IMG/VR virus record: IMGVR_UViG_3300034069_000634
Span: 1 to 64,000 of that record
Length of the DNA: 64,000 nucleotides
Strand: one strand, 5' to 3'
Origin: a virus
The notes under the pieces are model-generated. The model saw only the letters and a program-made list of their open reading frames with translations. It was not told where the DNA came from and ran no database searches. Positions 1 to 64,000 of the stretch are shown here, in pieces. Each line of letters begins with the position of its first letter. Within the stretch, counting starts at the first letter, position 1. A program made the translations under genes and the position numbers.

Positions 1-79
1 AGCAACTCTCTCGACCGGCAACGGCCCGTAACGTAAACGTAATCACTCACCAGGGGCGCCGGTCGGCCGGCGAAGGGAA

Positions 80-1594
80 ATGCTACCGAATACCGGCCTC
101 AACGTCTCGGATTTCGTCCGGACTTCTGTCACCCTGAGCCCATCCGCGGCGCTCTATCGAAACTTCGGCGTCGCCGCGATCCTCGGCTCGACCCCGGGGA
201 TCATCGATACGAACGAGCGCCTCCGGTACTATTCCTCGCTCGAAGGCGTGCAGCTCGACTTCCCGGTCGGATCGCCCGAGGTGATCGCCGCGACGACCTA
301 CTTCTCGCAGGATCCGCAGCCGAACGATCTCTATATCGGTCGCTGGGCTCAGAACCCGACGCACGGTCATATCCGTGGCGCGACCCTGTCGCCGACGCAG
401 TCGCTCGTATCGAACTTCAACACGATCGCGAACGGATCACTGAAGATCCAGATCGACGGCACGGTTCAGACCGTGACCGGGATCGATCTGACGACCGCGC
501 TGAACAATAACGGCGTCGCGTCCCGGATTCAGACTGCTCTCGCTGCGGTTGCGGCCGGAACGACGGTCATTTGGAACGCTTCGTATCGCCGCTTCGAAAT
601 CGCTTCCGGCACGACCGGTCCGACCTCGAACGTCGGCTACGCCCAGGCCTCGGCGACCGGGACCGACCTCGGCCCGCTCCTTCACCTTACCTCGATCGAT
701 GCCGGCGCTCCGGTCGTCGGTCAGGTCGCGGAGAGCTTCCTGTCGGCCGCCGCTGCTCTCGCTGCAATCTCAAACGCGTGGTACGCGCTGATCCCCGCGT
801 CGGTCACGCCGCCGACCGATTCCGACCTCGTCGCGGTCGCTTCTATGGTCGAGGCCCTCTCCGCCTCGCAGTCGCGCATCTTCGGCGTGACGCTTCAGAA
901 CGCGAATGTCCTCGACATCGCGAACGACGCCGACGACGCTTCGACCTTCATGGACCTTGGGCTGTCCCGGACCTTCTCGCAGTATTCCTCGGGCAACGCC
1001 TACGCGGCGGCCTCCCTGTTCGGTCGCATTGCGACCGTGAACTACGAGGGTTCGAACACGGCGATCACGCTTGCCTACAAGCAGGAGCCGAACGTTCCGC
1101 CGGAGAACATCAACGAGAACCAGTTCTCCGCGCTCAAGTCGAAGAATTGTAACGCTTTCGTCAAAGTTCGGAATAACACGCAGATCGTGTTCCCCGGCAT
1201 CATGGCGAACGGCGACTATATCGACGAGCGCGTCGGTATGGACTGGTTCCAGAACCGTCTTCAGACGGATTGCTACAATCTCCTCTACGAGACCCCGACC
1301 AAGATCCCGCAGACCAATGACGGGATGACTCAGATCAAGACGACGATCGCCGCGGCCTGTCAGGTCGGCGTTGTCAACGGCCTGTTCACGGCCGGTGGGA
1401 TCTGGACTGGTCCTCCGGTTGGAACGCTGAAGACCGGCGACACTCTGACGACCGGATTCTATATCTATGCTCCGGACGTCGCGACGCTCTCGGACGCCGA
1501 CCGTGCGGCGCGGATCTCGGTCCCATTCCAGATCTGCGTCAAGCTCGGAGACGCCGTCCATATCATCAACATGTCGGCCTACCTCGACCGGTAA
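80..1594 (+). CDS. contractile-tail sheath-like protein (DUF3383-like)
   Basis: 504-aa ORF. It is first in the order sheath/tube/chaperone/tape measure. The N-terminus resembles DUF3383 phage sheath-like proteins (from memory only). Overlapping alt-frame and antisense ORFs are GC artefacts. Confidence 0.6.
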   Translation: MLPNTGLNVSDFVRTSVTLSPSAALYRNFGVAAILGSTPGIIDTNERLRYYSSLEGVQLDFPVGSPEVIAATTYFSQDPQPNDLYIGRWAQNPTHGHIRGATLSPTQSLVSNFNTIANGSLKIQIDGTVQTVTGIDLTTALNNNGVASRIQTALAAVAAGTTVIWNASYRRFEIASGTTGPTSNVGYAQASATGTDLGPLLHLTSIDAGAPVVGQVAESFLSAAAALAAISNAWYALIPASVTPPTDSDLVAVASMVEALSASQSRIFGVTLQNANVLDIANDADDASTFMDLGLSRTFSQYSSGNAYAAASLFGRIATVNYEGSNTAITLAYKQEPNVPPENINENQFSALKSKNCNAFVKVRNNTQIVFPGIMANGDYIDERVGMDWFQNRLQTDCYNLLYETPTKIPQTNDGMTQIKTTIAAACQVGVVNGLFTAGGIWTGPPVGTLKTGDTLTTGFYIYAPDVATLSDADRAARISVPFQICVKLGDAVHIINMSAYLDR

Positions 1595-1619
1595 GCCGTA
1601 ACAGACAGAGGAACCCGAC

Positions 1620-2078
1620 ATGGCCGCACCTATCGCTTATTCGTTCAAGGACGTCTCTGCCACGATCAAGGGTCCTGGCGGATCGTTCTCGCTTTCCGAC
1701 CAGGGTGTCGCAGACGAAGGCATCACCGTCGCGATGATCGATGACAAGACCTCGATGGTCACGGGTGCATCCGGCGACGGCATGCACTCGCTCCACGCGG
1801 CGAAGGCGGGTCGCGTCACGATTCGGATTCTTCAGAACTCGCCGAATCGTAAGCGCATCAACGACATGTACAATTTTCAGTCCGAGTCTTCGGCTCGGAC
1901 CGGTCAGAACACACTCATCGTCTCGAATCCGGCCTGGGGCGATGACCACGTCTGCCAGTACGGCGCTTTTGTAAAACAGCCCGATTTTACTAAGGCGAAG
2001 GATGGCGGTATCCTCGAATGGGTACTGAATTTCATCTACGTCGACACAGTGCTCGGAGACGGGTCGCTGGCGACCTAA
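1620..2078 (+). CDS. tail tube protein (DUF3277-like)
   Basis: 152 aa with a GAGGAA SD upstream, directly after the sheath gene. Size and the YSFKDV..GPGG..DEGITV pattern fit DUF3277-type tube proteins. Confidence 0.6.
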   Translation: MAAPIAYSFKDVSATIKGPGGSFSLSDQGVADEGITVAMIDDKTSMVTGASGDGMHSLHAAKAGRVTIRILQNSPNRKRINDMYNFQSESSARTGQNTLIVSNPAWGDDHVCQYGAFVKQPDFTKAKDGGILEWVLNFIYVDTVLGDGSLAT

Positions 2079-2093
2079 TCGAGGGCATCGGCC

Positions 2094-2522
2094 TTGAACT
2101 TCGAGCATGAGTTTACGATCCGGGGCGAGACGTACCGGTGCAAGAAGATGAGCGGGATCGTTCAGGTCCACGTTCTGAAGCGAGCGGGGCCTGCAATTGC
2201 CCCGCTCATCTCTGCGGCGAAGCATGGAATCAGGGACGATCTCGTCGACGAATTGATCACCGGACTGTCGAAGCTTGATGACGAAGCGACCGAGTACGTT
2301 CTGACGAAGTGTCTTTCGGTCGTGACGGTCAAGCGCGATGGCGGATGGCCGAAGATCCTCGCCTCGGTCGATCGGCTGGAGTTCATGTACGACGAGATCG
2401 GCGATGACGCCTATCTCATGCTCGCGATTGCGGTTCGAGTGATGGGGTTCAATTTCGAACCGCTTTTTCGCGAAGCCCTGTCGAGTTTGTCCGACGGGGC
2501 GATTCAGATATCCCTTCGGTAG
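2094..2522 (+). CDS. tail assembly chaperone (gpG-like position)
   Basis: 142-aa ORF between the tube and tape measure genes. A -1 frame stays open from 2408 to 2704. Confidence 0.5.
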   Translation: MNFEHEFTIRGETYRCKKMSGIVQVHVLKRAGPAIAPLISAAKHGIRDDLVDELITGLSKLDDEATEYVLTKCLSVVTVKRDGGWPKILASVDRLEFMYDEIGDDAYLMLAIAVRVMGFNFEPLFREALSSLSDGAIQISLR

Positions 2523-2533
2523 ACTTCGTCTAC

Positions 2534-2704
2534 ATGCCGAACGGAGAGGAGTGGTATTTGAAGCCGATCGATCTCGGCTTCTATACCTACTCCCAGCTTA
2601 AGGACGGCTCGATCTTGATCGAGGACATCGCGGAGATAAACGACTACATTTCCACAGCGAACGAGAACCAGGGGCGCTTGCGGGCGGCGATGAAGAGTGG
2701 CTGA
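2534..2704 (+). CDS. 56-aa ORF in the -1 frame between chaperone and tape measure (frameshift extension or coupled small gene)
   Basis: The translation looks protein-like (MPNGEEWYLKPIDLGFYTYSQLKDGSILIEDIAEINDY..). It is too short for the ORF track. Its stop overlaps the GTG start of the tape measure gene. Confidence 0.35.
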   Translation: MPNGEEWYLKPIDLGFYTYSQLKDGSILIEDIAEINDYISTANENQGRLRAAMKSG

Positions 2705-5174
2705 CAGCGTCCTCAAATCCTATCTCGTCTCGCTCGGATTCAAGGTCCAGGGTGGGAACGAGTTCAAGCGATCCCTCAAGGACTATGAGGACGCGGTCGT
2801 CCGCGCCGAGAAGGCGATCGAGGACGCGCGCTGGGAAGGCGCGAAGACGGCCGACGAGATCGCGAAGCTCACGCGCGAGACGAACCTCAAACTCGCGCGT
2901 GAAGCTCTGGCGAAGGCCCAAGAGACCAAGAAGGCAGAGGACGAACTCGCCAAGAAGCGCAAGGCCGATAACGAAGCCCTGATCAAAGGCTTCGAAAAGC
3001 TCGCGATCGCCGCCCTCGCCGCCGCGACGGCGATCGGCTACGCGATGACGAAGATCGTCGGGTCGTTCGATAACCTGTACTATCAGGCCGAGCGCGCCGG
3101 GACCTCGGTCCAGTCTCTGAAGGCGATCGGCTACGCGTTTTCGCAGACCGGAGGATCGGCACAAGCCGCGCAAGCCTCGGTCGATTCATTCACGACGAAG
3201 ATCCGTAACAATCCCGGCCTCCGGCAGTTTGTCCGTCAGCTCGGGGTCGATGACAAGCTCCAGGGTGTCGACAAGTACCTCGCGACGCTGGAGGCTCTCC
3301 GGAAACAACCGCCCGAGATCGGACACCAGTTCGCCGAGCAACTCGGGATCTCTGAGGAGAGCTTCAATCAATACATGCGTCAGGCCGACGCGATTAAAGC
3401 GTATCGCGCGCAGTATGACGGTCTGCTGAAGTCGTTCGGTCTCGACACTGCGAAGGCCGCAGAGAACTCGGTCGTCTTCGAGCGCGCGATGGGCAAGCTC
3501 CGCGCGACGGTCTCGATTCTCGCCGAAAAGCTTCTTGCCTCACTCGCCCCAGCGATCACCGCGATCATCGACCGCTTTCAAGCGTGGGTCGAGGCAAATC
3601 CCGGCGCGCTCGACAAGATCCTGACGAAAATATCGACGGCGCTTATCGCGGTCGCGGAGGGGATCGCGAAGTTCATTGCGCAGATAACGGGCGATGATGG
3701 CGAAGGATTCATAAAGCGTTGGGATGCATTTATTGGGCGCGTCACAAAGTTCGCCGAGACTGTTGAGCGAGTTGTTTACGGAGTTGAACGTCTTCTTAAG
3801 TTTTTGCATTTCCTTTCCGATACAAACACACCGCTTGGAAGTGCAGATCGTACGATCAAGGCTCTCAACGCAATCTCCGGCGGTACGGCTGCGCCCGACG
3901 CGCCGGGCGGGTTTCGTGCGGGCGGGGCGCAGTCTGCGGCAGAGGGCGAAGACAAGCGGACGTGGCTCCAGCGCAACCTTCCGAAGGCCCTCGGTGGTCA
4001 GGATGCGCCTGGCGCTGGCACGCCGGGAGGTCGGAAGATCAAGACGACCTCGAAAGATATCGATCCGGCAGTCGAGGCCTATATCCGAAAGGCCGCGGCG
4101 GCGCGTGGGATCAACCCAGATACCGCGGTTGGGATCGCGGACGGCGAGGGCCTCGGCGGGTCAACGTATAAGAATCTCACCCCTGGAGACTTCAAGAACG
4201 GTAAGCCGACGAGTTTTGGCCCATTCCAGATGCACCGCGGCGGCCCTGGAAGTGTCGGGACGGAGTACGAAAAGAAGACCGGACACTCCGTCGACGATCC
4301 GAAGTATCTCGAAGAGCAAATCGATTTCTCGCTCGATTGGGCGAAAAAACATGGCTGGGGCGCGTGGTACGGGCGCAAGGCTCATGATATCGGCGTCGGT
4401 GAGGGCCTGAACTGGAATCCGAATGCGCCACCGAGCGACAAGGCCACTCCGGAAGCCGGTAAGCAAATCTCCGGAAATATTGCGCCGACGAATGGCGTCG
4501 GCGGCCTTGAACAGAATCAGGCCGGTGCGACCTATCGGAAACAAGCACTGACCGAGGCGCTTCAAAAGCAACTCGTTGCCGCGGCGAAAGAGACCGGCGT
4601 TAACGTCGATACATTCTCGGGCGGCCAGGATCCCGATCACCAATACGGCAGCACGCGCCACAATCACGGAAACGCGGCCGATCTCCGGCTCTACACGATG
4701 GGCGAGGACGGGAAGCGGCGCTACCTGAACCAGAACAACGAATCCGACCGCGCCATAATGGAGACGTTTCTCCGGAACGCGGTCAAGAACGGCGCGTCCG
4801 GAATCGGCGCTGGCCCCGGCTACATGGGTCCGGAGAAGATGCACGTCGGCGGCGGAACGCCGTCAGCCTGGGGTGCGGGCGGTTCTTCAGCCGCGGCCCC
4901 GGATTGGGTTAAGCGCGCCCTGAAGAACGGGATGGAGGATCGGAAGTCCGGCATTGACGTGAATGCGATGACGAAGCCCGCGACCCCCGCCGGCATCGGC
5001 CCCGGCGCGACATCGACGAATTCGACCGACAATCGCTCGATCACGCAGCACATCGAGAACAAGACGACTGTGACCGGCGTCGACCGACCGGGAGATCACG
5101 CGCGTGTTATAGACTCGACACTCCGCGGGGTTCATCAAATGAGCCTCGCGAACGCTCAGTCCGCGCTCGCGTAA
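2697..5174 (+). CDS. tape measure protein with lysozyme-like and M15-peptidase-like modules
   Basis: 825 aa with a coiled-coil, Ala-rich N-terminal half. GIADGEG..FGPFQM (SLT-like) lies near 4080-4260. STRHNHGNAADL (SxHxxGxAxD, M15-like) lies near 4650-4690. Confidence 0.8.
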   Translation: MADSVLKSYLVSLGFKVQGGNEFKRSLKDYEDAVVRAEKAIEDARWEGAKTADEIAKLTRETNLKLAREALAKAQETKKAEDELAKKRKADNEALIKGFEKLAIAALAAATAIGYAMTKIVGSFDNLYYQAERAGTSVQSLKAIGYAFSQTGGSAQAAQASVDSFTTKIRNNPGLRQFVRQLGVDDKLQGVDKYLATLEALRKQPPEIGHQFAEQLGISEESFNQYMRQADAIKAYRAQYDGLLKSFGLDTAKAAENSVVFERAMGKLRATVSILAEKLLASLAPAITAIIDRFQAWVEANPGALDKILTKISTALIAVAEGIAKFIAQITGDDGEGFIKRWDAFIGRVTKFAETVERVVYGVERLLKFLHFLSDTNTPLGSADRTIKALNAISGGTAAPDAPGGFRAGGAQSAAEGEDKRTWLQRNLPKALGGQDAPGAGTPGGRKIKTTSKDIDPAVEAYIRKAAAARGINPDTAVGIADGEGLGGSTYKNLTPGDFKNGKPTSFGPFQMHRGGPGSVGTEYEKKTGHSVDDPKYLEEQIDFSLDWAKKHGWGAWYGRKAHDIGVGEGLNWNPNAPPSDKATPEAGKQISGNIAPTNGVGGLEQNQAGATYRKQALTEALQKQLVAAAKETGVNVDTFSGGQDPDHQYGSTRHNHGNAADLRLYTMGEDGKRRYLNQNNESDRAIMETFLRNAVKNGASGIGAGPGYMGPEKMHVGGGTPSAWGAGGSSAAAPDWVKRALKNGMEDRKSGIDVNAMTKPATPAGIGPGATSTNSTDNRSITQHIENKTTVTGVDRPGDHARVIDSTLRGVHQMSLANAQSALA

Positions 5175-5184
5175 GGAGGGATTG

Positions 5185-6006
5185 ATGCCTGTAACGGATC
5201 TGGTCGGCCCGGCCCTCGACGCGATCTCGGATGCGATCGCGCTGATCCAGCCGGTCGGCCGTTCGATCGGCCAGATCTATCCGGACGTCACGATCGAAGA
5301 AGGACATCAGGACGAATCGATCGTGACCGCAGACCCGGTCCAAGGCGGCGCGCTTGTCACAGATCACATCTTCGACCGCCCGCCGTCGGTCGTGATCCGC
5401 GGCGGATTCTCGAACTCGTCGGCCGGATACGTCGGCTACGTTCAGGAGCAATATCAGGAGCTTTTAAAGCTCAAAGCCTCGAAGACTCCGTTTTCCTTGT
5501 CCACGGGAAAGCGCCCTTACGAGGGCATGGTGATCCAGGCTCTCTCGGTCGTCACGGATCCCCATTCCGAATACGTGTTGATGTTCGTCGCGAACTGCGT
5601 CCACATCAACATCGTCAAGGATGCGAAGGCGAGTGATCCCTCGACTGCCGCACCGGCATCCGATCCGGCGAATCAGGCCGATCCTTCCGCGACGGCCGGC
5701 GTGTCGAACTCGGGAAGCGTCTCGACGTCACAGGTTGGCGAGACGGCGTTCGCAGGGGCTTTCAATCCTGGCGCGTTCTCAGAGACGCCTTCGACTGCGG
5801 ATCTTAATTCCGGGTCCGCGCTCGGTGGTACGCTTGGCGGCTCGGCGGGATTCTCTCTGTCTGGGGTATCTCCTCCTCCGCTTGCAACCGGGGAAGTCGG
5901 AGAGCTTACCGCGAGCGATCCGGCCGGAAACGCGCTTCCAGGGGCGACAGTGCCCGCTTCTCCGGGATACAACCCGTTCGCGACCGGCGCCTTCGGAGGA
6001 ACCTGA
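5185..6006 (+). CDS. tail protein, unknown function
   Basis: An AAGGAGGG SD precedes the ATG, right after the tape measure gene. The C-terminus is rich in Ser/Ala/Pro/Gly. Confidence 0.5.
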   Translation: MPVTDLVGPALDAISDAIALIQPVGRSIGQIYPDVTIEEGHQDESIVTADPVQGGALVTDHIFDRPPSVVIRGGFSNSSAGYVGYVQEQYQELLKLKASKTPFSLSTGKRPYEGMVIQALSVVTDPHSEYVLMFVANCVHINIVKDAKASDPSTAAPASDPANQADPSATAGVSNSGSVSTSQVGETAFAGAFNPGAFSETPSTADLNSGSALGGTLGGSAGFSLSGVSPPPLATGEVGELTASDPAGNALPGATVPASPGYNPFATGAFGGT

Positions 6007-6009
6007 TCC

Positions 6010-6333
6010 GTGGCGACTATCTTCGAGATCCCGCTCAAGCCCTCGACGCCGACGATCATGAACATCGTTCTCGGCGCGAACGAGTACAATCTCCGCTTCA
6101 CCTACAATAAGGCCCGTGATGGCGCCTGGATCCTTGATATCGCCGACGCGTCGTTCAATCTCCTCCTCGCGGGATTGCCGCTCGTCTCCGGCGATGACCT
6201 GTTCGCGCCGTACCGGTATCTCGGGTTCTCCGGATCGATGATCGTGACGACCGATCGCGGGACCGGCGAGGTTCCCGGGTTCGATGACTTCGGAGCGACG
6301 GCACATCTGTTCTTCGTTCCGGATGCCGCGTGA
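6010..6333 (+). CDS. small tail/baseplate-associated protein
   Basis: 107-aa ORF with a GTG start, tightly packed in the tail operon. Confidence 0.45.
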   Translation: MATIFEIPLKPSTPTIMNIVLGANEYNLRFTYNKARDGAWILDIADASFNLLLAGLPLVSGDDLFAPYRYLGFSGSMIVTTDRGTGEVPGFDDFGATAHLFFVPDAA

Positions 6334-7340
6334 TGGGTCAGCATTTTCTCCGCTCCGTCGAGGTCGAGGTCGGCGAGACGAAGTTCACCTATGATGGGAC
6401 GATCCCGGACGATATCGCCGATGGCCGCGGCCAGGGGCCAGGGCTTCGGATCCGATTCGACACGCATCAGCGCGACTCGTCGACGCCGAACTATGCAAAC
6501 ATCCATATCTTCAACGTCTCGGAATCGGCCGCGGCACCGGCCCTGAAGCGCGGTGTCCAGGTAAAGCTTTCGGCTGGATACGGCGGCGAGGTCGTGGAGA
6601 TCTTCAAGGGTCAGGTCCTCCAGGCTCGGACGAACGTTCGGGACCGGCCGGATGACCCGAACACCGCGCTCGTCATCCTCGCGACCGATTCCGGGATCGC
6701 TCGGAACTACGCTGTCGTCTCGAAGACCCTGGCGAAGGGTCACACGCACGATGACCGGGTTCAGGCCTGTCTCGATGCGCTCGGGACGATGGGCGTCTCG
6801 AAGGGTTACGTCGCGACCGAAGCGCTCTCGAAGACCAAGTTCCCGCGTGGGATCGCGTTGTTCGGGATGGCGAAGGATATCCTCCGCGCGACATGCGGCG
6901 CGACACAGACCTCATTCTCGATCCAGAACGGGAAGGCGCAAGTCCTTGAGAACGGCAAGGCACTCCCCGGAGGTGCGGTGCCTCTTCGCGCTGACACGGG
7001 GCTCCTTGGGCTTCCGGTCCAGACGATCCAGGGTGTCGAGGCTCGGATGCAACTGAACGGTCGGATCGTCGTCGGTTCGACCGTGTCGATCGATTCGAAA
7101 TCAATTCAGCAATCTTCCTTCTCGCCGGCATACGGCTCGGCGGTCGAGAATTACTATCTCGATTCGGCTCGCCTCGCGACGGACGGGATCTATAAGGTCT
7201 ATGTCGTCGAGCACGCGGGAGACACGCGCGGCGCGTTCTTCGAGACCCAGATCGTTTGCATACGGAACGGCGCGCTCCCGAATCCGGCCCTTGCCTCACG
7301 GCTCGTCCCGCTCCCGAACACGCCGACGACAGGAGGGTGA
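6330..7340 (+). CDS. baseplate hub-like protein (gpD / Mu gp44 position)
   Basis: 336 aa with a start overlapping the previous stop. The call rests on its position upstream of the spike gene. Confidence 0.45.
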   Translation: MMGQHFLRSVEVEVGETKFTYDGTIPDDIADGRGQGPGLRIRFDTHQRDSSTPNYANIHIFNVSESAAAPALKRGVQVKLSAGYGGEVVEIFKGQVLQARTNVRDRPDDPNTALVILATDSGIARNYAVVSKTLAKGHTHDDRVQACLDALGTMGVSKGYVATEALSKTKFPRGIALFGMAKDILRATCGATQTSFSIQNGKAQVLENGKALPGGAVPLRADTGLLGLPVQTIQGVEARMQLNGRIVVGSTVSIDSKSIQQSSFSPAYGSAVENYYLDSARLATDGIYKVYVVEHAGDTRGAFFETQIVCIRNGALPNPALASRLVPLPNTPTTGG

Positions 7341-7342
7341 TC

Positions 7343-7984
7343 TTGGCCGATCAGAGCGCATTCGACATCCGCGAGCGATATTCCGATCCCGACGAGATCA
7401 TGGAGACGATGAAGGATGCGGTCCGTGCCCAGAGCCGGACCTCGATCCCCGTCTCGGTCGTCGAGGATTCCGAGGACGGCCACACCGTGAGGCTTCAGCC
7501 GCTCGTCAAGGCGATCGTCCGGAAGCCCGATGGGACAACCGAGGCCGTTCAACTTCCGGTTCTACCGGATATTCCGATCCACCATTCCGGCGGTGGCGGC
7601 GTTACGACGACCCACGCACACAAGAAGGGCGACGAGGGCTGGATCGTCGTCTCGGACGCGTCGATCGATGCGTGGCATCAGCAAGGCGGCGTCCAGGCTC
7701 CGCCCGATACCCTGTCGCACGCGATCTCCGACGCGGTCTACCTCCCCGGCGTCCGCTCGGATCCACGCAAGCTGCAAGGCGTATCGAAAGCCTCGACGCA
7801 GACTCGGACGGACGATAAGCAATCGGTTCACGACGTCGGCGACAAGGGCGTGACGAGCGTCCGCGGGACGTCCGTCGTACAGGCCACCGACGATGCGGCG
7901 CGGCTCCAGAAGAACGGTGCCTCGACGATCGTTGACGGGATGACGATCCAGAACGTCGCCGGCAAAATCCTGATGAATTGTTGA
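7343..7984 (+). CDS. baseplate central spike (Mu gp45 / Gp138-N-like)
   Basis: The region IPIHHSGGGG..KKGDEGWIVVSDASID resembles Gp138_N/gpV-type spikes. The start is uncertain: TTG 7343 after an AGGAGGG SD, or GTG 7337. Confidence 0.55.
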   Translation: MADQSAFDIRERYSDPDEIMETMKDAVRAQSRTSIPVSVVEDSEDGHTVRLQPLVKAIVRKPDGTTEAVQLPVLPDIPIHHSGGGGVTTTHAHKKGDEGWIVVSDASIDAWHQQGGVQAPPDTLSHAISDAVYLPGVRSDPRKLQGVSKASTQTRTDDKQSVHDVGDKGVTSVRGTSVVQATDDAARLQKNGASTIVDGMTIQNVAGKILMNC

Positions 7985-7988
7985 GACG

Positions 7989-8852
7989 ATGGCAGGCGGT
8001 ATCCCGTTTTCGCAAGCGCTTCAGATCATCGGCGGCGTCCCGCTCCAGAAGGTCGGGAGTGTCTTTGCGGAGAAGCTCTCGATCACGAAGCGCCTCGACG
8101 GCGGCGCCGTCGGCGACCTGATGAAGAAGGTCATCGCGGACGGCAATCTCTCCTCGATCCTTCAGAACCCTCAGGCCGCGATCACGAACGCGATATCCGG
8201 GCAACTCGGCGGGCTTGCGTCGCAACTCGGTAGCATTCCCGGGGCCTCGGGTCTGATCTCATCGCTCACCGGATCGACTGGGCTCGGTTCCGTCCTGTCG
8301 ACGTTCCAGGCGGCCGGGAACACGCTCGCGGGTCTTACGGGTGACGGCTCGGGGTTCTTTACCATGCTGGCGCACGACGCGACGGCACAGATGGCCGGAG
8401 AGGCGATGCCGGCTTCGGCACTGACCTCGGTCGTCACAGCTCCGCTCACGGCCTCGGGCCTTCTCGGGTCGATCCAGACTGTTCTTCCCCAGATCGTCGG
8501 TCAGGTCGTCGCCGGCACGCTCGACCCGACGACCGCGCAAGCCTGGGTCGATGGGGTTGCCGCGCAACTCTCCGGCATCGTTACGGCATCGAACGACGCG
8601 CTCGCTTGGTCGGCCGCGAATCACGTCCGGATCGCCGCCGTCGCGACGATCGGCGGGGCGCTTGCCGTGCCACCGGTCTTCGATAGCGCCGGAAATCGCC
8701 AGGAAGGGGCCGCCACGGGCTTTCAGGGGGTTTTGCAGTCGCTGGTACAGCCGAGCGCCGTAGGGCCTCTGTCGGATGCCCTGAACGCGCTCACGGCCGC
8801 GAAGCGCTACGATCCGGTCGATCCGGACGATTACACGAGCCTGGAGGGGTGA
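7989..8852 (+). CDS. Gly/Ala/Ser-rich structural protein
   Basis: 287-aa ORF in the baseplate block. Its TGA overlaps the first bases of repeat element copy 1. Confidence 0.5.
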   Translation: MAGGIPFSQALQIIGGVPLQKVGSVFAEKLSITKRLDGGAVGDLMKKVIADGNLSSILQNPQAAITNAISGQLGGLASQLGSIPGASGLISSLTGSTGLGSVLSTFQAAGNTLAGLTGDGSGFFTMLAHDATAQMAGEAMPASALTSVVTAPLTASGLLGSIQTVLPQIVGQVVAGTLDPTTAQAWVDGVAAQLSGIVTASNDALAWSAANHVRIAAVATIGGALAVPPVFDSAGNRQEGAATGFQGVLQSLVQPSAVGPLSDALNALTAAKRYDPVDPDDYTSLEG

Positions 8853-9018
8853 GGTACGGGTTCCAATTTACGCCAGGGATCCTGAAACTCTCTGGTACAA
8901 AGTACCATTCCGCTCCTGGATTTATATTCTTATCTTCTTCTTCTAGAGAGAGAATATATGTAAGGATTAAAACCGGTAGAGTTTCAGGATCCCTGCCGTA
9001 AATTGGAACCCGTACCTC
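8851..9018 (+). repeat. long-stem AT-cored palindromic intergenic element, copy 1 (candidate structured RNA or MITE-like)
   Basis: The two arms pair over about 42 bp with one C/C mismatch. The core is about 75 nt and AT-rich, and there is no ORF. It shares conserved asymmetric blocks with the copies at 27670 and 50776. Confidence 0.85.
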
Positions 9019-9032
9019 GGGAGGAGATCGCG

Positions 9033-9431
9033 ATGAGGGTAAGAAAAGTCGACGAGAACGGAGACATGGTCTTCGGCGGCGATCAGGCGGCATTCCTCCG
9101 GAACTCTCCGGATGCGGTTGCCCAGATCGTCGAGAGCCGCCTCAATCTCTGGCAGGGCGAGTGGTATCTCGATCTCTCGGACGGGACGCCGTACGAGCAG
9201 AACGTCCTTGGTCGTTATACGGCGAACGTCCGTGACGCCGTCCTTCAGCGCCGGATTCTCACGACACCCGGCGTCGATGCGATCAAGACGTACTCCGGCT
9301 TCTTCGACACGACGAGCCCGCGGGACTACAGCGTTTCCGTCGAGCTAAAAACCGCGTATTCAAGGGGCGGTAGTGCCAGCGGTGCGCCGACTCCGGCGGT
9401 TTTGAACACCAAGGTCGAATTTGGACGCTAG
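9033..9431 (+). CDS. small baseplate wedge protein (gp25/W / Mu gp46 position)
   Basis: A GGGAGGAG SD precedes ATG 9033. The LNLWQGEWYLDLSDGTPY pattern is typical of small baseplate proteins encoded before Baseplate_J genes. Confidence 0.45.
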   Translation: MRVRKVDENGDMVFGGDQAAFLRNSPDAVAQIVESRLNLWQGEWYLDLSDGTPYEQNVLGRYTANVRDAVLQRRILTTPGVDAIKTYSGFFDTTSPRDYSVSVELKTAYSRGGSASGAPTPAVLNTKVEFGR

Positions 9432-9434
9432 CGC

Positions 9435-10631
9435 ATGGGCTCGACGCCAGTCCTTAGGATCACCGACGCCGGAGCGGCGAAGCCGACGCTCGCAGAGTGT
9501 CTCGCGTTCGTTCAATCCGCTTATCGAGGGATCTACGGCGCCGACACCTATCTCGGCAACGATAGCCAGGACGGGCAGTTCACGGCCCTTCTCGCCCAGG
9601 CGCTCGATGATGTTAACGGCGAGGCGCTGGCGACGTACAACGCCTATGCTCCGAGTTCGGCACAGGGCGCGGGGCTCTCCTCCGTCGTGAAGATCAACGG
9701 GATCCGACGTAAGGTCCCGACCTACTCGAAGGCCGACTTCCTTCACGTCGGCCGCGCGTTCACGATCGTCAAAGGCGGTCTCGTGACCGACCCGGCCGGT
9801 TATCAGTGGGCGTTTCCGGATTTCACGATCCCGACCTCGGGTCAGATTCTCGTCACCGGGACATGCACGACGATCGGCGCGATCGCGCTTGCCGCGAACG
9901 CCGTCGACACCGCGAACGGAGGTGGGCAGATCGCCACGATCCAGAACGGATGGCAATCCGCAATCAACCCGTCGGCCGCTGTCGTTGGTGCGCCGGTCGA
10001 GACCGATAGCCAGCTTCGCAGACGACAGGCCGCATCGGTTGCGCTTCCGTCCAGAACGATTCTCGGAGGCCTCGTCGGTGCTCTCCTTGCGGTCGAGAAC
10101 GTGACGCGAATCCGTGCCTATCAAAACGATACGAACGCACCCGATGCGAACGGGATTCCCGGGAAGGGAATTTCGATCGTTGTCGAAGGCGGCGACGCGA
10201 CGATGATCGCAACCCTCATCGCGTTGAAAAAAGGCGCTGCCGGGACATACGGATCGACCGTCGTTTCGATAACCGATGATGTCGGGATATCGCGCAATAT
10301 AAACTTCTTTCGTCCGACGATCATCCCGATCTCGTACGCGATGACGATCAAACCGCTTACGGGTTATACGAAGGACGTTGAGACGCAAATCCAGCAAAGC
10401 CTTGCGGACTGGACTTCTAGTCTTGGCATCGGGAACGGGATTCTCCTCTCTCGTGCTTATGCCCCGGCCGATCTCCCGGATTTCCCGACGGGAAACACAT
10501 TTGAAATTATTCCAAACTCGCTTACCGCCGCGCGAGACGGACGCCCGACGACTGCTTCAGATGTCGTTCTCGCGTTCAATGAAGCACCTGTCTGCGTCCC
10601 GTCGAGCGTGGCAATCTCGTATACGACATGA
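9435..10631 (+). CDS. baseplate J-like protein
   Basis: 398 aa, with size, position and general sequence character matching Baseplate_J family proteins. Confidence 0.6.
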   Translation: MGSTPVLRITDAGAAKPTLAECLAFVQSAYRGIYGADTYLGNDSQDGQFTALLAQALDDVNGEALATYNAYAPSSAQGAGLSSVVKINGIRRKVPTYSKADFLHVGRAFTIVKGGLVTDPAGYQWAFPDFTIPTSGQILVTGTCTTIGAIALAANAVDTANGGGQIATIQNGWQSAINPSAAVVGAPVETDSQLRRRQAASVALPSRTILGGLVGALLAVENVTRIRAYQNDTNAPDANGIPGKGISIVVEGGDATMIATLIALKKGAAGTYGSTVVSITDDVGISRNINFFRPTIIPISYAMTIKPLTGYTKDVETQIQQSLADWTSSLGIGNGILLSRAYAPADLPDFPTGNTFEIIPNSLTAARDGRPTTASDVVLAFNEAPVCVPSSVAISYTT

Positions 10632-11434
10632 CGTATTCCGTTCAGTCTTACATAGACAAAATTACATCTTGGCAGGCCAAGCCCATCAAGGCGCGGTTTC
10701 TTGCGACCGTCTCGGTGAATGTTTCACCGTATTCAGATTCGCAGGCCACTGTTGCGAGTTTTCCTCAACTATTTGATATCGATGACGCAGTCGGTGACCA
10801 ACTTGATAAAACGGGGGAATGGATCGGTCAGAGTCGCGGAGTACCGATAAAACTTCCGAATTTGTATTTCTCGGCCGACATTGCCGGGCTTGGTGCCGAC
10901 GAAGGATATGCCTCTCAGCCGTTCGATTCTGGGTATAGCACTTCGTATCTCCCCGATCCGTATTATCGAAAGCTTCTTTACGCGAAAATTCTCGCCAATA
11001 ACTGGGATGGAACCATTCCAGGGCTGCTCTCGATAATGCGGACCTACTTCGACGATCCGGAAACTCTCGTTTTTATCGACGACAAGAGCGGGAATGCGTC
11101 TCCGCCGCTGTTCTTTGCGGCGGACGACCCGGCGGCGGGCGCCGATCTCGGAGCAGGGTATCCGGGCGGCGCGGCCGGTGCCCCGGTCGCATCTTTCTCG
11201 ATGCAGTGGCTTGTCGCCTTTGCCGGTAAAATCCCGACTCTTGCAGACCTTGCGCTCCTCACCGCCGGGATCCTTCCGGTCAAGCCGATGGGCGCCGACG
11301 TTCGAACGCTCGTGACGACCGTCGATGGCGCTCCGTTGTTCGGAGCCGACATGGACAATGCCTTCGTATCCGGCGCCGATGTCGGAGCGGCCGATAACAC
11401 CCCCGCCTTCGTATCGAGCCTGATCGAGTCGTAA
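10628..11434 (+). CDS. baseplate/tail protein (DUF2612-like, gpI position)
   Basis: 268 aa, ATGA-coupled to the J-like gene. The family call is from memory. Confidence 0.4.
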   Translation: MTYSVQSYIDKITSWQAKPIKARFLATVSVNVSPYSDSQATVASFPQLFDIDDAVGDQLDKTGEWIGQSRGVPIKLPNLYFSADIAGLGADEGYASQPFDSGYSTSYLPDPYYRKLLYAKILANNWDGTIPGLLSIMRTYFDDPETLVFIDDKSGNASPPLFFAADDPAAGADLGAGYPGGAAGAPVASFSMQWLVAFAGKIPTLADLALLTAGILPVKPMGADVRTLVTTVDGAPLFGADMDNAFVSGADVGAADNTPAFVSSLIES

Positions 11435-11503
11435 ATACGCTTCTGTTTACCCTGTCGTCGCTGTCGGGCTATATCTGTCAGGATCTTCGAACGGAATTGG
11501 CGC

Positions 11504-12877
11504 ATGTCCACGAACAAGATTTTGCCGTTCGGCATTGGAACAGGGGCGAACGCCTGGGATGATACCGTCTATGACGGGTCCGATCAGCAGCAGACGGGAA
11601 TCCAGAAAGGGATCGTTCCGTCGGGGCTGATGACGAAGGCGTGGAGACAGGCGACTGTCCCGGCGAGCGCGCTTGGACAGATCATTGTCGACCATGGCCT
11701 CGTCGATGCGACGGACGACAGTGCGGCAAATTTCAAAGCCAATTTCCGGATGGCCCTCGCGGCTATGCTGGCGAGCGCGCCGTTCGCCGTCGACCAGTCC
11801 ACGACGGCAAATATCATTACCGCCTCGCTCGATCCCGCACCGCCAACGATCTCGATATATCGCGGTGTATTCATCCGCGTCGCCAACACGAACACGGGTC
11901 CGGTGACTTTTTCTCTAAACGCTCTGGGATCCAGGGCGGTCGTGAAAAAGGATGGATCGCCTCTCGTTGCGAAAGATCTAAAAGGCGGTCAATTTGCACA
12001 TTTCATCTATGATCTTCTGTCGGGACAATGGGTTCTCGCGAGTCTCGCCCCGTCGGATCTGATCCCGATCATCGCCGCGAACGCCATTACGCCTGCAACT
12101 GCGAACGTCACGGTCTACGTCTATCCGTCCGGAAACGATACGACGGGCGATGGGTCGATGGCTTCGCCCTTCGCGACCATCGCGCGAGCGGTTCAATACG
12201 GCACTTCACGATACAGCTTCGCCGGATTCCGCCTGATCGTTCAATTGTCGCCCGGCACCTATGCGTCGCCCGGCCCGATTATCGGGGTTCCCAACCTTAC
12301 GATCCAGGGCGATCTCACAGGCTCGAACATCGGCGCGTATACGATATCGGGATCTGGATCACCGGGGTCATTTCTGATCGGCCCTTCGAGCGGCGTTCAG
12401 ATGAATCTGAGCGGTGTTCAGGTCATCAATACCGGTACGACCGCCGGCAACGTCGCGGCGATCCAGGGCGGTTCCATCGTCCTCACTTACGTCGTTCTTG
12501 GAGCGACGGTCGCCGCAACGTCGAACGTTCTCGTCGCTGCGAACGGAGGCGGCACCGTAACGGTAGGAGCCGGTTGTCAGATCGGCAACGTCAATTTTGG
12601 TTCTGCGTTCTCGGCCGGTACGGGTGGGGGCATTACCTTGACCAGTAGCCTCGCGATCGGAGGAGCGCCGAACTTCGCTCAAGCCTTCGTATTCGCGACG
12701 ACCGGTGGATCTTGGACGACGCTCAATGGCTCGACCTTCACGGGTGCGGTTTCATCCGTGACCGGTCCGAGATACCTTCAAAACCTGTTCGGGACGATCA
12801 ACACCGGAGGCGCAGGAACGAACTACTTCCCCGGCAATGCCGCGGGATCCGCCGCGCAGGCCGCCGCGTACGTCTAA
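11504..12877 (+). CDS. tail fibre protein
   Basis: 457 aa. The N-terminus (KILPFGIGTGANAWDD..) resembles conserved fibre N-termini. The C-terminal half is Gly/Thr/Ala-rich and looks like a beta-helix. Confidence 0.55.
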   Translation: MSTNKILPFGIGTGANAWDDTVYDGSDQQQTGIQKGIVPSGLMTKAWRQATVPASALGQIIVDHGLVDATDDSAANFKANFRMALAAMLASAPFAVDQSTTANIITASLDPAPPTISIYRGVFIRVANTNTGPVTFSLNALGSRAVVKKDGSPLVAKDLKGGQFAHFIYDLLSGQWVLASLAPSDLIPIIAANAITPATANVTVYVYPSGNDTTGDGSMASPFATIARAVQYGTSRYSFAGFRLIVQLSPGTYASPGPIIGVPNLTIQGDLTGSNIGAYTISGSGSPGSFLIGPSSGVQMNLSGVQVINTGTTAGNVAAIQGGSIVLTYVVLGATVAATSNVLVAANGGGTVTVGAGCQIGNVNFGSAFSAGTGGGITLTSSLAIGGAPNFAQAFVFATTGGSWTTLNGSTFTGAVSSVTGPRYLQNLFGTINTGGAGTNYFPGNAAGSAAQAAAYV

Positions 12878-12883
12878 ATCGGT

Positions 12884-13288
12884 TTGAGCCTCGTGACCCA
12901 AATCCTGAACCTACCTCTCCTTACGTTTCCGGCGATGATCTTCAACAATGAAGATTGGACCGATTCATGGGATTATGAAGACGCCTCTTTGAGCCCGATC
13001 TCTCTACAGGGCCTGACTTTGATCATGATGGTTCGTAAGACGGCGGGCGATACCAACATCGAACTTGCGGCGGCGAATGATTCGTCTATCGATTTTGGCT
13101 CTGTTCCGACCGGTGTTATTGCGACAGGTGGAACGGGTCTCAATGTTCTCGCTCTCGCCATTTCAAAGGGGGTGATAAAAAACCTTGAAGCGGGTCCCTA
13201 TGTCTTCGAGGTCCAAGCGACCGGAGACGGGATTACTCGAACGATCGCGAACGGTCCTCTGACTGTCAATCAAGGCGTCATTCGATGA
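12884..13288 (+). CDS. hypothetical protein (fibre-associated)
   Basis: 134-aa ORF. The start is uncertain (TTG 12884 or GTG 12893). It is ATGA-coupled to the next gene. Confidence 0.4.
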   Translation: MSLVTQILNLPLLTFPAMIFNNEDWTDSWDYEDASLSPISLQGLTLIMMVRKTAGDTNIELAAANDSSIDFGSVPTGVIATGGTGLNVLALAISKGVIKNLEAGPYVFEVQATGDGITRTIANGPLTVNQGVIR

Positions 13289-15135
13289 TTGGTCCCATCG
13301 TCGTCAGCCGCCCAGCCGCTCAAGGCGTTGCGCCCGGCATATCGCTTCCGGCCGGACCGCGCGGTCCGCAAGGGATCCCGGGTCCGGTCGGCCCCGTATC
13401 GACCACGCCAGGGCCGGTTGGACCGCGCGGAGAACAAGGGGCCCAAGGGCTTCAAGGCGTCCCCGGGGCCGGCAATACCGGTGCGTTGACGGCGAGCACA
13501 AATATCCCGGCCTCGACATTTGTTGTCGACAATGGGGACGGAACCTGTTCCATCGCGGATCCGAATAATGTCGCGCATATGGGGCGGGTGACGGGGCTTG
13601 TCGCGACCGCTACGACTGCCGGCTCCCTTGCGGTTTATCAGGCGTCCGGGTCCGCCGCTGATGTTTCCGGCACGTTTTCCGCGACGGACTCAACGCTTTG
13701 GATCGGGGACGGCACGAGCGGACGCCTCGGCTCTATCGTCAACGTGGCGCCCGCCGCCTCGACGGCAGCATGGCGCCAGCCCGTCGGATCCCCGACCTCT
13801 GCGTCGAAGATCGTTCTGCTGCTCGCACCTCCCTACGCGCTGCCGCGCTCGTCCGTCACACTCATCGCGTCGAGCGGCGGCTATCTGATCCCGACATCGG
13901 CTGCGCGCTCCGCGATCACGCAAGGTGATGCCTCCGGCCTGACTGTCGCCCTAAATGGGCTGGCCCCGACCCTTCCGAGTGCCATCGCCGCTGCGGGTCA
14001 AAAGATCTTCGGGATTGCGGGAGCGCTTCAGCTTACGACGCCGGCTGGGTCCGGAGCCGGTACGCAGAATAAATACTGGTATGGCGGGTACATCGTACCG
14101 GCCGATCAGGTCAGTCAGATCGGAAGTCCGGACGGCGTCATTGGTTCGAAAGTCGTCGGATTTAACATCCTCCACAACTTTGGAGGCTCAGGGGCGAGAG
14201 GCGGTCGTCACGCGGGAGAGTTCAACACTGTCCACACGGCTCCGACAGCTTCGGACAATCCGGATCGCAATTATGTCGGCGCTCAAGGACAAGTTATTTC
14301 TATCGCTGGTGACGGCGGTACGAGCGCGAGCGATCTTCGCGGACAATATTTCGGCCTGTCTGCTTCGACGATTATTCAATCCGGCGCAAAATGGGTCTAC
14401 AACGCGACGGGAGAAGAACTTAATCTTGTTCTCTTAGCGGGATCGAGCGTTGGAATAGCCTGCTCGCAGCAGCTTGTCGACACGCTCCAGACGCGCGGAA
14501 TGCTCGTCGATGCGTTTCAAGTCTGGTCTTGCGCGGCAGGGTCGACCACGACGCACAGGGCCGGGATCTTCGCTGGCGGTTCGAACGGCGCTCCTGCTTT
14601 GGGGTCCGATAGTGATTTTGCCTATATCGCCTCAGGCGCGATCCCGACGATCTCGACATTTCTTAACGCCCCTGGAGTCCATTTCCTCGATTCGATCATT
14701 CGAACGGATTATACGATCCTCGGTGAGGGTGTCCTTCAACTCGCGAAAGCCAACGCAGTCTTGTCCTTGGGATCGGCCAGTTCTGCGAGCACTCCGGCGA
14801 TCAATCTTTCGTCCTCCGGAAATGGTATCGTCGATGCACAAATCATCGCTTCCGGAGGCGGAACATCGGCGAACCAAGGAAACCTCACTTTTGCGGCCGG
14901 GATGCTTCTCGTTCCGACTGCACGCCCTGGCGCTCAGTATGGGTCGAATCTGGGTGCGCCGGGGTACGAGTTCGGCGTCGGCTACCTCCGCGATCTCGTC
15001 CTGCGCCCGTCCCCGTCTCTCGCGCCGGGCGCCCCTGGCCAGCTCACGATCACGTCGCCCACCAATACGACATTACGCTTTCAGTTTATGGGCGCGGATA
15101 GCGTCGTACGCAGCGCTACACTCACGCTATCCTGA
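13285..15135 (+). CDS. tail fibre with N-terminal collagen-like repeat
   Basis: 616 aa. A Gly-X-Y run (GPRGPQGIPGPVGP..GPRGEQGAQGLQGVPG) lies near 13345-13480. Confidence 0.6.
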   Translation: MIGPIVVSRPAAQGVAPGISLPAGPRGPQGIPGPVGPVSTTPGPVGPRGEQGAQGLQGVPGAGNTGALTASTNIPASTFVVDNGDGTCSIADPNNVAHMGRVTGLVATATTAGSLAVYQASGSAADVSGTFSATDSTLWIGDGTSGRLGSIVNVAPAASTAAWRQPVGSPTSASKIVLLLAPPYALPRSSVTLIASSGGYLIPTSAARSAITQGDASGLTVALNGLAPTLPSAIAAAGQKIFGIAGALQLTTPAGSGAGTQNKYWYGGYIVPADQVSQIGSPDGVIGSKVVGFNILHNFGGSGARGGRHAGEFNTVHTAPTASDNPDRNYVGAQGQVISIAGDGGTSASDLRGQYFGLSASTIIQSGAKWVYNATGEELNLVLLAGSSVGIACSQQLVDTLQTRGMLVDAFQVWSCAAGSTTTHRAGIFAGGSNGAPALGSDSDFAYIASGAIPTISTFLNAPGVHFLDSIIRTDYTILGEGVLQLAKANAVLSLGSASSASTPAINLSSSGNGIVDAQIIASGGGTSANQGNLTFAAGMLLVPTARPGAQYGSNLGAPGYEFGVGYLRDLVLRPSPSLAPGAPGQLTITSPTNTTLRFQFMGADSVVRSATLTLS

Positions 15136-15158
15136 TTTCCAGCCATGGTCAGATCTCA

Positions 15159-15335
15159 ATGAAAACCGTCACCCTGACGCTTCCCGAGGAAGACATTTTC
15201 GCCATCGCGTCGGCGCTCGCGGAGCTGCCCTATCGGGTTTCTGCGCCCATCATCGCACGCCTGCAAGCGCAGCTTTCCGGCGAAGCACAAGGTGAAGCAA
15301 GTCACTCGGTAACGGAGTCTGACCATGCCGACTGA
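15159..15335 (+). CDS. small hypothetical protein (58 aa)
   Basis: Below the ORF-track cutoff. It overlaps the start of the next ORF (ATGCCGACTGA). Confidence 0.3.
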   Translation: MKTVTLTLPEEDIFAIASALAELPYRVSAPIIARLQAQLSGEAQGEASHSVTESDHAD

Positions 15336-15546
15336 TGCCGCCCTGATCCAGGTGGACGTCGGCGGGGCGCGGGTTGCACAGGATCCCGCGACGATCGTCA
15401 CCGCGGCGCTTCCCTATGCGACCGTGACTATGCCGGACGGATCTCAGATCTTGTGGCCGAACGCGCTGAGCCTTCTTCAGTCCGGAAATGTCACGTCGGA
15501 TGACGCTTACTTCCTTTCGCTCTTCGCCGTTGAGGCCGCGACATGA
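15325..15546 (+). CDS. hypothetical protein
   Basis: 73-aa ORF, ATGA-coupled to the downstream gene. Confidence 0.4.
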   Translation: MPTDAALIQVDVGGARVAQDPATIVTAALPYATVTMPDGSQILWPNALSLLQSGNVTSDDAYFLSLFAVEAAT

Positions 15547-16547
15547 TCCTCTCGACGGGCTACACTTTCACGCCGGGAGCTTCGGGATCCGGCACGATCA
15601 ACTTTTCGGGCGTCGCCAGCTTCAATCCGAGCCAGCTTCTCGGCGTTAAGCATATTCCGAGCGGAAAGACGTTGTATGCGCCGTTGACGAGCGCCCGCGG
15701 GACGTTTTCGGGCAGCACGTTGACGCTTTCCGTCGATACGTCGGCGATGAACGCGAGCGATCTGCTGCTCGTCTCATACGGATCAAACGCTCTCGGCGCT
15801 CCGTCCGATAGCTCGGCGTCTTCCGACACAGGCGCATTCAGCCTCGTAGCCTTAAAGAAGCGCGGGCTCGTGAACTGGACGACGCTGCTCGGGCGCGTGC
15901 CCGGTACGGTCGCCCAAGACGGCGCAGATCCCGCTTCACCTTCCGTCGCGAACCAAGGCACCGGCATTCGCGGTTGGCTCGCCACGATAGCAGCACTCCT
16001 CCGCCTCGGCACTCAGACGAGTGCGAATTCGGCTTCGGTCGTCATCGCGACTGATCTGACGAATTTGGAGCCGGCGGGCGCCAAGATCACGGCGGCAGCG
16101 ATGCCGGCCGGCGGCGTCGGCCTTACCGGTTGGCTGTCGGCGATCTGGTACGCGCTCACAAGCGGTCTGGTGCTCGGCGTCAGCACCAACATCATCGGCC
16201 GCATCGCCGCCGGCACGGCCTACACTGAGAGCACCGCCGCTCTTGGCGCGGCGGGCACCTTTGCCGGCGCCTCTCGCAATACCGGTTACGGCCAGAACGT
16301 GCAGACGGCCTTCGCCTACTTCACAGGCGTCGCCTTCGCGGATCAAACGGGCACGCTGTTTGTCGAGACCTCGCCGGACGGTACGAACTGGTACGCGATG
16401 AATGGGACGGCCGGGACCGCTGTTGCGGCCGGCGCGACCGTGATCGTGAAGGTGCCCGCCGCAATCAACCTCATGCGGGTCCGCTACACCAACGGCGGCA
16501 CCGCGCAGACCAAGTTCCTGCTCACCAGCATGTTCTCGGTCTCTTAA
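15543..16547 (+). CDS. structural / fibre-like protein
   Basis: 334 aa, Ala/Gly/Thr/Ser-rich, the last gene of the fibre block. Confidence 0.45.
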   Translation: MILSTGYTFTPGASGSGTINFSGVASFNPSQLLGVKHIPSGKTLYAPLTSARGTFSGSTLTLSVDTSAMNASDLLLVSYGSNALGAPSDSSASSDTGAFSLVALKKRGLVNWTTLLGRVPGTVAQDGADPASPSVANQGTGIRGWLATIAALLRLGTQTSANSASVVIATDLTNLEPAGAKITAAAMPAGGVGLTGWLSAIWYALTSGLVLGVSTNIIGRIAAGTAYTESTAALGAAGTFAGASRNTGYGQNVQTAFAYFTGVAFADQTGTLFVETSPDGTNWYAMNGTAGTAVAAGATVIVKVPAAINLMRVRYTNGGTAQTKFLLTSMFSVS

Positions 16548-16640
16548 TGCGTCATTAAGTGCCCTCGGAATCAAATCTGTTTCCCGAATAGAAAAGCGGG
16601 TATATTGATCGATTAGAATCCGATCCCGGGAAAATCAGAA

Positions 16641-17195
16641 ATGGCCGACCGATTCTCACAAGTGGTGTCCGCGTACGGCCCGCGTCTCGAAAAGGAGTTT
16701 GGATTCACGGTCGTCCAAGCGTCCGGGTTCTGGGGAAATTTCGCACGCGAAACCGGCGAATTTAAGCATTATCAGGAGATCGGTAGCACCGCGAACACAG
16801 GCGGTCGCGGATGGGCGCAATGGACCGGACCGCGTCGAGTTGCTTTTCTCGGATACTGCGCGGCGCATAAGATAGACCCAAAAGCGGACGAGTCGTCGTT
16901 CTCTTACGTTCTCGTCGAGCTTCACGGCGCGTATAAATCTGTCGTGACGGCCGTCAAGAAGTGCAAGACGATTGAGAACGCGACGACGACAGTCGAGAAG
17001 CTCTACGAGGGCGCGGGTGTTAAGGCGATGAGCCAGCGGGTCGCCCTCGCACATAAGGCATACACGATTCGAACTGGAGCGCCTGCAACCCCGGCTCCCA
17101 AGCCGGTTGCAAAGCCGAAGGCCGCGGCCAAGTCAGCCACTAAGAAAGCGACTGTCCTCGCCCGCAAGGCCCGGCCAAAGCGGCGCCGCGCGTGA
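16641..17195 (+). CDS. phage lysozyme-like muralytic enzyme (candidate endolysin)
   Basis: GGRGWAQWTGPRR plus surrounding sequence resembles the 'phage tail lysozyme' family. The C-terminal tail is Lys/Ala/Pro-rich. Confidence 0.55.
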   Translation: MADRFSQVVSAYGPRLEKEFGFTVVQASGFWGNFARETGEFKHYQEIGSTANTGGRGWAQWTGPRRVAFLGYCAAHKIDPKADESSFSYVLVELHGAYKSVVTAVKKCKTIENATTTVEKLYEGAGVKAMSQRVALAHKAYTIRTGAPATPAPKPVAKPKAAAKSATKKATVLARKARPKRRRA

Positions 17196-17325
17196 CCTTC
17201 TCCGTGGGCCGAGACGAGAAGGTGGAAGCGTGGTGCGTCGTGGCGTATCTCTTCGGCTCGATATGTTGGGTCGGTGGCATTCTCGTTTTCTGTTTGACCA
17301 TCATAACCGCTGGAAGGATCTGACG

Positions 17326-17832
17326 ATGAAGACCGTAAACCTCCTTCGCCTTACCCTGCTCGTCGGTCTCGGCGCTTCGCTCGGGGCCTGTAACCTGACC
17401 TCCGCCGAGACTGCGGCCCAGGCCGCCGTCAACCCGGCTGCGATCGCCGTCGGCTCCGTTACCGGCCCGAACCTGACCGCCCTCGGGATCGATCCAGTGA
17501 AGGCCGAGGCGTTCGCCACGAAGGTCCAAGCGACCGCGACCAAGGCCTGCGCGTTCGAGCCGAGCGTCGAGGGTATCGCCGCGCTCGTCGCTGCCGCCTA
17601 CCCGCCGGCCGCGTCCGTGATTTCGATCACCAAGATCGCCGGCCTCGCCTGCACGGCCTACAAGAATCGGATCGCCGTCAATTCGACCGCGACCTATTCC
17701 GCGCTCGACGAGAAGAAGAAGCCGGAAACCGTGAAGCCGCCGGCCAAGCCCGAGCCGAAGCCCGGCGAGGAGGTCGAGGGCGTCGTCAACGTGAACGGGA
17801 AGATGATCGTCGTCCCCGGCGTGAAGAAGTGA
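17326..17832 (+). CDS. lipoprotein
   Basis: A GGAAGGA SD is present. MKTVNLLRLTLLVGLGASLGAC forms a signal peptide with a lipobox Cys. Confidence 0.6.
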   Translation: MKTVNLLRLTLLVGLGASLGACNLTSAETAAQAAVNPAAIAVGSVTGPNLTALGIDPVKAEAFATKVQATATKACAFEPSVEGIAALVAAAYPPAASVISITKIAGLACTAYKNRIAVNSTATYSALDEKKKPETVKPPAKPEPKPGEEVEGVVNVNGKMIVVPGVKK

Positions 17833-17839
17833 GGTCACT

Positions 17840-18073
17840 ATGGCTCGGAAATACGCGATCAAGTTTCCATACGAGGTGAGCGGCGTCCTGGGCGCCGGGG
17901 TCAGCATGGCGCTGAACTCGAAAGAAGTTCACGACGCGCTCCCTCGTCTGAAGCCGGCCGTCGTCACGAAGCTGCGCGCTTGCAGCTTCTGGCATACCGT
18001 GTCGTTCACGAAAGCCGACTTCGACAGTCTCCCGGATGACCTCTGGGCGAAGCTCGCTCCCCATATCGGATAA
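17840..18073 (+). CDS. hypothetical protein
   Basis: 77-aa ORF with a GAGG SD. Confidence 0.4.
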   Translation: MARKYAIKFPYEVSGVLGAGVSMALNSKEVHDALPRLKPAVVTKLRACSFWHTVSFTKADFDSLPDDLWAKLAPHIG

Positions 18074-18078
18074 CGGCG

Positions 18079-18414
18079 ATGGCACCCACGAACGCTCAGA
18101 CCCTGGCTTCCGTCCGGATCCTGCTCCTCGTCTTCCTGACGTGGCTCGGGAATCACGGCTACAGCAATGCGAAGGATCTCGCGACCTTCACCGACCCGGC
18201 AGTAATCGAGGCGTTCGTCAGCCTAATCGGCCTCGTCGCGACCGCGGCCTGGGGCGTGTTGTCCTGGCGCCCGCATGGAGTGATCAAGAGCGCGAACAGT
18301 CTCGAACAAGTCGACGCGGTCGTCGTCAAGCCTAAGACCGCAAGCGAGATCAACACGCCCGGCGTCGTTTCGTCGCTGACGGGCGTCGGTCCTTCGAGCG
18401 CGTCCACAAACTAG
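18079..18414 (+). CDS. membrane protein, holin-like
   Basis: 111 aa with two hydrophobic segments, located near the lysozyme gene. Confidence 0.4.
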   Translation: MAPTNAQTLASVRILLLVFLTWLGNHGYSNAKDLATFTDPAVIEAFVSLIGLVATAAWGVLSWRPHGVIKSANSLEQVDAVVVKPKTASEINTPGVVSSLTGVGPSSASTN

Positions 18415-18520
18415 GTTAGGGAGCGAATCAAGATCGTTCCGCAGGGCTTGGAAAAAGCATAAGCCGGATCGTCAGGGCTGACTCTAAGGGTCGGTCCGCC
18501 TTCGACGATCCGGAAGGGCG

Positions 18521-19036
18521 ATGAACGGTAGACCTAAGAAGCCGCTCGATCCCCGGGCCGTCGTCGACGGGGCGGCGCGAGCGATGCGCGAGCCCGAGAC
18601 GCTTCTCGCCGATGCCGCCAAGAAGGCACGCGAGACACTCGTCGATCCGCCCGAGAACGACCTCGCTCAGACGGTGCTCACGGCTCGTCGATTGCTCGGC
18701 CGTGAGTTGCGCGAGGAGGACATCGGCAAGTCGCTCCACGGGCCGGACGAACTCGTCCGGTTCCCGCGTTACCTGATCGACTTCTTCGCCGCGGTCGGGA
18801 CCGATGAGGCCGCGACGCTCCTCGTCCTGTCCTCGCTCAATGACGACGAACTCGCCGCGATTCTCAAAGTCGCTCGACGCGAGGCCGATCGCACGGTATT
18901 CCATCGGGTCTGGAGCGCGACATGGAAGGCCGGTCTCGCGATCGCGATCCCCGTTTACGGATTCGCGAAGTGGGGCTACGAGCAGGTTCCGTTCTTGAAG
19001 GAACTGTTCGGATACCTGAAAGGTCATAGCGGGTGA
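18521..19036 (+). CDS. hypothetical protein
   Basis: 171-aa ORF. Confidence 0.45.
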   Translation: MNGRPKKPLDPRAVVDGAARAMREPETLLADAAKKARETLVDPPENDLAQTVLTARRLLGRELREEDIGKSLHGPDELVRFPRYLIDFFAAVGTDEAATLLVLSSLNDDELAAILKVARREADRTVFHRVWSATWKAGLAIAIPVYGFAKWGYEQVPFLKELFGYLKGHSG

Positions 19037-19497
19037 TAAAGATCCAGCGCCGATTCGTATTCGCTCTGCACATCTTCGGCGCCCTGTTCGTCCTCGCGCT
19101 CTTTCCCGTTATCGCGTTCCAAGCCGGCGATTGGCATTGGCCCTACATCGTCCAGGCGATCGACGTCGCGCCTGATCCGGTCGAGCGTGGAGGCGTCCTA
19201 AAAATCTACGCGACCCGGACGTATCTCGACAATTGCGATCTCCGCTTCGAGCGCCGTGTCGAGAGCGTCGCGGATCCTGATCATCCGCCGATCATCCTGC
19301 CACTTGAAGAAACCGCGACACCCTGGCGCTTCAACGGACGACCGCAAACGCTCGCCGTCTCGATTCCGAAAAGTTTCCCGTGCGGCTCGGCACAGATTCG
19401 GACGGTCCCGACCGCGGCGTGCAACTGGCTTCAGAGTTATTTCCCGCAGCGCCAGCGCGACGCCCTGACGCCGTTCGAAGTTTCATGTGACGGATAA
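19033..19497 (+). CDS. membrane-anchored protein
   Basis: 154 aa with a GTG start and an N-terminal hydrophobic segment. Confidence 0.45.
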   Translation: MIKIQRRFVFALHIFGALFVLALFPVIAFQAGDWHWPYIVQAIDVAPDPVERGGVLKIYATRTYLDNCDLRFERRVESVADPDHPPIILPLEETATPWRFNGRPQTLAVSIPKSFPCGSAQIRTVPTAACNWLQSYFPQRQRDALTPFEVSCDG

Positions 19498-19510
19498 GGA
19501 CGCGCCGAGA

Positions 19511-20230
19511 ATGAGGCTCCTTCTATCCCTATTCCTTCTCGCCTTCGGGACGATCTCTGCGCCGGCTCAGACGACGCGCTCGGCTCTCTCACAGACGGAC
19601 TGGACCGATATCTGTACGGCGCCGTGCTCCGTTGCGACACTCTCCGGGATTGCCGCCCTCGTCGTGAACCCAACGCAGCCGGCGACGATCGACGTGCCTG
19701 GGATCAGTTGGACGCCGGAGAACGGATTGTTCCCGAACCCGACCGCTGGGGCTCACGTCTACGCCCGTGCGATCACGGCAGGAACCTCGGTCGCCTCGAT
19801 CCCCGGAACGGCATCGTCCGGAGCTTCTGCCTCGACTGGCGCCTCGACCCAGGCTCCGGCAGCAACCGTCCAGATGTCCTTCTCGCGGATGCCGTCGTCC
19901 GCGGCCGGCAGCAACGCAACGCTTGCGAAGTCCGGCGCCGGCCGGACGACCATGTATCAGGGCTGCAACACGACCGCGACGACCATCTATATGCGCCTGT
20001 ACGATGCCGCAACCGTTGATTCCGTGACGCCCGGAACAACGCCGGTCCTCGCCGGACCGTACCCCTTTCTCGCGAATAACTGCGCGCCGTCGACGAGTTT
20101 CGCAGGCAGTGCCGGCGTCTCGTTCTCGAACGGTCTCGTCTACGCCTTTGGCTCGTCTCCAACGGACGACGACACGACTGGAATCGACGCCGGATCAATC
20201 ACGGCGTTTCAACTTGGGTATCAGCAGTGA
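19511..20230 (+). CDS. secreted protein
   Basis: MRLLLSLFLLAFGTISAPAQT signal peptide. The ORF is also open from GTG 19487. Confidence 0.5.
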   Translation: MRLLLSLFLLAFGTISAPAQTTRSALSQTDWTDICTAPCSVATLSGIAALVVNPTQPATIDVPGISWTPENGLFPNPTAGAHVYARAITAGTSVASIPGTASSGASASTGASTQAPAATVQMSFSRMPSSAAGSNATLAKSGAGRTTMYQGCNTTATTIYMRLYDAATVDSVTPGTTPVLAGPYPFLANNCAPSTSFAGSAGVSFSNGLVYAFGSSPTDDDTTGIDAGSITAFQLGYQQ

Positions 20231-20661
20231 TGCGGCGCCTCGCTCCTCTTTTCGCTCTTCTGCTCTTCGTCGCTCCGGCCTTCGCGCAGAGCACGCAGAG
20301 CATCCCGTTCCGGCGGATCAGCGACCCGGTTCAATTGACCGTCGCCGCGACGCCGACAATGACGATGGTTCCGCAGGACCGTCTCAAGGATCCGAAGAGT
20401 GGCCAGCGCGTCACGAGCTTCTACGTCGTCAACCCGAACTCGGTCTATGTCCGGTTCAAGGGGTTCTCGACGGCTGCGGACTGCGCGAATCAGGCCGTGA
20501 CCCCGACGACCGGCTGGCTCGTCCCGCCGGGCTTCGTCGGCGTGTTCTCGACGCAGTATCCGATGTGCGGATCGACGCTCGCCGTCTCGATGCCCGGCAA
20601 CCCGATTACGAGCGCGACGACGTACGCGCCCCTGGAGTGGTCGTATGGCTTCGGTCAGTAA
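20227..20661 (+). CDS. secreted protein
   Basis: [20 protein letters not shown] signal peptide. Confidence 0.5.
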
Positions 20662-21757
20662 GAGCCTTCTCGCCGCCGCACTCGGGCTCCTCGTCTTCGC
20701 AGGCGCGCCGGCCGGTGCGTTCGTTCGGCAGAATGGGACAGGACAGCAGGGCATCGCCGGACCGACCGGGACTCCTGGCGCGAACGGCGCCGTCGGTGCT
20801 CAGGGTCCAATTGGCCCCGCCGGAAAGGATGGTCTTCCGGGTGCTCAGGGGCCAGCCGGATCGACAGGAGCGGCCGGCGCCAAGGGCGATACGGGTGCGA
20901 CCGGCACTCAGGGTCCGCAGGGCATTCCTGGCGCAAGTGGAGCAACGGGTGCGACTGGTCCGTCGGGTGCGACTGGTCCGTCGGGTGCAACGGGTTCGCA
21001 AGGAATAAAAGGCGATACGGGCGCGACCGGTGCGCAAGGAATTCAGGGCGCGAAAGGCGATACCGGATCCGCGGGGCCGCAGGGCGCCACAGGCTTGACA
21101 GGCGCGACCGGCCCGACTGGAGCAACGGGCGCGAAAGGCGATACGGGCGCAACGGGAAGCGTTGGCGCAACCGGCTCTCAGGGTGTGAAGGGCGACACGG
21201 GAGCAGCAGGAGCGACCGGACCGCAAGGGCCGATAGGAGCGACCGGCGCGACTGGCCTAACGGGTGCGACAGGCTCGGCCGGTCCTACAGGTCCGAAAGG
21301 CGATACCGGTGCGACAGGTGCCCAAGGGCCGATCGGCCTGACCGGAGCGACTGGTCCGACAGGAGCGACTGGTCCGACAGGAGCAACCGGTGCAACTGGT
21401 CTCCAAGGTGCTACGGGTGCAACTGGACCCGCCGGAATCGTCCCGACTTACGGCCCGAGCGGTCTTCGGACCGGCGCGAAGGTCTGGGTTGGATCGGTCA
21501 CAGCCTCGAACGGCCTCTGGTCCGTCTCGATCTCGTCCGCTGGATGCACGGCCGCGCCCTACAACGTTCAGGCCCAGGCCCAGGGCGTCGACGCGACCGC
21601 GGCCGGTGTCCGGATGGCGAACGTCTCGACGGTCACGACGACGACGATCTCCGGGAACGTCTCGCAGGCCGCAACGGTCTCGCTCCTCGGCGTGCTGTCG
21701 CTCAATCTCGCTACAACCGGAACGCCGACCGTCTTCATCGAGGCGTGGTGCAACTAG
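20645..21757 (+). CDS. secreted collagen-triple-helix-repeat protein
   Basis: 370 aa with a signal peptide, about 78 uninterrupted Gly-X-Y triplets, and a 106-aa globular C-terminus. Confidence 0.7.
20735..21436 (+). repeat. coding Gly-X-Y (9-nt periodic) tandem repeat
   Basis: GATGxTGxxG-type triplets run throughout. This region generates the long spurious ORFs seen in other frames. Confidence 0.8.
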
Positions 21758-21820
21758 AATTTCGATTCTGGAGGGTCTACAACGGCCGCGGATGTTCCTC
21801 CCTGAACTCCGCCACACTTG

Positions 21821-21852
21821 ACCCCGCCTCGGGCTTCCAGGCGGGGTCTTTT
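21821..21852 (+). terminator. rho-independent terminator of the rightward structural block
   Basis: A 9-bp stem (ACCCCGCCT / AGGCGGGGT) with a 9-nt loop is followed by CTTTT. It lies between convergent gene blocks. Confidence 0.65.
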
Positions 21853-21857
21853 CGTAT

Positions 21858-22145
21858 CTACCAGCGCCCCAGGTTTCCGTTTGGATCCGGGATCGTTGCA
21901 TTCACGTAAAATCCTGTCGCGATCGTGACACCGTGTCCGAGGACGGCAATAGGAACCCCATCTCGGAAGAGCGTGACGATAGCGATCCGGTCTGGGCCGG
22001 TGTACGTTTCCGAGGCGTAGAGCGCGCCGCTCTTTCGCTCCATCAACAGGGCATCGACCAGCCGTCCGGCGAGATCGTAAATCCGCGCCTCGAACTCCGG
22101 CTCGTGCTTCGGGGCGGTTGCCAGGATCTCGTCGATCAGGTTCAC
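21858..22145 (-). CDS. hypothetical protein
   Basis: 95-aa ORF, the last gene of the leftward block. Confidence 0.5.
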   Translation of the reverse strand: MNLIDEILATAPKHEPEFEARIYDLAGRLVDALLMERKSGALYASETYTGPDRIAIVTLFRDGVPIAVLGHGVTIATGFYVNATIPDPNGNLGRW

Positions 22146-22537
22146 GACCCCGCCTCCTTCGCACGTGCCCGCTCGATCGCGATGTCGTAGGCGGAGATTA
22201 CCTTCCGGTGTCCGTCGGGGCCATCGTTCAAGAACGCGACGTGCCGGCTTTTGAGCACCGGGTCGACGATCGGGAAGGGATCCGGCTCGACCTCGTACGC
22301 CGCGGCGTTGAGAAGTTCGGTCGCCTGGTTCCGGGCTGAATCAATTTCCCCAGGACCGACATATTTTTCCGTTACAGAAACGAGAGCGCCGAGTCCGCAC
22401 CAACGACAAGCCCAAGGCGCCGCCGGATGCACCTTCATGCCGGTCCGGTCCCGAGCAAGAGCACCGGTCGCGTGCCTTTCCGGATCCGCGATCAGTTCCC
22501 GGCCGGCGAGGAGGAGGGCGAGTGCGGTCGTGGTCAT
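22142..22537 (-). CDS. conserved phage protein, paralog family (ADPE(R/H)W..G..ARD..C(W/F)C..GA)
   Basis: 131 aa. It shares motifs with 22534..22926 and 40754..41074. Confidence 0.55.
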   Translation of the reverse strand: MTTTALALLLAGRELIADPERHATGALARDRTGMKVHPAAPWACRWCGLGALVSVTEKYVGPGEIDSARNQATELLNAAAYEVEPDPFPIVDPVLKSRHVAFLNDGPDGHRKVISAYDIAIERARAKEAGS

Positions 22538-22926
22538 CGTTCGATCTCCGTCGCGTTCTCCCGAGCGGTTTCGATCTGAATCGCGAGGTTGTAAGCATCG
22601 AGAACCAGCTTCCGGCTTGTGTCCCCGAAATAATCATTAAGGTAAGCGATGGGTCGAAGAGATCCGGAATGTTTCATCTCTTCCGGCTTAATTTTTTTCG
22701 CGGCCACATCGAGAGTCTGCCCAGTCAAAGGACCTTCTCGATCATGTGCTCCGAGGCGATGAGCGGCATAAAGAACCGCTCCGTACGCGCAGAACTTGCA
22801 AGCCTCTGGCTCATCGGGTCGGCGAATTTCTCCTTCGGAATCTCTTGCGAGATGCCCCTGCGTCCAACGCTCCGGGTCCGCGATGATCGTGCGGGCAGCG
22901 ATTAGGATCTCGGATCGCTTGGTCAT
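22534..22926 (-). CDS. conserved phage protein, paralog family (second copy)
   Basis: A GAGGGAGGGAA SD precedes ATG 22926. The upstream Arg-rich part of the 235-aa ORF is discarded as non-coding. Confidence 0.55.
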   Translation of the reverse strand: MTKRSEILIAARTIIADPERWTQGHLARDSEGEIRRPDEPEACKFCAYGAVLYAAHRLGAHDREGPLTGQTLDVAAKKIKPEEMKHSGSLRPIAYLNDYFGDTSRKLVLDAYNLAIQIETARENATEIER

Positions 22927-23300
22927 TAGAAATTCCCTCCCTCGGGCTCGATGTCGAGCGTCTGTGACAGCCAGAGCCGCGTCGGAAGGCCGACTTTCTC
23001 GCTCGTTGCGTTGAACTTCTCCGCGACGGCCTCGGCGAGGTCGATCCCGGCCGCCTGGGCGAGGAGGTCGGCGCAGATGATCACGTCGGCGATCTCGCTC
23101 GCGAGATCCTCCTTCGAGGCCCGCGAGCCGCGCCAGCCGAGCCTTTCGCGTTCGAGCTTCTTGACGACGTTCAGGGCCTCGCCAACCTCGCCGCCGAGTT
23201 CGACCGCACGAAACGCGAGATCCGGAACCTGATCCGGGCACCAGAGCTTCTGGCGCTCTTCGTTCGCGGCGCGGAGCGCGCCGAAGGATAGGTCGTTCAT
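22926..23300 (-). CDS. MazG-like nucleotide pyrophosphohydrolase
   Basis: 124 aa with LGGEVGEALNVVKKLER..EIADVIICADLLA (an EExxE/D-type MazG pattern). This is only the 3' part of the 328-aa ORF-track entry. Confidence 0.6.
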   Translation of the reverse strand: MNDLSFGALRAANEERQKLWCPDQVPDLAFRAVELGGEVGEALNVVKKLERERLGWRGSRASKEDLASEIADVIICADLLAQAAGIDLAEAVAEKFNATSEKVGLPTRLWLSQTLDIEPEGGNF

Positions 23301-23620
23301 CGTGCGTTTTCCTTGGTTCCGAGGGTGAGAGGTGCGAGAGCGTGCGCTCGCTCCTTTGCAGCTTCTGCCTCGATCCGTGACTTTTCCTCGACCGCGGCGA
23401 AGTACCTTCGGATCGAATCGCGGCCGTCGTGGGCCATGGCCTTCAGGTAATCGAGCGCGGCCTTCTTCTTGCCGCCGGACAACTGGACAGCAATCTCCAG
23501 CGTCAGCATGTGGACCGCCGCGATCGCGATCTTCGGCGGATGCTTCGGGAACTCGGCCTTCATCCGCGCGGCGAGCGCCGCGGCCTGGGCGTGGTCTTCG
23601 GGGGTAAGTTGGATCATCAC
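23297..23620 (-). CDS. hypothetical protein
   Basis: 107-aa ORF coupled by overlap. Confidence 0.5.
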   Translation of the reverse strand: MMIQLTPEDHAQAAALAARMKAEFPKHPPKIAIAAVHMLTLEIAVQLSGGKKKAALDYLKAMAHDGRDSIRRYFAAVEEKSRIEAEAAKERAHALAPLTLGTKENAR

Positions 23621-24033
23621 AGGCGCTCCCAGTTCTTTTCGACCCAGTCGGCGATCTGGGCGAAGGTGATCCCCTCGTCGTTTGCCTCTGCAAGGCTCTT
23701 GAAAATTCGACCGGCGATCGTGAGCGTTCCATCTTTCGGCTCACCCTGAGGACCGGAAAATCCGAGGGTCTCCATCGTCCTAGCTTCGAGCGCCTCGTAC
23801 TCGCCGCCGATCCCCTCGTCGTCCTGCGTACCGTCGAGGACAAACTCGTCCTTTCGTGTTTCGATATCGTCGCCTTCGACTTCAACGCGCCGCGGTACGA
23901 GCTTAAACCCACCGATGACGACCGCTCGCCCGAGGCAGCAGTAACCGACGCCGTCGTGCAGGACGGACGTGCATTGCTTGTTGTTCGGGTCGCGGAGGTC
24001 GGCGACCCAGCGTTCGGCGAATTCCTTGTTCAT
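23617..24033 (-). CDS. hypothetical protein (GYCCLG motif)
   Basis: 138-aa ORF coupled by overlap. Confidence 0.5.
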   Translation of the reverse strand: MNKEFAERWVADLRDPNNKQCTSVLHDGVGYCCLGRAVVIGGFKLVPRRVEVEGDDIETRKDEFVLDGTQDDEGIGGEYEALEARTMETLGFSGPQGEPKDGTLTIAGRIFKSLAEANDEGITFAQIADWVEKNWERL

Positions 24034-24038
24034 GATTC

Positions 24039-24245
24039 TTACTCCATCCCGAGTTCGTCGAGTTTAGCCAGGACCTTCCGGACGACCGCGTCGCGGTTCG
24101 CGAGCCGGGGATCGCCGGACGAGAGGAGCCGCGCCGTGGCGGCGTAGATCGCGTCGAGTAGGCGGACCTCCTCCTGATAGTCAGCCAATTGCTGCGCCTC
24201 GTAGGCGCGGGCGATGGCGTCGGATTCTTCGATCTGATGGGTCAT
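24039..24245 (-). CDS. hypothetical protein
   Basis: 68-aa ORF. Confidence 0.45.
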   Translation of the reverse strand: MTHQIEESDAIARAYEAQQLADYQEEVRLLDAIYAATARLLSSGDPRLANRDAVVRKVLAKLDELGME

Positions 24246-24248
24246 GGT

Positions 24249-24422
24249 TCAGGCTCCGATCTTGGAGAGGCGTCGCGCGAGGCGAGCGGTGTATCCGGCA
24301 GCGAGGTCGGCGCGGAGGCGGTGAGCCTCGGCCAGGGCGCGGAGGTCGCCGGCCCGGTACTCGACCGAGCGGAGGACGGCATTCAGGCGGTTCACGAGGA
24401 CCGCGGAGACCGAGTCTGTCAC
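24249..24422 (-). CDS. small hypothetical protein (57 aa)
   Basis: GTG start overlapping the upstream stop (GTGA). Below the ORF-track cutoff. Confidence 0.3.
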   Translation of the reverse strand: MTDSVSAVLVNRLNAVLRSVEYRAGDLRALAEAHRLRADLAAGYTARLARRLSKIGA

Positions 24423-24532
24423 CGGTCGTCTCCGCGATTGTCAAAGAAATTGAAGATTGCCCAGAGAGCGAGGGCGGGGCTCATGCCGAGGCCCGCACAG
24501 ACGAAGGCGGTGATTTCGGGGTGATGGGACAC
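24419..24532 (-). CDS. small hydrophobic protein (37 aa)
   Basis: A GGAGGA SD lies 7 nt before the GTG. It is the first ORF after promoter motif A. Confidence 0.25.
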   Translation of the reverse strand: MSHHPEITAFVCAGLGMSPALALWAIFNFFDNRGDDR

Positions 24533-24562
24533 TGTCGTATCCTCCGTTCGGGTACGAGGAGG

Positions 24563-24594
24563 AGTAAACCTGATCCCGACGAAAAAGAAAAGCG
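24563..24594 (-). promoter_or_regulatory. early promoter motif A: CGCTTTTCTTTT-N14-TTTACT
   Basis: One of 9 instances. An A-tract lies upstream. It sits 31 nt before the first start codon of the unit. Confidence 0.55.
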
Positions 24595-24650
24595 TTTTTT
24601 CGTCAGACTCGGTATTTTTTACGGTGTCCCGGGGTGATTCGGCTAGGGCC

Positions 24651-24956
24651 TCACCACTCCTCGATCTCCTCGGACTTCCGGCGCCGGTCCTCGATCTGCT
24701 CGTCGCGCGCCCGACGTTTGTAATCGTAAACCTCAGATCGGGTCATCATCCGCCAGTCGTCGGCGAGCGCGCGGAGTGGTTCGATCGGCTGACCGAGGGC
24801 CATTAGGATCGCAAGCGGCTCGATTTCAGGCGTGATTGACCAGTCCGGATATTTCGGAAGACCCTTCACGGAGAAGACCGCCTCGACGCCGGCCTCATCG
24901 GAGACGACATAGAAGTCGAGGCCCATCTCGACGCCATCAGGCAAATTCCCATTCAT
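24651..24956 (-). CDS. hypothetical protein
   Basis: 101-aa ORF. Confidence 0.5.
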   Translation of the reverse strand: MNGNLPDGVEMGLDFYVVSDEAGVEAVFSVKGLPKYPDWSITPEIEPLAILMALGQPIEPLRALADDWRMMTRSEVYDYKRRARDEQIEDRRRKSEEIEEW

Positions 24957-25165
24957 CAGCGCTTCCCCGCAAAAATCCCAAACAGCCAGTTCCCGACGCG
25001 CTTCGAGAGCGTGTCAGGGTACTGGACCGGCTTCATCGCACCGTAGCGGAGCGCGCAGTCGGTTTTCGGGCAGTGCTCCCGGCGCTCTTTCGTGTCGAAC
25101 AGGCCACACTTCGGACAGATATTCCGTTTCGCACCGTCGGTGATTCTCGATCTCGGATCAGGCAT
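24956..25165 (-). CDS. zinc-ribbon protein
   Basis: CPKC..C..C pattern. A GGAGGTGA SD is present. Confidence 0.5.
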   Translation of the reverse strand: MPDPRSRITDGAKRNICPKCGLFDTKERREHCPKTDCALRYGAMKPVQYPDTLSKRVGNWLFGIFAGKR

Positions 25166-25404
25166 CACTCACCTCCCAAGGCATATTCTGCCTTCCGGCC
25201 GCGACCGAGTTCCGACGAGCGGATGACCGGCCGCGGATCGTTCGAGGTCTTGAACCGCAGATACCGCATGATCGCGGAGATCGACGAGCGCCAGTAAGTC
25301 GGCCTCGGACGGTCGACGTAGAGGATCGCGGCGATCGCCTCCGCGTCGAGCGGGCCGCGTTCGAGCGCCTCCCGGATCTTTTCCTCGGACTTGGACAGTT
25401 TCAC
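25165..25404 (-). CDS. hypothetical protein (possible winged-helix)
   Basis: A GGAGG SD precedes a GTG start, which overlaps the SNF2 gene stop (GTGA). Confidence 0.45.
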   Translation of the reverse strand: MKLSKSEEKIREALERGPLDAEAIAAILYVDRPRPTYWRSSISAIMRYLRFKTSNDPRPVIRSSELGRGRKAEYALGGE

Positions 25405-27038
25405 GGTAGCGCCTCCAGCATCTCGCGATAATCGCCGATTCCGAGTTCCGATATACTCTTTTTTCTTTTCAGGTTCGCGAGAATCTTTCGGTCCCCGGAT
25501 CGGTTCGCGATCAGGTCGGTATGCGTGACGAGACCGCTCGCTCCGATCCGCTGGATCCGCTTCTCGCTCTGCCATCGATCGAGCGCTCGGTCGTCGTTCG
25601 AATAGTACAGGTCGGAGACGCACGCTCCCTGAAGGTTGAGGCCGGCGCCACCACATTGAGCATTTCCGACGAACACCTCGGCGCCCCGCGGCGAAAGGAA
25701 CGACTCGACGTTCTCGGCTCGCGCCTTGTCGGTCACGCCGCCGTGGTACTCGACGAACGTCCGTCCGATCCGGTCGAGGCGCTCGGCGATGAGCGCGATG
25801 TCCTGGCGGAACTTCGCCCAGATCACGATTTTCCGGCCGTCGTGCGCGTCGAGATACTCCTCCATCGCATTGAGCCGCGGGTTCTTGGCCGGCTCGACGA
25901 GGAGGTGAGCCCGACGATTCTCGTCGAGAACGAAGCCGTTCGAGATCTGTTGGATCTTAGAGGTCGCGACAGCCATGTTCGCGGCCGTAATCTCGGCACC
26001 GGATTCGAGTTCGGCGAGAAGCTCCTGTTTGAGCGCGCGCATCGCCGCGATCTGGCGCGGGTCGAGGTCGAAGGTCCACTCCTCGAAGACCGGCGGTAGG
26101 AGTCCGATGTCCTCCTGCGTCACCCGGAACGAGACCGGGTCGGTCAGACGCCGGAACTCGTCGATGTTGGTGTGGCCGACGACCTCCCGGCCCTCGTAAC
26201 CGCCCATCCGGCAGAAGCGTGCCCGGAAGGTCGTGACGTACTTGATCCCGAGGACCGACTCGTCGAGCCACTTCAACTGCGCCCATTCGTCGGTCAGGTC
26301 CTTGGCGATCGGCGTTCCGGTCAGGAGCGTTCGGACCGGGCTCGCGGCCTTCTTGCGGATCTCGTCCATCGCCCGCCAGCGCGCCGAGGCCGCGTTCTTG
26401 ATCTCCTGACTCTCGTCGGCGACGATGAACACCCGGCCGCGATGGGCAGTGACGAAGTCGAGCGCGGCGCGCTTGCCCTTCTCGGCCTTGGCGCCGTCAT
26501 AGTTGATCGCGAACACCTTCAGGCGCCCGTCCTTCACGAGAAGCGTCTCGGGAAGCCTGGACATCGGCCAGAAGGCACCGTCCCAGGCGTCGGAGCCGTA
26601 ATGCGCCGGGAATTGCTCGGCGATCCACTGCCGGTGCGGACCCTTCTTCGAGACGACGAGGACGGCGTCGATCCGGTTCTCGGCCCAGAGTTGCCCGGCC
26701 CGGTCGATCGCGACCTTCGACTTGCCCGTTCCCATGTCCATGAACAGGGCGAACCGGTCGAGCATCCGCCGGAGCGCCTCATCCTGATGCGGGAACGCCT
26801 TCGTCTTCGACACGTACGGCGGTCGGTCGGATTCGAACGCCTCGACCTCGGGCGTCGGATCAGGGGCCGCGACGCCGGGGAGCATCCGGATCCGTTCGAG
26901 GTTGTGGCCAGTCGGCTCGAAGTGCAGTCCTGCGGGGCTCCAGCGCCGACGGCCTTCGAGCCGGCCGGCGACGAACAGGACGTCGGGCGTCGCCGCGGTC
27001 CGGAGGAGAGCGGAGGTCTCGGTGAGTTCGAGGATCAT
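25401..27038 (-). CDS. SNF2-family helicase
   Basis: Motifs MDMGTGKSKVAI (Walker A) and DESQEIKN (DExx), plus C-terminal helicase motifs. The ATG is coupled to the deaminase stop. Confidence 0.8.
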   Translation of the reverse strand: MILELTETSALLRTAATPDVLFVAGRLEGRRRWSPAGLHFEPTGHNLERIRMLPGVAAPDPTPEVEAFESDRPPYVSKTKAFPHQDEALRRMLDRFALFMDMGTGKSKVAIDRAGQLWAENRIDAVLVVSKKGPHRQWIAEQFPAHYGSDAWDGAFWPMSRLPETLLVKDGRLKVFAINYDGAKAEKGKRAALDFVTAHRGRVFIVADESQEIKNAASARWRAMDEIRKKAASPVRTLLTGTPIAKDLTDEWAQLKWLDESVLGIKYVTTFRARFCRMGGYEGREVVGHTNIDEFRRLTDPVSFRVTQEDIGLLPPVFEEWTFDLDPRQIAAMRALKQELLAELESGAEITAANMAVATSKIQQISNGFVLDENRRAHLLVEPAKNPRLNAMEEYLDAHDGRKIVIWAKFRQDIALIAERLDRIGRTFVEYHGGVTDKARAENVESFLSPRGAEVFVGNAQCGGAGLNLQGACVSDLYYSNDDRALDRWQSEKRIQRIGASGLVTHTDLIANRSGDRKILANLKRKKSISELGIGDYREMLEALP

Positions 27039-27643
27039 CGACGACCTTCCGCCTTGTTGAGGTTTTCGATCATGCGGCCAGCGAAGACGTACCAAGTCCG
27101 AAGGGCCATATCCTCCGGCTTCAGGATCTCGCGGGATTCGATCGTCGAGCCCGATTCGGAAAGACGGCCGATCGCGTAATCATCGAAGCTCCAGCGCCGC
27201 GGCTCGCCTGAGACCTCGATGAATGCTGCCCCGTACGAAACTCCGGCCTCTCTGAGCATGTCAGACGCCGCGTCCCATTGCTCGTTGTCACCGCCGAACC
27301 GGCCAGGGCCGTATGTGAACCGAGAAACTCCTGCGGCGATCATCTCGCCAGCACAGGCCGAGCAGCACCGATGCGTGCAGTACACGGACGTGTTCTGCGT
27401 TCGGATCCCGTGATATGCGGCGGTAGCGATCAGGTTCCGCTCGGCGTGGTTCGCGAACAGGTACTTCCGTGGCCGCTCCCGCCGATCCGGGAGATCGCGG
27501 ACGCCAGGGGCCGGGCCGTTGAACGCCGTGAGCAGGACGCTCCGGCCGTTCGGCGCAACGAGAACGGCGCCGACCTTGGTCGCGTCCTTCGACTTCCGCG
27601 CGGCGTGCTCGGCGAAGCCGTACAGGTACTCGTCCCATTCCAT
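27035..27643 (-). CDS. dCMP (deoxycytidylate) deaminase
   Basis: HAERNLI (HAE) and CTHRCCSACAGEM (PCxxC-like) zinc motifs. Confidence 0.75.
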   Translation of the reverse strand: MEWDEYLYGFAEHAARKSKDATKVGAVLVAPNGRSVLLTAFNGPAPGVRDLPDRRERPRKYLFANHAERNLIATAAYHGIRTQNTSVYCTHRCCSACAGEMIAAGVSRFTYGPGRFGGDNEQWDAASDMLREAGVSYGAAFIEVSGEPRRWSFDDYAIGRLSESGSTIESREILKPEDMALRTWYVFAGRMIENLNKAEGRR

Positions 27644-27669
27644 TTTTCGTCTCCTTCGGTTCGGCTGGG

Positions 27670-27837
27670 CGAGGTACGGGTTCCAATTTACGGCAGGGAT
27701 CCTGAAACTCTCTGGCGTTTATATACGTATATATTCTTCTTCTTTATATATAAGATAAGAATATATATCCATAATAGAAAACGAACTCGCACCAGGGAGT
27801 TTCAGGATTCGAGGGGTAAATTGGAACCCGTACCTCG
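27670..27837 (-). repeat. long-stem AT-cored palindromic element, copy 2
   Basis: Read on the - strand, its 3' arm is 40/40 identical to copy 1. It lies between a stop codon (27851) and the AAGGAG SD of the deaminase gene. Confidence 0.85.
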
Positions 27838-27850
27838 GTCGGGTTGGGCG

Positions 27851-28072
27851 TCAGTCGCGAGGCTTTGCGCGTGGCAGAGGCTGTCGCCACTCGATAAGAT
27901 CCATGGCGCATCCTCGGCAGAAATCGCCCTCCTCAAAGATTCCCCTTTCGCTATGAGGGTTTGAGACGTTGCGAGTCGCCGTTTCGAGACGCATCCAGCC
28001 CTTCGGGAGATCAGGAGCCGGAAGGCGAGAAATCTCCCCGCAGCGGTCACATTCGAAGATTCGCGCCATCAC
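27851..28072 (-). CDS. zinc-finger protein
   Basis: 73 aa with CDRC..CRGC. Confidence 0.5.
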   Translation of the reverse strand: MMARIFECDRCGEISRLPAPDLPKGWMRLETATRNVSNPHSERGIFEEGDFCRGCAMDLIEWRQPLPRAKPRD

Positions 28073-28368
28073 TTTGCCTCCCAGGTCACAGGAACGTCCG
28101 GTCCGACGAAGACGTGGATTCCTGGCTCGCCGAACGATTTATCTTCCGGTCCGAAAACGTCCTCGACCTCCGCACCATGATACGTGAGATCGAAGCGGCG
28201 CCCCTCGAACTCGATCGTCTGCGTGAACGTGATGCGCTCGCCGACGTAGATCGAGGACGGGTTGCCGTGCGGTCCGAAAGGGAGGATCAAGACACCGCGC
28301 GGAATCATCGGACGACCGACTTCTTCCTTCGAGACCCGGATCACCGGGCCGCCGTCATTTTTGCTCAT
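28069..28368 (-). CDS. hypothetical protein
   Basis: 99-aa 3' part of the 244-aa ORF-track entry. The upstream part is Arg/Pro-rich and looks like an artefact. Confidence 0.5.
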   Translation of the reverse strand: MSKNDGGPVIRVSKEEVGRPMIPRGVLILPFGPHGNPSSIYVGERITFTQTIEFEGRRFDLTYHGAEVEDVFGPEDKSFGEPGIHVFVGPDVPVTWEAK

Positions 28369-28382
28369 CGTCTCTTTCCTAT

Positions 28383-28607
28383 TCACGGCCGACCCGGGAC
28401 GACGACGTCCGGAGCATCGAGGTAGCACCGCGCGCGGCCGGTGAGCCGGACGCCATTGACGGTGCGGTCGTAGGTGAAGTCCTCTGCCATCGTCCGGCAG
28501 GTGATCTCGTTCGCGATCCGGACGGTCGCGGTCTCGATCGATGCGGAGGTCGAGCCTCCGCCGACGGCAAGGGTCGTGATGACGAGGATCCAGGGTGGCA
28601 TGTTCAT
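28383..28607 (-). CDS. small secreted protein
   Basis: MNMPPWILVITTLAVGGG N-terminal signal-like segment. ATGA-coupled. Confidence 0.45.
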   Translation of the reverse strand: MNMPPWILVITTLAVGGGSTSASIETATVRIANEITCRTMAEDFTYDRTVNGVRLTGRARCYLDAPDVVVPGRP

Positions 28608-29203
28608 TCTCCTTCCATGGGAACGGGGATAATCTTCCCCTTCGCGACTTCTCGGGACAGGTGATCCGTGTCTCCGCCGCGCTCCTTGAACTCGCGGTAC
28701 GTGATTCCGGGGTTTTCCTTGACGAGCCGGTACGACCGCTCGGACAGGCTCCCAGGTGTGAACCAGACGAGCACAGGAGAGGCGTACAGGCGGCACCCGG
28801 CATAATTCGACAGGATCCCCGTCGTTGACCCGTCCGGCCTGTGAGGGCGGATTTTCGGCGTTCCTGTGCCCTTCCGCTTGAGCTTGCCCTTCTGCGACGT
28901 CGGCTTGTGCGCGGGCATGACCGGCCGTGCGCTGTCCTCGACGAGGGGCGCCTTCTTCACACCCGAGGCCTTCAGGGCGAGGCGTGTCAGATCCCGGGCG
29001 GCCTTGATCGGCCGCGTGCCCAGGATCTCGTCGGCGACCTGTTCACCGATGTCCGGCAGGATCGCATGGATCGTGTTCTTGAACCGGTTGATCGACGAAA
29101 GCCGATCCGCCGTCGGCTCGACCGGCGCCTTGATCAGGATCTCGGTAAGCTGATCGACCTCCCGGCGACCGAGGATCGCTTTTGACAGGTCTTCGAGGGA
29201 CAC
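28604..29203 (-). CDS. hypothetical protein (basic linker, possible DNA binding)
   Basis: 199 aa, the first gene after promoter motif B. Confidence 0.5.
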   Translation of the reverse strand: MSLEDLSKAILGRREVDQLTEILIKAPVEPTADRLSSINRFKNTIHAILPDIGEQVADEILGTRPIKAARDLTRLALKASGVKKAPLVEDSARPVMPAHKPTSQKGKLKRKGTGTPKIRPHRPDGSTTGILSNYAGCRLYASPVLVWFTPGSLSERSYRLVKENPGITYREFKERGGDTDHLSREVAKGKIIPVPMEGE

Positions 29204-29242
29204 GGTCGGGGCTCCTGGGTTCGAGGCTTACGCCCCGGGACC

Positions 29243-29274
29243 TGTATAAGACCCCTGAGCGCAAAAGAAAAGCG
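29243..29274 (-). promoter_or_regulatory. early promoter motif B: CGCTTTTCTTTT-N14-TATACA
   Basis: Located 40 nt upstream of start 29203. Confidence 0.55.
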
Positions 29275-29278
29275 TATT

Positions 29279-29530
29279 TTAAGACGGCCACTTCGCCGCC
29301 GGGTCATACATCTCGCACCGCCGCGCGATGAACGACCAGACCTGACGCGCGAGCGTGTGGATCGGCCTCGGAGGCGTGTACGGGGCGATCGCTCCGTAAT
29401 ACTCGCACTGGCACCCGCGCCATTCCTCCTGGCCGACGCAAAGCTCGCACGCGTACGAAGGCCATGCGAGGTCGTAGATCAGCCGGTGAAGCCAGCTCAT
29501 ATAGAAGGCTGTGTCGCGTTCCTCGATCAT
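29279..29530 (-). CDS. hypothetical Cys-rich protein
   Basis: 83-aa ORF. Confidence 0.45.
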   Translation of the reverse strand: MIEERDTAFYMSWLHRLIYDLAWPSYACELCVGQEEWRGCQCEYYGAIAPYTPPRPIHTLARQVWSFIARRCEMYDPAAKWPS

Positions 29531-29760
29531 CGCGCGTCCTCCCTGCGGATCGCCTCGACGGCCTCCGCGTCGAGTTCGGCGCGCTTGTCCTCCTCGGCAA
29601 CGATCCTCTCCGGATTCGCTACATCCGTTCGGTCCATGTCCGGGAACGGCCGCTCAGGCGTCCCGTGCGTCTGCTTCTCGGGTCCACCGAGGTTCTCGAT
29701 CGTCATCGGTCGGCCTTCGAGGTCGGGCCGCGGCGCGGGGCCGTCCGGGATATCGTTCAT
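29527..29760 (-). CDS. hypothetical acidic protein
   Basis: 77 aa, an internal start within the 136-aa ORF-track entry. Confidence 0.4.
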   Translation of the reverse strand: MNDIPDGPAPRPDLEGRPMTIENLGGPEKQTHGTPERPFPDMDRTDVANPERIVAEEDKRAELDAEAVEAIRREDAR

Positions 29761-29762
29761 GG

Positions 29763-29870
29763 CTACCAAGTCCAGATGATGCGGCCGGCGACCGCGGTTG
29801 CGAGGATCCAGAGCGCGACCGTCGCGGCGAGCGCTCCGAGGACGGCGTAGAGGGGCGGGCGGCGTTTCAC
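29763..29870 (-). CDS. small membrane protein (35 aa)
   Basis: One hydrophobic helix. The GTG start overlaps the upstream stop. Confidence 0.3.
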   Translation of the reverse strand: MKRRPPLYAVLGALAATVALWILATAVAGRIIWTW

Positions 29871-30301
29871 GATTTCGCCTCGTCGACCGTGATCTTCTCG
29901 TCGGCCCATTCGATAGGCCACAGACGGATATGATCATGATCTTTCCGGGTTTTCTTTATGTCATCTTGCGTTCCTCCATCGATCACACTGAGCTTCGGCC
30001 GTTCGATCCGCTCGCCGGCCTGCACCTCCGGATCCGCGATCTCCATCCCGAGCGCCTCGCGCCCTATGATGCGGAGCGCGGCGAGGTAGCCGAGTTGAAA
30101 GTCGCTGTCGGCCGGGTCGTTGTCGAAGCTGGCGAGCGCCTGGGTGATGTAGGCGCGGCCGGCGTTTGTTCGGCGCTCGTCGAGGGCTTTAACGAAGGCC
30201 GGGAGGTAGCCCCGGACGATCAGGCCCCAGACCTCTTCCTTGATCGTCCACCAATCTACGTGGCGGATCGCTTCCGCATGTGCGTGTTCGGTATCGTTCA
30301 T
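29867..30301 (-). CDS. hypothetical protein
   Basis: 144-aa ORF. Confidence 0.5.
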   Translation of the reverse strand: MNDTEHAHAEAIRHVDWWTIKEEVWGLIVRGYLPAFVKALDERRTNAGRAYITQALASFDNDPADSDFQLGYLAALRIIGREALGMEIADPEVQAGERIERPKLSVIDGGTQDDIKKTRKDHDHIRLWPIEWADEKITVDEAKS

Positions 30302-30351
30302 CAGATCCTCCGTTCGAGAGCCGAGGCCCGAAGGCCCCGGCGGGTGACTAT

Positions 30352-31854
30352 TTATTCCACGAATACTAGCTCTTCTTGTGCTCTAGTCACAGCTACGTAG
30401 TAAAGATTGTGTTCTTGAAGTAGAGCCCAAGCCTTCTTCGCCGCCTTCGACGGGCAGCGGGAGGAGTGCTCAAACAGGTAGACCCTCGGCCACTCGCGGC
30501 CCTTCGAGCGGTGATAGGTCGCGAGAACGATCGCACCCTTCGCGTCGTCGGCGAACAGGCGGTCGATGAACTCGCGCACGTCGGCGACGCCGGTTTTGCC
30601 CGAGGCGATCACGGCGTTGCAGACCTCGACCAGCGTGCCGACCCGGTCCTCGACCTCCTCGGCCTTGGCGTCGTTGCCCTTCGCCATGGCCTTCTGGATC
30701 TCGCGCTCGCGATAGTCGTCGAGCTTGTTCAGGAGCGCCGAGACGGTCGAGACCTTCCACCGGCCGGCGAGCGCCTTCAGGCCATCGCCGATCGCTCGAC
30801 CCTCGACCTTCGCGGGCTTGCCCGAGCGGATCAGGGCGTAGGCGGTCTTCACGAGCGGCGCAGTGTTCCGGCAGAGGATCGCGTCGCCGGCCTTCAGGTC
30901 GTCGGGGAGCTTGGTGACGCGTGAGACCTTGCCCTCGGGTGCCTCGGGAGCGGCCTCGATGTCCGGGACCAGGGTCTTGGCGACCTCGACGACGGCCTTC
31001 GGGCAACGCCATGTCACCGACAGCGGCAGGACTGTGGCGTCGAGGCTCTCGATCAGGTTCGGAAGCGCGGCGGCGTCGGCGCCGGAGAAGCCGTAGATCG
31101 CCTGCCGGTCGTCGCCGACGACGATCATTCGGCCGCCGTTGCGCTTCACGAACTTGCGGGCGAGCGCCTGACGGGCGCGGGAGAGATCCTGGGCCTCGTC
31201 GAGGAAGACGATGTCCTTGCCGAACTTGACCGTTAAGTTCTTCACGAGCGGGAACAGGATCATGTCGTCGAAGTCGACGACGTCGGTCTGAGCGAGCGAG
31301 GCCCGGTAGATCGAGCGCGCCGCGGCGACGACGTCGGCCGCCTCGGAGGTGTCGTCGAGGCCGTTGACGTCAAAGTGGTCGGCGAGGTCGAACCAGGGAC
31401 GGTCGTCGTTCACCGGGAGATCAGAGAAGAATCCAAAGCCGGCCTGCTTGGCGTAGCGCACGAGCGAGATGATCTGAGCGCGATAAGTCGAATAGACCTC
31501 GATGTTCGAGATCGACGCCGCCTCATCGACGAGCGCCTCGACCTTCTTCTCGTTGACCTTCGGCTTGAACGCGTACTTCAGGAGACCGAAGCCGAGGCCG
31601 TGCAGGGTCGAGGCCTGGACCGAGCGCCAGTCGTCGTGACCGGCCTTCTTGAGCTTTTCGGCGACCTCGGTCGCGATCGCCTTATTGAACGCGCAGACCA
31701 GCACCTCGGCCCGCGGGTTGGCGCGCCGGACGGCATCAACGCCGAGGAGGATCGTCGAGGTCTTGCCGCACCCGGCGCGGGCAACGAGCGCGAGGTTCGA
31801 GGTCGAGCCGGTCAGGGCGTCAAGGAAGGCGGTTTGCTGGACGGTCGGGGTCAT
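30352..31854 (-). CDS. UvrD/PcrA-like SF1 helicase
   Basis: Motifs ARAGCGKTST (Walker A), VVGDDRQAIYGFSGA, TYHRSKGREW and YVAVTRAQEEL. Confidence 0.8.
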   Translation of the reverse strand: MTPTVQQTAFLDALTGSTSNLALVARAGCGKTSTILLGVDAVRRANPRAEVLVCAFNKAIATEVAEKLKKAGHDDWRSVQASTLHGLGFGLLKYAFKPKVNEKKVEALVDEAASISNIEVYSTYRAQIISLVRYAKQAGFGFFSDLPVNDDRPWFDLADHFDVNGLDDTSEAADVVAAARSIYRASLAQTDVVDFDDMILFPLVKNLTVKFGKDIVFLDEAQDLSRARQALARKFVKRNGGRMIVVGDDRQAIYGFSGADAAALPNLIESLDATVLPLSVTWRCPKAVVEVAKTLVPDIEAAPEAPEGKVSRVTKLPDDLKAGDAILCRNTAPLVKTAYALIRSGKPAKVEGRAIGDGLKALAGRWKVSTVSALLNKLDDYREREIQKAMAKGNDAKAEEVEDRVGTLVEVCNAVIASGKTGVADVREFIDRLFADDAKGAIVLATYHRSKGREWPRVYLFEHSSRCPSKAAKKAWALLQEHNLYYVAVTRAQEELVFVE

Positions 31855-31896
31855 CGATCGATCTCCGGCGGGGCTCTCGTCACCGGCCCCGCAACC

Positions 31897-31928
31897 TGTA
31901 TGCGCCCATTCGAGCGAAAAGAAAAGCG
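31897..31928 (-). promoter_or_regulatory. early promoter motif C: CGCTTTTCTTTT-N14-CATACA
   Basis: Located 43 nt upstream of the helicase ATG, directly after a terminator. Confidence 0.55.
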
Positions 31929-31934
31929 TCTTTT

Positions 31935-31967
31935 TGGAAAAAAGAGAGAGGGCGGACGCGCCCTCTC
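31935..31967 (-). terminator. rho-independent terminator
   Basis: A GAGAGGGCG/CGCCCTCTC stem with a 4-nt loop is followed by TCTTTTTT on the - strand. Confidence 0.6.
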
Positions 31968-31971
31968 CGCC

Positions 31972-32184
31972 CTACTCGACCGGATTGAGCATGGCGCCCA
32001 ACGCTTCGTTCGCTTCTCGCAGCCGAGCGTTTTCCTCACGCAACGCAGCCACGTCATTGCAGAGCGTAACGATGCTAAATCCGCTCGGCGCCCATTCTCG
32101 ATCAAGCGCCTTGCAGAGCAACTTTTCGACCCGAATTTGTAGCTGCGGGATGCTCTCGTTTTCCATGTTCGACTCCTCTCTCAT
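31972..32184 (-). CDS. coiled-coil protein
   Basis: 70-aa ORF. Confidence 0.45.
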   Translation of the reverse strand: MREESNMENESIPQLQIRVEKLLCKALDREWAPSGFSIVTLCNDVAALREENARLREANEALGAMLNPVE

Positions 32185-32189
32185 TTGCC

Positions 32190-33002
32190 CTAATACCCCG
32201 CCGCCTCCTTCAGACGGTCGAAGTAACTTTTCGGCAGGGTCAGGGTCACGGTGCCTTCGGTCTCATCGATATCAACCTCGGAGACGCGCAGCATTTCGCC
32301 GACGGCTTTCTTGAGCGAGGAGCGCGGCTCGCCACCCTCGACGTGCTTGGCTGTGGCGCGGGTCTTCCCGGCCTTCTTCGCGGTCTCGATGGCGCCAGCG
32401 AGATCGGACACGGCCTTGCCGGTGTCGCCCTCGGCCGCGCGAACGGTCTTCATCGCGAGGTCGGCAGAGACCTCGCCGGAGCGGACCATCGCCTTGACCT
32501 GTTCCGGGGCCGACTGAACTTCGAGCAACTGCACGACGCGCGTGCGGGTGATGCCGGTCTTCTTGGCGATCTCGCCCTCGTTCCAGCCGAGATCGAGGAG
32601 CTTCTTGAAGACCTTGCCCTTCTCGAACGGTGACAGCGGTTTGCTGGAGTTCCGGACGATCTGCGACAGGACGTGATCGGCCTCGGACGCGTACCGGGCC
32701 TCGGTCTGGACCGGGACGGTCTTGATCTCGGCTTTCAGGACGTCTCGGGCGTAGAGCGCTGCGGCGCGGCGACGGTGGCCGTTGGTGATGTAGGCGCGGC
32801 CGTCCTCCCAGATCGCCGTCATCGTCTCCTTCACGCCGACCTCGGCGATCGACTGCGCAAGCGCGAGATCGTCCTCGTCGTTCGGGTTGAAGTCGACGTC
32901 TCGGGCGTTCCAGCCCTGGCGGATGTGGAGGTCGTCGAGACTGATGCGGAACGTGTCCGAGCGGCCGGCGGCGATGCCCTGGATTCCGGTCTTCGTGGTC
33001 AT
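32190..33002 (-). CDS. parB: ParB-like nuclease-domain / partition-type protein
   Basis: ITNGHRRRAAAL (ParB box) plus an HTH (IAKKTGITRTRVVQLL). Confidence 0.7.
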   Translation of the reverse strand: MTTKTGIQGIAAGRSDTFRISLDDLHIRQGWNARDVDFNPNDEDDLALAQSIAEVGVKETMTAIWEDGRAYITNGHRRRAAALYARDVLKAEIKTVPVQTEARYASEADHVLSQIVRNSSKPLSPFEKGKVFKKLLDLGWNEGEIAKKTGITRTRVVQLLEVQSAPEQVKAMVRSGEVSADLAMKTVRAAEGDTGKAVSDLAGAIETAKKAGKTRATAKHVEGGEPRSSLKKAVGEMLRVSEVDIDETEGTVTLTLPKSYFDRLKEAAGY

Positions 33003-33038
33003 GATGGTCTCCAGCGGGGTCGATGATGCCCCGCCGGA

Positions 33039-33070
33039 GGTATGGCACGCCCGGGATTAAAAGAAAAGCG
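33039..33070 (-). promoter_or_regulatory. early promoter motif D: CGCTTTTCTTTT-N14-CATACC
   Basis: Located 37 nt upstream of the parB-like ATG. Confidence 0.55.
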
Positions 33071-33110
33071 CCTTTTTAGGGAGAGGAGGCGGATGCCCCC
33101 TCCGCCCTGC

Positions 33111-33425
33111 TCATGTGTCTGTAAGTGCGGCGGACAGGACCTCATCCTCGTTCAGCCGCTCGTTTGAGCTATCCATCTCCGGCCAGAACAGTACGACGGC
33201 GTGAGGCGTTTCAGCCGGTTTTTCTTCGATGGGTATTATGTTACGCAGCGCAAGAAGCGCGTGCGAAAGTTCAAGCCATGCGTTCTGTGAAACGAATTGG
33301 CTTTCCATCCCTCCGTTGAATGTGCTGTCCACCAACAAGTCCGCCTTACGCACCACATCGAGTACACGAGCATATGCCTCTGGGTTTAATTTATTGACGG
33401 GGTTCATGGTCTGTATGCGCTCCAT
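33111..33425 (-). CDS. orphan protein in an AT-richer patch
   Basis: 104 aa with a weak SD. Base composition visibly differs from its neighbours. Confidence 0.4.
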   Translation of the reverse strand: MERIQTMNPVNKLNPEAYARVLDVVRKADLLVDSTFNGGMESQFVSQNAWLELSHALLALRNIIPIEEKPAETPHAVVLFWPEMDSSNERLNEDEVLSAALTDT

Positions 33426-33481
33426 CTGGCATCGTTTCAGGGTGAGGTGAATGGCCTGAAAACGGCTTCACCCCTCAATCC

Positions 33482-33588
33482 GCCCCACATTCTGCGCGGC
33501 CTGGACGGATGCCGCCTGCCGGGCCTTCGCGCTCTGCCGCCGCCTTGGGAATGTGGGGTAAAATGGCTGGTTCCGTTACCCCACATTC
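33482..33588. repeat. CCCCACATTC motif x3 (two direct, one inverted) including a 13-bp-stem hairpin
   Basis: Motif copies lie at 33483-33492, 33549-33558 (inverted) and 33579-33588. The hairpin arms are 33549-33561 and 33576-33588. Confidence 0.6.
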
Positions 33589-33890
33589 TACCCGCCATTC
33601 CTCGTGCGCTCGCAAGCCTCTCGGTACAGGTTGACCCATTGCGGCTGCGACGCTCCGGCCCCAACAACGCTGTTCGCCCGCTCGTATGCCCAAAGGACCG
33701 GTGCCCGCTCTAGCTTGTCTGTGGCGCTCGTGAAGATCTGCGCCGGGTCGTCCTTGCTGAAGGTCCGAGCCAAGGCGTCTCGCACGTCCCGCACGTCAGC
33801 TTCTAAGGCTGCATAGTCGGCCCGCAACTGCTCGTTCTCGGCCTTTAGGCGCTCAATCTCCTCGCGCATGTACCCGACTGACCGGCTCAT
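33588..33890 (-). CDS. coiled-coil protein
   Basis: An AGGAGG SD precedes ATG 33890. This is the 100-aa 3' part of the 222-aa ORF-track entry. Confidence 0.5.
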   Translation of the reverse strand: MSRSVGYMREEIERLKAENEQLRADYAALEADVRDVRDALARTFSKDDPAQIFTSATDKLERAPVLWAYERANSVVGAGASQPQWVNLYREACERTRNGG

Positions 33891-33933
33891 CAAACCTCCT
33901 GCTATTTTGAAGTGGGCGGATTTCCCCTCTGCC

Positions 33934-34215
33934 CTACAGCACGCCCATGTCGGCCCGCGCCGAAGCCGTGCGGTCGGCGCACTCGGCCCGGCGCTCGACC
34001 GCCTCGGCGTTGTCCCCATAGTCGCTGTCCCCGCACCGGGTGCAGACGTAGACCGGCACAGAGCAACAGCAGCCCCATTCGCTGCACCCGGCATTGCGCC
34101 CGCCAGCATGTTGCATGTCGCAACCGACTTCCCGGCACGTTGCGGTGGCCGCGTACCGCTCCAATCGAGCAACCTCCGCGCGGGCCGCTTCCAGCTTGTC
34201 GGCAAACTCTCGCAT
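33934..34215 (-). CDS. Cys-rich (zinc-binding?) protein
   Basis: 93 aa containing many Cys residues. Confidence 0.5.
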   Translation of the reverse strand: MREFADKLEAARAEVARLERYAATATCREVGCDMQHAGGRNAGCSEWGCCCSVPVYVCTRCGDSDYGDNAEAVERRAECADRTASARADMGVL

Positions 34216-34256
34216 GGTGCTCTCTCCCTGTTCGACGGAGTTCCCGTCCGCCCCAT

Positions 34257-34457
34257 CTAAACCCGAACCCTGATCCGCGCCCCCTGGATCGAGCCGTGTC
34301 CGCGCAGGATCCGGCGCGCCCAGCCCGCGGCGTCGCGGACCTCGCGCGTTCGAGTCCTGGCGAAGAACTCCGCGACTTCGGGGATCTCGTCGGGGCGGAC
34401 GTACAGGGTTCGACGGCCGCGCTTCGCTTCGGCGTAGAGGCGCTCGACGGGGGTCAC
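34257..34457 (-). CDS. hypothetical protein
   Basis: 66 aa, GTGA-coupled. Confidence 0.4.
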   Translation of the reverse strand: MTPVERLYAEAKRGRRTLYVRPDEIPEVAEFFARTRTREVRDAAGWARRILRGHGSIQGARIRVRV

Positions 34458-34690
34458 TGTCCCGACCTCATCAATCGAAGATCGAGAAAGGCCATTCCGA
34501 CGAGCGTGTTGACGGGAAGGTTATACGCCTTTGCGATTCGCTGAAGATCCTTCATCAGAAAATCCGAATGATCCTTGACGATATTCTCGTACGGCGATTT
34601 TGTTATGTCAGAGATCGCGACGACCCCCTTTCTGAACAGAGTGACGGTTTGGCGAACGTCCTCGGCCGCGTTCTCATGACGCTCATCCAT
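34454..34690 (-). CDS. hypothetical protein
   Basis: A GGGAGG SD precedes ATG 34690. 78 aa. Confidence 0.45.
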   Translation of the reverse strand: MDERHENAAEDVRQTVTLFRKGVVAISDITKSPYENIVKDHSDFLMKDLQRIAKAYNLPVNTLVGMAFLDLRLMRSGQ

Positions 34691-34952
34691 TGGATTGCCT
34701 CCCGACGCACATAATCTCGACAGATGCGCGAACCGATTTTTCAAGCGCGTCGATTCGCTCCGAGATCTCGTCGAGCCGGGCGACGACGTATTGCGAAGCC
34801 GCGCCGAATCTTGGTTGATCAATGACCTTCGGCGGCGTCCAACGGCCACTGGAACCGGCGAGAACGAACTCGGCGCATCCATCGTTTCCCAATGCCTCAC
34901 CGTTGTAATGCTCTTCGGTCCAGTCCCCACACGCAGCACATTTTAGTTTCAT
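34683..34952 (-). CDS. hypothetical protein
   Basis: 89-aa ORF. Confidence 0.45.
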   Translation of the reverse strand: MKLKCAACGDWTEEHYNGEALGNDGCAEFVLAGSSGRWTPPKVIDQPRFGAASQYVVARLDEISERIDALEKSVRASVEIMCVGRQSNG

Positions 34953-35200
34953 CGCTCATCCTCACCGTATCGCTTGCGTTCCTCCTCCGAACTGAGCCGG
35001 AAGAAGTCGCCCCAATCGAACACGCGCGTGCAGTCCGACGGCCGATCACCGATCCGTGATCCGGTGAAATAGAAGACCGTCTCCGGATTCTCGACGTCGT
35101 ATAGAATTAGTGGCGGCCGACGTCTGGAGCACCACCATTGCTGATAATCCGGAAGTATCACCCGAATCCCAGGCGTATTGATCAATTCTTCTTCGGTCAT
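34949..35200 (-). CDS. hypothetical protein
   Basis: 83 aa, ATGA-coupled at both ends. Confidence 0.45.
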   Translation of the reverse strand: MTEEELINTPGIRVILPDYQQWWCSRRRPPLILYDVENPETVFYFTGSRIGDRPSDCTRVFDWGDFFRLSSEEERKRYGEDER

Positions 35201-35469
35201 CGCTCGTCCTCCTCTCGCCCACGCCCGCCCAGATAGCTCTCGCCCTCGGGCAGGAACCCGCCGCGCCGGAGCGCGGCCCATCCGACCGGGCCGACCGGCC
35301 GGTAGCCCGCCTCGATGAGCCGGCGGATCTCGTCGGTCGAGGCGGCCTTTTTCGTCAAGACCGATTCGCCGTCGCCCTCGCGGATGAGGAGCGTGCCGAT
35401 GACGGCGCGCGATGAGGCCTGGAGACGTCGCCGCCGGGCGACGGGTTCGTTGAGGGCGTGGTCGGTCAT
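35197..35469 (-). CDS. hypothetical protein
   Basis: 90-aa ORF. Confidence 0.45.
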   Translation of the reverse strand: MTDHALNEPVARRRRLQASSRAVIGTLLIREGDGESVLTKKAASTDEIRRLIEAGYRPVGPVGWAALRRGGFLPEGESYLGGRGREEDER

Positions 35470-35807
35470 TTCGGATTCTCCAGTCCGACGATTCGCCGTT
35501 CGGCGTCCTCTCGAAGCCGAACGCAGTCGGCGAGTCTTTTTCGGAGGATTCGTTCCTCGCTCTTCCTCCTCTCCCGGTACGCGATGAGAGCGTCCTTCGG
35601 ATCGAGGTGCGCGTATTGCTTTTGCGCGGACGTGTTCACGAAGCGCGACCCGTTTCCGAGGCCGACCCGGAAACCCTTCGGCGTGAATTTCTCGACGAAG
35701 AACGTTCGGATGACGATCTCCGGAACGCCGGGGATCGGGTCATCGTATTGATCGACGCCGCCGCTATACGTGACGGTCTCGTACCGGAAGGCGCGCGTTT
35801 CGGCCAT
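35466..35807 (-). CDS. hypothetical protein
   Basis: 113-aa ORF. Confidence 0.5.
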   Translation of the reverse strand: MAETRAFRYETVTYSGGVDQYDDPIPGVPEIVIRTFFVEKFTPKGFRVGLGNGSRFVNTSAQKQYAHLDPKDALIAYRERRKSEERILRKRLADCVRLREDAERRIVGLENPK

Positions 35808-36097
35808 TACCGATTCCTCCTCGGCGCCGGCTGCGAGAAGTCCGGGATCCCGCCTTCTGTCTTCGACGGCGATGGCTCACGGACCGGGGCGTGTGGCGAT
35901 GTCGCTAAGCGGGCTTCCAAAGCGGCGCCCGTGTAGCGGGCGAAAGGGACGAAGACAGTTGAGACCGATCCGCCGTTTTCCCGCCATGCAACGATCGTTC
36001 GGTAGATCCATCCTCCAGGGACCGAGATTCGATCAATAAATGTCGAAACTTTGTCTCCAGGCTCGGCGTAGACAGGCATCCAAGGGCGTTCGCTCAT
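35807..36097 (-). CDS. hypothetical protein
   Basis: 96 aa, an internal start ATGA-coupled to the HNH gene. Confidence 0.45.
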   Translation of the reverse strand: MSERPWMPVYAEPGDKVSTFIDRISVPGGWIYRTIVAWRENGGSVSTVFVPFARYTGAALEARLATSPHAPVREPSPSKTEGGIPDFSQPAPRRNR

Positions 36098-36495
36098 CTC
36101 GTTCTCCTCTTCGGATAGCGCCGCTCGACGGCGCGCTTCAGGGCCGCGATGCCGCGGGTCTTCTTGGGATCGCCGAGCCGGACGGCACGGCGCTCGATCT
36201 TTCGGGCCTGATTCACCGTCTTCGGGACGACCTCGATGTGATCCGGGTTTACGCACAGCGAGAACTCGCACGTATGATCCCGGTCGTGCTCCGGCGGGCA
36301 ATCTCGGCCGCCGATCGCCTCACAGGCGAAGCGATGGGCGCGCACGGTCCGGTTGCCCAGACGGAAGCTCCCGTAGAACTTCCGGTTGCCCTTGCCGCGC
36401 GAGCGGGCGCCGGACCAGAACCAGCAACCGCTCGGGAGCTTCTCGACATAGCGGTAGAACCGCGCGACATCGGTGTCGGTGAAGGCGAGGGTCAT
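36094..36495 (-). CDS. HNH endonuclease (genome-typical GC)
   Basis: Contains HDRDHTCEFSLCVNPDHIEVVPKTVN. Confidence 0.7.
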   Translation of the reverse strand: MTLAFTDTDVARFYRYVEKLPSGCWFWSGARSRGKGNRKFYGSFRLGNRTVRAHRFACEAIGGRDCPPEHDRDHTCEFSLCVNPDHIEVVPKTVNQARKIERRAVRLGDPKKTRGIAALKRAVERRYPKRRTR

Positions 36496-36498
36496 CAA

Positions 36499-36672
36499 TT
36501 ATGCCTTAACCGGGACGACGCGGACGTTGTAAATGCCGTCGGTCTCGATCAAATCGCGATGCTTCGCGTTGAACGCCTTGCTCCCGCGGATGAAGTCGGC
36601 GCTCGCACGGCCCCAGGTGTCGTCGTAGCTGCGGGTCTCGAAGTAGACCTTGATCTTGGCGTTCTTGGTCAT
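36499..36672 (-). CDS. small hypothetical protein (57 aa)
   Basis: The first ORF after promoter motif E. Below the ORF-track cutoff. Confidence 0.35.
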   Translation of the reverse strand: MTKNAKIKVYFETRSYDDTWGRASADFIRGSKAFNAKHRDLIETDGIYNVRVVPVKA

Positions 36673-36719
36673 GGTCTCGGCTCCATCAGGAGAGGTCCTG
36701 GGCTCGCGGCCCCGAAGTG

Positions 36720-36751
36720 AGTAGACATGATCCGAGCGGAAAAGAAAAGCG
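36720..36751 (-). promoter_or_regulatory. early promoter motif E: CGCTTTTCTTTT-N14-TCTACT
   Basis: Located 48 nt upstream of ATG 36672. Confidence 0.5.
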
Positions 36752-36752
36752 T

Positions 36753-37016
36753 TTATTTGGAGACGAGAGCCGACCGCGTCATCGCGATGTCTCCGAGTTG
36801 ACGGGCGGCCTGGACGAATATCGTGCGCCCATCGGCCGGACCCATGACCGCGACAGCGTCACGGATCATCTGTTCCGCGGTATCGAGGCTGGAGAGCTTC
36901 AAGGGGTTGCAAATGACATACTGACCGGTCGCCAATGCGAATTTGGTCGGACGCGTCAGAACCTCGGCGCCTTGCATGATCGGCTGAAAGGTCTTCGCGG
37001 CGTGATTGTCGGTCAT
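36753..37016 (-). CDS. hypothetical protein, single-gene unit
   Basis: 87 aa. Its promoter and leader are shared with 37094..37336. Confidence 0.5.
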   Translation of the reverse strand: MTDNHAAKTFQPIMQGAEVLTRPTKFALATGQYVICNPLKLSSLDTAEQMIRDAVAVMGPADGRTIFVQAARQLGDIAMTRSALVSK

Positions 37017-37059
37017 CGGTTCGGTTCCTTCTCTCCGGCTCGTCTCCGGCCGTGGCTCT

Positions 37060-37091
37060 ATATAGCGCCATCCCATCGGAAAAGAAAAGCG
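37060..37091 (-). promoter_or_regulatory. early promoter motif F: CGCTTTTCTTTT-N14-CTATAT
   Basis: Located 44 nt upstream of ATG 37016. Part of a duplicated 78-nt cassette. Confidence 0.6.
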
Positions 37092-37093
37092 TT

Positions 37094-37336
37094 TTATTCG
37101 ATGACATACTCAAGCTGGCCGGGAAACAGGTAGAACGAGCCGTTACCGTTCCGGACGCGGTAGCCTTCGCCGTCCGCCTTCAGGAGCCACTCGCCAGCCT
37201 TCTCGAAGCGGCGGTAGACCTTCCGGTCGAGAACCATGACGCGGAGAGCGGTCCGGACGACGAGGCGACCGCCGCCCGCGATGTAAGCCAGGGCCTCGTC
37301 GGTGGAGTTCGCGGGAACGGGGCTGGTGGTAGCCAT
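37094..37336 (-). CDS. hypothetical protein, single-gene unit
   Basis: 80 aa. This is the leftward-transcribed gene nearest the divergent promoter region. Confidence 0.5.
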   Translation of the reverse strand: MATTSPVPANSTDEALAYIAGGGRLVVRTALRVMVLDRKVYRRFEKAGEWLLKADGEGYRVRNGNGSFYLFPGQLEYVIE

Positions 37337-37379
37337 CGGATCAGTTCCTTCTCTCCGGCTCGTCTCCGGCCGTGGCTCT

Positions 37380-37411
37380 ATATAGCACCATCCCGACAAA
37401 AAAGAAAAGCG
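37380..37411 (-). promoter_or_regulatory. early promoter motif G: CGCTTTTCTTTT-N14-CTATAT
   Basis: Located 44 nt upstream of ATG 37336. It is divergent from motif I. Confidence 0.6.
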
Positions 37412-37461
37412 CCTTTTCCCGGTTCAGGTACGTTTTTTTTCGTGCGAAATCGCGAAAAAAG

Positions 37462-37493
37462 CGCTTTCCTTTTCCGCCGGGATCGGTTTAGAT
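37462..37493 (+). promoter_or_regulatory. early promoter motif I: CGCTTTCCTTTT-N14-TTAGAT (rightward)
   Basis: Located 59 nt upstream of ATG 37552, oriented toward the replication block. Confidence 0.55.
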
Positions 37494-37551
37494 CTTCGTC
37501 CACCGATCTCGCCGACGGTTTCCAAATCGGCGAACACAAGCGAGTAGAATC

Positions 37552-38352
37552 ATGGCTAAAGAAGTCGCTAAGGCTTCCGCGTCGAATCTCCCGGCGATCT
37601 CCGGTGACGGATTCGAAGAGTTCGCAGGCGCCGGGCTCGAAAACGTCGGATCGAACGACATCCTGATCCCGCGTTTGACCATCCTCCAGTCGCTCTCTCC
37701 CCAACTCAACAAGAAGAAGGCCGAGTTCATCGAGGGCTCAGAGATCGGCTCGATCGTCGATGTCGGCACGGGCGAGATGTTCCCGGAGGGCGTGCTGTTC
37801 CTGCCGGTCCATTACCGGAAGGAGTATCTCGAATGGGCGCCGCGCGCGTCCGGCCAGGGCCTCGTCAAGGTCCACTCCGACGCCTCGATCCTCGATCAGG
37901 CGCCCCGGAACGACCGGAACCAGAACGTCCTCCCGAACGGCAATTACATCGCCGAGACGGCGCAGTGGTTCGGCCTGAACCTGACGGCCGACCGCCGGAA
38001 GTGCTTCATTCCGATGGCCTCGACGCAGCTCAAGAAGTCCCGGAAGTGGATGACGCTCGCGACCTCCGAGCGGCTGAAGCGTCCGGACGGCTCCGAGTTC
38101 GCCGCGCCGCTGTTTTACCGGTCGTACAAGCTCACGACCGGTACGGAGAGCAACTCTCAGGGCGAGTGGGCCTCCTGGGCGATCGCCCGCGGCGCGACGC
38201 TCCCCGAACTCGGTGAGATGCTCGGTGTCGACTGGCGCGCGGTGAAGGAGGAGGCGGTCGAGTTCGCCAAGGCGCTCCAGAGCGGCGCGGTCAAGGCGGA
38301 CAACGCCGACGACCCGACCGAGACTGGTCCCACGAACGAAGGGGCGATGTGA
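37552..38352 (+). CDS. hypothetical protein with acidic C-terminus (possible ssDNA-binding or recombination role)
   Basis: 266 aa, the first gene of the rightward block. The functional guess is weak. Confidence 0.5.
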   Translation: MAKEVAKASASNLPAISGDGFEEFAGAGLENVGSNDILIPRLTILQSLSPQLNKKKAEFIEGSEIGSIVDVGTGEMFPEGVLFLPVHYRKEYLEWAPRASGQGLVKVHSDASILDQAPRNDRNQNVLPNGNYIAETAQWFGLNLTADRRKCFIPMASTQLKKSRKWMTLATSERLKRPDGSEFAAPLFYRSYKLTTGTESNSQGEWASWAIARGATLPELGEMLGVDWRAVKEEAVEFAKALQSGAVKADNADDPTETGPTNEGAM

Positions 38353-38912
38353 TCATGGCCGGCACCGCGAACGCTTCCGACTTCGACGTCGGCACCTCGT
38401 CGGCGCCGGCCACCGACCTCTCCGAATTGAACCGTCTCATTCGTGAGATGTTCGAGGCGGAGACGATGGTGGCCAACCTCGATGCCGATCTGAAGGCGGC
38501 CAAGGCCCGGTTCCAGAAGCTCAGAACCTTCACGATCCCCGACAAGATGACCGAACTCGGCGTCGACGCGCTGGAGTTCGGCGGCAAGCGCGTGGCGATC
38601 GAGCCATTTGTCTCGGGCTCGATCCCGAGCGACCCGGTCCGGAAGGCCGCGGCGATCGCGTGGCTCGTCGAGAACGGCGCCTCGGACCTGATCAAGACCT
38701 CGGTCGAGGTCGAGTTCGGAAAGAGCCAGCACAACGCCGCTCTGGACACGGCCGCAAAGCTCCGGGAGGCCGGGCTCGACCCGTCGGTCTCGGAGGGCGT
38801 CCACTCGCAGTCGCTGTGCGCCTTCGCGCGCGAGCGGATCAAGAACGGCGACCCGATCGACCCGGAAGTCCTCGGCCTGTTCACCGGCCGCGTCGCCAAG
38901 ATCAAGCGCTGA
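38349..38912 (+). CDS. hypothetical protein
   Basis: 187 aa. The start is GTG 38349 or ATG 38355. Confidence 0.5.
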   Translation: MIMAGTANASDFDVGTSSAPATDLSELNRLIREMFEAETMVANLDADLKAAKARFQKLRTFTIPDKMTELGVDALEFGGKRVAIEPFVSGSIPSDPVRKAAAIAWLVENGASDLIKTSVEVEFGKSQHNAALDTAAKLREAGLDPSVSEGVHSQSLCAFARERIKNGDPIDPEVLGLFTGRVAKIKR

Positions 38913-38979
38913 TCCCGAATCGTGACCTGACCCCGGCGTCCGCGCCGGGCGTCTTTGGCCGTGCGCGAAGGAGCTTTCG

Positions 38980-39570
38980 ATGATCGAGACCCCAAAATTT
39001 CCCTATGTTCGTCTGACGAATATGGACCGTGACCGTGTCGTTCGGCTCGCGATCGAAGGGGCGTTCTCCGAGCGAGAGGCGACGCTCGCGAAGGTCGAGA
39101 ACAACGTCGCCCGTGCGATATACGAGGCGATTCTGCCAGCCGCGGAGCGCAAGGCCGCCGCGGCGCTCCCGGACCGCTGGACGAAGCGCGTCACGACGCT
39201 CTCGGTCAACGTCGGTGGATTGGCGATGGACCTCGTCATCTCCGGCGATCCGATTCCCGTGCCGTACTCGAATCGTGACGGTTCGAAGCGAATCGGTGCG
39301 ACGGCAGACCCGGCGCACGTCGAGGCTGTCAATCGTCTCAATGGCGAGAAGGGAACGCTCGCGGCTGACAAGCGCCGCGCGAAGGCGTCTCTGGAGGCGC
39401 TCGTTTACTCGATCCGCTCGCTCCGAGAACTCGCCGAACTCTGGCCGGAGGGAGAGCCGTACTGGTCGTGGCTGAAGGACCGGAGCGGGAAGCCCGTCGC
39501 CGGTCTCCCGGCACCGCAGATCGCCGAGATTAACGCCCTTCTCGGGTTGCCGAAGGAAACACCGAAATGA
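38980..39570 (+). CDS. hypothetical protein
   Basis: 196-aa ORF. Confidence 0.5.
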   Translation: MIETPKFPYVRLTNMDRDRVVRLAIEGAFSEREATLAKVENNVARAIYEAILPAAERKAAAALPDRWTKRVTTLSVNVGGLAMDLVISGDPIPVPYSNRDGSKRIGATADPAHVEAVNRLNGEKGTLAADKRRAKASLEALVYSIRSLRELAELWPEGEPYWSWLKDRSGKPVAGLPAPQIAEINALLGLPKETPK

Positions 39571-40031
39571 AAATCATCGTCGTCGACCTCGACGGTACGC
39601 TCTGCGACAGCGCGCACCGGGACCATCTCGCGCAGGCGAAGGAGTGGGACCGATTTCACGAAGCCGCGAAGGACGATCAGCCGCGGGAGGATGTCGCGTT
39701 CTTTCTGCGCATGACCGTCGGCCGAATGACTGACGAATTCATGGTCATCGCCTGCACGGGTCGGAACGAGCGCTATCGACAGGCGACCCTTCGATGGCTC
39801 ATCGACAAGGATCTCGCCGTGTTCGATGCGATTCTGATGCGGCCCGATGGCGACTGGCGACCGGACGTCGAGATGAAGCCGGTGCTTCTTCATGAATTCA
39901 TGTCGAGCCTGGACGTCTCGAAAGGTGTCTTTCCGAAGGTCGCCTTCATCCTTGAAGATCGCGACAAGGTCGTCGAGGCGTGGCGGAACCTTGGTTATAA
40001 GTGTTGGCAGGTTCAGCCGGGAGGGTATTAG
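39567..40031 (+). CDS. HAD-superfamily phosphatase (polynucleotide 3'-phosphatase-like)
   Basis: VVDLDGTLCDS (DxDGT) N-terminal motif. 154 aa. Confidence 0.6.
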   Translation: MKIIVVDLDGTLCDSAHRDHLAQAKEWDRFHEAAKDDQPREDVAFFLRMTVGRMTDEFMVIACTGRNERYRQATLRWLIDKDLAVFDAILMRPDGDWRPDVEMKPVLLHEFMSSLDVSKGVFPKVAFILEDRDKVVEAWRNLGYKCWQVQPGGY

Positions 40032-40032
40032 G

Positions 40033-40752
40033 ATGTTGTTGCTTGGTGATTGTCTCGAAGAGATGAAGAAGATTGAATCCGGTTCAGTCGATATGGTTAT
40101 GTGCGATTTGCCATATGGCACTACACAGAATAAATGGGATGAAATTATCCCGCTCAATCTTTTATGGATTGAATACATAAGAATTTGTAAAGGCGCTATT
40201 GTGCTTACATCGCAACAGCCTTTCACCAGCAAACTCGTTATTTCAAACCCATCAATGTTCAAATACGAATGGATCTGGAAAAAGGAGTCCGGTACAGGTC
40301 ATCTTAATGCGAAAAAAGCTCCGCTTAAGGATCACGAAAATATTTTGATTTTCTATAAGGATCAGCCTACGTATAACCCGCAAATGAGAACGGGCTTTAA
40401 GCCGTATAGTTGTAAACAAGGAGCGAAAAAGAGCGAAAATTACGGATCTCAGACAGGGGCGTTTACCGTAAGCGATGGCTCTCGTTATCCTTTAACAACG
40501 ATTGAGTTTTCTCGCGATCGAAACAAAGTTCACCCAACTCAAAAACCTGTCGCCCTCCTTGAATACCTCATTCGAACCTACACGAACGAGGGCGATACGG
40601 CTCTTGATAACACGATGGGATCCGGTTCGACGGGCGTCGCTTGCGCTAATACCGGTCGCAAGTTCATCGGTATCGAGAAAGATCCGGCCTATTTCGCCAT
40701 CGCCGAGCGCCGCATCGCGGAGGCTCAATCTCTCGCCCAGGCTGCGGAGTAA
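40033..40752 (+). CDS. N6-adenine/N4-cytosine DNA methyltransferase (AT-rich island)
   Basis: CDLPYG (DPPY-type) and DNTMGSGSTGVAC (FxGxG AdoMet) motifs. The true ATG is at 40033, inside ORF-track entry 39892..40752. Confidence 0.8.
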   Translation: MLLLGDCLEEMKKIESGSVDMVMCDLPYGTTQNKWDEIIPLNLLWIEYIRICKGAIVLTSQQPFTSKLVISNPSMFKYEWIWKKESGTGHLNAKKAPLKDHENILIFYKDQPTYNPQMRTGFKPYSCKQGAKKSENYGSQTGAFTVSDGSRYPLTTIEFSRDRNKVHPTQKPVALLEYLIRTYTNEGDTALDNTMGSGSTGVACANTGRKFIGIEKDPAYFAIAERRIAEAQSLAQAAE

Positions 40753-40753
40753 A

Positions 40754-41074
40754 ATGATGAAAAGCTTTGCTGATATTTTACGTCAATCTCGCGAAAAGAT
40801 CGCGGACCCGAAACACTGGACGAAAGGAAATTTCGCCCAAGATGAAGAAGGCGAGCCTGTTTCTACTACTTCTCCGCGAGCTGTTTGTTGGTGCGCAATC
40901 GGTGCCATTGATGCGACCGCAGGCGGATTGGCTGCTCTGTATTGGCTTTCTGATGCCGTTCATGAAAAGGCGGGTCCAAGCTGTAGCGTCTCGGAATTCA
41001 ACGATAAGTCCGAACACGCCGATGTCCTCGCGGCGTTCGACCGCGCCATCGAACTCGCGGAGGCCGCGCGATGA
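40754..41074 (+). CDS. conserved phage protein, paralog family (third copy)
   Basis: IADPKHWTKGNFAQDEEG..VCWCAIGA matches the motifs of 22142..22926. Confidence 0.55.
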   Translation: MMKSFADILRQSREKIADPKHWTKGNFAQDEEGEPVSTTSPRAVCWCAIGAIDATAGGLAALYWLSDAVHEKAGPSCSVSEFNDKSEHADVLAAFDRAIELAEAAR

Positions 41075-41493
41075 CCCCGAGCGATTCCCTCCGCCAGTCA
41101 GCCGATGTCTTCGAGGAGCGCGGCCGCGTCTACGGCGACGCGTACAAAAACTTCGGTCACGTCCTGATGGCGATCCGGCCGAACGGCTTCGCGATCCGGA
41201 ACGTCGAGGACGCGAACCGTCTCGGCGTCTTCACGCAGATCGTCTCGAAGATCGTCCGGTACGCGAACCAGTTCGAGGCCGGCGGACACGACGATTCGCT
41301 CCTCGACCTGTCGACGTACGCGGCGATGCTGCGAGAGTTGGACGCGGAGGGGAGGGCGAAGCCAAAGTCGTGGTCGGAACAACTCGGTGCACGGCCGGAC
41401 GACCTTGTCGGTCCTCCAGGGCGATTCGGCCCCGTCGGCGATTCGGTCGTCCCGCGCGGCGATGGCTTCCGGGTCGGGGAGATTGAGCCATGA
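41071..41493 (+). CDS. DUF6378-like phage protein
   Basis: RGRVYGDAYKNFG..KIVRYAN..HDDSLLDLSTYAAM pattern, recognised from memory. Confidence 0.45.
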   Translation: MTPSDSLRQSADVFEERGRVYGDAYKNFGHVLMAIRPNGFAIRNVEDANRLGVFTQIVSKIVRYANQFEAGGHDDSLLDLSTYAAMLRELDAEGRAKPKSWSEQLGARPDDLVGPPGRFGPVGDSVVPRGDGFRVGEIEP

Positions 41494-41642
41494 AGAGATC
41501 CGACGCAACTGAGATCAAGCGATCCATCGAAAGCCTTTTGGAAGATATTGACGAGAAGGATCCGGACGAGACCGAGTTCTGGGTCGAAATGCATTGGGCG
41601 TTAAAGGATATAATCGACAGAATAGAAGAGTATTACGGATGA
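41490..41642 (+). CDS. small acidic protein (50 aa)
   Basis: ATGA-coupled at both ends. Below the ORF-track cutoff. Confidence 0.35.
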   Translation: MKRSDATEIKRSIESLLEDIDEKDPDETEFWVEMHWALKDIIDRIEEYYG

Positions 41643-42175
41643 GTAAGTATTCCTTTATTTTCGATTGCGAATCAACGGGTCTCGTTGGTCCAAGCCTTCT
41701 CACGACCAAACAACAACCGAAAGTTACGGAGTTCTATGGGGCTCTGTACGAGGACGGCAACAAGGTCGACGAGATCGAGTTCTTCGCAAACCCGGGGGAG
41801 AAGCTCGACCGCAAAATAACAAGCATCACCGGGATTACCGATGCGATGCTATCGGCGGCAAAGCCATTTTACGATCATGCAAAAGCGGTCTCCGATCTCA
41901 TTTTTCGAGCCGATGAGGTCGTCGCTCATAACCTGTCGTTCGACTTCGCGCTTCTCGAAGCCGAGTTTGAGCGCGCAGACATGATCGGACCCTGGCCCCC
42001 GAACCGGATCTGCACAGTCGAGGCGACCGAGTGGATCAAGGGATACCGGCTCTCGCTCTCGGCGCTCCACGAGCACCTCTTCGGCGAGAAGTTCGCCGGG
42101 GCTCACCGGGCACGCATCGACGTCGAGGCGTTGGCGCGGTGTTTCTTTGAACTCAGGCGGTTGGGATACGCGTGA
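41639..42175 (+). CDS. dnaQ: DnaQ-like 3'-5' exonuclease (DEDDh)
   Basis: Motifs FDCESTGL, HNLSFDFALL and HRARIDVEAL. Confidence 0.75.
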   Translation: MSKYSFIFDCESTGLVGPSLLTTKQQPKVTEFYGALYEDGNKVDEIEFFANPGEKLDRKITSITGITDAMLSAAKPFYDHAKAVSDLIFRADEVVAHNLSFDFALLEAEFERADMIGPWPPNRICTVEATEWIKGYRLSLSALHEHLFGEKFAGAHRARIDVEALARCFFELRRLGYA

Positions 42176-42417
42176 CGTTCCGGCGCCCACTGACCTACGG
42201 CCACGGCCGCGGCAGGGCGAGGCGGAAGAAGGACAAGGCCGAGCTTCTCGTCCGCATCTCCTTCGCCGAAGAGCCGAATCACCTCCCGCATTACGCCTAC
42301 ACGATGAAGGGGCCGGCGCTCGCGGCGGTCCACACGGCAAATCGGGCGGTGTCGCATCGCCCATCGACATGGATCCATGTCTCGCACGCGACAGAGGCAG
42401 GGATCGTTTTCGGGTAG
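42172..42417 (+). CDS. hypothetical protein
   Basis: 81-aa ORF with a GTG start. The sequence is basic and Arg-rich, so it may be an artefact. Confidence 0.25.
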   Translation: MTFRRPLTYGHGRGRARRKKDKAELLVRISFAEEPNHLPHYAYTMKGPALAAVHTANRAVSHRPSTWIHVSHATEAGIVFG

Positions 42418-42432
42418 GAAAGGATACTTGTG

Positions 42433-43077
42433 ATGAAGTTTCCGGTCGACACAATTCCGATGCCGGGTGGATGCATCGCGCAAGAGAAGTTTTACACGAA
42501 ATGGAAAATCAAAACCGGAGAGCCATTAATAAAAGGTCGACCAAAAATAATGTATGAAGGCGAGCAATGGCTCTCCTATAGGCTTAGTTATCACCTCAAC
42601 ATCGCCTGCATCGATCCATATCCGGACCTGAAGTCGGATCAACTCGTCCTTCACAGTTGCGATAACGGATGGTGTATCGCGCCAGATCATCTTCGGCTCG
42701 GGACTCAGACCGAGAACATGATCGATAAATCGGCGCGCAACGAGAACTACCGGGCGACGCGAGGGAAATTCTCAGAAGATGCTTTGCAGCGGATTCGTGA
42801 GGCGAACACCCGACGGAAAGGCGAGAAGCGAAAAGAAGGCTTCTGGCAAACTGAAGAGGGGCGGGCGAAAGCGGGAGAGGCTTCAAAAGCGAGATGGAGC
42901 GATAAAGAAAAAAGAGCTGCAACTATACAAGCAATGAAAGAGCGAGCGGCTTCAGAGCCAGCAAGAAAGAAAATACTCGCCGCACAAAAAGCAAGATGGG
43001 ATAAAGAAGGGTCTAGAGAAAGAGCCTCGTTAAAACTAAAGAAATACTGGGAAGAGAAGCGAGGTAATCTGTCGTGA
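42433..43077 (+). CDS. HNH homing endonuclease (AT-rich)
   Basis: HSCDNGWCIAPDHLRLGTQTENM core. The tail is Lys/Glu-rich and repetitive. Confidence 0.75.
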   Translation: MKFPVDTIPMPGGCIAQEKFYTKWKIKTGEPLIKGRPKIMYEGEQWLSYRLSYHLNIACIDPYPDLKSDQLVLHSCDNGWCIAPDHLRLGTQTENMIDKSARNENYRATRGKFSEDALQRIREANTRRKGEKRKEGFWQTEEGRAKAGEASKARWSDKEKRAATIQAMKERAASEPARKKILAAQKARWDKEGSRERASLKLKKYWEEKRGNLS

Positions 43078-45968
43078 TTCGTGTGAGGTCTGGTTTTAGT
43101 TTTAGGGAAGCCGCGGGCTCGATCGACGACGTCCTCTCTCGGCTCGTCGAGATCGGCGCAAAAGAAGCCCCGATCACGGATCGTGCCAGCACCTTCGGGT
43201 TCTACCGGTGGGACAAAGCCGCGAAAAAGCTCGGACTCCGGCCCGTCTTCGGCGTCGAGCTGGCGGTCACGCCGTCGCTCAACGAGAAGAAGCCGGCGTT
43301 CGACCACACGACCTTCATCGCCAAAGACTCGGTCGCACCGCTGAACCGTCTCGTCGAGACCGCGACGACGCAGTTTCGGTATCGGCCGCTGCTCACCGTC
43401 GAGCAGGCGTTGACCGCCGACGGCGTGTTCAAGATCCTCGGGCATCGCGCCGCGATCGACCGGTACGCGGGCGTGGCCGATACGTTCCTGGCTCTCGGCC
43501 CGTCGACCTCGATGGGTTTGGCGCGGCGCGCGATCGAGCTTGGGATCCCGTTCATCGCCAGTTCCGATAACCGCTATCCGCGTGAATCCGACCGGGGCTT
43601 CTATGAGGTCCTGACCGGCCGGAACGCCGAGACGCAGACGTATCCGCAACACATCCTCTCGGATCTGGAATGGCTCGGCTCGGTCGACCGGCTAAAGCTC
43701 CCGGTCGAGACCCTGTCAGATGCGCTCCGGAACGCCGAGAACGTCCGCGCCGGGTCGACGGCTATCCTGACTCAGGCGAAGCTCCTCGCGCCTCCACGGC
43801 CCGCTACGCTCTACGATATGTGTGTCGAAGGAGCCGAGGCCCTCGGGATCGATCTTCTCGATCAGACCTACGCTGCACGCCTGGACCGGGAACTCTCGCT
43901 GATCGAGGCGAAGGCGTTCGAGGACTATTTCTACATCGTCGCGGACCTGTGCCAGTACGCCCGCTCGGAGATGATCGTCGGGCCGGCGCGTGGGTCGTCG
44001 TGCGGTTCGCTCGTGTGTTATCTCTTGCGGATTACGACTATCGACCCTATTCCTTACGGTCTAATCTTTGAGAGGTTTATCGACGTCAATAGATCCGACC
44101 TCCCAGATATAGACGTAGACTTCAGCGACCAGCAACGCTACAAGATCTTCGATTACCTGAAGGCGAAGTACGGCACGGAGCGCGTCGCCCGTCTCGGGAC
44201 GGTCGCGATGTTCAAGCCGCGCTCGGCCTTGCAGGAATGCGGCGCCGCGCTCCGCGTGCCGCGGTTCAAGACCGATGCGGTCGGCGAGTCGCTCGTCTCG
44301 CGGCCGGACGGCGACGCCCGCGCCCTGAAGATCTTGGAGGACACGTTCGACGGCATCCCGGCCGGCAAGGCACTGATCGAGACCCATCCAGAGATGCGCG
44401 TCGCGACCCGGTTCGAGGGACATCCCAGGCACGCCGGACAGCACGCCGCAGGCGTGGTGATCGCCGAGCGGCCGGTGATCGAGATCGTCGCGATCGACCG
44501 CCGGACCGGGGCGACAATGTGCGACAAGCGCGACGCGGAGGACGGTTACGGGCTCCTGAAGATCGATGCGCTCGGCCTGACGCAGTTGTCGGTGTTTGAG
44601 CGGGCGCTGGAACTGATGGGGATCGGGCGCGAACAGGCGCTCGGGTTCCTCGACGCGCTGCCGCTCGACGACCCGGCCGCGTACCAGATCCTCAACGACG
44701 AGAAATGGTCGGGGATCTTTCAGTTCAACGGCGCCGCGCTCCAGGGGATCACCAAGCAATTCGAGGCGTCCCGGTTCGAGGACGTCGTGACGATCACGGC
44801 GCTCGGTCGTCCGGGGCCGATGATGTCGGGCGGAACGCAGGCCTGGATCGACCGGCGCAACGGCACGAGCCCTGTCACGTACCCGCACCCGATGTTCGAG
44901 CCGCTCTTGGCGGAGACGCTCGGCGTGCTCGTGTATCAGGAACAGGTGATGGCGATCGGCCGTGAGGTCGGCGGCCTGTCCTGGGCGGATGTGACAGCGC
45001 TCCGGAAGCTCATGGCGAAGACCATGGGCCAGGAGGCGCTCGGAAAGTACGCCGAGCCGTGGAAGGCGGGCGCGATCGAGAACGGCCTCGACCCTCTGGT
45101 CGCCGACAAGGTCTGGAACGACCTCGTGACCTTCGGCCAGTACGGTTTCAACAAGTCGCACTCAGTGGCTTACGGACTCGTCTCGTACTGGTGCTTGTGG
45201 CTTAAGGCGCACCACCCGTTCGAGTTCGCCGCGGCTACCCTGTCGTTCGAGCCGGACCCGGACAAGCAGATCAAGATGCTTCGCGAGATGCGCGACGAGG
45301 GCATCGAGTACGTGCCCGTGGACGCTGAGACCTCGACCGAACTCTGGGAGGTCGGATCGAAGGATGGGAGACGCGTGCTCGTCGGGCCGTTGTCGGGCGT
45401 GAAGGGGATCGGGCCGAAGATGATCGGCGACATCCTCGGGCGCCGCGCGCGCAGGGAGCGTCTGACCGACCGACAGGCGAAACTCCTCTCGGATCCGAAG
45501 ACGGCGATCGATTCGCTCTGGCCGATTCGTGACGCGTTTGCCCGGATCATGCCGGATCCGGCCGCGCGCAACATCCACACGGCCCCGACGCAGATCGGCA
45601 CGATCACGATCGAGGACAAGGACCGGACGGTCCTCGTGTTCTGCGTGCTCGCGAAGATCACCGTCTCGAACGAGAACGCACCGGACAAGGTCGAGCGGCG
45701 CGAGGGGCGGGTCTACGACGGACCGATCACGGCGCTCAATCTTCACCTTGCCGACGACACCGGAACGATCTTCGCCAAGATCAGCCGGTACGATTACGAG
45801 GAACTCGGCCAGCCGGTGATCAACCGCGGTCGGGTCGGGAAGGCGCTCTACGCCGTCAAGGGCGTGATCTGGGGCGCGGACGACTTCAAGATGATCAGCG
45901 TCAAGGCGATCCGATACATCGGCGACGTCGGTGATGACGTCGAGTTTTTGGTTCAGGGAGGAGAATAA
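43074..45968 (+). CDS. dnaE: DNA polymerase III alpha-like (DnaE-type) replicase
   Basis: 964 aa with motifs GPARGSSCGSLVCYLLRIT, PDIDVDF, HAAGVVI and FNKSHSVAY. The N-terminal PHP histidines are not evident. Confidence 0.8.
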   Translation: MIRVRSGFSFREAAGSIDDVLSRLVEIGAKEAPITDRASTFGFYRWDKAAKKLGLRPVFGVELAVTPSLNEKKPAFDHTTFIAKDSVAPLNRLVETATTQFRYRPLLTVEQALTADGVFKILGHRAAIDRYAGVADTFLALGPSTSMGLARRAIELGIPFIASSDNRYPRESDRGFYEVLTGRNAETQTYPQHILSDLEWLGSVDRLKLPVETLSDALRNAENVRAGSTAILTQAKLLAPPRPATLYDMCVEGAEALGIDLLDQTYAARLDRELSLIEAKAFEDYFYIVADLCQYARSEMIVGPARGSSCGSLVCYLLRITTIDPIPYGLIFERFIDVNRSDLPDIDVDFSDQQRYKIFDYLKAKYGTERVARLGTVAMFKPRSALQECGAALRVPRFKTDAVGESLVSRPDGDARALKILEDTFDGIPAGKALIETHPEMRVATRFEGHPRHAGQHAAGVVIAERPVIEIVAIDRRTGATMCDKRDAEDGYGLLKIDALGLTQLSVFERALELMGIGREQALGFLDALPLDDPAAYQILNDEKWSGIFQFNGAALQGITKQFEASRFEDVVTITALGRPGPMMSGGTQAWIDRRNGTSPVTYPHPMFEPLLAETLGVLVYQEQVMAIGREVGGLSWADVTALRKLMAKTMGQEALGKYAEPWKAGAIENGLDPLVADKVWNDLVTFGQYGFNKSHSVAYGLVSYWCLWLKAHHPFEFAAATLSFEPDPDKQIKMLREMRDEGIEYVPVDAETSTELWEVGSKDGRRVLVGPLSGVKGIGPKMIGDILGRRARRERLTDRQAKLLSDPKTAIDSLWPIRDAFARIMPDPAARNIHTAPTQIGTITIEDKDRTVLVFCVLAKITVSNENAPDKVERREGRVYDGPITALNLHLADDTGTIFAKISRYDYEELGQPVINRGRVGKALYAVKGVIWGADDFKMISVKAIRYIGDVGDDVEFLVQGGE

Positions 45969-46159
45969 TGACCGATTCTTCAGAAGGGCGCAAAGCTGAG
46001 TGTTCCTACCGGATCACTTGGCGTGGAGATTCTTACGTCCTCCAGGCTCGGTCCCGTAGCGCCGCTCGCTACGCGTCATGGCTGGCCTTTAAGGAGGCCG
46101 GCTACCGGGCTGATCTGCCAACCTTCGCTCGCATGATTGAGATCAAAGCCGAGCGCTGA
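45968..46159 (+). CDS. hypothetical protein
   Basis: 63-aa ORF. Confidence 0.4.
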   Translation: MTDSSEGRKAECSYRITWRGDSYVLQARSRSAARYASWLAFKEAGYRADLPTFARMIEIKAER

Positions 46160-46228
46160 GACCTAGACCCCGGTTCGGGTTCGCTTTAGAACGTCAAAAC
46201 CGCGAAAGTTTCCGGTTAAGGATTTCCA

Positions 46229-47020
46229 ATGCCAGGAGCGGCTTATTACAATGAAATCGATCCCTACGCCGCGGCTTGGCTGCGAAACCTCATCGCCGCC
46301 GGACATATCGCCCCCGGCGAGGTCGACGAGCGCGATATCCGAGATGTCTCGCCCGACGATCTGCGAGGCTTCGTCCAGTGCCATTTCTTCGCAGGAATCG
46401 GCGTCTGGAGCTATGCCCTCCGGCTCGCCGGGTGGGACGACGAACGGCCGGTGTGGACCGGTTCCTGTCCGTGTCAGCCTTTCAGCGCGGGAGGCTCAAA
46501 AAAGGGATTCGTTGACGAGCGGCACCTCTGGCCGGCTTGGTTCCATCTCATCGGAGAGCAAGCGCCTGGGTTTGTCTTTGGAGAGCAGGTTGCGAGCAAG
46601 GACGGCCTCGGTTGGCTCGACCTTGTTTACGCTGACATGGAAGGTGCGGGTTACACCATCGGGGCTGCCGATCTGTGCGCTGCGGGCGTCGGTGCTCCGC
46701 ATATCAGACAACGACTCTGGTTCGTGGCCCACGCCGACACGCAGCGATACCAGAGGATACAGCGAGAGCGCAGTTTTAGATTGGGTGAGGAAAGAAAGAA
46801 AGAATACACACAATTTAGATTTAAATCTTGCAGCCAAATTGGCAATTATTCCGGTTGGGTTTCCTGCCATGATGGGAAAATCCGGCCAATTGAACCCGGC
46901 ACATTCCCGCTGGCTCATGGGATTGCCAACCGCGTGGGACGACTGCGCGCCTACGGCAACGCGATCAATGCGGAAGTCGCCGCGACCTTCATAGCCGCCG
47001 CCCTCGACGTCCTCCCGTAA
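46229..47020 (+). CDS. DNA (cytosine-5) methyltransferase; a second overlapping frame is also open (46251..46994)
   Basis: Motifs [26 protein letters not shown] and AYGNAI are in this frame. The +1 frame shows SWPTPTRSD and [13 protein letters not shown]. Confidence 0.7.
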
Positions 47021-47032
47021 TCGGAAATCACC

Positions 47033-49243
47033 ATGAAAAAGTTGAAGATTCTGACCGACGTTCCGTCCCTGCGCGACTACTTCTCGCGCATCGGCGCGGA
47101 GCCGAGGAGCCTGCGGACGGCGGTCGTGAAGGAGGTGTCGGGGAAATACTGGCGCGATCTCGCGGTGATCCGCGTCGACGAGAAGGGCGCGATCAGCGCG
47201 CCGCTTGAGTACGCGCCGACGGAAGCCGAGGCGGCTGCGATCATCGAGGGGTGTATCGAGTACGACTGGCCGAAGATCAAGCCGCTCGCCGCGCTGGGAT
47301 CGGTCCCGCCGATGGTGGCCGACGCGGATCCGAAGAACGTGTTCGAGTTCCGCAACGACGCGAACGAGATCGTGATGCTCCAGGTGCGGATGGAGCGCGA
47401 CAACGAGCGCGCTTATGTGCCGTGGACATATTGGGATGACGATGAGTGGCGCTCGGCCGAGCCGGACGGGCCGCTGCCGCTGTTCAACGCGCATCTCCTG
47501 AAGGGCGCCTCGACGGTGTTCATCCACGAAGGCGCGAAGGCGGCGCGGTTCGTTCAGACCATGGTCGAGGGCAAGACCCGCGAGGACCGGGATCGGCTGA
47601 AGGCGCACCCGTGGGGCCTGGAGATGACCGGCGCGGTTCATGTCGGATGGATCGGGGGCGCGATGAGCCCCGGCCGGACGGATTGGACGGTGATCAAGAA
47701 GGCCGGGATCGCGCGGGCGTTCATCGTCGCCGACAACGACGAGCCGGGGAAGTCGGCGGTCCCGAAGATCGCCCAGGCGCTCCGGTGTCCGACCTTCGCG
47801 ATCCAGTTCACCGACGAGTTCCCGGCGAGCTTCGATCTCGCCGACCGGTTCCCGGAGAAGATGACGAAGGGGCCATACTATACCGGGCCGGCGTTCCGGG
47901 AGTGTCAGCACCCCGCGACCTGGGCGACGGACCAGATCCCGAATCCGGAGGGCAAGGGACGGCCGCTCACGGTCCTGCGGGAATCGTTCCGGTCGATGTG
48001 GGCCTACGTCGAGGAAAGCGATCTGTTCGTCTGCCGGGAGATGCCGGAGATCCTCCGGCCGGAGCCGATCCTGAACAAGATGCTGGCCTCGTTCTCACAC
48101 GTCAACGAGACCTCGAAACTGATCGTGAAGGCGTATCAGGGGCGCTCGACCCGGCTGTGCTACCGGCCGGATCACGAGGGGCTTCAGGTCACGTTCCGGG
48201 GTTCGTCGGCGATCAACCTCCACGTCCCGGGGCCGATCAAGCCGGCGACCGGGGATCCGAAGCCGTTTCTGGATTTTCTGAGCTACCTGTTTCCGAACGA
48301 GCGTGAGCGGTACGAGGTCGAGCGGTGGTGCGCGACCCTGATCGCGCGGCCCGATATCCGGATGTCGTACGGGCTCCTGCTGATCTCCGAGAAGCAAGGG
48401 GTCGGCAAGACGACCCTCGGGGCCGGGATCCTGGCGCCGTTGGTCGGGGTCTCGAATGTCGGGTATCCCGGCGAGAACGACGTGACGGCCGCGTTCAACG
48501 ATTGGGTTGCGCACAAGCGATTGGCGATCGTCAACGAGATCTATTCCGGCTCGTCGTGGAAGGCGTACCACGCCCTGAAGTCCGTGATCACCGACAAGGA
48601 GGTCATGGTCAACCAAAAATACACACGTCAGTACGTCATCGACAATTGGTGCCACGTTCTCGCGTGCAGTAACTCCATGCGGGCGCTCAAGATGGAGAAC
48701 GACGATCGCCGTTGGTTCTATCCCGAAGTCACGGAATTGCCCTGGGGTAGGGATAAGTTCAATTTGTTTCGTGAATGGATAGATGCTGGCGGCCTTTCTA
48801 TAGTTAAAAGATGGGCGTTAGACTTTGGAGATTACGTGGAACCGGCGGAACGTGCGCCGATGACTGACCGGAAGAAGGAGATGATTGAGGGATCACGTTC
48901 CGAGGCTCAGGCAGAAGCTGCCGCGGTCGCCGAAGCACTTCGCGACATGAAGAATCCGGCGGCCGTTGCTTTGAAAGACGTTGTCGCTTTCGTGCGGTCC
49001 CATGCCCAGGGACGGGTGTTCGACAGCGATTACGAGTTGCGCAAGGCGATGGTCGATTGCGGCGTCGTGCCCCTGAAGAAGCGGATCAAGATCGGTGGCC
49101 GGTTGCAGTACGCGATCGCCAATGAGGCCCTGGCCGATGCGCTGCGGAACATGGGCAACGATCCCGAGGCCGATGGGCCGAAGGCCGCGCTCATCCGGGA
49201 GCGGATCGTGAAGTGCTCGGACCTGATCCATGGGGAGATGTGA
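47033..49243 (+). CDS. primase-helicase (Toprim + SF3/D5-like)
   Basis: Toprim-like IHEGAKAA..VADNDEPG and Walker A SEKQGVGKTT. Confidence 0.75.
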   Translation: MKKLKILTDVPSLRDYFSRIGAEPRSLRTAVVKEVSGKYWRDLAVIRVDEKGAISAPLEYAPTEAEAAAIIEGCIEYDWPKIKPLAALGSVPPMVADADPKNVFEFRNDANEIVMLQVRMERDNERAYVPWTYWDDDEWRSAEPDGPLPLFNAHLLKGASTVFIHEGAKAARFVQTMVEGKTREDRDRLKAHPWGLEMTGAVHVGWIGGAMSPGRTDWTVIKKAGIARAFIVADNDEPGKSAVPKIAQALRCPTFAIQFTDEFPASFDLADRFPEKMTKGPYYTGPAFRECQHPATWATDQIPNPEGKGRPLTVLRESFRSMWAYVEESDLFVCREMPEILRPEPILNKMLASFSHVNETSKLIVKAYQGRSTRLCYRPDHEGLQVTFRGSSAINLHVPGPIKPATGDPKPFLDFLSYLFPNERERYEVERWCATLIARPDIRMSYGLLLISEKQGVGKTTLGAGILAPLVGVSNVGYPGENDVTAAFNDWVAHKRLAIVNEIYSGSSWKAYHALKSVITDKEVMVNQKYTRQYVIDNWCHVLACSNSMRALKMENDDRRWFYPEVTELPWGRDKFNLFREWIDAGGLSIVKRWALDFGDYVEPAERAPMTDRKKEMIEGSRSEAQAEAAAVAEALRDMKNPAAVALKDVVAFVRSHAQGRVFDSDYELRKAMVDCGVVPLKKRIKIGGRLQYAIANEALADALRNMGNDPEADGPKAALIRERIVKCSDLIHGEM

Positions 49244-49244
49244 G
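49201..49244 (+). repeat. 44-nt direct repeat, left copy (3' end of the primase-helicase gene)
   Basis: 43/44 identical to 49466..49509. Confidence 0.9.
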
Positions 49245-49248
49245 TAAC

Positions 49249-49476
49249 ATGAAGCCCTTACCCGCATACTCGTTCGTGGAGCCCTGGTTCATGGGCCGCT
49301 GCAAAGTCGCCATGGGTGATGCCGTGTTCGATGTCGTGCGGTGGGAGGCGCCTATCCGCATCGTCCGATTCACGGCTCGCCGGAATGGTGCCGTTGTCGC
49401 CGAGCGCGCCAAGTTCACGATGCTGCTTCGGGACTTGGCCGCCCTTGCCCCCGCCGCCCCTACAGGCGGATCGTGA
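49249..49476 (+). CDS. hypothetical protein bracketed by direct repeats
   Basis: 75 aa. Its stop lies inside the right repeat copy. Confidence 0.45.
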   Translation: MKPLPAYSFVEPWFMGRCKVAMGDAVFDVVRWEAPIRIVRFTARRNGAVVAERAKFTMLLRDLAALAPAAPTGGS

Positions 49477-49509
49477 AGTGCTCGGACCTGATTCATGGGG
49501 AGATGTGAG
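49466..49509 (+). repeat. 44-nt direct repeat, right copy
   Basis: 43/44 identical to 49201..49244. Confidence 0.9.
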
Positions 49510-49692
49510 ATGGAAGACACTGATCTGGCTTTGAAACTTTTGGTGTTTTGCCGCCAATTCATCTCGGAGCAGGCGATCACCTGTATGGAGACAATCTATC
49601 AAACCGATCGTGTTGCCGAGAATGCGTTCCAATTCATCGAAGGCGTGTGCAAAATCGCAGGTTATGCGCCGCCAGATGCCGAGGAGGACTGA
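49510..49692 (+). CDS. hypothetical protein
   Basis: 60 aa. The ATG follows the repeat immediately. Confidence 0.4.
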   Translation: MEDTDLALKLLVFCRQFISEQAITCMETIYQTDRVAENAFQFIEGVCKIAGYAPPDAEED

Positions 49693-49694
49693 CC

Positions 49695-49955
49695 ATGGAA
49701 ACAAACCCAGAAGTCGAGATCCTCTACACGAACTGGCGCGGCGAGACGGCCGTGCGGCGGATCGTGCCGGCGAGGTGGCTTGTCGGTTCGAGCGAGTGGC
49801 ACCCGGAATCGCAATGGCTGATGCGGGCATGGGACGTCGAGAAGGGTGCATGGCGCGAGTTCGCGATGAGCGGGATCCTCGCCTGGGGCGCCGAGGCGGT
49901 AGCGAAGATGGTCAAGGAAGAACGGGAACGGATCAGGGCGAGGGATATACGATGA
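49695..49955 (+). CDS. hypothetical protein
   Basis: 86 aa. Confidence 0.45.
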   Translation: METNPEVEILYTNWRGETAVRRIVPARWLVGSSEWHPESQWLMRAWDVEKGAWREFAMSGILAWGAEAVAKMVKEERERIRARDIR

Positions 49956-50254
49956 CCGACAAGAAACAGATCCCCAAGGAGATCGCGCGAGCATTTGAGG
50001 CGTTCGATATCGCCTCATCGACGCTTGCCGGTCAGATCTGGATCGCACCGGGCGATGGTGACGAGGCGGACAGGACGCAGGCCGAGCTTTTCTCCGAGAT
50101 CCGTCGAGCCCTGATCGCCGCCTACGACGCAGGCTTCGCGGCCAGTGGCGAGGAGTGGAACGGCGAGTATCCGGACGCCGAGGACCGGAAGGAATCGTAC
50201 GAGCGGACGCGGGCCGAGTGGCTTGAGGATTTTGCGAAGGAGGGAAAGCGATGA
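49952..50254 (+). CDS. hypothetical acidic protein
   Basis: 100 aa, ATGA-coupled. Confidence 0.45.
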   Translation: MTDKKQIPKEIARAFEAFDIASSTLAGQIWIAPGDGDEADRTQAELFSEIRRALIAAYDAGFAASGEEWNGEYPDAEDRKESYERTRAEWLEDFAKEGKR

Positions 50255-50748
50255 AGGGTGTTTCAGGATACCGGCCGCCGAACGTGACGAAGCTGTCTGT
50301 TCGAAGCGCCGTTCAGAGAGAGCCGAATCTGCACAAGAGGAGGCTTTTCAAAAAGGAAAGCGACTTAAGATCCTGGGTCAAAGAGCGTACGCAGGATCCA
50401 TTCTGGATCGAGCCGACGCGCGGTTCGACGATCGGCGTGCCGGACGTCTACGCCCATGATAGCGGCGGAGTATGGGTCGAACTCAAACACGGAGACTGCA
50501 AGGACCGGCGCCTTCTCCAGTGGAAGCCGAGACCGGGGCAATACGACAAGATTAGAACGTTGCGAAATCGAGGGGCACGGGTCGGTGTAGCGATCGGTTT
50601 TGGCAATCTCATTTTCGTGACCAGCGACCCCGAGCTTTTCCGGGTCGGATGGGCGGAGATCCGGGCCGAGGATCTCATCGACGGGCGAGACCCGGATGCG
50701 TGGTCTCGCGTGATCGAAACGATCCTAAACGACTGTCAGAAAACATAA
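50251..50748 (+). CDS. VRR-NUC / PD-(D/E)xK-type nuclease (resolvase-like)
   Basis: ESDLRSWV..PDVYAH..GVWVELK pattern. Confidence 0.5.
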   Translation: MKGVSGYRPPNVTKLSVRSAVQREPNLHKRRLFKKESDLRSWVKERTQDPFWIEPTRGSTIGVPDVYAHDSGGVWVELKHGDCKDRRLLQWKPRPGQYDKIRTLRNRGARVGVAIGFGNLIFVTSDPELFRVGWAEIRAEDLIDGRDPDAWSRVIETILNDCQKT

Positions 50749-50775
50749 AAACGCTGAAAAACGGGCAAAATTCTG

Positions 50776-50935
50776 CGAGGTACCAGTTCCAATTTTTCGC
50801 ATGTTCCTGGGTACGGGAGCATTTTAGTCTCTGGATTCATATTCTTATCTTCTTCTTATAATAAGAAGATTATATATAAGGATTAAAACCGGGAGAGTCC
50901 CTGCCTCCGAGGGGTAAAAGTGAACTGGTACCTCG
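50776..50935 (+). repeat. long-stem AT-cored palindromic element, copy 3 (diverged)
   Basis: Core blocks are 26/27 and 16/16 identical to copy 1. The outer stem is retained through compensatory changes. Confidence 0.8.
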
Positions 50936-51045
50936 CCTCGACCCTCCCGACCGCCCCGGATTTTGCCGTTCCACCTATTCCCGTTAGAACTATCCCGTAG
51001 GAAGCCCCAGGACGCCCGTCCCGGCTCGAACCGAGGAATCCGACC

Positions 51046-51840
51046 TTGAACCGTCTCAAGCCCGTCCTGGCCCCGTTTCTGGGCGCCCTAGCCCTCCTCG
51101 CGACCCTTCTCGGTCCCGTGTTCGCGGAAACCTCCTGTCCCGCGCACTACGCCGACGGGAAGCCGCCCGAACTCGCCCAGGCCGACCTCGGCGCGATCGA
51201 GCTTTGCTCCGAGGCGTTCGCCGTCGCCGTGACCCCCGCAACCATGAACCCGGTCTACGCGGCCGAGCACCTCACGCCCGCCGGCCTTGCGGGCGCGGTC
51301 CAGATCCCGCGGGTCGACGCCTTCCACCCCGACGAGCGCGTCCCGTACGACTTCCGCGCCGAGCTTCGGGACTACGCCGCCTCCGGCTTCGACCGCGGCC
51401 ACATGGCCCCGGCCGGCGACATGCCGACCCCGAGCGCGCAGCATGAGAGCTTCGCCCTGTCGAACATGGTCCCGCAGAACCCGAACCTGAACCGTGGCCT
51501 CTGGGCGAAGATCGAGGAGCGCGTCCGCCGCGAGGTCGTCCTTCGGAAGGAAGGCTTCGTCGTCACCGGCCCGGCGTACTCGGGCGCCCCGAAGCGGCTC
51601 AATGGCCACGTGATGATCCCGACGCGGATCTGGAAGGCGGTCTACATGCCGGGCGATGCCGCGACGAACACCCCGGCGCTCGCGGGTGCCTACATCGTCG
51701 ACAACGCCGCCGATGCGAAGGCCGAGATCGTCTCGATCGGTGCACTGGCGCGCACGATCGGCTTCGACCCGATCCCCGGAGCGCCGGCTGAGGCTCACAG
51801 TCTCGCCAACCTTCCGGCCGTGACGGAGGCGTCTCGATGA
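51046..51840 (+). CDS. secreted DNA/RNA non-specific endonuclease (NucA/EndoG family)
   Basis: TTG start, a signal peptide, and the FDRGHMAP..SNMVPQNPNLNRG active-site motifs. Confidence 0.75.
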   Translation: MNRLKPVLAPFLGALALLATLLGPVFAETSCPAHYADGKPPELAQADLGAIELCSEAFAVAVTPATMNPVYAAEHLTPAGLAGAVQIPRVDAFHPDERVPYDFRAELRDYAASGFDRGHMAPAGDMPTPSAQHESFALSNMVPQNPNLNRGLWAKIEERVRREVVLRKEGFVVTGPAYSGAPKRLNGHVMIPTRIWKAVYMPGDAATNTPALAGAYIVDNAADAKAEIVSIGALARTIGFDPIPGAPAEAHSLANLPAVTEASR

Positions 51841-52046
51841 CTCCCGACGAGCGCTCCGCCTTCAAGACCGCCCGACGGATCGAATCGTACTGGCTCGCGC
51901 AGGGTTATCCGTCGGTCTCGTGCGAGATCGTCACGGTCACGTCCGAGACCGGCTCGATCAGCCACGAGGTCCGGTGTAACCTCGTCAACGGCCTGCCGGT
52001 CGACTTCCACCCGGCGGACCTCCGCAGGCTCGGGAGGACGGGATGA
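51837..52046 (+). CDS. hypothetical protein
   Basis: 69 aa, ATGA-coupled. Confidence 0.45.
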   Translation: MTPDERSAFKTARRIESYWLAQGYPSVSCEIVTVTSETGSISHEVRCNLVNGLPVDFHPADLRRLGRTG

Positions 52047-52309
52047 GGATCGAGGACATCCCCGACGCGGTCGAGGCGTTCCTTGACGTCCACTTCCAGC
52101 CGCTGAACCCGTTCTACCCGGCCGACGAGGACGCGGCGATCGTCGCCCGGTCCATGGCGAAGGTGAAGACGGTCGCGGCGCACCGCGGGATGTCCCCGGA
52201 CGCGTTCTCCGATGCCATGGGTCTAATGGAGATGCCCGAGAAGGCCGCGACCATGCGCGAGATCAACACGGTTCGGGTCGACCCGAGGACGGGCGGAGGA
52301 TTGTCGTGA
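52043..52309 (+). CDS. hypothetical protein
   Basis: 88 aa. Confidence 0.45.
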   Translation: MRIEDIPDAVEAFLDVHFQPLNPFYPADEDAAIVARSMAKVKTVAAHRGMSPDAFSDAMGLMEMPEKAATMREINTVRVDPRTGGGLS

Positions 52310-52614
52310 AGCGGTGTAACCGAGATATCAGAGCCGAAGGCTTTGAAGCCCCTGATGCTTGCGCAAAGTGTGTGTCCGGACCGTGCCTCGTTTACGAAGG
52401 TCAACCGAACCCAACGCGCCTACAACCCCCGTCCGGCGGATCCTCCGTCCAACGCCCGTCGCTCTCGCGCGAGGCCGAGATCGATGCTCGTGCTCGTGCC
52501 TTTGATCTGGCGATGAAAATCGCAGCCCAGTCCGACCGCGCCGAAGGGTTCCAGTTCCCGGACCTTGTCGAAATTTCGAACCGGATTTTCCTGTACCTCA
52601 CGAGCGGCAAATGA
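52306..52614 (+). CDS. hypothetical protein
   Basis: 102 aa with a GTG start. Confidence 0.4.
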   Translation: MKRCNRDIRAEGFEAPDACAKCVSGPCLVYEGQPNPTRLQPPSGGSSVQRPSLSREAEIDARARAFDLAMKIAAQSDRAEGFQFPDLVEISNRIFLYLTSGK

Positions 52615-52823
52615 CCCCCGAAGACCTCGACCTCTCCGAGCGGATCATCGAATATCTCCGCGCGCGCCGTGAGCCGGCGTCCCTGAGCGAGATCAAGTTC
52701 GCCGTCACCGCGTCGATGATGCGGACCGCGACCGTCGTCACGAAGCTCGCCACGTCGGGTGACATCATCGGCGAATCGGACTCGCCCCGGGGCCGGACGT
52801 ATTATCGGATCGCGCGGCGATAA
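52611..52823 (+). CDS. hypothetical protein (possible wHTH)
   Basis: 70 aa. Confidence 0.4.
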   Translation: MTPEDLDLSERIIEYLRARREPASLSEIKFAVTASMMRTATVVTKLATSGDIIGESDSPRGRTYYRIARR

Positions 52824-52826
52824 AAG

Positions 52827-52858
52827 AGCTTTTCTTTTTGTTCTGGACGGCGTAAGGG
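52827..52858 (+). promoter_or_regulatory. promoter motif H: AGCTTTTCTTTT-N14-TAAGGG (weaker -10)
   Basis: Located 32 nt upstream of ATG 52890. It is one of only two rightward copies. Confidence 0.35.
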
Positions 52859-52889
52859 TTCAAGCTTCGTCGATCGCGCGGAGGGGATC

Positions 52890-53045
52890 ATGAGGAAATC
52901 TGCTTACGTTCTGATTCCCGTCGATGACGATTACGTGCCATACCTCCGGGCCGGGATATTCTCGGAACCCGGTCCGAAGTTCTGGGCGGATCGCCCGCGT
53001 CCGCGTCCCTCGAAGCGTAAGCCCTGGAAGGAGGCGCGGCGATGA
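52890..53045 (+). CDS. small basic protein (51 aa)
   Basis: A GGAGGGGA SD is present. Below the ORF-track cutoff. Confidence 0.35.
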   Translation: MRKSAYVLIPVDDDYVPYLRAGIFSEPGPKFWADRPRPRPSKRKPWKEARR

Positions 53046-53200
53046 TAGCCCTCATCATCGGGATCCTAGCGCTCTCGTTCCTCGTCCGTCACGGCTTCTT
53101 CGCGTCGATCCTCGCGGTCGTGCTCCTGCCGTTCGTCATGCTGCTCGCGATCCCAGGGTTCATTATCCTCGCCGGGATCTTCGTTGCCCTCGGAGGCTAG
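53042..53200 (+). CDS. small membrane protein (52 aa)
   Basis: Two hydrophobic helices. ATGA-coupled. Confidence 0.35.
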   Translation: MIALIIGILALSFLVRHGFFASILAVVLLPFVMLLAIPGFIILAGIFVALGG

Positions 53201-53203
53201 ACC

Positions 53204-53881
53204 ATGCGCGACTTGTTCGACCCCTCGCCCACGCTCCGTCTCGGTGATGCGAAGGCGAAGCGCCTGCTTGACCAAGGCGAGGACGTTCTCGTCCTGGCCG
53301 GCGTGACTATGTCGACCGAGAACACGATTACGGTTTCTAGATCGAAGGGTGATCCAGGGGCCGAGTTTTCGAACATCGCAGTCGAAAAGCCAGCGAGCCT
53401 CGACCCGGCGTTCGGCGATGCGTTCGGCGCTGCGCTTTCGAAGCCTCGACCCGTTCCGGAAGAGAAGATCTCGGAAGCGGTGATTGACGCTTATATCGAC
53501 GCCGTCGCGCGCTCGTTCGGGATTCCGGATCGTCTTCTGAAAGGCCCTGATTCGTCGGCGATGACCGCGACGCAACGAGCCGAGGTCGATGCGTACTGGC
53601 GCCGTTTCGAGATGCCTCTTGATTCGAAAGGTCCGTCGGTCATCGTCGGCTATGGCCCGGGAGACGTTTCGCCGGAACAAAAGGCCGGTCTCGATGCGGC
53701 ATGGGACGCGCTCGGAATCGGTGATCTCTTCGCCCAGGCGACGAAACTTAAAGCCATGTCGCCTGATCTTCGAGGCGCGAAGCTCGACGACGTCACGATC
53801 ACCGGCATCGCCCGAAAAACCGGCGACGGCGCGGTGCGGTACGAGCCGGCTCCGCCATTGAAGAAGGCCGACCCGAAATGA
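53204..53881 (+). CDS. hypothetical protein
   Basis: 225-aa ORF. Confidence 0.5.
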   Translation: MRDLFDPSPTLRLGDAKAKRLLDQGEDVLVLAGVTMSTENTITVSRSKGDPGAEFSNIAVEKPASLDPAFGDAFGAALSKPRPVPEEKISEAVIDAYIDAVARSFGIPDRLLKGPDSSAMTATQRAEVDAYWRRFEMPLDSKGPSVIVGYGPGDVSPEQKAGLDAAWDALGIGDLFAQATKLKAMSPDLRGAKLDDVTITGIARKTGDGAVRYEPAPPLKKADPK

Positions 53882-54069
53882 TGAAAATCGCCGTCCTCCT
53901 CGCGCTGGCCTTCGCAGGCACCCTGATCATCTTCGGCGTCCGGGCGATGGACGATCCCGCCGAATCTGCGGACGTCGCTGTGGGAGGGTCTATCTTCGTC
54001 CTCGGTGGAGTGGTCGTCGCCGGCCTGACGATCCTCGCCGTCCTCGGCTACTGGTTCATAGAGGCGTGA
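53878..54069 (+). CDS. membrane protein
   Basis: 63 aa, hydrophobic. Confidence 0.45.
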   Translation: MMKIAVLLALAFAGTLIIFGVRAMDDPAESADVAVGGSIFVLGGVVVAGLTILAVLGYWFIEA

Positions 54070-54070
54070 G

Positions 54071-54370
54071 ATGCTTTGGACAGTGAGCTTTTGGGCGTCG
54101 ATTGCTTCAGCCGGGTTCGGCGTTTCCCTGTTTTTCTTCGTTCGACATTGGCTCGCGAAGTGGGACGCGAAGGAGGAACGCCATCGCCTCAAGGAACAGG
54201 CCGAAACGTCTAAGTTTATTGATGCGACGTTGAAGGCCGCTGAGCGAGACACTTACCGCTTTCAGGCTTCTTCGACACTTGCCGCAGTCTTAGAGGAAAT
54301 CGAATTCGCACCACTTCGACGGCTCGATCGCCGCGTCCGTTGGCCTGAGAAGCAGTGGATCCGCTCATGA
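54071..54370 (+). CDS. membrane-anchored protein
   Basis: 99 aa with an N-terminal transmembrane segment. Confidence 0.45.
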   Translation: MLWTVSFWASIASAGFGVSLFFFVRHWLAKWDAKEERHRLKEQAETSKFIDATLKAAERDTYRFQASSTLAAVLEEIEFAPLRRLDRRVRWPEKQWIRS

Positions 54371-54609
54371 CCGACCAACCCTTGACCGTCGTCACGATCG
54401 GCGGCGAGACCCTGACCGGAACTCAGGCAGAACTTCTCTACAAGGCGATCTGCCGCGCGGCCGGCGAACTCGGGCAGCGCGTTGCCGAGAACCGCTACGA
54501 CGAGGAGGCCGTCGAACTCCTCGCCGACGCGTCCCGGATCACGAAGCTCCTGTATTCGGCCGTACCGAAGAAACCGAAGCCCGCGAAGGCATCAAGCGCG
54601 GACGAATAG
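54367..54609 (+). CDS. hypothetical protein
   Basis: 80 aa, ATGA-coupled. Confidence 0.4.
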   Translation: MTDQPLTVVTIGGETLTGTQAELLYKAICRAAGELGQRVAENRYDEEAVELLADASRITKLLYSAVPKKPKPAKASSADE

Positions 54610-54643
54610 CCTTTACGCGCGATTCGTCCTATATCGGTCGGGC

Positions 54644-54772
54644 ATGTTGACCGAACGCGAATTCGACAAAGTCGTTCTCTGGTCCGCGCTCCCGTTCTTC
54701 TTCGGGGCGCTATGGCTGGCGGCCGGCGCGCGTCTCGCCCTCGATCTCGGAGAAATCTACGATGTCCGATGA
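54644..54772 (+). CDS. small membrane protein (42 aa)
   Basis: Hydrophobic. It overlaps the next start. Confidence 0.3.
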   Translation: MLTEREFDKVVLWSALPFFFGALWLAAGARLALDLGEIYDVR

Positions 54773-55043
54773 AGCCCCCGCCATGACCCCGATCCAGGGC
54801 GCCCGTGAAATCGCCAAGACCGTCGGTCAGATACACGCCGAGATGATCGCGCTCCGTCGCGCCGGCCTGCCGCCGAAGTTCCTCGCCGGCCTCGATCGCG
54901 TCGAGATGCTTCTCGCGACCCTGGCTGATCAGAACGCCGCCCTCGGCGAGGCCGTCCGTGCGCCCGAGCCGACGGCCGAGCAGGCCGACGAGCCCGAGAA
55001 GCTCCCGGCCGATGCGTCCGCGATGAATTCGAAGAAGGTCTAA
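54762..55043 (+). CDS. hypothetical protein
   Basis: 93 aa. Confidence 0.45.
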   Translation: MSDEAPAMTPIQGAREIAKTVGQIHAEMIALRRAGLPPKFLAGLDRVEMLLATLADQNAALGEAVRAPEPTAEQADEPEKLPADASAMNSKKV

Positions 55044-55044
55044 C

Positions 55045-55497
55045 ATGCCCGGCGGCGGACCCCTTCGCTATCGCGTGGAATACTGCGATCTCCTCGAAGA
55101 GAAGATGGCGGAGGGATTCTCCATGACCGCGGTAGCCGGCCTGATCGGCGTCGCGAAGAACACCCTGTGCTACTGGGTGAACCATTACCCGGAGTTCAAG
55201 GAGGCGGTCGAGCGTGCCAAGTCGAAGCGCCTCCTCCACTGGGAGAAGATCGCGCTCGATATCGCCAAGAACGGCGGTCCGGGCTCGCGCGCGACGATGA
55301 CCACGTTCGGCCTCCGGAACGTCGGCATGGGCGAATGGAGCGACCTCCAGCGCCAGGAGATCTCCGGCCCCGACGGCGGTCCGATCAAGACCGAGACGAC
55401 GAGCGCGCGAGAGCTTCTCGCGGCACGGCTCGCTCGATTAGCACCTTCTTCAGAGTCTGGAGAAAACGAATCCGATTCTGAAGAAGATAACAAATGA
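55045..55497 (+). CDS. terS: terminase small subunit
   Basis: HTH (MTAVAGLIGVAKNTLCYWV..YPEFKEAVERAK). Its position upstream of TerL supports the call. Confidence 0.7.
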   Translation: MPGGGPLRYRVEYCDLLEEKMAEGFSMTAVAGLIGVAKNTLCYWVNHYPEFKEAVERAKSKRLLHWEKIALDIAKNGGPGSRATMTTFGLRNVGMGEWSDLQRQEISGPDGGPIKTETTSARELLAARLARLAPSSESGENESDSEEDNK

Positions 55498-56072
55498 CTT
55501 GTTTAATCGAAGGCTGTGAGAACAAGACTATCGCTCGTGGCCTTTGCTCTTCTCATTATCAAAGATTAAGAAAATACGGGTCCCCATTCGGGGGTCGTCC
55601 GACGTTTGTCGGAGAAATAAAGGAATATTTATATAATTTTGTTCTCCCGTACGAAGGAGAAGACTGCATCATTTGGCCCTATTCAATTCATAGAGGCCGA
55701 GCATATATGACTTTAAAAGGTAGATCCAATATAGCGGCCAGAATTATTTGTGAAGAGACTCAAGGATTTCCCCAAGATTCAAATTTAGATGCGGCTCATT
55801 CTTGCGGTAATAAAATATGTGTAAACCCAAATCACATTCGTTGGGCAACAAGAAAAGAAAATGAAGCCGATAAGATAATTCACGGTACAAAAAATCAAGG
55901 AGAAACGGTTTGGAATTCTAAACTGAGAAAAGAAGACGTTTTAAAAATATTGCAATTAAAGGGAGAAAAGACCGGAGTTGAAGTAGCTAGGTATTTTGGC
56001 CTTCATCCGACGACGGTTCGGATGATTTGGCGAGGCAAGAGATGGGCGCACTTATCTCAAATCGCTCCTTAG
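55494..56072 (+). CDS. HNH homing endonuclease (AT-rich) between terS and terL
   Basis: AAHSCGNKICVNPNHIRWATRKEN core. The ATGA overlaps the terS stop, and the 3' end overlaps the terL start. Confidence 0.75.
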   Translation: MTCLIEGCENKTIARGLCSSHYQRLRKYGSPFGGRPTFVGEIKEYLYNFVLPYEGEDCIIWPYSIHRGRAYMTLKGRSNIAARIICEETQGFPQDSNLDAAHSCGNKICVNPNHIRWATRKENEADKIIHGTKNQGETVWNSKLRKEDVLKILQLKGEKTGVEVARYFGLHPTTVRMIWRGKRWAHLSQIAP

Positions 56073-58225
56073 CTCAGAACGTCGCGGCGCTGTCGAAGGA
56101 AGATCGCGACCGGATTCTCGCGAAGCTGACGAAGGATCAGTCCGAGGAACTCCTCTATGACTGGAAATTCTGGGCGCGCCCGAATCAGCTGGCGCCGCCC
56201 GGCAACTGGATGACGTGGCTCGCGCTCGCCGGGCGCGGGTACGGCAAGACGGAGGCCGGCGCTCAGTGGGTCCGTGACGAGGTCGCGAAGGAGACTCATA
56301 CGATCGCCCTAGTCGCCGAGACCCAGAAGGATCTTGAAGAGGTCATGGTCCGGCGCCTGATCTCGATCTATCCGCCTGACGAGGCTCCGATCGTTCGATA
56401 CAAGCCCGTCCGCCTCGTGTGGCCGAACGGTTCCGTCGCGTACGGCTATAACGGGACCGAGCCGAATCAGCTTCGCGGTCCGCAGTTTTCGTTGGCCTGG
56501 GTCGACGAATTGGCGAAGTACCGCTACGCCCGAGAACTCTGGGACATGCTCATGTTCACGATGCGGTCGGGGACGAACCCGCGCGTGTTCGTGACGACGA
56601 CCCCTCGCCCGATCCCGGTCCTCCGCGAGATCATTAAGGATCCGACGACGACCGTTACGCACGGATCGACCTTCGACAACGCTGGAAACCTTCCTGCGCA
56701 ATTCCTTGAAAAGCTGAAGGCTCGATACGCCGGGACCCGTCTCGGCCGCCAGGAACTCAACGCCGAGATCCTTGATGACACCCCCGGCGCGCTCTGGGAC
56801 CGCGACGTGATCGAGAAGGCCAACGCGAAGCGCACGATCCCCGACATGAAGCGGGTCGTCGTTGCGGTCGATCCGTCCGGCACCCGCGGCGAGAACGAGG
56901 ATGACGGCGATGCGATCGGAATCGTCGTTGCGGGCAAGGGCGTGGATGGCCGTGCCTATGTGCTCGCCGACCGGACGTGCAAGCTGTCGCCGAACGGATG
57001 GGCTCGCCGCGCCGTCGACGCGTACCGGGTGTTCCAGGCCGACCGCATCGTCGCCGAGACGAACTACGGCGGCGCGATGGTCGAATCGACGATCCGCACG
57101 GCCGATCCGAAAGTACCCTATACCGAAGTCAAGGCGTCTCGGGGTAAGGTGATCCGCGCCGAACCAGTCGCCGCGCTTTACGAGCAGTGCGTCGCCGCCG
57201 GGACGTTGATCGCTTGCGAGCGTGGACAGATACCGATTGAGGCAGTTCGAGAAGGCGACCGTGTTTGGACGCGGGCGGGCTTAAAGCCCGTCCTTTGGGC
57301 GGGTCAAACCGGCGTGCAAAAAACCATTCAAATCGAAGCCTCTGGGAAAATTCTTAGGCTGACTGAAAATCATCCGGTTCTCACGACGGATGGATGGATC
57401 CATGCTGGACAACTTGCTCATAAAGAGCGTACCGTCTTCGCATGGCGATCAAATGCGAACTTTGTGAAGCGCCCATTAGCGTTCGAAAAGGTCGAACGCT
57501 CTGTCGATCGTGCGGCGCGCTTCGACGATGGCAGAACAACCCTCGACCGGCTAAGAGGGCTTTTGTCGAGTTTGAAGGGCTGCGCTACTATCGACAGCCA
57601 GACGGCTATTGGCGGGCCTCTCGCCATGGCGGGAATGAACTCCTGCATCGAGCCGTCTGGAAATCGCATCATAAAAAGCCGATCCCTGATGGATGGCATG
57701 TCCATCACAGAGACGAAGATCCAGGGAATAACGACCCTGAAAACTTACTTGCGATGCCTCACGGAGAACATTCTCGACACCATCACCCGAATGGCCTCAA
57801 GACCATTGGACGGACAAAGGTCTGCGCCGAATGCGAAAAAGATTTTTTCGCGGTTTGGGGTCGGCAATGGATATGCTCCGACGAGTGTCGACGTGTGCGA
57901 CACGCCCGAGAGGAGCGAGAGCGTCGAGCCCGTGTTCAACCTTCATGTTGCGGATCAGCATGAGTATGTCGCAAACGGCATTCTCGTGCATAACTGTCGC
58001 GTGAGCCACGTTCAGCCGTTCGACGAGCTTGAGGACGAGATGTGCCAGATGACGCGCGACGGGTTCACTGGTGAAGGATCGCCGAACCGCGTCGACGCGC
58101 TCGTCTGGGCGCTCACCGAACTCATGCTCGATGAGCAGAAGCGCGAGATCAGGTTTACCCCTGAGGCGATCCAGCGCCTCGCGCCGTCGAAGCCGAACCG
58201 CTTCGCGATAGGACGCCGCCGATGA
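56027..58225 (+). CDS. terL: terminase large subunit interrupted by an intein (exteins 56027..57187 + 57995..58225)
   Basis: LAGRGYGKTEAGAQWV Walker A, and AWVDELAK. The C-terminal ALYEQ|..|CRVSH is split by the intein. The start is ATG 56027 or 56042. Confidence 0.85.
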   Translation: MARQEMGALISNRSLAQNVAALSKEDRDRILAKLTKDQSEELLYDWKFWARPNQLAPPGNWMTWLALAGRGYGKTEAGAQWVRDEVAKETHTIALVAETQKDLEEVMVRRLISIYPPDEAPIVRYKPVRLVWPNGSVAYGYNGTEPNQLRGPQFSLAWVDELAKYRYARELWDMLMFTMRSGTNPRVFVTTTPRPIPVLREIIKDPTTTVTHGSTFDNAGNLPAQFLEKLKARYAGTRLGRQELNAEILDDTPGALWDRDVIEKANAKRTIPDMKRVVVAVDPSGTRGENEDDGDAIGIVVAGKGVDGRAYVLADRTCKLSPNGWARRAVDAYRVFQADRIVAETNYGGAMVESTIRTADPKVPYTEVKASRGKVIRAEPVAALYEQCVAAGTLIACERGQIPIEAVREGDRVWTRAGLKPVLWAGQTGVQKTIQIEASGKILRLTENHPVLTTDGWIHAGQLAHKERTVFAWRSNANFVKRPLAFEKVERSVDRAARFDDGRTTLDRLRGLLSSLKGCATIDSQTAIGGPLAMAGMNSCIEPSGNRIIKSRSLMDGMSITETKIQGITTLKTYLRCLTENILDTITRMASRPLDGQRSAPNAKKIFSRFGVGNGYAPTSVDVCDTPERSESVEPVFNLHVADQHEYVANGILVHNCRVSHVQPFDELEDEMCQMTRDGFTGEGSPNRVDALVWALTELMLDEQKREIRFTPEAIQRLAPSKPNRFAIGRRR
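57188..57994 (+). mobile_element. Hint-type intein (269 codons) in terL
   Basis: Cys1 (CVAAGTLIA), block B (LTENHPVLT), and a C-terminal GILVHN followed by Cys+1. Confidence 0.8.
57442..57963 (+). CDS. HNH endonuclease encoded in the -1 frame inside the intein
   Basis: 173 aa with two CxxC zinc ribbons and an HVHHRDEDPGNNDPENLLAMPHGEH core. The frame differs from terL. Confidence 0.7.
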   Translation: MAIKCELCEAPISVRKGRTLCRSCGALRRWQNNPRPAKRAFVEFEGLRYYRQPDGYWRASRHGGNELLHRAVWKSHHKKPIPDGWHVHHRDEDPGNNDPENLLAMPHGEHSRHHHPNGLKTIGRTKVCAECEKDFFAVWGRQWICSDECRRVRHAREERERRARVQPSCCGSA

Positions 58226-59856
58226 CGACATCCCGAGAGCGCCGGGTCCGTGCGGCCGAGATCCGTCGCGAGGCGGAAGAGGCCGGGACTGTGCAGCCGC
58301 CGCGCGTTGTGCCGAAGACCGGCGTCCTTCGTCAGGCTTGGAACTCGGTCGCGGTCTGGGCACGCGGCGAGCCGAAGAAGCCGGCCGAATCGCGCACGAA
58401 GTTCGTCGTCCCGCCGCAGCCGCCCGGCGTCGTTCCAGAGAGCGCCGGAATCGCCCAGGACGCGGTGATCGAGACCGCGCTCGATTGGGCCGAGGAGACG
58501 TACGGCGAGGATCTGGAGTTCGAGGCGTTCATCGGCTTCCCGGCGCTTGCCGAACTCGCCCAGCGGCCCGAGTATCGCCGCATGGCGGAGGTGTTCGCTC
58601 AGGAGGCGACACGCAACTGGATCAAGCTGACGTCGACCGGGAAGGAAGATGTCAAGGACAAGATCCAGGCGATCGAGGACGCATTGAAGAAGCACATGAT
58701 CCGGCAGCAGTTCCGGGTCATTTCCGAGAAGGATTCGTACTTCGGTCGGATCCACCTCTATATCGACCTCGGAGACGATGACGATGTCGAGGAGTTGAAG
58801 ACCCCGATCGGAAACGGCCGCGACTCGGCGTCGAAGCTCAAGATCAAGAAGGGAACGCTCCAGGGCTTCCGGATCATTGAGCCGGTGTGGACCTATCCGC
58901 GCGGCGGCGACTACAACACGACGAACCCGCTCGCCCCGAACTGGTATCGCCCACAATCCTGGCTCGTCATGGGGCGTCAGGTCCATGCGTCCCGGCTCCT
59001 GACCTTTGTCGGCCGACCGGTCCCGGACCTGTTCAAGCCGCTTTATGCGTTCGGCGGTTTGTCGCTGACGCAGATGGTCAAGCCGTACGTCGACAACTGG
59101 ATTCGAACCCGGAAATCGGTGTCCGACCTGATCAAGTCGTTCTCGGTTTCAGGCTTCACGACCGATCTGACCGACGCGCTCACCGAAGAAGGCGGTGCGC
59201 TCCTGGCCGCGCGCGTCGATGCGTTCGTCGCGTTGCGCGACAACCGCAATTGCATGGTTCTCGACAAGGGCGGCGGCGAGACCCCGAAGGAGGAGTTCTT
59301 CAACGTCTCGACCCCGCTCTCCGGCCTCGCCGAGCTTCAGGATCAGTCTCAGGGTCAGATGGCCTCGATCTGTGGCATCCCGCTCGTGAAGCTCCTTGGC
59401 GTGACGCCCTCCGGCCTGAACGCGTCTTCTGACGGTGAGGTCCGGACCTTCTACGATACGATCCTGGCTTATCAGGAACGGTTCTTCCGACCCCATCTGG
59501 AGACCGTGATCGGCGTGATTCAGATGGATCTATTCGGCGAGGTTGATCCGAACATCGTCTTCAACTTCGAGCCGCTCTGGACCCCGTCCGAGAAGGAGGC
59601 GGCCGAGATTCGGGAGATCAATGCCCGGACAGCGAAGGAATACATCGAGAGCACCGTCATCCTTCCGAGCGAGGAGCGCGGTCGGGTCGCGGCTGATGAT
59701 CAATCGCTGTATCCCGGCCTCGACATGAGCATCGAGATCGCTCCGCCGGCCTCGGAGATCGACGACGCGCGCGAGAACGGCGATCTCCCGCCGCTGCCGG
59801 ATCCCGGGGCGCGGCCCGAAGATGATGAGACCGAAGAGGAGCGCGAGGCCGCGTGA
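58222..59856 (+). CDS. portal protein (DUF1073-like)
   Basis: 544 aa, ATGA-coupled to terL, with an acidic C-terminus. Confidence 0.7.
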   Translation: MTTSRERRVRAAEIRREAEEAGTVQPPRVVPKTGVLRQAWNSVAVWARGEPKKPAESRTKFVVPPQPPGVVPESAGIAQDAVIETALDWAEETYGEDLEFEAFIGFPALAELAQRPEYRRMAEVFAQEATRNWIKLTSTGKEDVKDKIQAIEDALKKHMIRQQFRVISEKDSYFGRIHLYIDLGDDDDVEELKTPIGNGRDSASKLKIKKGTLQGFRIIEPVWTYPRGGDYNTTNPLAPNWYRPQSWLVMGRQVHASRLLTFVGRPVPDLFKPLYAFGGLSLTQMVKPYVDNWIRTRKSVSDLIKSFSVSGFTTDLTDALTEEGGALLAARVDAFVALRDNRNCMVLDKGGGETPKEEFFNVSTPLSGLAELQDQSQGQMASICGIPLVKLLGVTPSGLNASSDGEVRTFYDTILAYQERFFRPHLETVIGVIQMDLFGEVDPNIVFNFEPLWTPSEKEAAEIREINARTAKEYIESTVILPSEERGRVAADDQSLYPGLDMSIEIAPPASEIDDARENGDLPPLPDPGARPEDDETEEEREAA

Positions 59857-60089
59857 GCAAGAAGTGGAAGCCGATTGCGTCCGCTCCGAAGGATCCGACC
59901 GTTTACATCGACCTTTGGATCGTTGGACCGAGATCCTCAGAAGGGTATCGACAGGCCGATTGCCATTGGTCCTTGCACGACAATCGATTTGTCACGGAAT
60001 ACGGCCACATGGGCGATATTCCCGCCGGATTGATGATCGGAGACGAGCCGACACATTGGATGCCGATTCCTAGCGGTCCTGATCAATGA
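59853..60089 (+). CDS. DUF551-like protein
   Basis: WKPIASAPKD...THWMPIPSGP pattern. Confidence 0.5.
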   Translation: MSKKWKPIASAPKDPTVYIDLWIVGPRSSEGYRQADCHWSLHDNRFVTEYGHMGDIPAGLMIGDEPTHWMPIPSGPDQ

Positions 60090-60904
60090 CGTACCACGAT
60101 CCGAAGGCCGTCTACGCCCGAGCCCGCGCCAAGCGCGCTCCGCGGCCTCGAATCGCCCAGGATCGCGGGACGCTCTCGCCCCGTTCGGCGCTGAAGCGCG
60201 CGAAGCGGCTCGAAACGCAGTACGCACAGCGGCTCCGCGGTATCGCGCGCACGATCGGCCACATCGTCGCCGGTTACGACCTCTCGAACCTCGCGACCGC
60301 ATCCCCGGCGATCGTCTCGGCGCTCCGTCGCTACGCCGATGTCCTCCGGCCATGGGCGCGCGTCGTCGGGCAACGGATGATCGCCGAGGTCGGCGTCGCC
60401 GACCGGACCGGCTGGCGCAAGATCGCCGCCGAGATCGGTCGCCCGCTCGCGCGGGAGATCGCCGATGCCCCGACCGGCCGCGCGACCCAGGAAGCGCTCG
60501 AACGACAGGTGACGCTCATCACCTCCATCCCGACCGACGCGGCCGAGCGCGTCCACAAGCTCACGATCGACGGCCTCGCCAAGGGCAAGCGCGCCGATGA
60601 GATCGCCGCGGAGATCATGAAGACCTCGGACGTCTCGAAGGCGCGGGCGAATTTAATTGCCTCCACAGAAATTAGTCGAACGGCAACTGAATTTACAAAA
60701 GCTCGTGCTTTGCACATTGGTTCTACTCAATACATCTGGAGAACTTCTAATGACAGTGACGTTCGACCTGACCACAAAGTTCTTAACGGCAAAGTATTCG
60801 ACTGGAGTGATCCTCCAATTGCTGATAGAAGAACAGGAGCAAGGGCTCATCCGGGATGTATCTACCGATGCAGATGTTATCCAGAGCCAATAATTGTTGA
60901 ATAG
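60086..60904 (+). CDS. head morphogenesis protein (Mu F / SPP1 gp7-like)
   Basis: WRTSNDSDVRPDHKVLNGKVF..HPGCIYRCRCYP. The last ~250 nt are AT-richer. Confidence 0.75.
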   Translation: MTYHDPKAVYARARAKRAPRPRIAQDRGTLSPRSALKRAKRLETQYAQRLRGIARTIGHIVAGYDLSNLATASPAIVSALRRYADVLRPWARVVGQRMIAEVGVADRTGWRKIAAEIGRPLAREIADAPTGRATQEALERQVTLITSIPTDAAERVHKLTIDGLAKGKRADEIAAEIMKTSDVSKARANLIASTEISRTATEFTKARALHIGSTQYIWRTSNDSDVRPDHKVLNGKVFDWSDPPIADRRTGARAHPGCIYRCRCYPEPIIVE

Positions 60905-60990
60905 GATAGAAGCAAGACTATAAATAACAGGCCGACAAAGTGCGTCAACACCGTGCCGGCCCTAACCAAGCGAACAGGGTGAATGTTCAA

Positions 60991-61812
60991 ATGGCTGTAG
61001 AATACATTCCATACCAAGGGCCGGTTGTCACTCGAGAAAAAGCCCTATCTGAAAACCTCAAATGGTATTTTACGGGCGTCCCTTGCAAACATGGACATGT
61101 TTCGCTTCGAAGAGTGACAACGAGATCGTGTCAAGGGTGCGGTGAAGTTTTCTTACAAGAGCTTCGGAGTCACACAGCAAAAACAAAAGCGTTTAAGCCA
61201 CTTACCGCTCGACAAATCGCGCTTAACAATGGAGAATTAAGATATTTTACGGGGATTTCTTGTACAAATGGACATATATCCGAGAGGTTTGTAAATAGTC
61301 GAGCCTGTGTAGTTTGCATGGCTGAAAAATCAAAAGAGATTCCTAAGCAAATTAAATCCTCTTACAGCGCTAAACATCGATCTCTACATCCCGAAAAATG
61401 GAAAGAAACTCTTGAGCAATTTCGAATGCGTCATCGGATTCGGAGAAATGCCGAAGCACGAGAAGCCTATGCTAAAAATTCAGAAAAGGGTCGAGCCCGC
61501 ACAAAGCAATGGAGAGAACGCAATCCAGAAGGGGTTCGTGCTCATGCCATGACGCGATGGGCAAGAAAGAAGGGGTCATCAGGATCTTATACGGTAGAGG
61601 ATATCCGGTTCTTATTTGAGGCTCAGAAAGGACGCTGCATTAACTGCTTGGCTTCGTTGAATGAGGCGTATCACGTTGATCACGTACAACCATTGTCGCG
61701 GGGCGGGCTGAACGTTCGATCGAATCTTCAGTTATTATGCCCGCCATGCAACTTGAGCAAACACGCTCTCGACCCGTTCGAATGGGCTCAACGCAATGGC
61801 CGTCTCCTTTAA
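60991..61812 (+). CDS. HNH endonuclease with repeated Zn-finger modules (AT-rich)
   Basis: YFTG.PC..GH.S.R.V..R.C..C occurs twice. C-terminal HVDHVQPLSRGG..NLQLLCPPCNLSKH. Confidence 0.75.
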   Translation: MAVEYIPYQGPVVTREKALSENLKWYFTGVPCKHGHVSLRRVTTRSCQGCGEVFLQELRSHTAKTKAFKPLTARQIALNNGELRYFTGISCTNGHISERFVNSRACVVCMAEKSKEIPKQIKSSYSAKHRSLHPEKWKETLEQFRMRHRIRRNAEAREAYAKNSEKGRARTKQWRERNPEGVRAHAMTRWARKKGSSGSYTVEDIRFLFEAQKGRCINCLASLNEAYHVDHVQPLSRGGLNVRSNLQLLCPPCNLSKHALDPFEWAQRNGRLL

Positions 61813-61861
61813 AACAACTCTCTAGACCCCTTCCCGCGAGGCATGGTACGCGGCAATCACG

Positions 61862-63325
61862 ATGACCGAAATCTTCCGCGTCAAGGATCAGGATCGTATC
61901 GCCCTCGACTTCGCCGGCTCGGCGCGGTCCTACGACGACGACGGCCATCTCCACGTCAAGCGGACGCCGATCTCGAAGGCGACGGTGAATGAGTACCTCG
62001 GCTCGGAGATCCCGCGCGGAAAGGAACTCGGCCTGGAGCCGAACCGTCGATACAAGTTGCTTCGCGATCCCGAAGAACTCGCGAAGGCCGTTCAGACATT
62101 CAACAACAAGCCGCTTCTCTTCGATCACAACCCGGTCACGGCCGACGCGCACGATCACGATCGCACCGTCGGCAACGTCTCAAATCCCGAGTACGAGCAC
62201 CCGTATCTCTACGCGGATTTGTCGTGCTGGGTCGGCCCCGCAATCAAGAAGATTGACGACGGATCGCAAAAAGAGATTTCTTCGGCGTATCGCTACGACG
62301 CCGACATGACACCCGGCAAATTCGAAAGTGTGGATTACGACGGCGTGATGCGTAATATACGCTGCAATCACGTTTCGCTCGTGAAGAAGGGTCGGGCCGG
62401 TCCCGACGTTGTCGTTCTCGATTCGGCCATCCATGGCCCTTCACCGAAGGTTAAGATAGAGATGCTCAAGAATCCGACGGTCGTCTCCGCCCTCGCGATG
62501 GGCGTCGCCTCTCAGTTCGCCCGCGGGGCGATCGCCCAGGACGCGAAAATCGACGTTTCTCCGATCTTCGACGGCCTGACGAAGAAGAACTTCGCCTCGC
62601 GCAAGCCGCTCCTCGTCCTCGGCATGAAGGGCTCGCTCCACGGCCTCGCGAAGGACGCCGATCTCGCCGAGGTCGAAGCGCTCGTCGATCAGATCGAGGA
62701 CGCGGTCGAGAACCTCGCCGACGCGGTCGACGATTCCCCGGCCGTCGAGGTCGAGCCGACCGGTGAGCCGGCCGCGACCGACGACGATTCTGACGTCCAG
62801 GCTTGCATAGAAATGTGCCGTAATCTTAGCCCAGAAGATATGGCGAAGGTGATGGCCGCCATGAAAGACATGGCGAATATGCCGGCCGCGCTCCCGGCGG
62901 TCGACGCCGCGAAGGGCGCCCCGAACCTGACGAAGGCTCCGGCCGCTCTCGACGCCGCCCCGGTCGCCGTGAAGATTACGGGCCTCCCGAAGGGCATCGT
63001 CACGAAGCCGGCCCTCGACGCCGCGATCGAGGCGGCCCGGTCCGAGGAGCGCGAGCGCGCCCGCGCCCTGCGCGAGGCCGAGGCGTTCTGCCGCCCCTTC
63101 TCCGGCAACCTCCCGGCGATGGATTCGGCCGAGGACGTCTACCGGGCGACCTGTGATGTCCTGGCGATCCCGCACCAGGGGATCAAGGAGCCGGCCGCCC
63201 TGCGCGCCATGATCGAGATGAAGGGCACGCCCAACGCCTCGACCCCGGCCCCGAAGAAGGTCGCGATGGATTCGGCCGCGAACGCCGAGGTCGCCGCGCT
63301 CTTCCCGAACATGAACCGCATCTAA
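61862..63325 (+). CDS. prohead protease/scaffold-like protein (DUF2213-like)
   Basis: 487 aa. The N-terminal domain resembles DUF2213 and the C-terminus is Ala/Pro-rich. Its position after portal/MuF supports the call. Confidence 0.55.
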   Translation: MTEIFRVKDQDRIALDFAGSARSYDDDGHLHVKRTPISKATVNEYLGSEIPRGKELGLEPNRRYKLLRDPEELAKAVQTFNNKPLLFDHNPVTADAHDHDRTVGNVSNPEYEHPYLYADLSCWVGPAIKKIDDGSQKEISSAYRYDADMTPGKFESVDYDGVMRNIRCNHVSLVKKGRAGPDVVVLDSAIHGPSPKVKIEMLKNPTVVSALAMGVASQFARGAIAQDAKIDVSPIFDGLTKKNFASRKPLLVLGMKGSLHGLAKDADLAEVEALVDQIEDAVENLADAVDDSPAVEVEPTGEPAATDDDSDVQACIEMCRNLSPEDMAKVMAAMKDMANMPAALPAVDAAKGAPNLTKAPAALDAAPVAVKITGLPKGIVTKPALDAAIEAARSEERERARALREAEAFCRPFSGNLPAMDSAEDVYRATCDVLAIPHQGIKEPAALRAMIEMKGTPNASTPAPKKVAMDSAANAEVAALFPNMNRI

Positions 63326-63340
63326 GGAGCCGGAATCGTC

Positions 63341-63853
63341 ATGGCCTTCCAGAAGTCCGTCAACCTCGTCCAGGCGCCCGGCGTCGCGGGCGACTTCCTG
63401 ACCGCAAACCCGCGGTCGTCCAAGCCGACTGGCTCGCCCGTTCTCCAGGCGGGTCCGAACGGTCTGACCGTCGGCCTGTTCGCGTGGCAGGATTCGACCG
63501 GTACGCTCCTGAACAACTCCGGTTCGGGCGCCCCGGCCGGATTCGTTCATCGCGAGATGGCGGCCGACATCACGACCTATCTCGCCGAGTACGGGATGAC
63601 CATCCCCGCCGGCCAGCGCGTCGGCGGCCTGTTCAACGGCGGCGACTTTCAGGTCCTGAACGCCGGATCGACGACCGCGGTCGTCGGCCAGAAGGCGTTC
63701 GCCAGCACTACGAACGGCACCATCTCGTTCGCGAATGCCGGTGCCACCGTCGCCGGTTCGGTCGAGACCAAGTGGTACTGTGTCACGCTCATCAACGGCG
63801 GAACCGGGCTCCCCGGCGAACTCGTCGGCATGTCCGACAATCCGCTCGGCTAA
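63341..63853 (+). CDS. head decoration/cement-like structural protein
   Basis: 170 aa, located between the scaffold and capsid positions. Confidence 0.4.
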   Translation: MAFQKSVNLVQAPGVAGDFLTANPRSSKPTGSPVLQAGPNGLTVGLFAWQDSTGTLLNNSGSGAPAGFVHREMAADITTYLAEYGMTIPAGQRVGGLFNGGDFQVLNAGSTTAVVGQKAFASTTNGTISFANAGATVAGSVETKWYCVTLINGGTGLPGELVGMSDNPLG

Positions 63854-63877
63854 TCGCTCCAAGGGGAATCCGCAGTC

Positions 63878-64000
63878 ATGAAGTTCGAACTCCTCCGCCC
63901 CACGCTCGAAGAGACCTGGGGCATCCACCTCGCCGCGGATTCCCAGCTTATCGAGCCGGGGATGAAGCGGAACTTCGCCCTCGCGACCGACGCCCAGCCG
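63878..64000 (+). CDS. probable major capsid protein, 5' fragment (runs off the window)
   Basis: The ATG follows a GGGGAA SD. The call is positional. Confidence 0.4.
   Translation, partial: MKFELLRPTLEETWGIHLAADSQLIEPGMKRNFALATDAQP

Follow-up and report, generated by a model that had tools for sequence, protein, structure and literature searches.

A phage cytosine-5 DNA methyltransferase gene with conserved dual coding, probably for the two subunits of one enzyme

What is the second open frame of a phage cytosine methylase gene for? The window analysed here, a stretch of 64,000 nucleotides from a virus (IMG/VR record IMGVR_UViG_3300034069_000634, positions 1 to 64,000), contains a methylase gene that is an orphan within a phage replication module and that can be read in two overlapping frames. 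A sequence-only reading of this gene listed programmed frameshifting, genuine dual coding and a recent indel-disrupted gene as explanations and chose none. Both open reading frames are as it described them: frame A is open throughout 46229..47020 (+, 263 aa), frame B is also open at 46251..46994 (+, +1 relative to frame A, 247 aa), and all of the quoted peptide strings are present. The proposal that both frames are methyltransferase-like also held, as each matches families named “DNA methyltransferase”. We consider it likely that the locus is a same-strand overlapping gene pair for one two-subunit cytosine-5 DNA methyltransferase resembling M.EcoHK31I. Most likely, frame A (the alpha chain) is the catalytic body of the methylase and frame B (the beta chain) its DNA-recognition piece. 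The features of the locus are collected in Table 1.

Table 1. Features of the two overlapping genes, in positions of the window
Feature	Coordinates	Strand	Description or basis
Alpha gene	46229..47020	+	C5-methyltransferase large domain: motifs I-VIII, filler linker, motif X
Alpha motif I (FAGIG)	46388..46402	+	Translation
Alpha motif IV (SCPCQPFS), catalytic cysteine	46463..46486	+	Translation; invariant in alignment A2
Alpha motif X	46952..46993	+	Alignment to single-chain methylases; AF2 helix
Beta gene (putative)	46344..46994	+ (+1 to alpha)	216 aa counted from the ATG conserved in the family; contained in the alpha ORF
Conserved beta start codon	46344..46346	+	ATG spanning alpha codons Asp39-Val40 (GAT GTC)
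Family Shine-Dalgarno position for beta	46331..46335	+	AGGAG from alpha Arg-Ser codons; CGCGA in the window
Candidate alternative beta start, window-specific	46234..46253	+	AGGAG at 46234-46238, then frame-B ATG 46251 12 nt on
First constrained beta segment	46478..46520	+	LSAREAQK..; family consensus NLSARQAK.LGLLTSGT; just downstream of alpha motif IV
Doubly coding core	46551..46718	+	Alpha motifs VI-VIII (FGEQV ...) and beta helix plus beta-hairpin module
Predicted beta recognition region	46725..46883	+	WPTP and one TRD module; takes in the AT-richer patch
Putative beta motif IX	46890..46937	+	Frame-B entropy signature and hhalign; frame A reads other residues

The alpha chain matches PF00145 (E 8.8e-13, Pfam scan), phrog_363 (E 2.5e-77, PHROG scan) and TIGR00675 (E 2.9e-10, below the family cut-off, NCBIfam scan). 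It has more than 8,000 homologues, with residues 1-170 at 60-80% identity. Residues 1-170 and 248-261 are confident in the AF2 model, which is similar to M.HhaI over about 173 columns (Foldseek E 3e-7). In motif I, the columns F53, F54, A55, G56 and G58 are invariant in the alpha alignment A2. Motif IV aligns to the PCQ of single-chain methylases, and motifs IV-VIII together gave an hhalign E-value of 2e-17. The alpha polypeptide contains motifs I, IV, VI and VIII with the large-domain fold, and the motif X helix is located at its C-terminus. Motif X was aligned by hhalign to ..LRIIGNGVVPQQA.. of single-chain methylases, the match to GNGVVPQQA of these enzymes being weak (E 0.02), and the helix predicted at residues 248-261 has block-mean pLDDT values of 94 and 81. 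TRD and motif IX are absent from between motifs VIII and X of the alpha polypeptide. The stretch found there is unconserved and mostly has pLDDT values below 50, as do residues 187-243 except for the short stretch 210-221, and a conserved 16-letter stretch in the model is also below 50. No other candidate TRD was found in the alpha chains of this family, in which the middle is unconserved and predicted to be disordered. The order of the N-terminal motifs looks permuted, with a motif II-like string preceding FxGxG. The alpha chain also carries a loosely motif IX-like string of 13 residues of its own, so that it might be active alone.

In the window gene taken alone, frame B contains no stops against 1.56 expected from synonymous-codon shuffling (P(0 stops) = 0.125), and its openness over the whole gene is only weakly beyond chance. 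The GC3 of frame A is 0.64, compared with 0.85 in the neighbouring genes. Chance openness had been thought less likely in the AT-richer patch, and here (46739-46870) shuffling bears this out, as both frames are open with P ~0.0008 while the third frame has four stops. The signal is strong across the family. Among 62 relatives, synonymous-codon shuffling predicted 216.8 stops in the +1 frame (frame B), where 23 were observed, and 651 stops in the +2 (third) frame, where 731 were observed. The converse also applies: when the synonymous codons of frame B were shuffled across the recognition region, 106 stops were expected in frame A and none was observed, while the third frame had 202 against 189 expected. 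In almost all of 74 relatives scanned for stops, which range from 50% to 69% in GC, the frame-B stops are confined to the part before nucleotide ~103 and to the vicinity of the 3' end, and the third frame contains 7-28 stops. The depletion, about ten-fold and in the +1 frame only, holds in genes at 50-55% GC and is also seen in a relative at 43% GC.

The layout is also widely shared. Both frames are intact and identically arranged in 76 of 80 loci from Enterobacterales, Pseudomonas, Burkholderiales, Rhizobiales and other taxa. Being the nearest relatives of the window's alpha chain, the 80 loci do not form an unbiased sample. The alpha frame is continuous in the same proportion of loci (76/80), and the two-frame layout also occurs in 209 phage records. 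These counts bear on the suggestion of a recently disrupted pseudogene, in which compensating indels would have put the middle of a single-chain gene out of frame. Truly disrupted relatives do exist (L020, L056, L061 and L070), and PGAP calls the E. coli relatives two partial pseudogene fragments, although these are intact. The presence of the intact layout in so many taxa and phage records, together with the purifying selection on both frames described below, makes disruption extremely improbable for the window gene, and the indel explanation was abandoned.

The synonymous sites of the alpha gene reveal where the second frame is constrained. Four-fold sites before the beta start have a mean entropy of 1.71 bits. 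The first ~45 beta codons (46344 to ~46470) have a pure frame-A signature and look unconstrained, and the corresponding leader of ~45 residues is predicted to be disordered. The entropy of the four-fold sites at 46478, 46490, 46493, 46505 and 46520 is 0.66-0.99 bits, and in the core at 46551-46718 the mean is 0.77 bits and the median 0.49, with several sites invariant. The codon-position entropies in the core are ~0.55/0.75/0.8 for A2/A3/A1. The AF2 models are confident for both products here: beta residues 70-125 have pLDDT values of 82-91, and the alpha chain over most of the core has block means of 75-93 with one dip to 55. The sequence-only reading, according to which frame B resembles noise in its first two thirds, was thus right about the first ~45 codons and wrong about 46551-46718, which holds a conserved module with a confident predicted fold. 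Further downstream, the four-fold sites at 46870-46994 average 0.74 bits, those from 46889 to 46946 are nearly invariant, and from 46955 they relax to 1.3-1.8 bits. Along the gene, the codon-position signature changes from that of frame A to that of frame B, and purifying selection acts on both frames across the family. The check on synonymous sites in homologues that had been proposed thus gave constraint in the alpha gene where the beta chain is conserved, and not conservation of one frame only.

Frame B might still be thought a by-product of a GC-rich conserved gene, its similarity between relatives merely mirroring the conservation of frame A. The modest P value for the window gene alone, the frame-A signature of the first ~45 beta codons and the inconsistency of gene callers, which pick one frame or the other, agree with such a by-product. 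It does not account for stop depletion in the +1 frame only that persists at 50-55% and 43% GC, for four-fold sites that are nearly invariant exactly where the beta chain is conserved, for the frame-B signature in the recognition region and motif IX, for the conserved beta ATG and Shine-Dalgarno sequence, or for the AT-rich patch that is open in both frames. We therefore regard it as very improbable. The locus is a case of conserved dual coding, and not of frameshifting, a broken gene or chance. This member of the original three explanations is supported by the scarcity of stops in both frames, by the reduced variation at synonymous sites and by an internal start that is conserved as an ATG with a Shine-Dalgarno sequence.

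The start of the beta gene is marked in the family. An ATG is present at the position equivalent to 46344 in 51 of 62 relatives, and there or 12 nt downstream in 56 of them. The alpha Asp residue at the beta start is encoded by GAT in 51/62 genes (82%), compared with 36% elsewhere in the same genes. A landmark motif could be placed in 69 independently called beta proteins, and 53 of these begin at this ATG, 18 nt upstream of it or 12 nt downstream of it. Located 8 nt before the ATG is AGGAG in 23 and GGAG in 31 of the 62 relatives, and the Arg codon at the Shine-Dalgarno position is AGG in 25 of the 62 (40%) against 8% elsewhere. A point against the preferred gene pair is that the window, which reads CGCGA at 46331..46335, lacks the internal Shine-Dalgarno sequence that about half of the family has. 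Its beta ORF is also open upstream as far as ATG 46251, which is preceded by an AGGAG; this candidate start is not conserved, as frame-B stops separate it from the conserved ATG in most relatives. The family pattern points to an independent translation start for beta, and suggests that the beta chain is translated.

Homology searches linked frame B to many database proteins. The frame-B ORF matches phrog_1008 (E 2e-19 over residues 38-180, PHROG scan) and also phrog_31772, and the beta chain has 4,891 homologues, the best at E 1.9e-58, none of which has a Pfam domain; the database check that had been suggested for frame B thus returned ~4,900 proteins. Cluster representatives number 21,466 at E <= 1e-3, 12,428 at E <= 1e-10 and 8,249 at E <= 1e-30. 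The single TRD module has homologues at 52-59% identity (E ~1e-12). Differences between the window and three relatives in the recognition region are distributed over the beta codon positions as 17/13/28 and 15/14/24, the third position varying most, in line with the earlier impression that frame A reads as filler in the AT-rich patch and frame B as protein.

The motifs of the beta chain resemble those of single-chain methylases. Its WPTP region was aligned by hhalign to their xPTP repeats. The nucleotides 46889-46928 do encode two different 13-residue strings, one per frame, as had been pointed out, and the codon-position entropies at motif IX (B1 0.44, B2 0.45, B3 0.77) are a frame-B signature. 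When the beta chain was compared by hhalign with a 20-sequence profile of single-chain actinophage methylases, its motif IX fell on theirs (Prob 90.9%, E 1.1e-6); against the lone sequence of Moonbeam gp69, the match was in the correct place and weak (Prob 12.6%). The best reading of this segment as motif IX draws on that one profile-profile alignment (E 1e-6) and the motif pattern. The strings named by the sequence-only reading, of the WPTP type and LNP..WLMG.P..W, proved genuine, since an equivalent motif IX-X string occurs inside annotated methyltransferase genes of 576 actinophage records. The LNP..WLMG motif IX is found in 108 of 120 beta hits and in none of 120 alpha hits, and motif X in 118 of 120 alpha hits and in none of 120 beta hits. 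The motif content is cleanly partitioned between the frames. One protein considered as an alpha-beta chimera (P0028) was ruled out, its “PCQ” being merely part of WPTPCQ.

No sequence or fold search independently identified the beta chain as a methylase small domain, which counts against the gene-pair reading. Pfam gave no match for frame B or its C-terminus, NCBIfam nothing for beta and two homologues, and the sequence-profile search of the PDB with the beta alignment no hits at E <= 10. The AF2 model of beta (pLDDT 60.6, low confidence) obtained only chance-level Foldseek hits in the PDB. Five beta C-termini searched against PHROG at E <= 10 matched no canonical methylase family, all hits being to the beta-type families phrog_31772 and phrog_1008. 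When a hand-made A-B-A chimera was scanned against Pfam, the PF00145 match became no longer. On these grounds, beta could be a real protein separate from the methylase, for example an overprinted regulator or anti-defence factor: the dual coding itself is well supported, and mycobacteriophages retain a nested +1 ORF although their alpha chain already has a TRD and motifs IX and X. However, the repeats and the C-terminus of beta fall on the TRD and motif IX when aligned to single-chain methylases, the alpha chain offers no alternative TRD in its unconserved and predicted disordered middle, motifs IX and X are strictly partitioned between the frames, and the precedent of M.EcoHK31I points to a methylase role. 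A separate function is thus unlikely.

The partition of motifs could alternatively result from programmed frameshifting, in which ribosomes would leave frame A for frame B once past motif VIII and return to frame A once past motif IX, making one canonical chain. Reading A, B and A in succession restores the motif order of the one-frame actinophage methylases, and would account for the filler look of the middle of alpha. However, neither junction contains an X_XXY_YYZ heptamer or a +1 shift site; the search for slippery sites that had been recommended at 46700-46740 and 46930-46960 found no suitable heptamer. A shift at the sole frame-A heptamer (46498) would enter the third frame, where a stop follows after five codons. 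As far as ~380 nt before the supposed A-to-B junction, frame B is already kept open and has a conserved ATG with a Shine-Dalgarno sequence. Furthermore, the beta module and alpha motifs VI-VIII share nucleotides 46551-46718, so a single chain cannot hold both, and frame A is open across the whole recognition region although the model does not require this. Frameshifting is distinctly unlikely, and we rejected it.

The preferred reading is that of two nested genes. The alpha chain would supply the catalytic large domain with motifs I-VIII, a non-conserved linker in which only stop codons are avoided, and the motif X helix. The beta chain would consist of a leader of ~45 residues, a folded helix-hairpin module, one or more WPTP-type repeats and motif IX, which together would make up the small DNA-recognising domain. 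Ribosomes would initiate independently at two starts on one mRNA, and the two polypeptides would assemble into the active enzyme. Such assembly is documented both for M.EcoHK31I and for C5 methylases that were split artificially, and by this analogy alpha and beta may form a heterodimer. The repeats and motif IX suggest that beta determines the sequence specificity.

The two-frame family comprises at least 8,249 clusters, and the overlap, 650 nt in the window, reaches up to ~1,200 nt in relatives. Annotation is uneven. Some RefSeq phage records have the beta frame alone annotated as methyltransferase, and the clusters of ten beta proteins are named only “methyltransferase” or “hypothetical protein”. 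In the literature searched, neither this family nor any nesting of methylase genes in phages was found to be described. The chances are about even that these genes represent a large and ancient phage and prophage superfamily of C5 methylases, covering Proteobacteria and, in a variant form, actinophages and a lineage at 43% GC, in which the small domain lies wholly or partly in a nested +1 ORF and a core of ~55 codons encodes folded segments of both proteins.

Outside small viruses, it is rare for long same-strand overlapping genes to have selection demonstrated in both frames. The overlap, which thousands of genes conserve, has a clear functional logic, joining the catalytic and recognition parts of one enzyme. 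Confirmation would turn two-subunit C5 methylases from a curiosity of two enzymes (M.AquI and M.EcoHK31I) into a common phage solution, and specificity prediction for such orphan phage methylases would have to be based on frame B instead of frame A. The two-frame layout is usually missed or mislabelled by annotation pipelines, and beta has no Pfam or NCBIfam family. If the superfamily is real, it would be among the longest (650-1,200 nt) and most widespread cases of same-strand dual coding in prokaryotic viruses, essentially undescribed besides M.EcoHK31I and systematically mis-annotated, and recognition modules might be exchanged without touching the catalytic chain. The core, with two folded segments on the same nucleotides, offers a natural system for studying dual-coding constraints.

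Among known embedded genes, the Rz/Rz1 spanins of phage lambda also have one gene wholly within the +1 frame of the other, and both products are subunits of one complex. Their function is lysis, the embedded gene is only ~60 codons, and, unlike in the window, no part of the overlap is known to specify folded conserved segments in both frames. Among the methylases, alpha is predicted to share its catalytic large-domain fold and motifs with M.HhaI and M.HaeIII (PF00145), which are single polypeptides whose small domain is inserted between motifs VIII and X, where alpha has filler. Single-chain actinophage methylases, such as Mycobacterium phage Moonbeam gp69 (YP_009960135), are assembled from the same elements as the window pair: motifs IV-VIII, xPTP..D repeats, a motif IX of the pattern L.P.F.EWMMG.P.GW and the motif X GNGVVPQQA. 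Unlike in the window, their TRD repeats and motifs IX and X share the frame of the catalytic domain. Even so, motifs VI-VIII of these enzymes are overlapped by a nested +1 ORF, which is conserved and shorter.

M.AquI (CYCGRG) is, like the proposed window pair, a two-polypeptide C5 methylase, in its case a natural one split within the variable/TRD region (PMC3404938). The split is sequential, with motifs I-VIII in alpha and IX-X in a beta chain that is not nested (PMC3404938), so that motif X is in beta for M.AquI and in alpha for the window pair. The closest likeness is to M.EcoHK31I, a YGGCCR-specific C5 methyltransferase from E. coli HK31 and the single published example of a beta chain that is nested within its alpha gene. 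In two later accounts of this enzyme of Lee, Kam & Shaw 1995 (PMC2836561, PMC3404938), its beta chain is described as encoded entirely within the alpha gene in another frame, activity as needing both chains, motifs I-VIII and X as residing in alpha and motif IX in beta, and the first 42 residues of beta as dispensable. Going by that description, the window's beta ORF likewise lies wholly inside alpha on the same strand, the motif split appears to be the same, with motif IX in beta and motif X in alpha, and the dispensable leader of ~42 residues has a counterpart in the first ~45 residues of the window's beta, which are unconstrained and predicted to be disordered. The chains of M.EcoHK31I are ~38 and 23 kDa, and those of the window are predicted to be 29 and ~23 kDa. 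The TRD is predicted in alpha for M.EcoHK31I, whereas in the window the WPTP modules are read in frame B, and these repeats and an extra folded module belong to beta. Finally, M.EcoHK31I is a single enzyme that belongs to a restriction-modification pair, whereas the window gene is an orphan and its layout is the property of a family with thousands of members.

Both overlapping ORFs proposed from the sequence alone are present at the positions claimed for them (Table): frame A, whose protein is here called α, and frame B, whose protein, nested in the α gene, is called β. Frame A matched PF00145 (C5 cytosine methyltransferase; E 8.8e-13, residues 77-190) and, over its full length, phrog_363 (E 2.5e-77). 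Frame B had no match in the Pfam scan and no NCBIfam family, and unexpectedly matched two PHROG families annotated "DNA methyltransferase", phrog_1008 (E 2.2e-19, residues 38-180 included) and phrog_31772 (E 1.3e-12). The gene is located in a phage-like replication module. The GC content by codon position is 0.64/0.44/0.85 in the neighbouring genes and 0.65/0.49/0.64 in frame A, so that neither methylase frame has the usual GC3 peak. The openness of both frames in the AT-richer patch (46739-46870) had been thought less likely to arise by chance, and shuffling bears this out (P ~0.0008), with four stops in the third frame there. An antisense ORF of 471 codons (46496-47911, minus strand) runs across the methylase gene and the following one. 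The Pfam scan gave nothing for it, and it is in all likelihood a shadow ORF of GC-rich DNA. In a megablast search of 43074..49243 against known phages, two segments matched, both of them inside the methylase gene: Xanthomonas phages match 46465-46745 at about 77%, and Pseudomonas phage PMG1 matches 46864-46998 at 83%. The restriction of matches to this gene is consistent with extra constraint from dual coding. By this search, the phage around 43074-49243 has no close relative in the phage collection.

Coordinates of ORFs, neighbouring genes, nested ORFs in related loci and entropy measurements. Positions are those of the window, or of the fetched genomic locus of a relative where an L-number precedes them.
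Feature	Position	Length or value	Remark
Frame A ORF (α)	46229..47020	263 aa	translation
Frame B ORF (β frame)	46251..46994	247 aa	translation; phase one base downstream of frame A
DnaE-type polymerase	43074..45968		upstream of methylase gene
DUF5906 primase/helicase-like gene	47033..49243		downstream of methylase gene
Four-fold entropy	46244-46343	1.71 bits (mean)	before β start
Four-fold entropy	46346-46469	most sites 1.5-1.9 bits	still high; first ~45 β codons
Four-fold entropy	46478-46520	0.66-0.99 bits	β ..LSARQAK..
Four-fold entropy	46551-46718	mean 0.77 bits, median 0.49	several sites invariant
Four-fold entropy	46870-46994	mean 0.74 bits	near zero 46889 to 46946
Four-fold entropy	46955 onwards	1.3-1.8 bits	back at high values
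Codon-position entropy	46344-46500		pure frame-A signature
Codon-position entropy	46580-46700		mixed constraint
Codon-position entropy	46890..46937	B1 0.44, B2 0.45, B3 0.77	β motif IX string; frame-B signature
Nested ORF, actinophage or IMG/VR (Mycobacterium phage Moonbeam)	L086:821-1195
Nested ORF, actinophage or IMG/VR	L088:581-1504
Nested ORF, actinophage or IMG/VR	L111:308-1363
Nested ORF, actinophage or IMG/VR	L108:551-1012
Xanthomonas phage FoX4 (RefSeq record)	L089:1105-1830		only β frame annotated, 'DNA methyltransferase'
Burkholderia phage phiBtTUL1a	L081:1558-2466		only β frame annotated, 'DNA repair protein'
Xanthomonas phage PhiXhv-18	L125:674-1666 and 756-1661		both overlapping CDSs annotated 'DNA methyltransferase'
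E. coli ECCTRSRTH03 (NZ_CP041110), α ORF	L124:759-1961	400 codons	intact
E. coli ECCTRSRTH03, nested β ORF	L124:886-1890	334 codons	four clear WPTP-type repeats; unannotated

The database search with frame A retrieved more than 8,000 PF00145 proteins with 60-80% identity over the first ~170 residues, from taxa that include Enterobacterales, Burkholderiales, Rhizobiales and other groups. The search with frame B retrieved 4,891 proteins (best E 1.9e-58, coverage up to 100%), none of which carried a Pfam domain. In an exhaustive HMMER search with a β profile, the number of cluster representatives fell from 21,466 at E <= 1e-3 to 12,428 at E <= 1e-10 and to 8,249 at E <= 1e-30. The two families resemble mirror images in conservation. 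The α proteins are conserved at both termini and have a junk-like, R/C/W-rich middle of variable length (up to ~250 aa). In the β proteins, an S/T/P-rich N-terminus precedes a middle that resembles genuine protein and contains one to five WPTP..D repeats, and the C-terminal end is conserved. In three contigs of β matches, only frame B was called as a gene, and a complete frame-A ORF is also present in each, so the two "families" are two frames of the same genes.

The division of motifs between the frames is sharp: LNP..WLMG was found in none of the 120 top α matches vs 108 of the 120 top β matches, and motif X in 118 of 120 and none of 120, respectively. The sequence-only reading had called the frame-B strings typical of phage cytosine methylases, and equivalents do occur inside annotated methyltransferases: a check of actinophages found L.P.F.EWMMG.P.GW...GNGVVPQQA in such proteins in 576 phage records. 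In the single-chain enzyme gp69 of Mycobacterium phage Moonbeam, the catalytic motifs, LLPTP..D repeats, motif IX and motif X are contained in one frame. An alignment of β against 20 single-chain enzymes (Prob 90.9%, E 1.1e-6) placed the WPTP repeats on the xPTP repeats and the C-terminal string on motif IX, while α matched motifs IV-VIII (E 2e-17) and, weakly, motif X. These alignments indicate that α would be the counterpart of the large domain and β that of the small domain, comprising the target recognition domain (TRD) and motif IX. Frame B is likely to encode the subunit that provides recognition and motif IX in a two-chain methylase, and a β function unrelated to methylation appears improbable.

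The AF2 model of α (pLDDT 72.7) is confident at residues 1-170 and in the last helix, which contains motif X, and its matches to M.HhaI and other C5 methylases are confined to the large domain. Confidence drops below 50 at residues 187-209 and 222-243, a highly conserved stretch among them, which suggests that this stretch may owe its conservation to frame B. In the β model (pLDDT 60.6), residues 1-66 are disordered, a helix plus beta-hairpin at residues 70-125 is confident (82-91) and the motif IX helix is moderate; Foldseek with this model gave only chance-level matches, and a PDB profile search with the β alignment gave no hits. The PF00145 match was not extended in a frame A-B-A chimera. 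The motif order at α residues 6-58 (46244-46402) looks permuted, with a motif II-like string at the extreme N-terminus and FxGxG (FAGIG) only at residues 54-58, shortly before motif IV. In the TIGR00675 alignment, residue 6 falls on profile position 25, and hhalign paired YYNEIDP of α with the post-motif-I 'WHCEVDP' of the single-chain enzymes.

Selection on the two frames was studied in 80 genomic loci with frame-A relatives (50-69% GC). Frame +1 stops are confined in nearly all loci to the first ~103 nt, with the conserved YYNE codon as the origin, and to sites a few dozen nt before the α stop; frame +2 has 7-28 stops. When synonymous codons were shuffled within each of 62 genes, 216.8 stops were expected in frame +1 and 23 were observed, located near the 3' end and probably representing β's own terminators; in frame +2, 651 were expected and 731 observed. 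With frame-B codons shuffled synonymously in the recognition region, 106 frame-A stops were expected and none was observed, vs 202 observed and 189 expected in the third frame. For the window alone, the within-gene synonymous shuffle gave 1.56 expected frame-B stops, with P(0) = 0.125. Third-position entropy, measured at four-fold degenerate α sites with a conserved amino acid, and the codon-position signatures are given in the Table. In comparisons of the AT-rich patch with three relatives, the differences are mostly at the frame-B third position (17/13/28 and 15/14/24). A test of this kind had been proposed with the sequence-only reading; entropy, codon-position signature and stop counts all show selection on both frames, and frame B is very probably a protein-coding gene. 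The α frame is continuous to motif X in 76 of the 80 loci; it is truncated in L056, L061 and L070, and in L020 (Xenorhabdus sp. Sc-CR9), a natural frameshift variant that has lost motif X, it reads into the β C-terminus ('..PLAHGITNRWDDCAPTEMPSLRQSRKRS').

The sequence-only reading had offered three explanations, of which dual coding is the right one, as judged by stop depletion in both frames and by synonymous-site constraint in α. The family-wide data exclude a recent indel-disrupted gene, or pseudogene, as well as a chance ORF. Programmed frameshifting, which would join frames A and B into one chain, is disfavoured and in our view very unlikely. No slippery site was found at the frame junctions, frame A is open throughout the recognition region, and frame B is already open, with a conserved start of its own, some 380 nt before the required shift point. 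Decisively, the constrained module of β and motifs VI-VIII of α are encoded by the same nucleotides (46551-46718), and one chain cannot hold both. A -1 slippery heptamer, A_AAA_AAG, is present in the α frame at 46498-46504, and the -1 frame ends after five codons; the relatives mostly have AAGKG (consensus) at this site, so the heptamer is probably incidental. In the best-supported mechanism, two polypeptides would be translated from overlapping frames of one gene and would then assemble as one enzyme. We infer the translation of β, the formation of a heterodimer and a role for β in specificity.

A frame-B ATG is located at nt 100 from YYNE (46344) in 51 of 62 relatives, and there or 12 nt downstream in 56, always directly after the last upstream stop. 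This ATG arises from the α Asp-Val codons, in which Asp is GAT in 51 of 62 genes, vs 36% elsewhere in the same genes. Eight nt before it, the α Arg-Ser codons are enriched in AGG AGY (AGG 40% here vs 8% elsewhere), giving Shine-Dalgarno (SD)-like strings, AGGAG in 23 and GGAG in 31 of 62 relatives. Most of the top β HMMER matches start at the same profile positions, and 53 of 69 β proteins with a locatable landmark motif begin at the conserved ATG or at a site 18 nt before or 12 nt after it. The window has CGCGA and thus no SD at the family site, and carries AGGAG (in the 46234-46253 segment, inside α codons 2-4) 12 nt before the upstream frame-B ATG at 46251. Its β may therefore start at 46344, giving 216 aa and about 23 kDa, or at 46251, giving 247 aa.

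A tblastn search with β matched 209 phage records, including Escherichia (70), Klebsiella (35), Salmonella (23) and Burkholderia (19), mostly under a frame-A CDS annotated as cytosine methyltransferase. The public records disagree about which frame is annotated (Table). A blastn search in E. coli gave matches in 66 of 5,426 genomes. In ECCTRSRTH03, PGAP has split the intact α ORF into two partial pseudogene fragments (L124:792-1392 and 1500-1961), and other E. coli copies that list two methyltransferase features apparently reflect the same splitting.

In actinophage methylase genes, too, a conserved ORF is nested in the +1 frame over motifs VI-VIII. It encodes ..SETLPTSGMTRNGRLLPLP....SSSLPTP.., with further xPTP repeats or none, and has the pattern '..SETLPTSGM..G.L..LP....SSSLPTP..'. 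In Arthrobacter phage MidnightRain gp84 and the loci L111 and L108, the nested ORF holds every xPTP repeat, and motifs IX and X remain in α. The L108 contig is at 43% GC, and no ORF in its +2 frame exceeds 27 aa. The hhalign comparison of these nested ORFs with the proteobacterial β module (Prob 88.6%, E 2.7e-6) hints that small-domain nesting may be older and broader than the proteobacterial-type family. The Moonbeam nested ORF ends with a motif IX-like RLPREFNDWAELPMSWQP, in addition to the motif IX of the main frame, and might represent another small domain or another specificity.

In the literature consulted, M.AquI and M.EcoHK31I are the only natural C5 methylases named as consisting of two polypeptides (PMC3404938). 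The β chain of M.EcoHK31I is encoded wholly within the α gene, in another reading frame, and activity requires both chains (PMC2836561, PMC3404938). [quoted passage not shown] From the names of its expression plasmids, M38 and C23 (PMC2836561), we take the sizes to be about 38 and 23 kDa. Our literature search found no account of the present methylase family or of nested phage methylase genes, and the family-wide scope of the layout appears to be undescribed. By its published description, M.EcoHK31I shares its architecture with the present locus. However, the locus differs in that β carries the recognition repeats together with an additional folded module, the two frames overlap over almost the entire gene, the methylase is a phage-borne orphan, and the layout typifies a very large family. 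The present locus is a new form of a known but nearly forgotten kind.

Follow-up and report, generated by a model that had tools for sequence, protein, structure and literature searches.

A palindromic element retained at two or three intercistronic junctions in a clade of uncultivated tailed phages

The 64,000-nt stretch of viral DNA analyzed here (the window) holds exactly three copies of a palindromic element, and these are its three longest local inverted repeats (Table 1). The last of them, copy 3, raises a question about the whole set. Its arms pair over 14 bp, whereas those of copies 1 and 2 do so over about 45 bp. A first-pass annotation had taken copy 3 for a diverged copy of the other two, with an outer stem kept by compensatory change. 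We asked whether copy 3 is a repeat in decay or a maintained element, and what an element of this kind might do.

Three elements in one phage genome

The window is the near-complete genome of a ~65-kb, high-GC (~61%) tailed phage, a myovirus. Its structural and packaging genes include those for a sheath-like DUF3383 protein, a sheath-initiator/baseplate protein, a portal and a TerS-like protein, together with a large terminase that carries an intein. Replication genes encode a DnaE-type polymerase, a DUF5906 primase-helicase, SNF2 and UvrD helicases and a dCMP deaminase, and there are also several methylases and HNH endonucleases (three HNH genes). The HNH genes and the intein are selfish elements in their own right. 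Since the nearest cultured phages are only ~35% identical in DnaE, the window has no annotated relative. We drew up a rough ORF map, which divides the genome into three gene blocks.

Table 1. Positions of the elements, their parts, the neighboring genes and the gene blocks in the window
Feature	Position	Strand	Remarks
Copy 1	8850..9019	+	~45-bp near-perfect stem
Copy 2	27670..27837	-	core is the reverse complement of the copy 1 core
Copy 3, whole element	50776..50935	+	third-longest local inverted repeat of the window
Copy 3 outer stem, 5′ arm CGAGGTACCAGTTC	50776..50789	+	CA at 50784-50785
Copy 3 local hairpin in 5′ inner arm, ATGTTCCTG GGTA CGGGAGCAT	50801..50822	+	
Copy 3 core block 1, pyrimidine tract, CTGGATTCATATTCTTATCTTCTTCTT	50831..50857	+	26/27 identical to copy 1
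Copy 3 apical pyrimidine/purine hairpin	50847..50870	+	ATCTTCTT (50847-50854) / AAGAAGAT (50863-50870)
Copy 3 core block 2, TAAGGATTAAAACCGG	50877..50892	+	16/16 identical to copy 1
Copy 3 outer stem, 3′ arm GAACTGGTACCTCG	50922..50935	+	TG at 50926-50927
ORF upstream of copy 1	7989-8852		stop codon at start of copy 1
Sheath-initiator/baseplate gene	9033-9431		downstream of copy 1
398-aa ORF	9435-10631		downstream of baseplate wedge gene
SNF2 helicase gene	25401-27095		follows dCMP deaminase gene
dCMP deaminase gene	27035-27643	-	downstream of copy 2
ParB-like protein	32190-33002		
Primase-helicase	47033-49243		
165-aa ORF upstream of copy 3	50251..50748	+	weakly nuclease-like; PHROG "endonuclease," E = 2.6e-4
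Gap holding copy 3	50749-51045		297 nt
Secreted Endonuclease_NS gene	51046..51840	+	TTG start; Pfam E = 1.5e-36
Structural genes	to ~21 kb	+	rough ORF map
Early genes	~21.5 to 37.4 kb	-	rough ORF map
Replication and packaging genes	from 37.5 kb on	+	rough ORF map

Copies 1 and 2 fit tightly between genes. Copy 1 begins on the stop codon of the ORF before it and ends 14 nt ahead of the ATG of the sheath-initiator/baseplate gene. Copy 2 lies on the minus strand, as do the genes on either side of it. Its end is 27 nt upstream of the dCMP deaminase ATG, and the SNF2 helicase gene comes after the deaminase gene. The folds of these two copies have z = −12.8.

The first-pass annotation had placed copy 3 in a 297-nt gap between two nuclease genes, and the gap is exactly where it was said to be. 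The downstream gene, described as a TTG-initiated secreted endonuclease, indeed matches Endonuclease_NS, has an N terminus resembling a signal peptide and is preceded by a C-rich leader of 110 nt. The upstream gene had been called VRR-NUC-like. This description survives in a weaker form: the protein is nuclease-like by its PHROG match and, marginally, by comparison with the PDB 4qbo nuclease (E = 0.13), and a Pfam match was missing even at an E value of ≤5.

The outer stem of copy 3 consists of 14 bp, CGAGGTACCAGTTC being paired with GAACTGGTACCTCG. Within this stem a GG in the 5′ arm has become CA and the opposing CC in the 3′ arm has become TG, replacing one G-C pair with C-G and another with A-U. 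We compared copy 3 with six close copies, namely, copies 1 and 2 and four from related phages. All six have GG/CC, and the compensated CA/TG is unique to copy 3. Both the stem and its two compensated changes had been recognized in the first-pass annotation, as had the near identity of the two core blocks to those of copy 1 (Table 1), for which shuffles gave an expectation of approximately zero chance matches with either pattern. The pyrimidine/purine hairpin that had been noted at the center is also present. A further local hairpin in the 5′ inner arm contains an inner box, GGGTACGGG, that is common to the related phage described below, and the 3′ arm holds no partner for it. The RNA fold of copy 3 has a free energy of −62.2 kcal/mol (z = −6.2). 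Only 14 of its 29 scored stem positions are Watson-Crick paired, with a further 4 G·U. No member of the close group pairs worse, and the orthologous element of the related phage pairs at 28 of 29.

Conservation at orthologous junctions

Simple sequence searches did not reveal other members of the family. Exact 16-nt scans of IMG/VR with TAAGGATTAAAACCGG and GAGGTACNNGTTCCAATT returned only chance matches in unrelated low-GC phages, and blastn of copy 1 against GenBank phages gave no match. We then searched with a gapped palindromic pattern, GAGGTACNNGTTC N{125,155} GAACNNGTACCTC, in which two NN pairs were left free; these were complementary in every real match. The pattern identified a related phage, the 65,679-bp viral contig Ga0182225_1000001 (IMGVR_UViG_3300017684_000001), which is collinear with the window at a DNA identity of 72 to 82% (~75%). 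Four other matches (L025, L026, L031 and L032) were excluded on account of their haloarchaeal-looking acidic proteins and GC-rich core, and two more (L028 and L029) were set aside with them as unrelated palindromes or coding coincidence.

The related phage has one copy at each of the same three junctions as the window: upstream of the sheath-initiator/baseplate gene, upstream of the dCMP deaminase and SNF2 helicase genes, and after the nuclease-like gene, before Endonuclease_NS. The last of these is the orthologue of copy 3 (L033:12950-13102). The outer 13 bp are identical between the elements of the two phages. The inner stem of the related phage (ACTTTTTTGGGTCAAAAGTGGGTACG..., ~28 bp) is wholly unlike that of the window, yet it is paired at 28 to 29 of 29 positions, and it is common to all copies in that genome. 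The third copy there differs from the other two at several places, each of them compensated (G to A with C to T; AAAGT to ATTCT with ACTTT to AGAAT). In both phages the three copies are spaced 19 to 24 kb apart around a genome of ~65.7 kb.

More distant loci were fetched with the primase, the SNF2 helicase and the 398-aa ORF as queries; the 165-aa nuclease-like protein brought in none. Long hairpin elements were found also in phages whose primase is 60 to 65% and whose helicase is 42 to 51% identical in protein sequence. They lie after the nuclease-like gene in one set of loci (L034-36, L037, L039 and L040/41) and directly upstream of the helicase gene in another (L043, L045/47, L046 and L048), and two lineages, L044 and L049, lack the element at the helicase junction. 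A last pair of scans (GGTTCCAAGTTC N{115,145} GAACTTGGAACC) added 15 viral loci as well as a phage-like contig of 52 kb that has two copies, and homology to window proteins assigned all of these to the helicase or the nuclease-like/terminase junction. The 30-odd phage copies now in hand all occupy the three orthologous junctions, and none was found at a nonhomologous site.

Homologues of the 165-aa ORF precede the element in distant relatives too, and in most relatives terminase genes come next. The part of the "two nuclease genes" description that is conserved is therefore the upstream junction; the downstream endonuclease is mostly replaced by terminase genes. A search for near-identical genomes yielded a single independent assembly of the window phage (Logan SRR23972086), in which copy 3 is identical.

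Comparison within the close group shows that the arms of copy 3 are mosaics. Its 5′ inner arm, TTCGCATGTTCCTGGGTACGGGAGCATTTTA, resembles that of the related phage, TTGGGTCAAAAGTGGGTACGGGTCCGTTTTA, in the close-group alignment, and its 3′ end has AAAGTGAAC, as does the related phage. The middle of the 3′ arm (CCCTGCC..GTAAA), by contrast, is of the copy 1/2 type, and an 8-nt insert in this arm matches a variant seen in copy 2. Exchange between copies presumably produced this arrangement, and it is because the inner arms are chimeric that so few positions of copy 3 are Watson-Crick paired. What copy 3 preserves is the 14-bp basal stem, the apical pyrimidine/purine hairpin and the core blocks. 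Given that the arms are mosaics of each other, the core identity of copies 1 and 3 can itself be explained by exchange between copies. Rather than simply a diverged copy of copies 1 and 2, then, copy 3 is an element with chimeric arms, orthologous to those at the junction that is conserved most widely.

Elements of the family are about 110 to 175 bases long. The ancestral outer box, (A)GGTTCCAAGTTC(C), consists of two tandem heptamers; window elements retain GGGTTCCAATTT, with GAGGTAC added outside. Inward from this conserved box come a variable but paired inner stem and, often, a second GGTTCC box (GGGTAC here). The center comprises a pyrimidine and a purine tract, paired with each other across a short loop. 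On the 3′ side, 44 to 58 nt before the 3′ end, many members have a TATA(T)A(A/G) or CTATAGAG box. All members fold into long irregular rods, with a lower minimum free energy on the sense than on the antisense strand in 11 of 15. Element GC content is 33 to 48% regardless of that of the genome (47 to 62%), and in the window lineage the central third falls to 16 to 35%, against 61% for the genome.

Every element sits between co-directional genes. In eight cases (copies 1 and 2, rel_s1, rel_s2, L048, L126, L130 and L132) the 3′ end lies 2 to 27 nt from the next Shine-Dalgarno sequence or start codon. The core has the same orientation relative to the genes in the window, the related phage and most other members, the calls between the window lineage and class A being ambiguous on account of the quasi-palindromic sequence. 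The core is inverted in L125/L046 and in L127, and such inversions were seen only between lineages; orientation is therefore preferred and not obligatory. A stricter rule, that the longer purine tract and the core are always on the sense strand, was rejected, since L119 has a longer pyrimidine tract and L125/L046 and L127 are inverted.

Maintenance of pairing and comparison with known elements

RNAalifold, applied to a MAFFT alignment of the class A members, recovered only the invariant outer box, the arms being out of register there. We therefore aligned the arms of 23 distinct members in an ungapped register from the conserved box inward, giving 29 stem pairs. Standard pairs filled 80.7% of the cells, compared with 63.5 ± 1.4% after shuffling (none of 500 shuffles reached the observed value) and 28.6 to 54.6% in slid registers. 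Double-sided changes were present at 25 of the 29 pairs (19.0 ± 1.7 when shuffled; again 0/500) and in 124 cells (46 ± 6 in shuffles). The covariation score was 0.452, while shuffling gave 0.163 and registers slid by 1 to 3 columns gave no more than 0.186. With double-sided changes so widespread and pairing so far above the shuffled level, the palindrome is maintained across the family and is not decaying. The first-pass annotation had allowed that copy 3 might be simply a decaying repeat if further copies showed stem mismatches accumulating without compensation; the 23 members show no such trend.

One-sided (wobble) changes were rare relative to double-sided ones, as would be expected if one arm were copied to the other at the DNA level. 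In the sense orientation we counted 24 G·U and 15 A·C (P = 0.2), an earlier count having given 19 and 22, and so the 23-member alignment has no significant excess of G·U over A·C. Moreover, covariation in an inverted repeat does not separate an RNA hairpin from a DNA hairpin or cruciform, from paired protein sites or from arm-to-arm copying. The sequence conservation of the stem in the GGTTCCAAGTTC box also goes beyond what pure structure explains. The proposal that copy 3 belongs to a functional structured nucleic acid finds partial support in the maintained pairing and the syntenic retention, which hold equally for structure at the RNA and at the DNA level.

We looked across libraries of known elements for a match. 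At gathering scores, Rfam 15 gave no match anywhere in the window and none overlapping the elements in related loci; no element reached the threshold for a ribozyme (hammerhead, twister, pistol or hatchet). Permissive Rfam scans of the copies brought up only plant and animal microRNA-precursor models far below threshold, i.e., generic long hairpins. A literature search with the box sequences as words found no relevant papers.

In a promoter scan, sigma-70 sites were absent from each window copy. The phage has a promoter family of its own, AAAAnnGCTTTTCTTTT-N14-TATAcA (also written GCTTTTCTTTT-N14-TATAcA), with nine sites scoring 42 to 56 on its position weight matrix, seven of them in the minus-strand early block and each of these seven ~40 to 55 nt upstream of a start codon. 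The three element cores scored 7.0, −3.6 and −3.3 on the same matrix. On these two results we reject the reading of the element as a promoter. We reject that of a U-tract terminator for the want of a U-run: the outer stem is not followed by a T-run in the window copies or in most relatives, and TTTTT follows it only in L131 and L124.

Candidate functions

We tentatively favor an intercistronic RNA hairpin that would serve as a boundary for processing or stability, whether by giving RNase III an entry site or by barring exonucleases. Because each copy is flanked by genes of the same orientation, it should be transcribed within a polycistronic mRNA, in which the element RNA would fold into a long rod-like hairpin in vivo. 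Its basal stem would close shortly downstream of the stop codon of the preceding gene, with a few to ~100 nt left ahead of the following ribosome-binding site. Host RNase III, which is double-strand specific, would cut the stem, and/or the stem would block 3′ exonucleases, and the amounts of the upstream and downstream cistrons would thereby be uncoupled. In neighboring spacers of related phages, type II hammerhead ribozymes may do the same job.

The evidence for an RNA hairpin is of several kinds. Pairing is maintained, and the inner stem of the related phage is different yet paired; the elements have been retained over a long period at the same junctions in diverged phages; and they are placed between stop codons and ribosome-binding sites among co-directional genes. 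In addition, the rod fold would make a good double-stranded RNA substrate, the hallmarks of promoters and terminators are absent, and hammerheads occur nearby. RNase III processing hairpins are known between the genes of phage T7 and its relatives, and the present elements resemble them in having several paralogous copies in intercistronic positions of polycistronic operons, in sense orientation and in synteny, with stems that are long enough. Like T7-type RNase III sites, they are hairpins of ~20 bp or longer between the cistrons of a co-directional operon. They differ in being two to three times longer (110 to 175 nt), in possessing the tandem-heptamer basal box and the pyrimidine/purine apical helix and in lacking sequence similarity to the T7 hairpins.

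Type II hammerheads above the Rfam gathering score lie on the gene strand in three related loci, L126 (five), L130 (two) and L134 (two), in spacers of the operon leading into the helicase-junction element; Rfam scans found none in the window. These neighboring ribozymes imply that transcription passes through the spacers and that this clade makes use of RNA processing, and the position of the hairpin element is of the same kind. Arrays of type II hammerheads have been read as cutting long phage transcripts into gene-length mRNAs, and in haloviruses HF1 and HF2 a hammerhead lies 13 nt upstream of the helicase start codon (Perreault et al., PMC3088659). The element shares with the hammerheads of L126, L130 and L134 the same kind of spacer in the same operon. 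Unlike them, it has no hammerhead core and no Rfam ribozyme match at the thresholds tried, and it is a rod instead of a compact junction.

Other observations argue against the RNA hairpin. An RNA-specific signal is not seen, G·U pairs being not significantly more frequent than A·C. RNase III would not require the conserved tandem heptamers at the base of the stem, which suggest instead a sequence-specific factor. In the window lineage the center is strongly AT-rich, the spacing of the three copies around the genome is even, and the inner stem of copy 3 is largely unpaired.

It is possible, though we doubt it, that the element acts in cis at the DNA level, as a replication origin, a recombination-initiation site forming a cruciform or a protein-bound site. 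It would then be a palindrome with an easily melted center flanked by inverted copies of a protein-binding box. This would suit the sequence conservation of the stem boxes on both arms, the AT-rich center, the scarcity of wobble intermediates with no G·U asymmetry, and the concerted pattern by which one variant is common to all copies in a genome, as if they coevolved with a single phage protein. Inversion of the core in L125/L046 and L127 is tolerated without loss of the element, and replication genes (the primase/nuclease-like block and the SNF2 helicase) lie next to the two sites with the greatest conservation. The even spacing in both phages points the same way, but it was noticed post hoc and would also arise from three similarly sized gene modules. 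Against a DNA site, the ~28-bp inner stem is wholly different between phages with 75 to 80% identical proteins and is still complementary, a better fit with selection on the pairing than with selection on a protein site. Copy 1 is internal to the late tail/baseplate operon, the elements directly adjoin stop codons and ribosome-binding sites in the manner of RNA elements, and no initiator or origin-binding protein was identified.

Herpes simplex oriL and oriS are palindromic origins with an AT-rich center, located between divergent genes, and the oriL/oriR pair of SPP1 is a further analogue. The elements share with such origins a ~150-bp palindrome, an AT-rich center and flanking inverted boxes, and they are likewise present in two to three copies near replication genes. 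They differ from the herpes origins in lying inside co-directional operons, in having an inner stem whose sequence is free to change and in the lack of an identified initiator protein.

A bolder proposal, which we consider unlikely, is that the element is the cis site of a dedicated sequence-specific system common to phages and bacteria. It might be a new start site for phage replication or recombination, at which a cruciform would be cut by the adjacent nuclease-like protein, or it might belong to a new RNA-processing module, protein guided or self-cleaving, that would replace hammerheads at key junctions. A shared system would explain the inverted (A/G)GTTCCA arrays in Acidobacteriota, Verrucomicrobiales and Planctomycetes described below.

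Bacterial extragenic palindromes offer another comparison. REP/BIME units (including the IHF-binding RIP units), ERIC and the Correia elements of Neisseria act as mRNA stabilizers, attenuators, RNase III targets or DNA sites for gyrase and IHF. Like them, the phage elements are imperfect palindromes of ~100 to 170 bp in transcribed intergenic spacers, with inverted terminal units and a distinct center. However, those repeats are high-copy, dispersed and cellular, whereas the elements occur in two to three copies at fixed orthologous phage junctions (three in the 64 kb of the window), have neither the GTAG end nor a RAYT-like gene and show no clear TA duplication in the window copies.

It is improbable, in our estimate, that the element is a nonautonomous MITE- or REP-like mobile element that has colonized the phage lineage, maintains itself, partly by copy-to-copy conversion, and brings the phage side effects without a function. 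MITEs are known from viral genomes (PMC11602168), and the window genome hosts other selfish elements. The element has terminal inverted repeats, small size, several copies per genome and a constant GC content across genomes of varied composition; the arms of copies 1, 2 and 3 are mosaic, the helicase junction is occupied in some lineages and empty in L044 and L049, several class A copies have TA-like flanks, and inverted arrays of the same heptamer are found in bacterial genomes. Other marks of a MITE are missing, since every phage copy found is at one of three orthologous junctions and no direct repeat flanks the window copies (T/G, C/G and C/G), while the TA...TA flanks of the class A copies are indistinguishable from a palindrome that simply extends further. 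Pfam scans of 39 window ORFs revealed no gene for a transposase, an invertase or an RNA polymerase. Pairing extends along the whole stem, beyond the termini, and the element has been retained over deep divergence in compact genomes.

Least probable of all is a regulatory cassette between temporal gene classes, whether the AT-rich core holds a promoter, fixed or invertible, or the element is a nut- or put-like terminator/antiterminator checkpoint: the TATA(T)A(A/G) or CTATAGAG box of many members, the largely uniform orientation of the core and the presence, on our rough ORF map, of one copy in the leftward and one in the rightward operon of the window and the related phage (compare nutL/nutR of lambda and putL/putR of HK022) are outweighed by the empty sigma-70 scans, cores unlike the phage's own promoters, the missing U-run, the core inversion in two lineages, the want of similarity to Rfam regulatory families and, for an inverton, the lack of a recombinase gene nearby and a copy 3 that is identical in the single independent assembly.

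As far as the libraries searched show, the family is undescribed, and its kind is that of an intercistronic or extragenic palindromic element; it could join RNA and repeat-family libraries. If the RNA hairpin reading is right, this would be a new, strongly covarying, phage-specific processing or stability element, placed where the early, replication and late blocks of genes adjoin in a clade of uncultivated phages, and direct comparison with the hammerheads of the same operon would be a natural experiment in transcript cutting. If the element instead acts as DNA, it would mark origins or recombination start sites, none of which is known for this phage group.

Tandem heptanucleotide repeats are familiar from the intergenic regions of cyanobacteria as STRR repeats, and the putative bacterial relatives of the phage element are likewise intergenic arrays of a tandem heptamer, (A/G)GTTCCA. 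Unlike STRR repeats, they form inverted, hairpin-capable pairs, and they come from Acidobacteriota, Verrucomicrobiales and Rhodopirellula records, not from cyanobacteria. The last genome scan found them in Acidobacteriota metagenome-assembled genomes (contigs of 3.4 and 2.8 Mb), a Verrucomicrobiales metagenome-assembled genome and Rhodopirellula sp. SM50, with other loci in a metagenome-assembled genome labeled Streptomycetaceae and in a low-GC bin. In the bacterial loci a 12-mer lies within inverted tandem-heptamer arrays (GGTTCCA/AGTTCCA/AGTTCAA) that flank ~100 nt of intergenic DNA. This 12-mer is the only feature that putatively links the phage elements to the bacterial arrays, and the shared heptamer box may help in assigning hosts to these phages. 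Four of the bacterial loci (L113, L115, L120 and L122) have further heptamer arrays elsewhere.

Spacing and assembly of the three palindromic elements

The three copies of the palindromic hairpin element lie at 8.9, 27.7 and 50.8 kb in the window and at 6.7, 30.7 and 52.6 kb in the 65.7-kb contig of the collinear relative, so that they are nearly evenly spaced around both genomes, with gaps of 19 to 24 kb. Three random points would leave a smallest gap this large with a P value of ~0.01 to 0.02, for a pattern that was spotted post hoc. The even spacing may be a mere consequence of there being three gene modules.

The same phage was also assembled independently, as a Logan SRR23972086 contig (L111) and as L110. 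That assembly has a copy 3 identical to the one in the window and breaks inside copy 1, 43 nt upstream of the sheath-initiator gene, which fits with a collapse of the copy 1 and copy 2 repeats in assemblies. Where 5.9 GGTACC sites would be expected in the 64 kb, there are just two, and both exist because of the compensated change in the outer stem of copy 3.

Coordinates of features in the window, related phages (L033, L126, L130, L134) bacterial records (L113, L115, L117, L118, L120 to L122) and a MAG contig (L116)
Feature	Locus	Position	Strand	Copies
GGTACC	window	50779-50784
GGTACC	window	50927-50932
Promoter-like sites	window	24593, 29273, 31927, 33069, 36750, 37090, 37410	minus	7
Promoter-like sites	window	37463, 52828	plus	2
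Palindromic stretch	window	37390-37483
Type II hammerheads	L126	5912-8111		5
Type II hammerheads	L130	4777-6299		2
Type II hammerheads	L134	3494-5278		2
Inverted heptamer arrays	L113	2907-3073, 5373-5390
Inverted heptamer array	L117	7801-7994
Inverted heptamer array	L118	4918-5066
Inverted heptamer array	L121	1419-1577
Inverted heptamer arrays	L115, L120, L122
Palindrome enclosing a tRNA gene	L116	6680-6847
HNH_3/His-Me homing-endonuclease-like gene	window	36094-36498	minus
HNH_3/His-Me homing-endonuclease-like gene	window	42430-43077	plus
HNH_3/His-Me homing-endonuclease-like gene	window	55494-56072	plus
Large terminase gene with intein	window	56027-58225
HNH-like island	L033	4150-4450
GGN repeats	window	20819-21435

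Promoter-like sites and hammerhead ribozymes

Nine promoter-like sites in the window form one sharply defined family, AAAAnnGCTTTTCTTTT-N14-TATAcA. They scored 42 to 56 with a position weight matrix that gave less than 12 in the rest of the window. Each minus-strand site is followed ~40 to 55 nt downstream by a start codon. Between the divergent pair at 37.41/37.46 kb is a palindromic stretch, AAAAGAAAAGCGCC...GGCGCTTTCCTTTT, which includes GGTTCAGGTACG, a sequence that resembles the element boxes in reversed order.

No type II hammerhead ribozyme (RF02276) was found in the window. In three related phages (L126, L130 and L134), such ribozymes (40 to 51 bits; gathering score, 37) sit in the spacers of the operon running to the element upstream of the SNF2 helicase gene.

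Bacterial heptamer arrays

The outer 12-mer of the phage elements is also present in bacterial records (Acidobacteriota, Verrucomicrobiales, Rhodopirellula and others), where tandem heptamers, (A/G)GTTCCA/AGTTCAA, form inverted arrays in intergenic spacers. They may represent a host repeat similar to REP or STRR. The perfect ~55-nt palindrome of L116, which encloses a tRNA gene at the extreme end of a metagenome-assembled contig, is probably an assembly fold-back artefact and not a member of the family.

Selfish elements and a coding repeat

The large terminase gene is interrupted between its ATPase and nuclease parts by an intein with Hint, Intein_splicing and Vint domains, and the rightmost of the three homing-endonuclease-like genes separates the TerS-like gene from TerL. 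The collinear relative (locus L033) carries an HNH-like island of low GC content. Finally, a long run of GGN repeats with a 9-nt periodicity, a collagen-like Gly-X-Y coding repeat, probably belongs to a tail fibre gene.

Follow-up and report, generated by a model that had tools for sequence, protein, structure and literature searches.

The large terminase gene (terL) of the phage analysed here raises the question of how one stretch of about 0.5 kb can be the linker of an intein in one reading frame and encode a homing endonuclease in another. The gene lies in a window of 64,000 nucleotides, which corresponds to positions 1 to 64,000 of the IMG/VR record IMGVR_UViG_3300034069_000634. It is likely that terL carries a mobile class-1 intein whose endonuclease is not an in-frame domain but a separate HNH_3 gene, overprinted at −1 on the intein linker. 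An earlier note on this DNA had also read the locus as an intein with a separate out-of-frame HNH gene over its linker, and this reading is borne out by a conserved layout and by frame-specific selection.

The terL reading frame is open from a TTG at 56027 to 58225 on the plus strand (732 aa) and matches Terminase_6N (E=1.4e-23) and Terminase_6C (E=1.4e-10). The ATG at 56042 is preferred to the TTG as the likely start, since the resulting protein of 727 aa is identical to the JGI protein P0007 (727 aa) and the N-termini of relatives read MGAP... The gene, intein included, would then occupy 56042..58225. The class-1 intein of 269 codons follows ..AEPVAALYEQ at 57188..57994 (plus strand), with Cys+1 at 57995-57997, and is recognised by Pfam Hint_2 (38.5-39.8 bits, cut-off 28.4), by NCBIfam intein_Cterm (25.9, cut-off 15.6) and by Intein_splicing. 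In the terL frame, the N-terminal Hint splicing domain (57188..57441, plus strand) contains block A, with the nucleophile Cys1 within CVAAGTLIACERG, and block B, with its TxxH motif in LTENHPVLT. The C-terminal Hint splicing domain (57920..57994, plus strand), to which the intein_Cterm match belongs, comprises blocks F and G (EPVFNLHVADQHEYVANGILVHN); block G ends in ..EYVANGILVHN and is followed by Cys+1, the His-Asn/Cys junction that class-1 inteins require. The 269-codon intein, the splicing blocks and the Cys+1 described in the earlier note are all present at the coordinates given there, and the Hint_2 and intein_Cterm matches back them. Between the two splicing domains lies the terL-frame linker (57485..57916, plus strand; intein residues 100-243). 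The profile search gave no domain match in it, and the terL frame has no stop codon through the whole intein, i.e. the host gene is not split into two ORFs. The GC content is 0.50-0.58 over the intein versus 0.62-0.68 in the flanks, so the description of the linker as free of endonuclease motifs and stops, in AT-richer DNA, was accurate.

The relatives P0008 and P0009, which have no intein at this site, read ALYEQ/GRVTHVQPFDELEDE across it (the slash marks the junction), which indicates that the insertion of the terL intein is precise and in frame, and the prediction that the exteins rejoin as a normal terminase string holds. Two empty alleles (L097 and L009) read ..YEQ/GRV.. exactly at the intein junction, and the sequence around the empty site of L097 is ..TATGAGCAG/GGTCGCGTC... 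From the intact catalytic residues, the confident Hint model and the essential role of terL, we infer that the intein splices. TerL would be a spliced product, as the earlier note proposed, but its size would be 458 aa, given the ATG start at 56042, instead of the 463 aa first calculated.

The nested gene occupies 57442..57963 on the plus strand and encodes 173 aa in frame −1 (+2) relative to terL, beginning with an ATG at intein nucleotide 255. Among six alleles at the same terL site this ATG is conserved, at intein nucleotide 255 in five and at 258 in L003. Three-frame translation places a TAA stop of the HNH frame at 57424..57426 (plus strand), six codons 5' of the ATG, which bounds the nested ORF; it has counterparts in L001, L003 and L004. 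The ORF matches Pfam HNH_3 (PF13392; E=3.4e-12, 46.3 bits, cut-off 24.8), and ten other nested copies score 39-57 bits. Its motifs are a CxxC..CxxC ribbon, an HVHHRD..NN..N..H core and a second ribbon, CAEC..CSDEC. Residues H88, H89, D93, N97, N101 and H110 are invariant in the alignment of the family (A1), and P0001 shares 71% identity with the window HNH. The 3' end of the ORF (..LQPSR and its stop) overlaps intein block F (VYNLHVE). A complete putative HNH enzyme of 173 aa, as claimed for the −1 frame, was thus found with its ORF, its HNH_3 match and both Cys ribbons, and a profile search of both frames, which the earlier note had suggested, places Hint and intein blocks in the terL frame and HNH_3 in the −1 frame. 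No Endonuclease_7 match was found at E≤1 for the window HNH or at E≤0.01 for the ten other nested copies. Foldseek comparison of the HNH model with the PDB gave no match at E≤0.001 (E was about 3 for I-PpoI and McrA), and when PDB sequences were searched with a profile of the HNH, zinc fingers alone came up. It is the Pfam HNH_3 match and the conserved H/N/H residues that identify the nested ORF as a putative nuclease.

The predicted structures differ between the two frames. The AlphaFold model of the HNH has a pLDDT of 80.5. The intein model shows a confident Hint fold, with block-mean pLDDT of 64-95 over residues 1-99 and of 72-93 from about residue 244, and a pLDDT below 50 at every linker residue (100-243). 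The terL-frame linker is therefore predicted to be disordered.

The same layout, with the HNH always at −1, was found in ten related metagenomic contigs (L001-L007 and L009-L011) drawn from JGI, ENA, Logan and NCBI assemblies. In the NCBI record behind L005 the HNH is called and terL is not, and in L007 just the C-terminal part of terL is called. Rhodobacteraceae phage LS06-2018-MD07, Tetrasphaera phage TJE1 and Acinetobacter phage Highwayman also share the layout with an open terL frame; in Highwayman, whose GC content is 40%, the host frame has no stops and the third frame has 26. Among the best 80 HNH relatives in IMG/VR, 62 lie inside a long ORF at −1 and one at +1, while 17 are not nested and none is in frame. 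After removal of redundancy, 48 nested copies remain, with a ratio of 47 to 1 for phase −1 versus +1 (L072 uses +1). An intein C-junction was located 3' of the HNH by pattern search in 40 of the 48, and the other eight have a similar ..N/C or ..N/S ending, judged by eye. The host domain is Terminase_6N in 31 of these copies and Terminase_3 in ten; some nested hosts have no terminase match. The arrangement spans 46 clusters at 60% identity and occurs at several terL insertion sites and in several terL families. Comparison with related terL alleles, recommended in the earlier note, thus showed a layout conserved in many independent assemblies and also yielded intein-less alleles. A homologous HNH is nested at −1 in an intein-less DNA methylase insertion of Cylindrospermopsis phage Cr-LKS3. 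The host lineage looks alphaproteobacterial and is absent from PhagesDB, and a tblastn search of the window HNH against deposited phages gave no actinophage among the named groups listed, save Tetrasphaera phage TJE1.

Whether both frames are constrained can be read from the substitutions among the six same-site alleles. In the Hint flanks, to about 57397 and from 57938, terL position 3 varies more than the other two codon positions and takes a share of 0.52-0.69 of the substitutions. Over 57398-57937 the most variable position in every bin is terL position 2, which is HNH position 3, and from 57458 it takes the majority of substitutions (0.54-0.67). This switch of codon position indicates selection on the HNH protein, with the terL frame there only kept open. 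Accordingly, identity among alleles over the linker DNA is 26-41% in the terL frame versus 46-70% in the HNH frame. With the low identity and the pLDDT below 50, the linker is taken to be without amino-acid-level constraint in the terL frame, where it would be merely stop-free. The claim that both frames are constrained over about 0.5 kb therefore stands for the HNH frame, which is under purifying selection, and for the openness of the terL frame, but does not stand for the amino acids of the linker. Over the 174 HNH codons the terL frame has no stops and the third frame has nine. In free-standing members of this HNH family the corresponding frame is always interrupted, by 2-15 stops, while every nested copy examined has zero in its host frame. 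The openness of the terL frame is thus unlikely to be accidental: stops in related alleles were looked for, and all nested copies examined had none. When the synonymous codons of the window HNH were shuffled, the terL frame was open in 30% of the shuffles, and with such a codon composition an open frame in the window is no improbable outcome. This proportion suggests that the HNH codon composition is already adapted to avoid terL-frame stops; therefore shuffling is a weak test of significance, and the free-standing relatives are a better null.

Selection might, however, act only on the openness of terL, which is essential, if the HNH were dead or decaying and unexpressed. The HNH of L001 contains one premature stop while its terL frame is still open, as expected in the homing cycle, the theory of which predicts decay of the endonuclease after fixation, and the window HNH is without a clear ribosome-binding site. 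Nevertheless, this explanation is unlikely. The third-position-type variation of the HNH extends over alleles whose proteins differ by 30-50%, which implies long-term purifying selection on the HNH protein. Moreover, the window ORF is intact, keeping the family-invariant H88, H89, N97, N101 and H110 together with the Cys ribbons, its model is confident, and Shine-Dalgarno-like signals are enriched family-wide. The window copy could have become inactive recently without a trace in its sequence.

The family-wide signals concern the start of the HNH. An ATG 5' of the catalytic motif is present in 53 of 59 nested HNHs, and 31 of these 53 have a Shine-Dalgarno-like 4-mer at −17..−4, versus 23% of random host windows. 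At the window HNH start no good Shine-Dalgarno sequence was found (aaagag lies at −20..−15), and a sigma-70 consensus scan gave no plus-strand promoter-like site upstream of it. We infer from the sequence features of the family that the HNH is translated independently. A programmed −1 frameshift from terL, producing an HNH fused to the N-extein and N-Hint or a double shift in and out, would explain the regularity of the phase (−1 in every deposited example and in 47 of the 48 viral cases left after removal of redundancy), and the HNH frame of TJE1 is open far upstream. In the window, however, the TAA precedes the ATG by six codons, with no slippery X XXY YYZ heptamer in the 15 nt between, and L003 has a TAG four codons upstream of its HNH start. 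A slippery site at the A6 run (57318-57323) is unusable, since HNH-frame stops lie downstream of the run. The frequent ATG starts with Shine-Dalgarno-like motifs and the +1 phase of L072 also speak against frameshifting, and a ribosome shifting back at the HNH stop would miss part of the C-Hint, because block F overlaps the HNH 3' end. Programmed frameshifting is thus very improbable and was rejected for want of a slippery heptamer between 57424-57426 and the ATG and for the stops after the A6 run.

Between the window and L001 identity is 52% in the exteins, 72% in Hint and 70% in HNH, and between the window and L003 it is 67%, 52% and 54%, respectively. The Hint and HNH identities co-vary and disagree with those of the exteins, which fits homing as one unit. 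Of the closest terL relatives, P0008 has no intein and P0009 has one at another site; the lower GC content of the intein likewise speaks for mobility. Sporadic distribution and discordance between intein and extein, both traits of homing elements, are therefore found here. Some packaging machines are known to include an HNH gene beside the terminase genes, and an HNH placed inside terL for co-expression could aid the terminase as in HK97-like cos phages; the host gene of the nested copies is indeed nearly always terL. Yet the HNH occurs only where the intein is, and neither is present in P0008 or, at this site, in P0009, both of which presumably function. The shared history of Hint and HNH, discordant with the exteins, the presence of the same HNH family in the Cr-LKS3 methylase insertion and the nested hosts without a terminase match also leave a role in packaging only a slim chance. 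That two compensating indels near 57440 and 57920 mask an ordinary in-frame bifunctional intein has a negligible probability, although a one-base indel in 57427-57442 plus another near 57900-57925 would in principle fuse the frames: paired indels, named in the earlier note as a refutation, were looked for via relatives and are excluded as an artefact by the same out-of-frame layout, which recurs in deposited phage genomes and in over 60 independent contigs that come from various projects and assemblers, and moreover the ATG lies at a near-constant place in the same-site alleles, the HNH 3' end overlaps block F, which needs the terL frame, neither junction has homopolymers, and none of the best 80 viral relatives is in frame.

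For the mobile intein with an overprinted HNH gene, the following course of events can be proposed. Ribosomes on terL would read through the linker and thereby place about 145-160 unselected, disordered residues between the Hint halves. The halves would associate, splice out the intein and join ..ALYEQ to CRVSHV.., so that a working TerL of about 458 aa would result. From the same late mRNA the 173-aa HNH would be produced, probably in small amounts, by internal initiation at the ATG at 57442. In a mixed infection, the HNH would cut or nick an intein-less terL at or near ..TAY GAG CAG/GGY CGN GT.., and repair from the intein-containing allele would copy Hint and HNH together (homing). The empty terL site is the candidate target of the HNH.

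The statement in the earlier note that no such case had been described is outdated, as the general arrangement was first described in 2025, and three papers from the Gogarten laboratory (2025-2026) treat it. Out-of-frame endonucleases in inteins were reported by Gosselin et al. (2025; bioRxiv 10.1101/2025.01.02.630785). They found non-canonical inteins, taken together, in genes that include terL, termed these architectures rare and proposed that a free-standing endonuclease gene had invaded an intein. As in their inteins, the endonuclease ORF of the window is placed between the splicing blocks and uses the same strand but frame 3 (that is, −1; their Figure 3D), the host frame has no stops, the in-frame linker has no predicted structure, and the alternative frame gives a confident model of a putative nuclease. 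However, their endonuclease belongs to IPR004211 (endonuclease VII-like), while the one described here matches Pfam HNH_3 and not Endonuclease_7, which points to the same architecture with a different nuclease family; and the context that was rare there is that of the majority here (62 of the best 80 relatives). A cyanobacterial dnaX intein (Gorbalenya, 1998, as cited) has an out-of-frame LAGLIDADG endonuclease (Phillips, DeSimone and Gogarten, bioRxiv 10.64898/2026.09.14.751524), located on the anti-sense strand according to Gosselin et al. (bioRxiv 10.1101/2025.01.02.630785). It shares with the terL intein a disordered in-frame region, frame-specific selection and a sporadic, extein-discordant distribution, but combines LAGLIDADG with a cellular host gene instead of HNH with phage terL.

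The ShiLan domain and Pacc40 gp60, in-frame insertions in phage DNA methylases that hide an out-of-frame HNH (Arsenault, Gosselin and Gogarten, Genes 2025, PMC11855218), are similar in that the HNH lies out of frame in an insertion with an open host frame whose product is a disordered loop. They have no Hint or splicing domain, and the loop would therefore stay in the mature protein, whereas here the linker would be removed by the predicted protein splicing. In fractured genes, a free-standing endonuclease gene lies between the halves of a split intein (Dassa et al., 2009, PMC2677866). The endonuclease is likewise an ORF of its own at the endonuclease position of the intein, but the host ORF is broken and its products are trans-spliced, while the continuous terL frame of the window implies splicing in cis. 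Vibrio phage 1.245.O (L015) represents the fractured state with a homologous HNH: it has 14 host-frame stops and separate 'terminase' and 'hint domain protein' CDSs. In canonical bifunctional inteins the HNH or LAGLIDADG part is read in frame (Dalgaard et al., 1997, as cited). Their endonuclease also lies between blocks B and F, and the homing biology is presumably the same, but there the endonuclease is a domain of the intein and not, as predicted here, a separate polypeptide with its own stops in another frame.

What is new here is that HNHs of this clade were found more often in an overprinted intein than in any other context, that the phase is nearly always −1, and that Shine-Dalgarno-like signals are enriched. 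The overlapping-endonuclease inteins gain a second nuclease family, HNH_3, apparently unrelated in sequence, and a non-actinophage lineage, and the view of intein evolution in which splicing comes first and the endonuclease invades later is supported. Judged from the sequences recovered, the arrangement is common, not rare, in environmental phage terminase genes, where gene callers often choose terL or HNH and not both. The phase switch of the substitutions is a clean natural example of dual coding, in which one frame is kept for its protein and the other only open, and internal out-of-frame initiation within a strongly expressed late gene could be studied at this locus.

A wider reading can be offered only tentatively: −1 overprinting on the linker of an intein may be how a large HNH_3 clade normally exists, over long periods and maintained by selection, and the phase may have a mechanistic or structural cause and not be due to descent only. 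If so, the annotation of many terL genes from metagenomes is wrong, and endonuclease genes enter inteins by overlapping coding as a general strategy. One possible cause is that an elongated HNH with several zinc ribbons would, if in frame, pull the Hint halves apart, the disordered read-through serving as linker. Another is that the HNH+1 frame may be intrinsically stop-poor. Free-standing HNH relatives have 57 stops in +1 versus 131 in +2 (about 2.3 times fewer in +1), which could be the cause of the phase or a memory of nested ancestry. A purely compositional cause was rejected, because the 61 long open frames of the window, some of which are probably not genes, are equally stop-rich in the two frames (0.0235 stops per codon in +1 and 0.0236 in +2), so that general codon usage does not explain the phase.

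The terL open frame covers 56027..58225 (+) from a TTG at 56027 (732 aa). The ATG at 56042 is the more probable start, given that P0007, an identical protein in the database, is 727 aa long and that the relatives start with MGAP... Pfam profiles Terminase_6N and Terminase_6C match TerL, with Hint_2 and Intein_splicing matches between these two, and an NCBIfam profile also matches the intein C-terminal region. These matches confirm the intein that the earlier note had placed after ALYEQ, at 57188..57994 (+; 269 codons), with Cys1, LTENHPVLT (TxxH), ..EYVANGILVHN and Cys+1. The insertion is precise, since intein-less relatives continue across the exact junction, which reads ..ALYEQ/GRVTHVQPFDELEDE at the protein level; empty-site DNA is ..TAY GAG CAG/GGY CGN GT.., and the window has ..TAC GAG CAG, intein, TGT CGC GTG... 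The GC content is 0.50-0.58 inside the intein and 0.62-0.68 in the flanks, so that the AT-richness noticed earlier holds. Within the intein, 57442..57963 (+) in frame +2, which is -1 relative to terL, encodes the 173-aa HNH enzyme with two Cys ribbons that had been read from the sequence. It matches Pfam HNH_3 above the curated cut-off (E=3.4e-12), and the domain is flanked by an N-terminal CxxC..CxxC and a C-terminal CAEC..CSDEC ribbon. All parts of the earlier observation are thus confirmed.

The linker is indeed stop-free in the terL frame, with 0 host-frame stops against 9 in the third frame. The same holds for the nested copies in general (0 in the host frame, 3-26 in the third). The split copy of Vibrio phage 1.245.O has 14 stops in the position of the host frame and 24 in the third, the free-standing relatives of the nested-HNH family have 2-15, never 0, in HNH+1 and 3-30 in HNH+2, and the free-standing HNH of the window (55494..56072) has 15 and 12, respectively. 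After synonymous-codon shuffling of the window HNH the host frame was still open in 30% of trials; therefore, the adaptation is already present in the codon composition. Substitutions among six alleles at the same site were counted for each 60-nt bin and terL codon position. Up to 57397, terL position 3 was the most variable (fraction differing 0.59-0.69), from 57398 to 57937 it was terL position 2, which is HNH position 3 (0.54-0.67, after 0.43 in a transitional first bin), and from 57938 again position 3 (0.52-0.62). Pairwise substitution counts were consistent with this pattern. The proteins encoded by these alleles were 46-70% identical in the HNH frame, versus 26-41% for the same DNA in the terL frame. 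The AlphaFold2 model of the HNH-frame protein was confident (mean pLDDT 80.5); that of the terL-frame intein showed a confident Hint fold at residues 1-99 and 244-269, with the linker (100-243) wholly below 50 pLDDT. Therefore, selection on the central part of the intein acts on the HNH protein, and the terL frame is merely kept free of stops there. Confidence in the nested architecture and in this selection pattern is high.

Among the matches of a large protein search were terL relatives that contain inteins, and a single 169-aa HNH with 71% identity to that of the window. In all retrieved relative contigs, no stop interrupts the terL frame within the intein, and an HNH is encoded at -1. The contigs L001, L002, L004 and L005 carry the intein at the ALYEQ/C site of the window, L007, L009 and L011 at the Walker-B site, and L010 at a third site, while the high-GC relative L006 has Ser at +1. 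Contig L003 (the same as L017; 646-3516) has two inteins in one terL, at the Walker-B and ALYEQ/C sites, each with its own -1 HNH (1302-1829 and 2805-3302, of different subfamilies). The overlapping coding defeats standard gene callers: the NCBI MAG record of L005 (GCA_016716835.1, JADJUW010000006.1; 2580-4790) calls the HNH and omits the surrounding 737-aa stop-free terL-frame stretch, and the annotation of L007 (3225-5813) calls only the C-terminal third of terL. The same arrangement was found by tblastn in the deposited genomes of Rhodobacteraceae phage LS06-2018-MD07, Tetrasphaera phage TJE1 and Acinetobacter phage Highwayman. The same search found it fractured, with a split intein, in Vibrio phage 1.245.O (NC_055736), and without an intein, inside a DNA methylase, in Cylindrospermopsis phage Cr-LKS3 (OM373202). 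In the Vibrio phage (2471-3461), the terL N-part with N-Hint stops at 2609, the HNH ORF occupies 2471-3205 and a separate 'hint domain protein' CDS 3144-3461. The sequence motifs of this terL suggest a further, upstream in-frame intein of LAGLIDADG type. The layout resembles the split-intein 'fractured genes' (Dassa et al., 2009). In the Cr-LKS3 methylase (1977-3827), an in-frame insertion that lacks Hint motifs conceals a -1 HNH_3 ORF homologous to the window HNH; this hidden HNH of a cyanophage is ShiLan-like.

Identities of the Hint and HNH parts co-vary and are at odds with those of the exteins: they were 72%, 70% and 52% (Hint, HNH, extein) for the window and L001, 52%, 54% and 67% for the window and L003, and 72%, 59% and 61% for L002 and L005. 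The closest terL, P0008 (84% identical), is intein-less, and P0009, the nearest relative on a long contig, has no intein at the window site but one at a different site. In L001 (1897-2406), a lone premature stop (..GLNYY-stop-QPDGYW) interrupts an otherwise conserved nested HNH, with the terL frame open. The endonuclease has apparently lost its activity recently, as would be expected from the homing cycle, but the stop may be a sequencing error. Fractured (Vibrio phage), apparently decayed (L001), double-intein (L003) and intein-less (Cr-LKS3) states coexist. We infer that the window element is capable of homing and its intein of protein splicing.

The HNH could be made by ribosomal frameshifting or by independent initiation. 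Frameshifting from the terL frame is argued against by HNH-frame stops shortly 5' of the ATG in four of six same-site alleles (window, L001, L003 and L004; in the window a TAA six codons upstream), by the lack of a slippery heptamer in the 15 nt of the window where a -1 shift could take place, and by the HNH 3' end (..LQPSR-stop), which overlaps block F (VYNLHVE), required in the terL frame. The position of the nested ATG is also conserved, being intein nt 255 in the window, L001, L002, L004 and L005 and nt 258 in the sixth allele, L003. Independent initiation is favoured because of these four features. An ATG precedes the catalytic motif in 53 of 59 nested copies, a median of about six codons past the upstream stop, and 31 of these 53 have a Shine-Dalgarno (SD)-like 4-mer at -17..-4, versus 23% of random host windows. 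The window HNH has only a weak SD signal (aaagag at -20..-15), and a scan for promoter-like sites upstream of it gave none; no more than low-level expression can be inferred.

Scanning IMG/VR with the HNH alignment gave 274 relatives, and the context was classified for the best 80. In 62 of these loci a much longer ORF enclosed the HNH at -1, in one it did so at +1, in 17 the HNH was not nested, and in none was it in frame with the host. In viral metagenomes, nesting at -1 is therefore the majority context of the clade. After removal of redundancy, the nested set comprised 48 sequences, which formed 46 clusters at 60% identity and 10 at 40%. Their insertion sites varied, and their hosts were mostly terminases (Terminase_6N 31, Terminase_3 10); all nested nucleases tested by profile were HNH_3. 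An intein C-terminal junction directly 3' of the HNH was found in 40 by pattern search, and the remaining eight have a similar N followed by C or S by eye. The loci L043, L071 and L080, -1 nested HNH inteins, share a junction ..N/SLRNAAMRFGVALDLW unlike the terminase sites of other loci. The out-of-frame layout is neither artefact nor chance; a sequencing artefact is ruled out by its recurrence in contigs from JGI, ENA, Logan and NCBI assemblies and in deposited phages.

The earlier note knew of no described case, but the general kind has already been reported, recently, by one group. In their actinophage cases (Gosselin et al., 2025, bioRxiv 10.1101/2025.01.02.630785) the linker lacks structure when read in frame, and free-standing endonuclease genes were proposed to have invaded the inteins. 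Hidden out-of-frame HNHs lie inside in-frame methylase insertions without splicing domains (Arsenault et al., PMC11855218), and the out-of-frame LAGLIDADG of a dnaX intein is under frame-specific selection, an arrangement termed a rarity (Phillips et al., bioRxiv 10.64898/2026.09.14.751524). The window intein shares architecture and relative frame with the actinophage cases. In contrast to these, its nuclease is HNH_3, with no Endonuclease_7 match for the window HNH or the other nested copies tested, and the phage lineage differs, the closest cellular terL matches being from Methylobacterium, Pararhizobium, Zhengella and Mesorhizobium. The observation is thus real, well supported and biologically interesting, but not unprecedented; the window case adds the HNH_3 family and a different phage lineage to a known kind. 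Also added here are the majority context for the clade, the almost constant -1 phase, the SD-like enrichment and the coexisting states.

The simplest account of the -1 phase is common descent of a Hint-plus-HNH composite. The Cr-LKS3 methylase is likely one additional independent -1 example, and, as far as the abstract and descriptions go, ShiLan and the actinophage 'frame 3' can be read as consistent with -1. General codon usage does not account for the phase, the off-frames being equally stop-rich across 61 long open frames of the window, some of which are probably not genes. The free-standing relatives of the nested-HNH family (L026-L096; 11 non-redundant loci) have about 2.3 times fewer stops in +1 than in +2 (57 vs 131), a bias absent from the unrelated free-standing HNH of the window (15 vs 12). 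With so few stops, the +1 frame could be predisposed to serve as the host frame; alternatively, the low count may be a trace left by nested ancestors. That +1 nesting is possible is shown by the sole exception, L072 (1152-1712 in host ORF 2-1948), an HNH_3 in a terL intein (MDA/CFSGDTLV ... IVSHN/CRYAF) checked by eye.

The phage has at least four HNH/His-Me nuclease genes, the nested one included. Directly 5' of terL and overlapping its start, 55494-56072 (+; 192 aa, GC 0.35-0.46) matches HNH_3 and zf-His_Me_endon and looks like a free-standing homing endonuclease gene, possibly a packaging HNH. The 290-aa ORF at 60940-61812 (+; GC ~0.46) follows a Mu-F-like head morphogenesis gene (60086-60904) and precedes the next structural gene; it has a C-terminal classical HNH domain (PF01844, E=3e-11) and is probably another mobile endonuclease gene. 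A low-GC 215-aa His-Me finger ORF (42430-43077, +; zf-His_Me_endon E=3.5e-6, weak HNH_3) lies just 5' of the DNA polymerase III alpha gene (43074-45968), and a low-GC N6/N4 DNA methylase is encoded at 39892-40752 (+).
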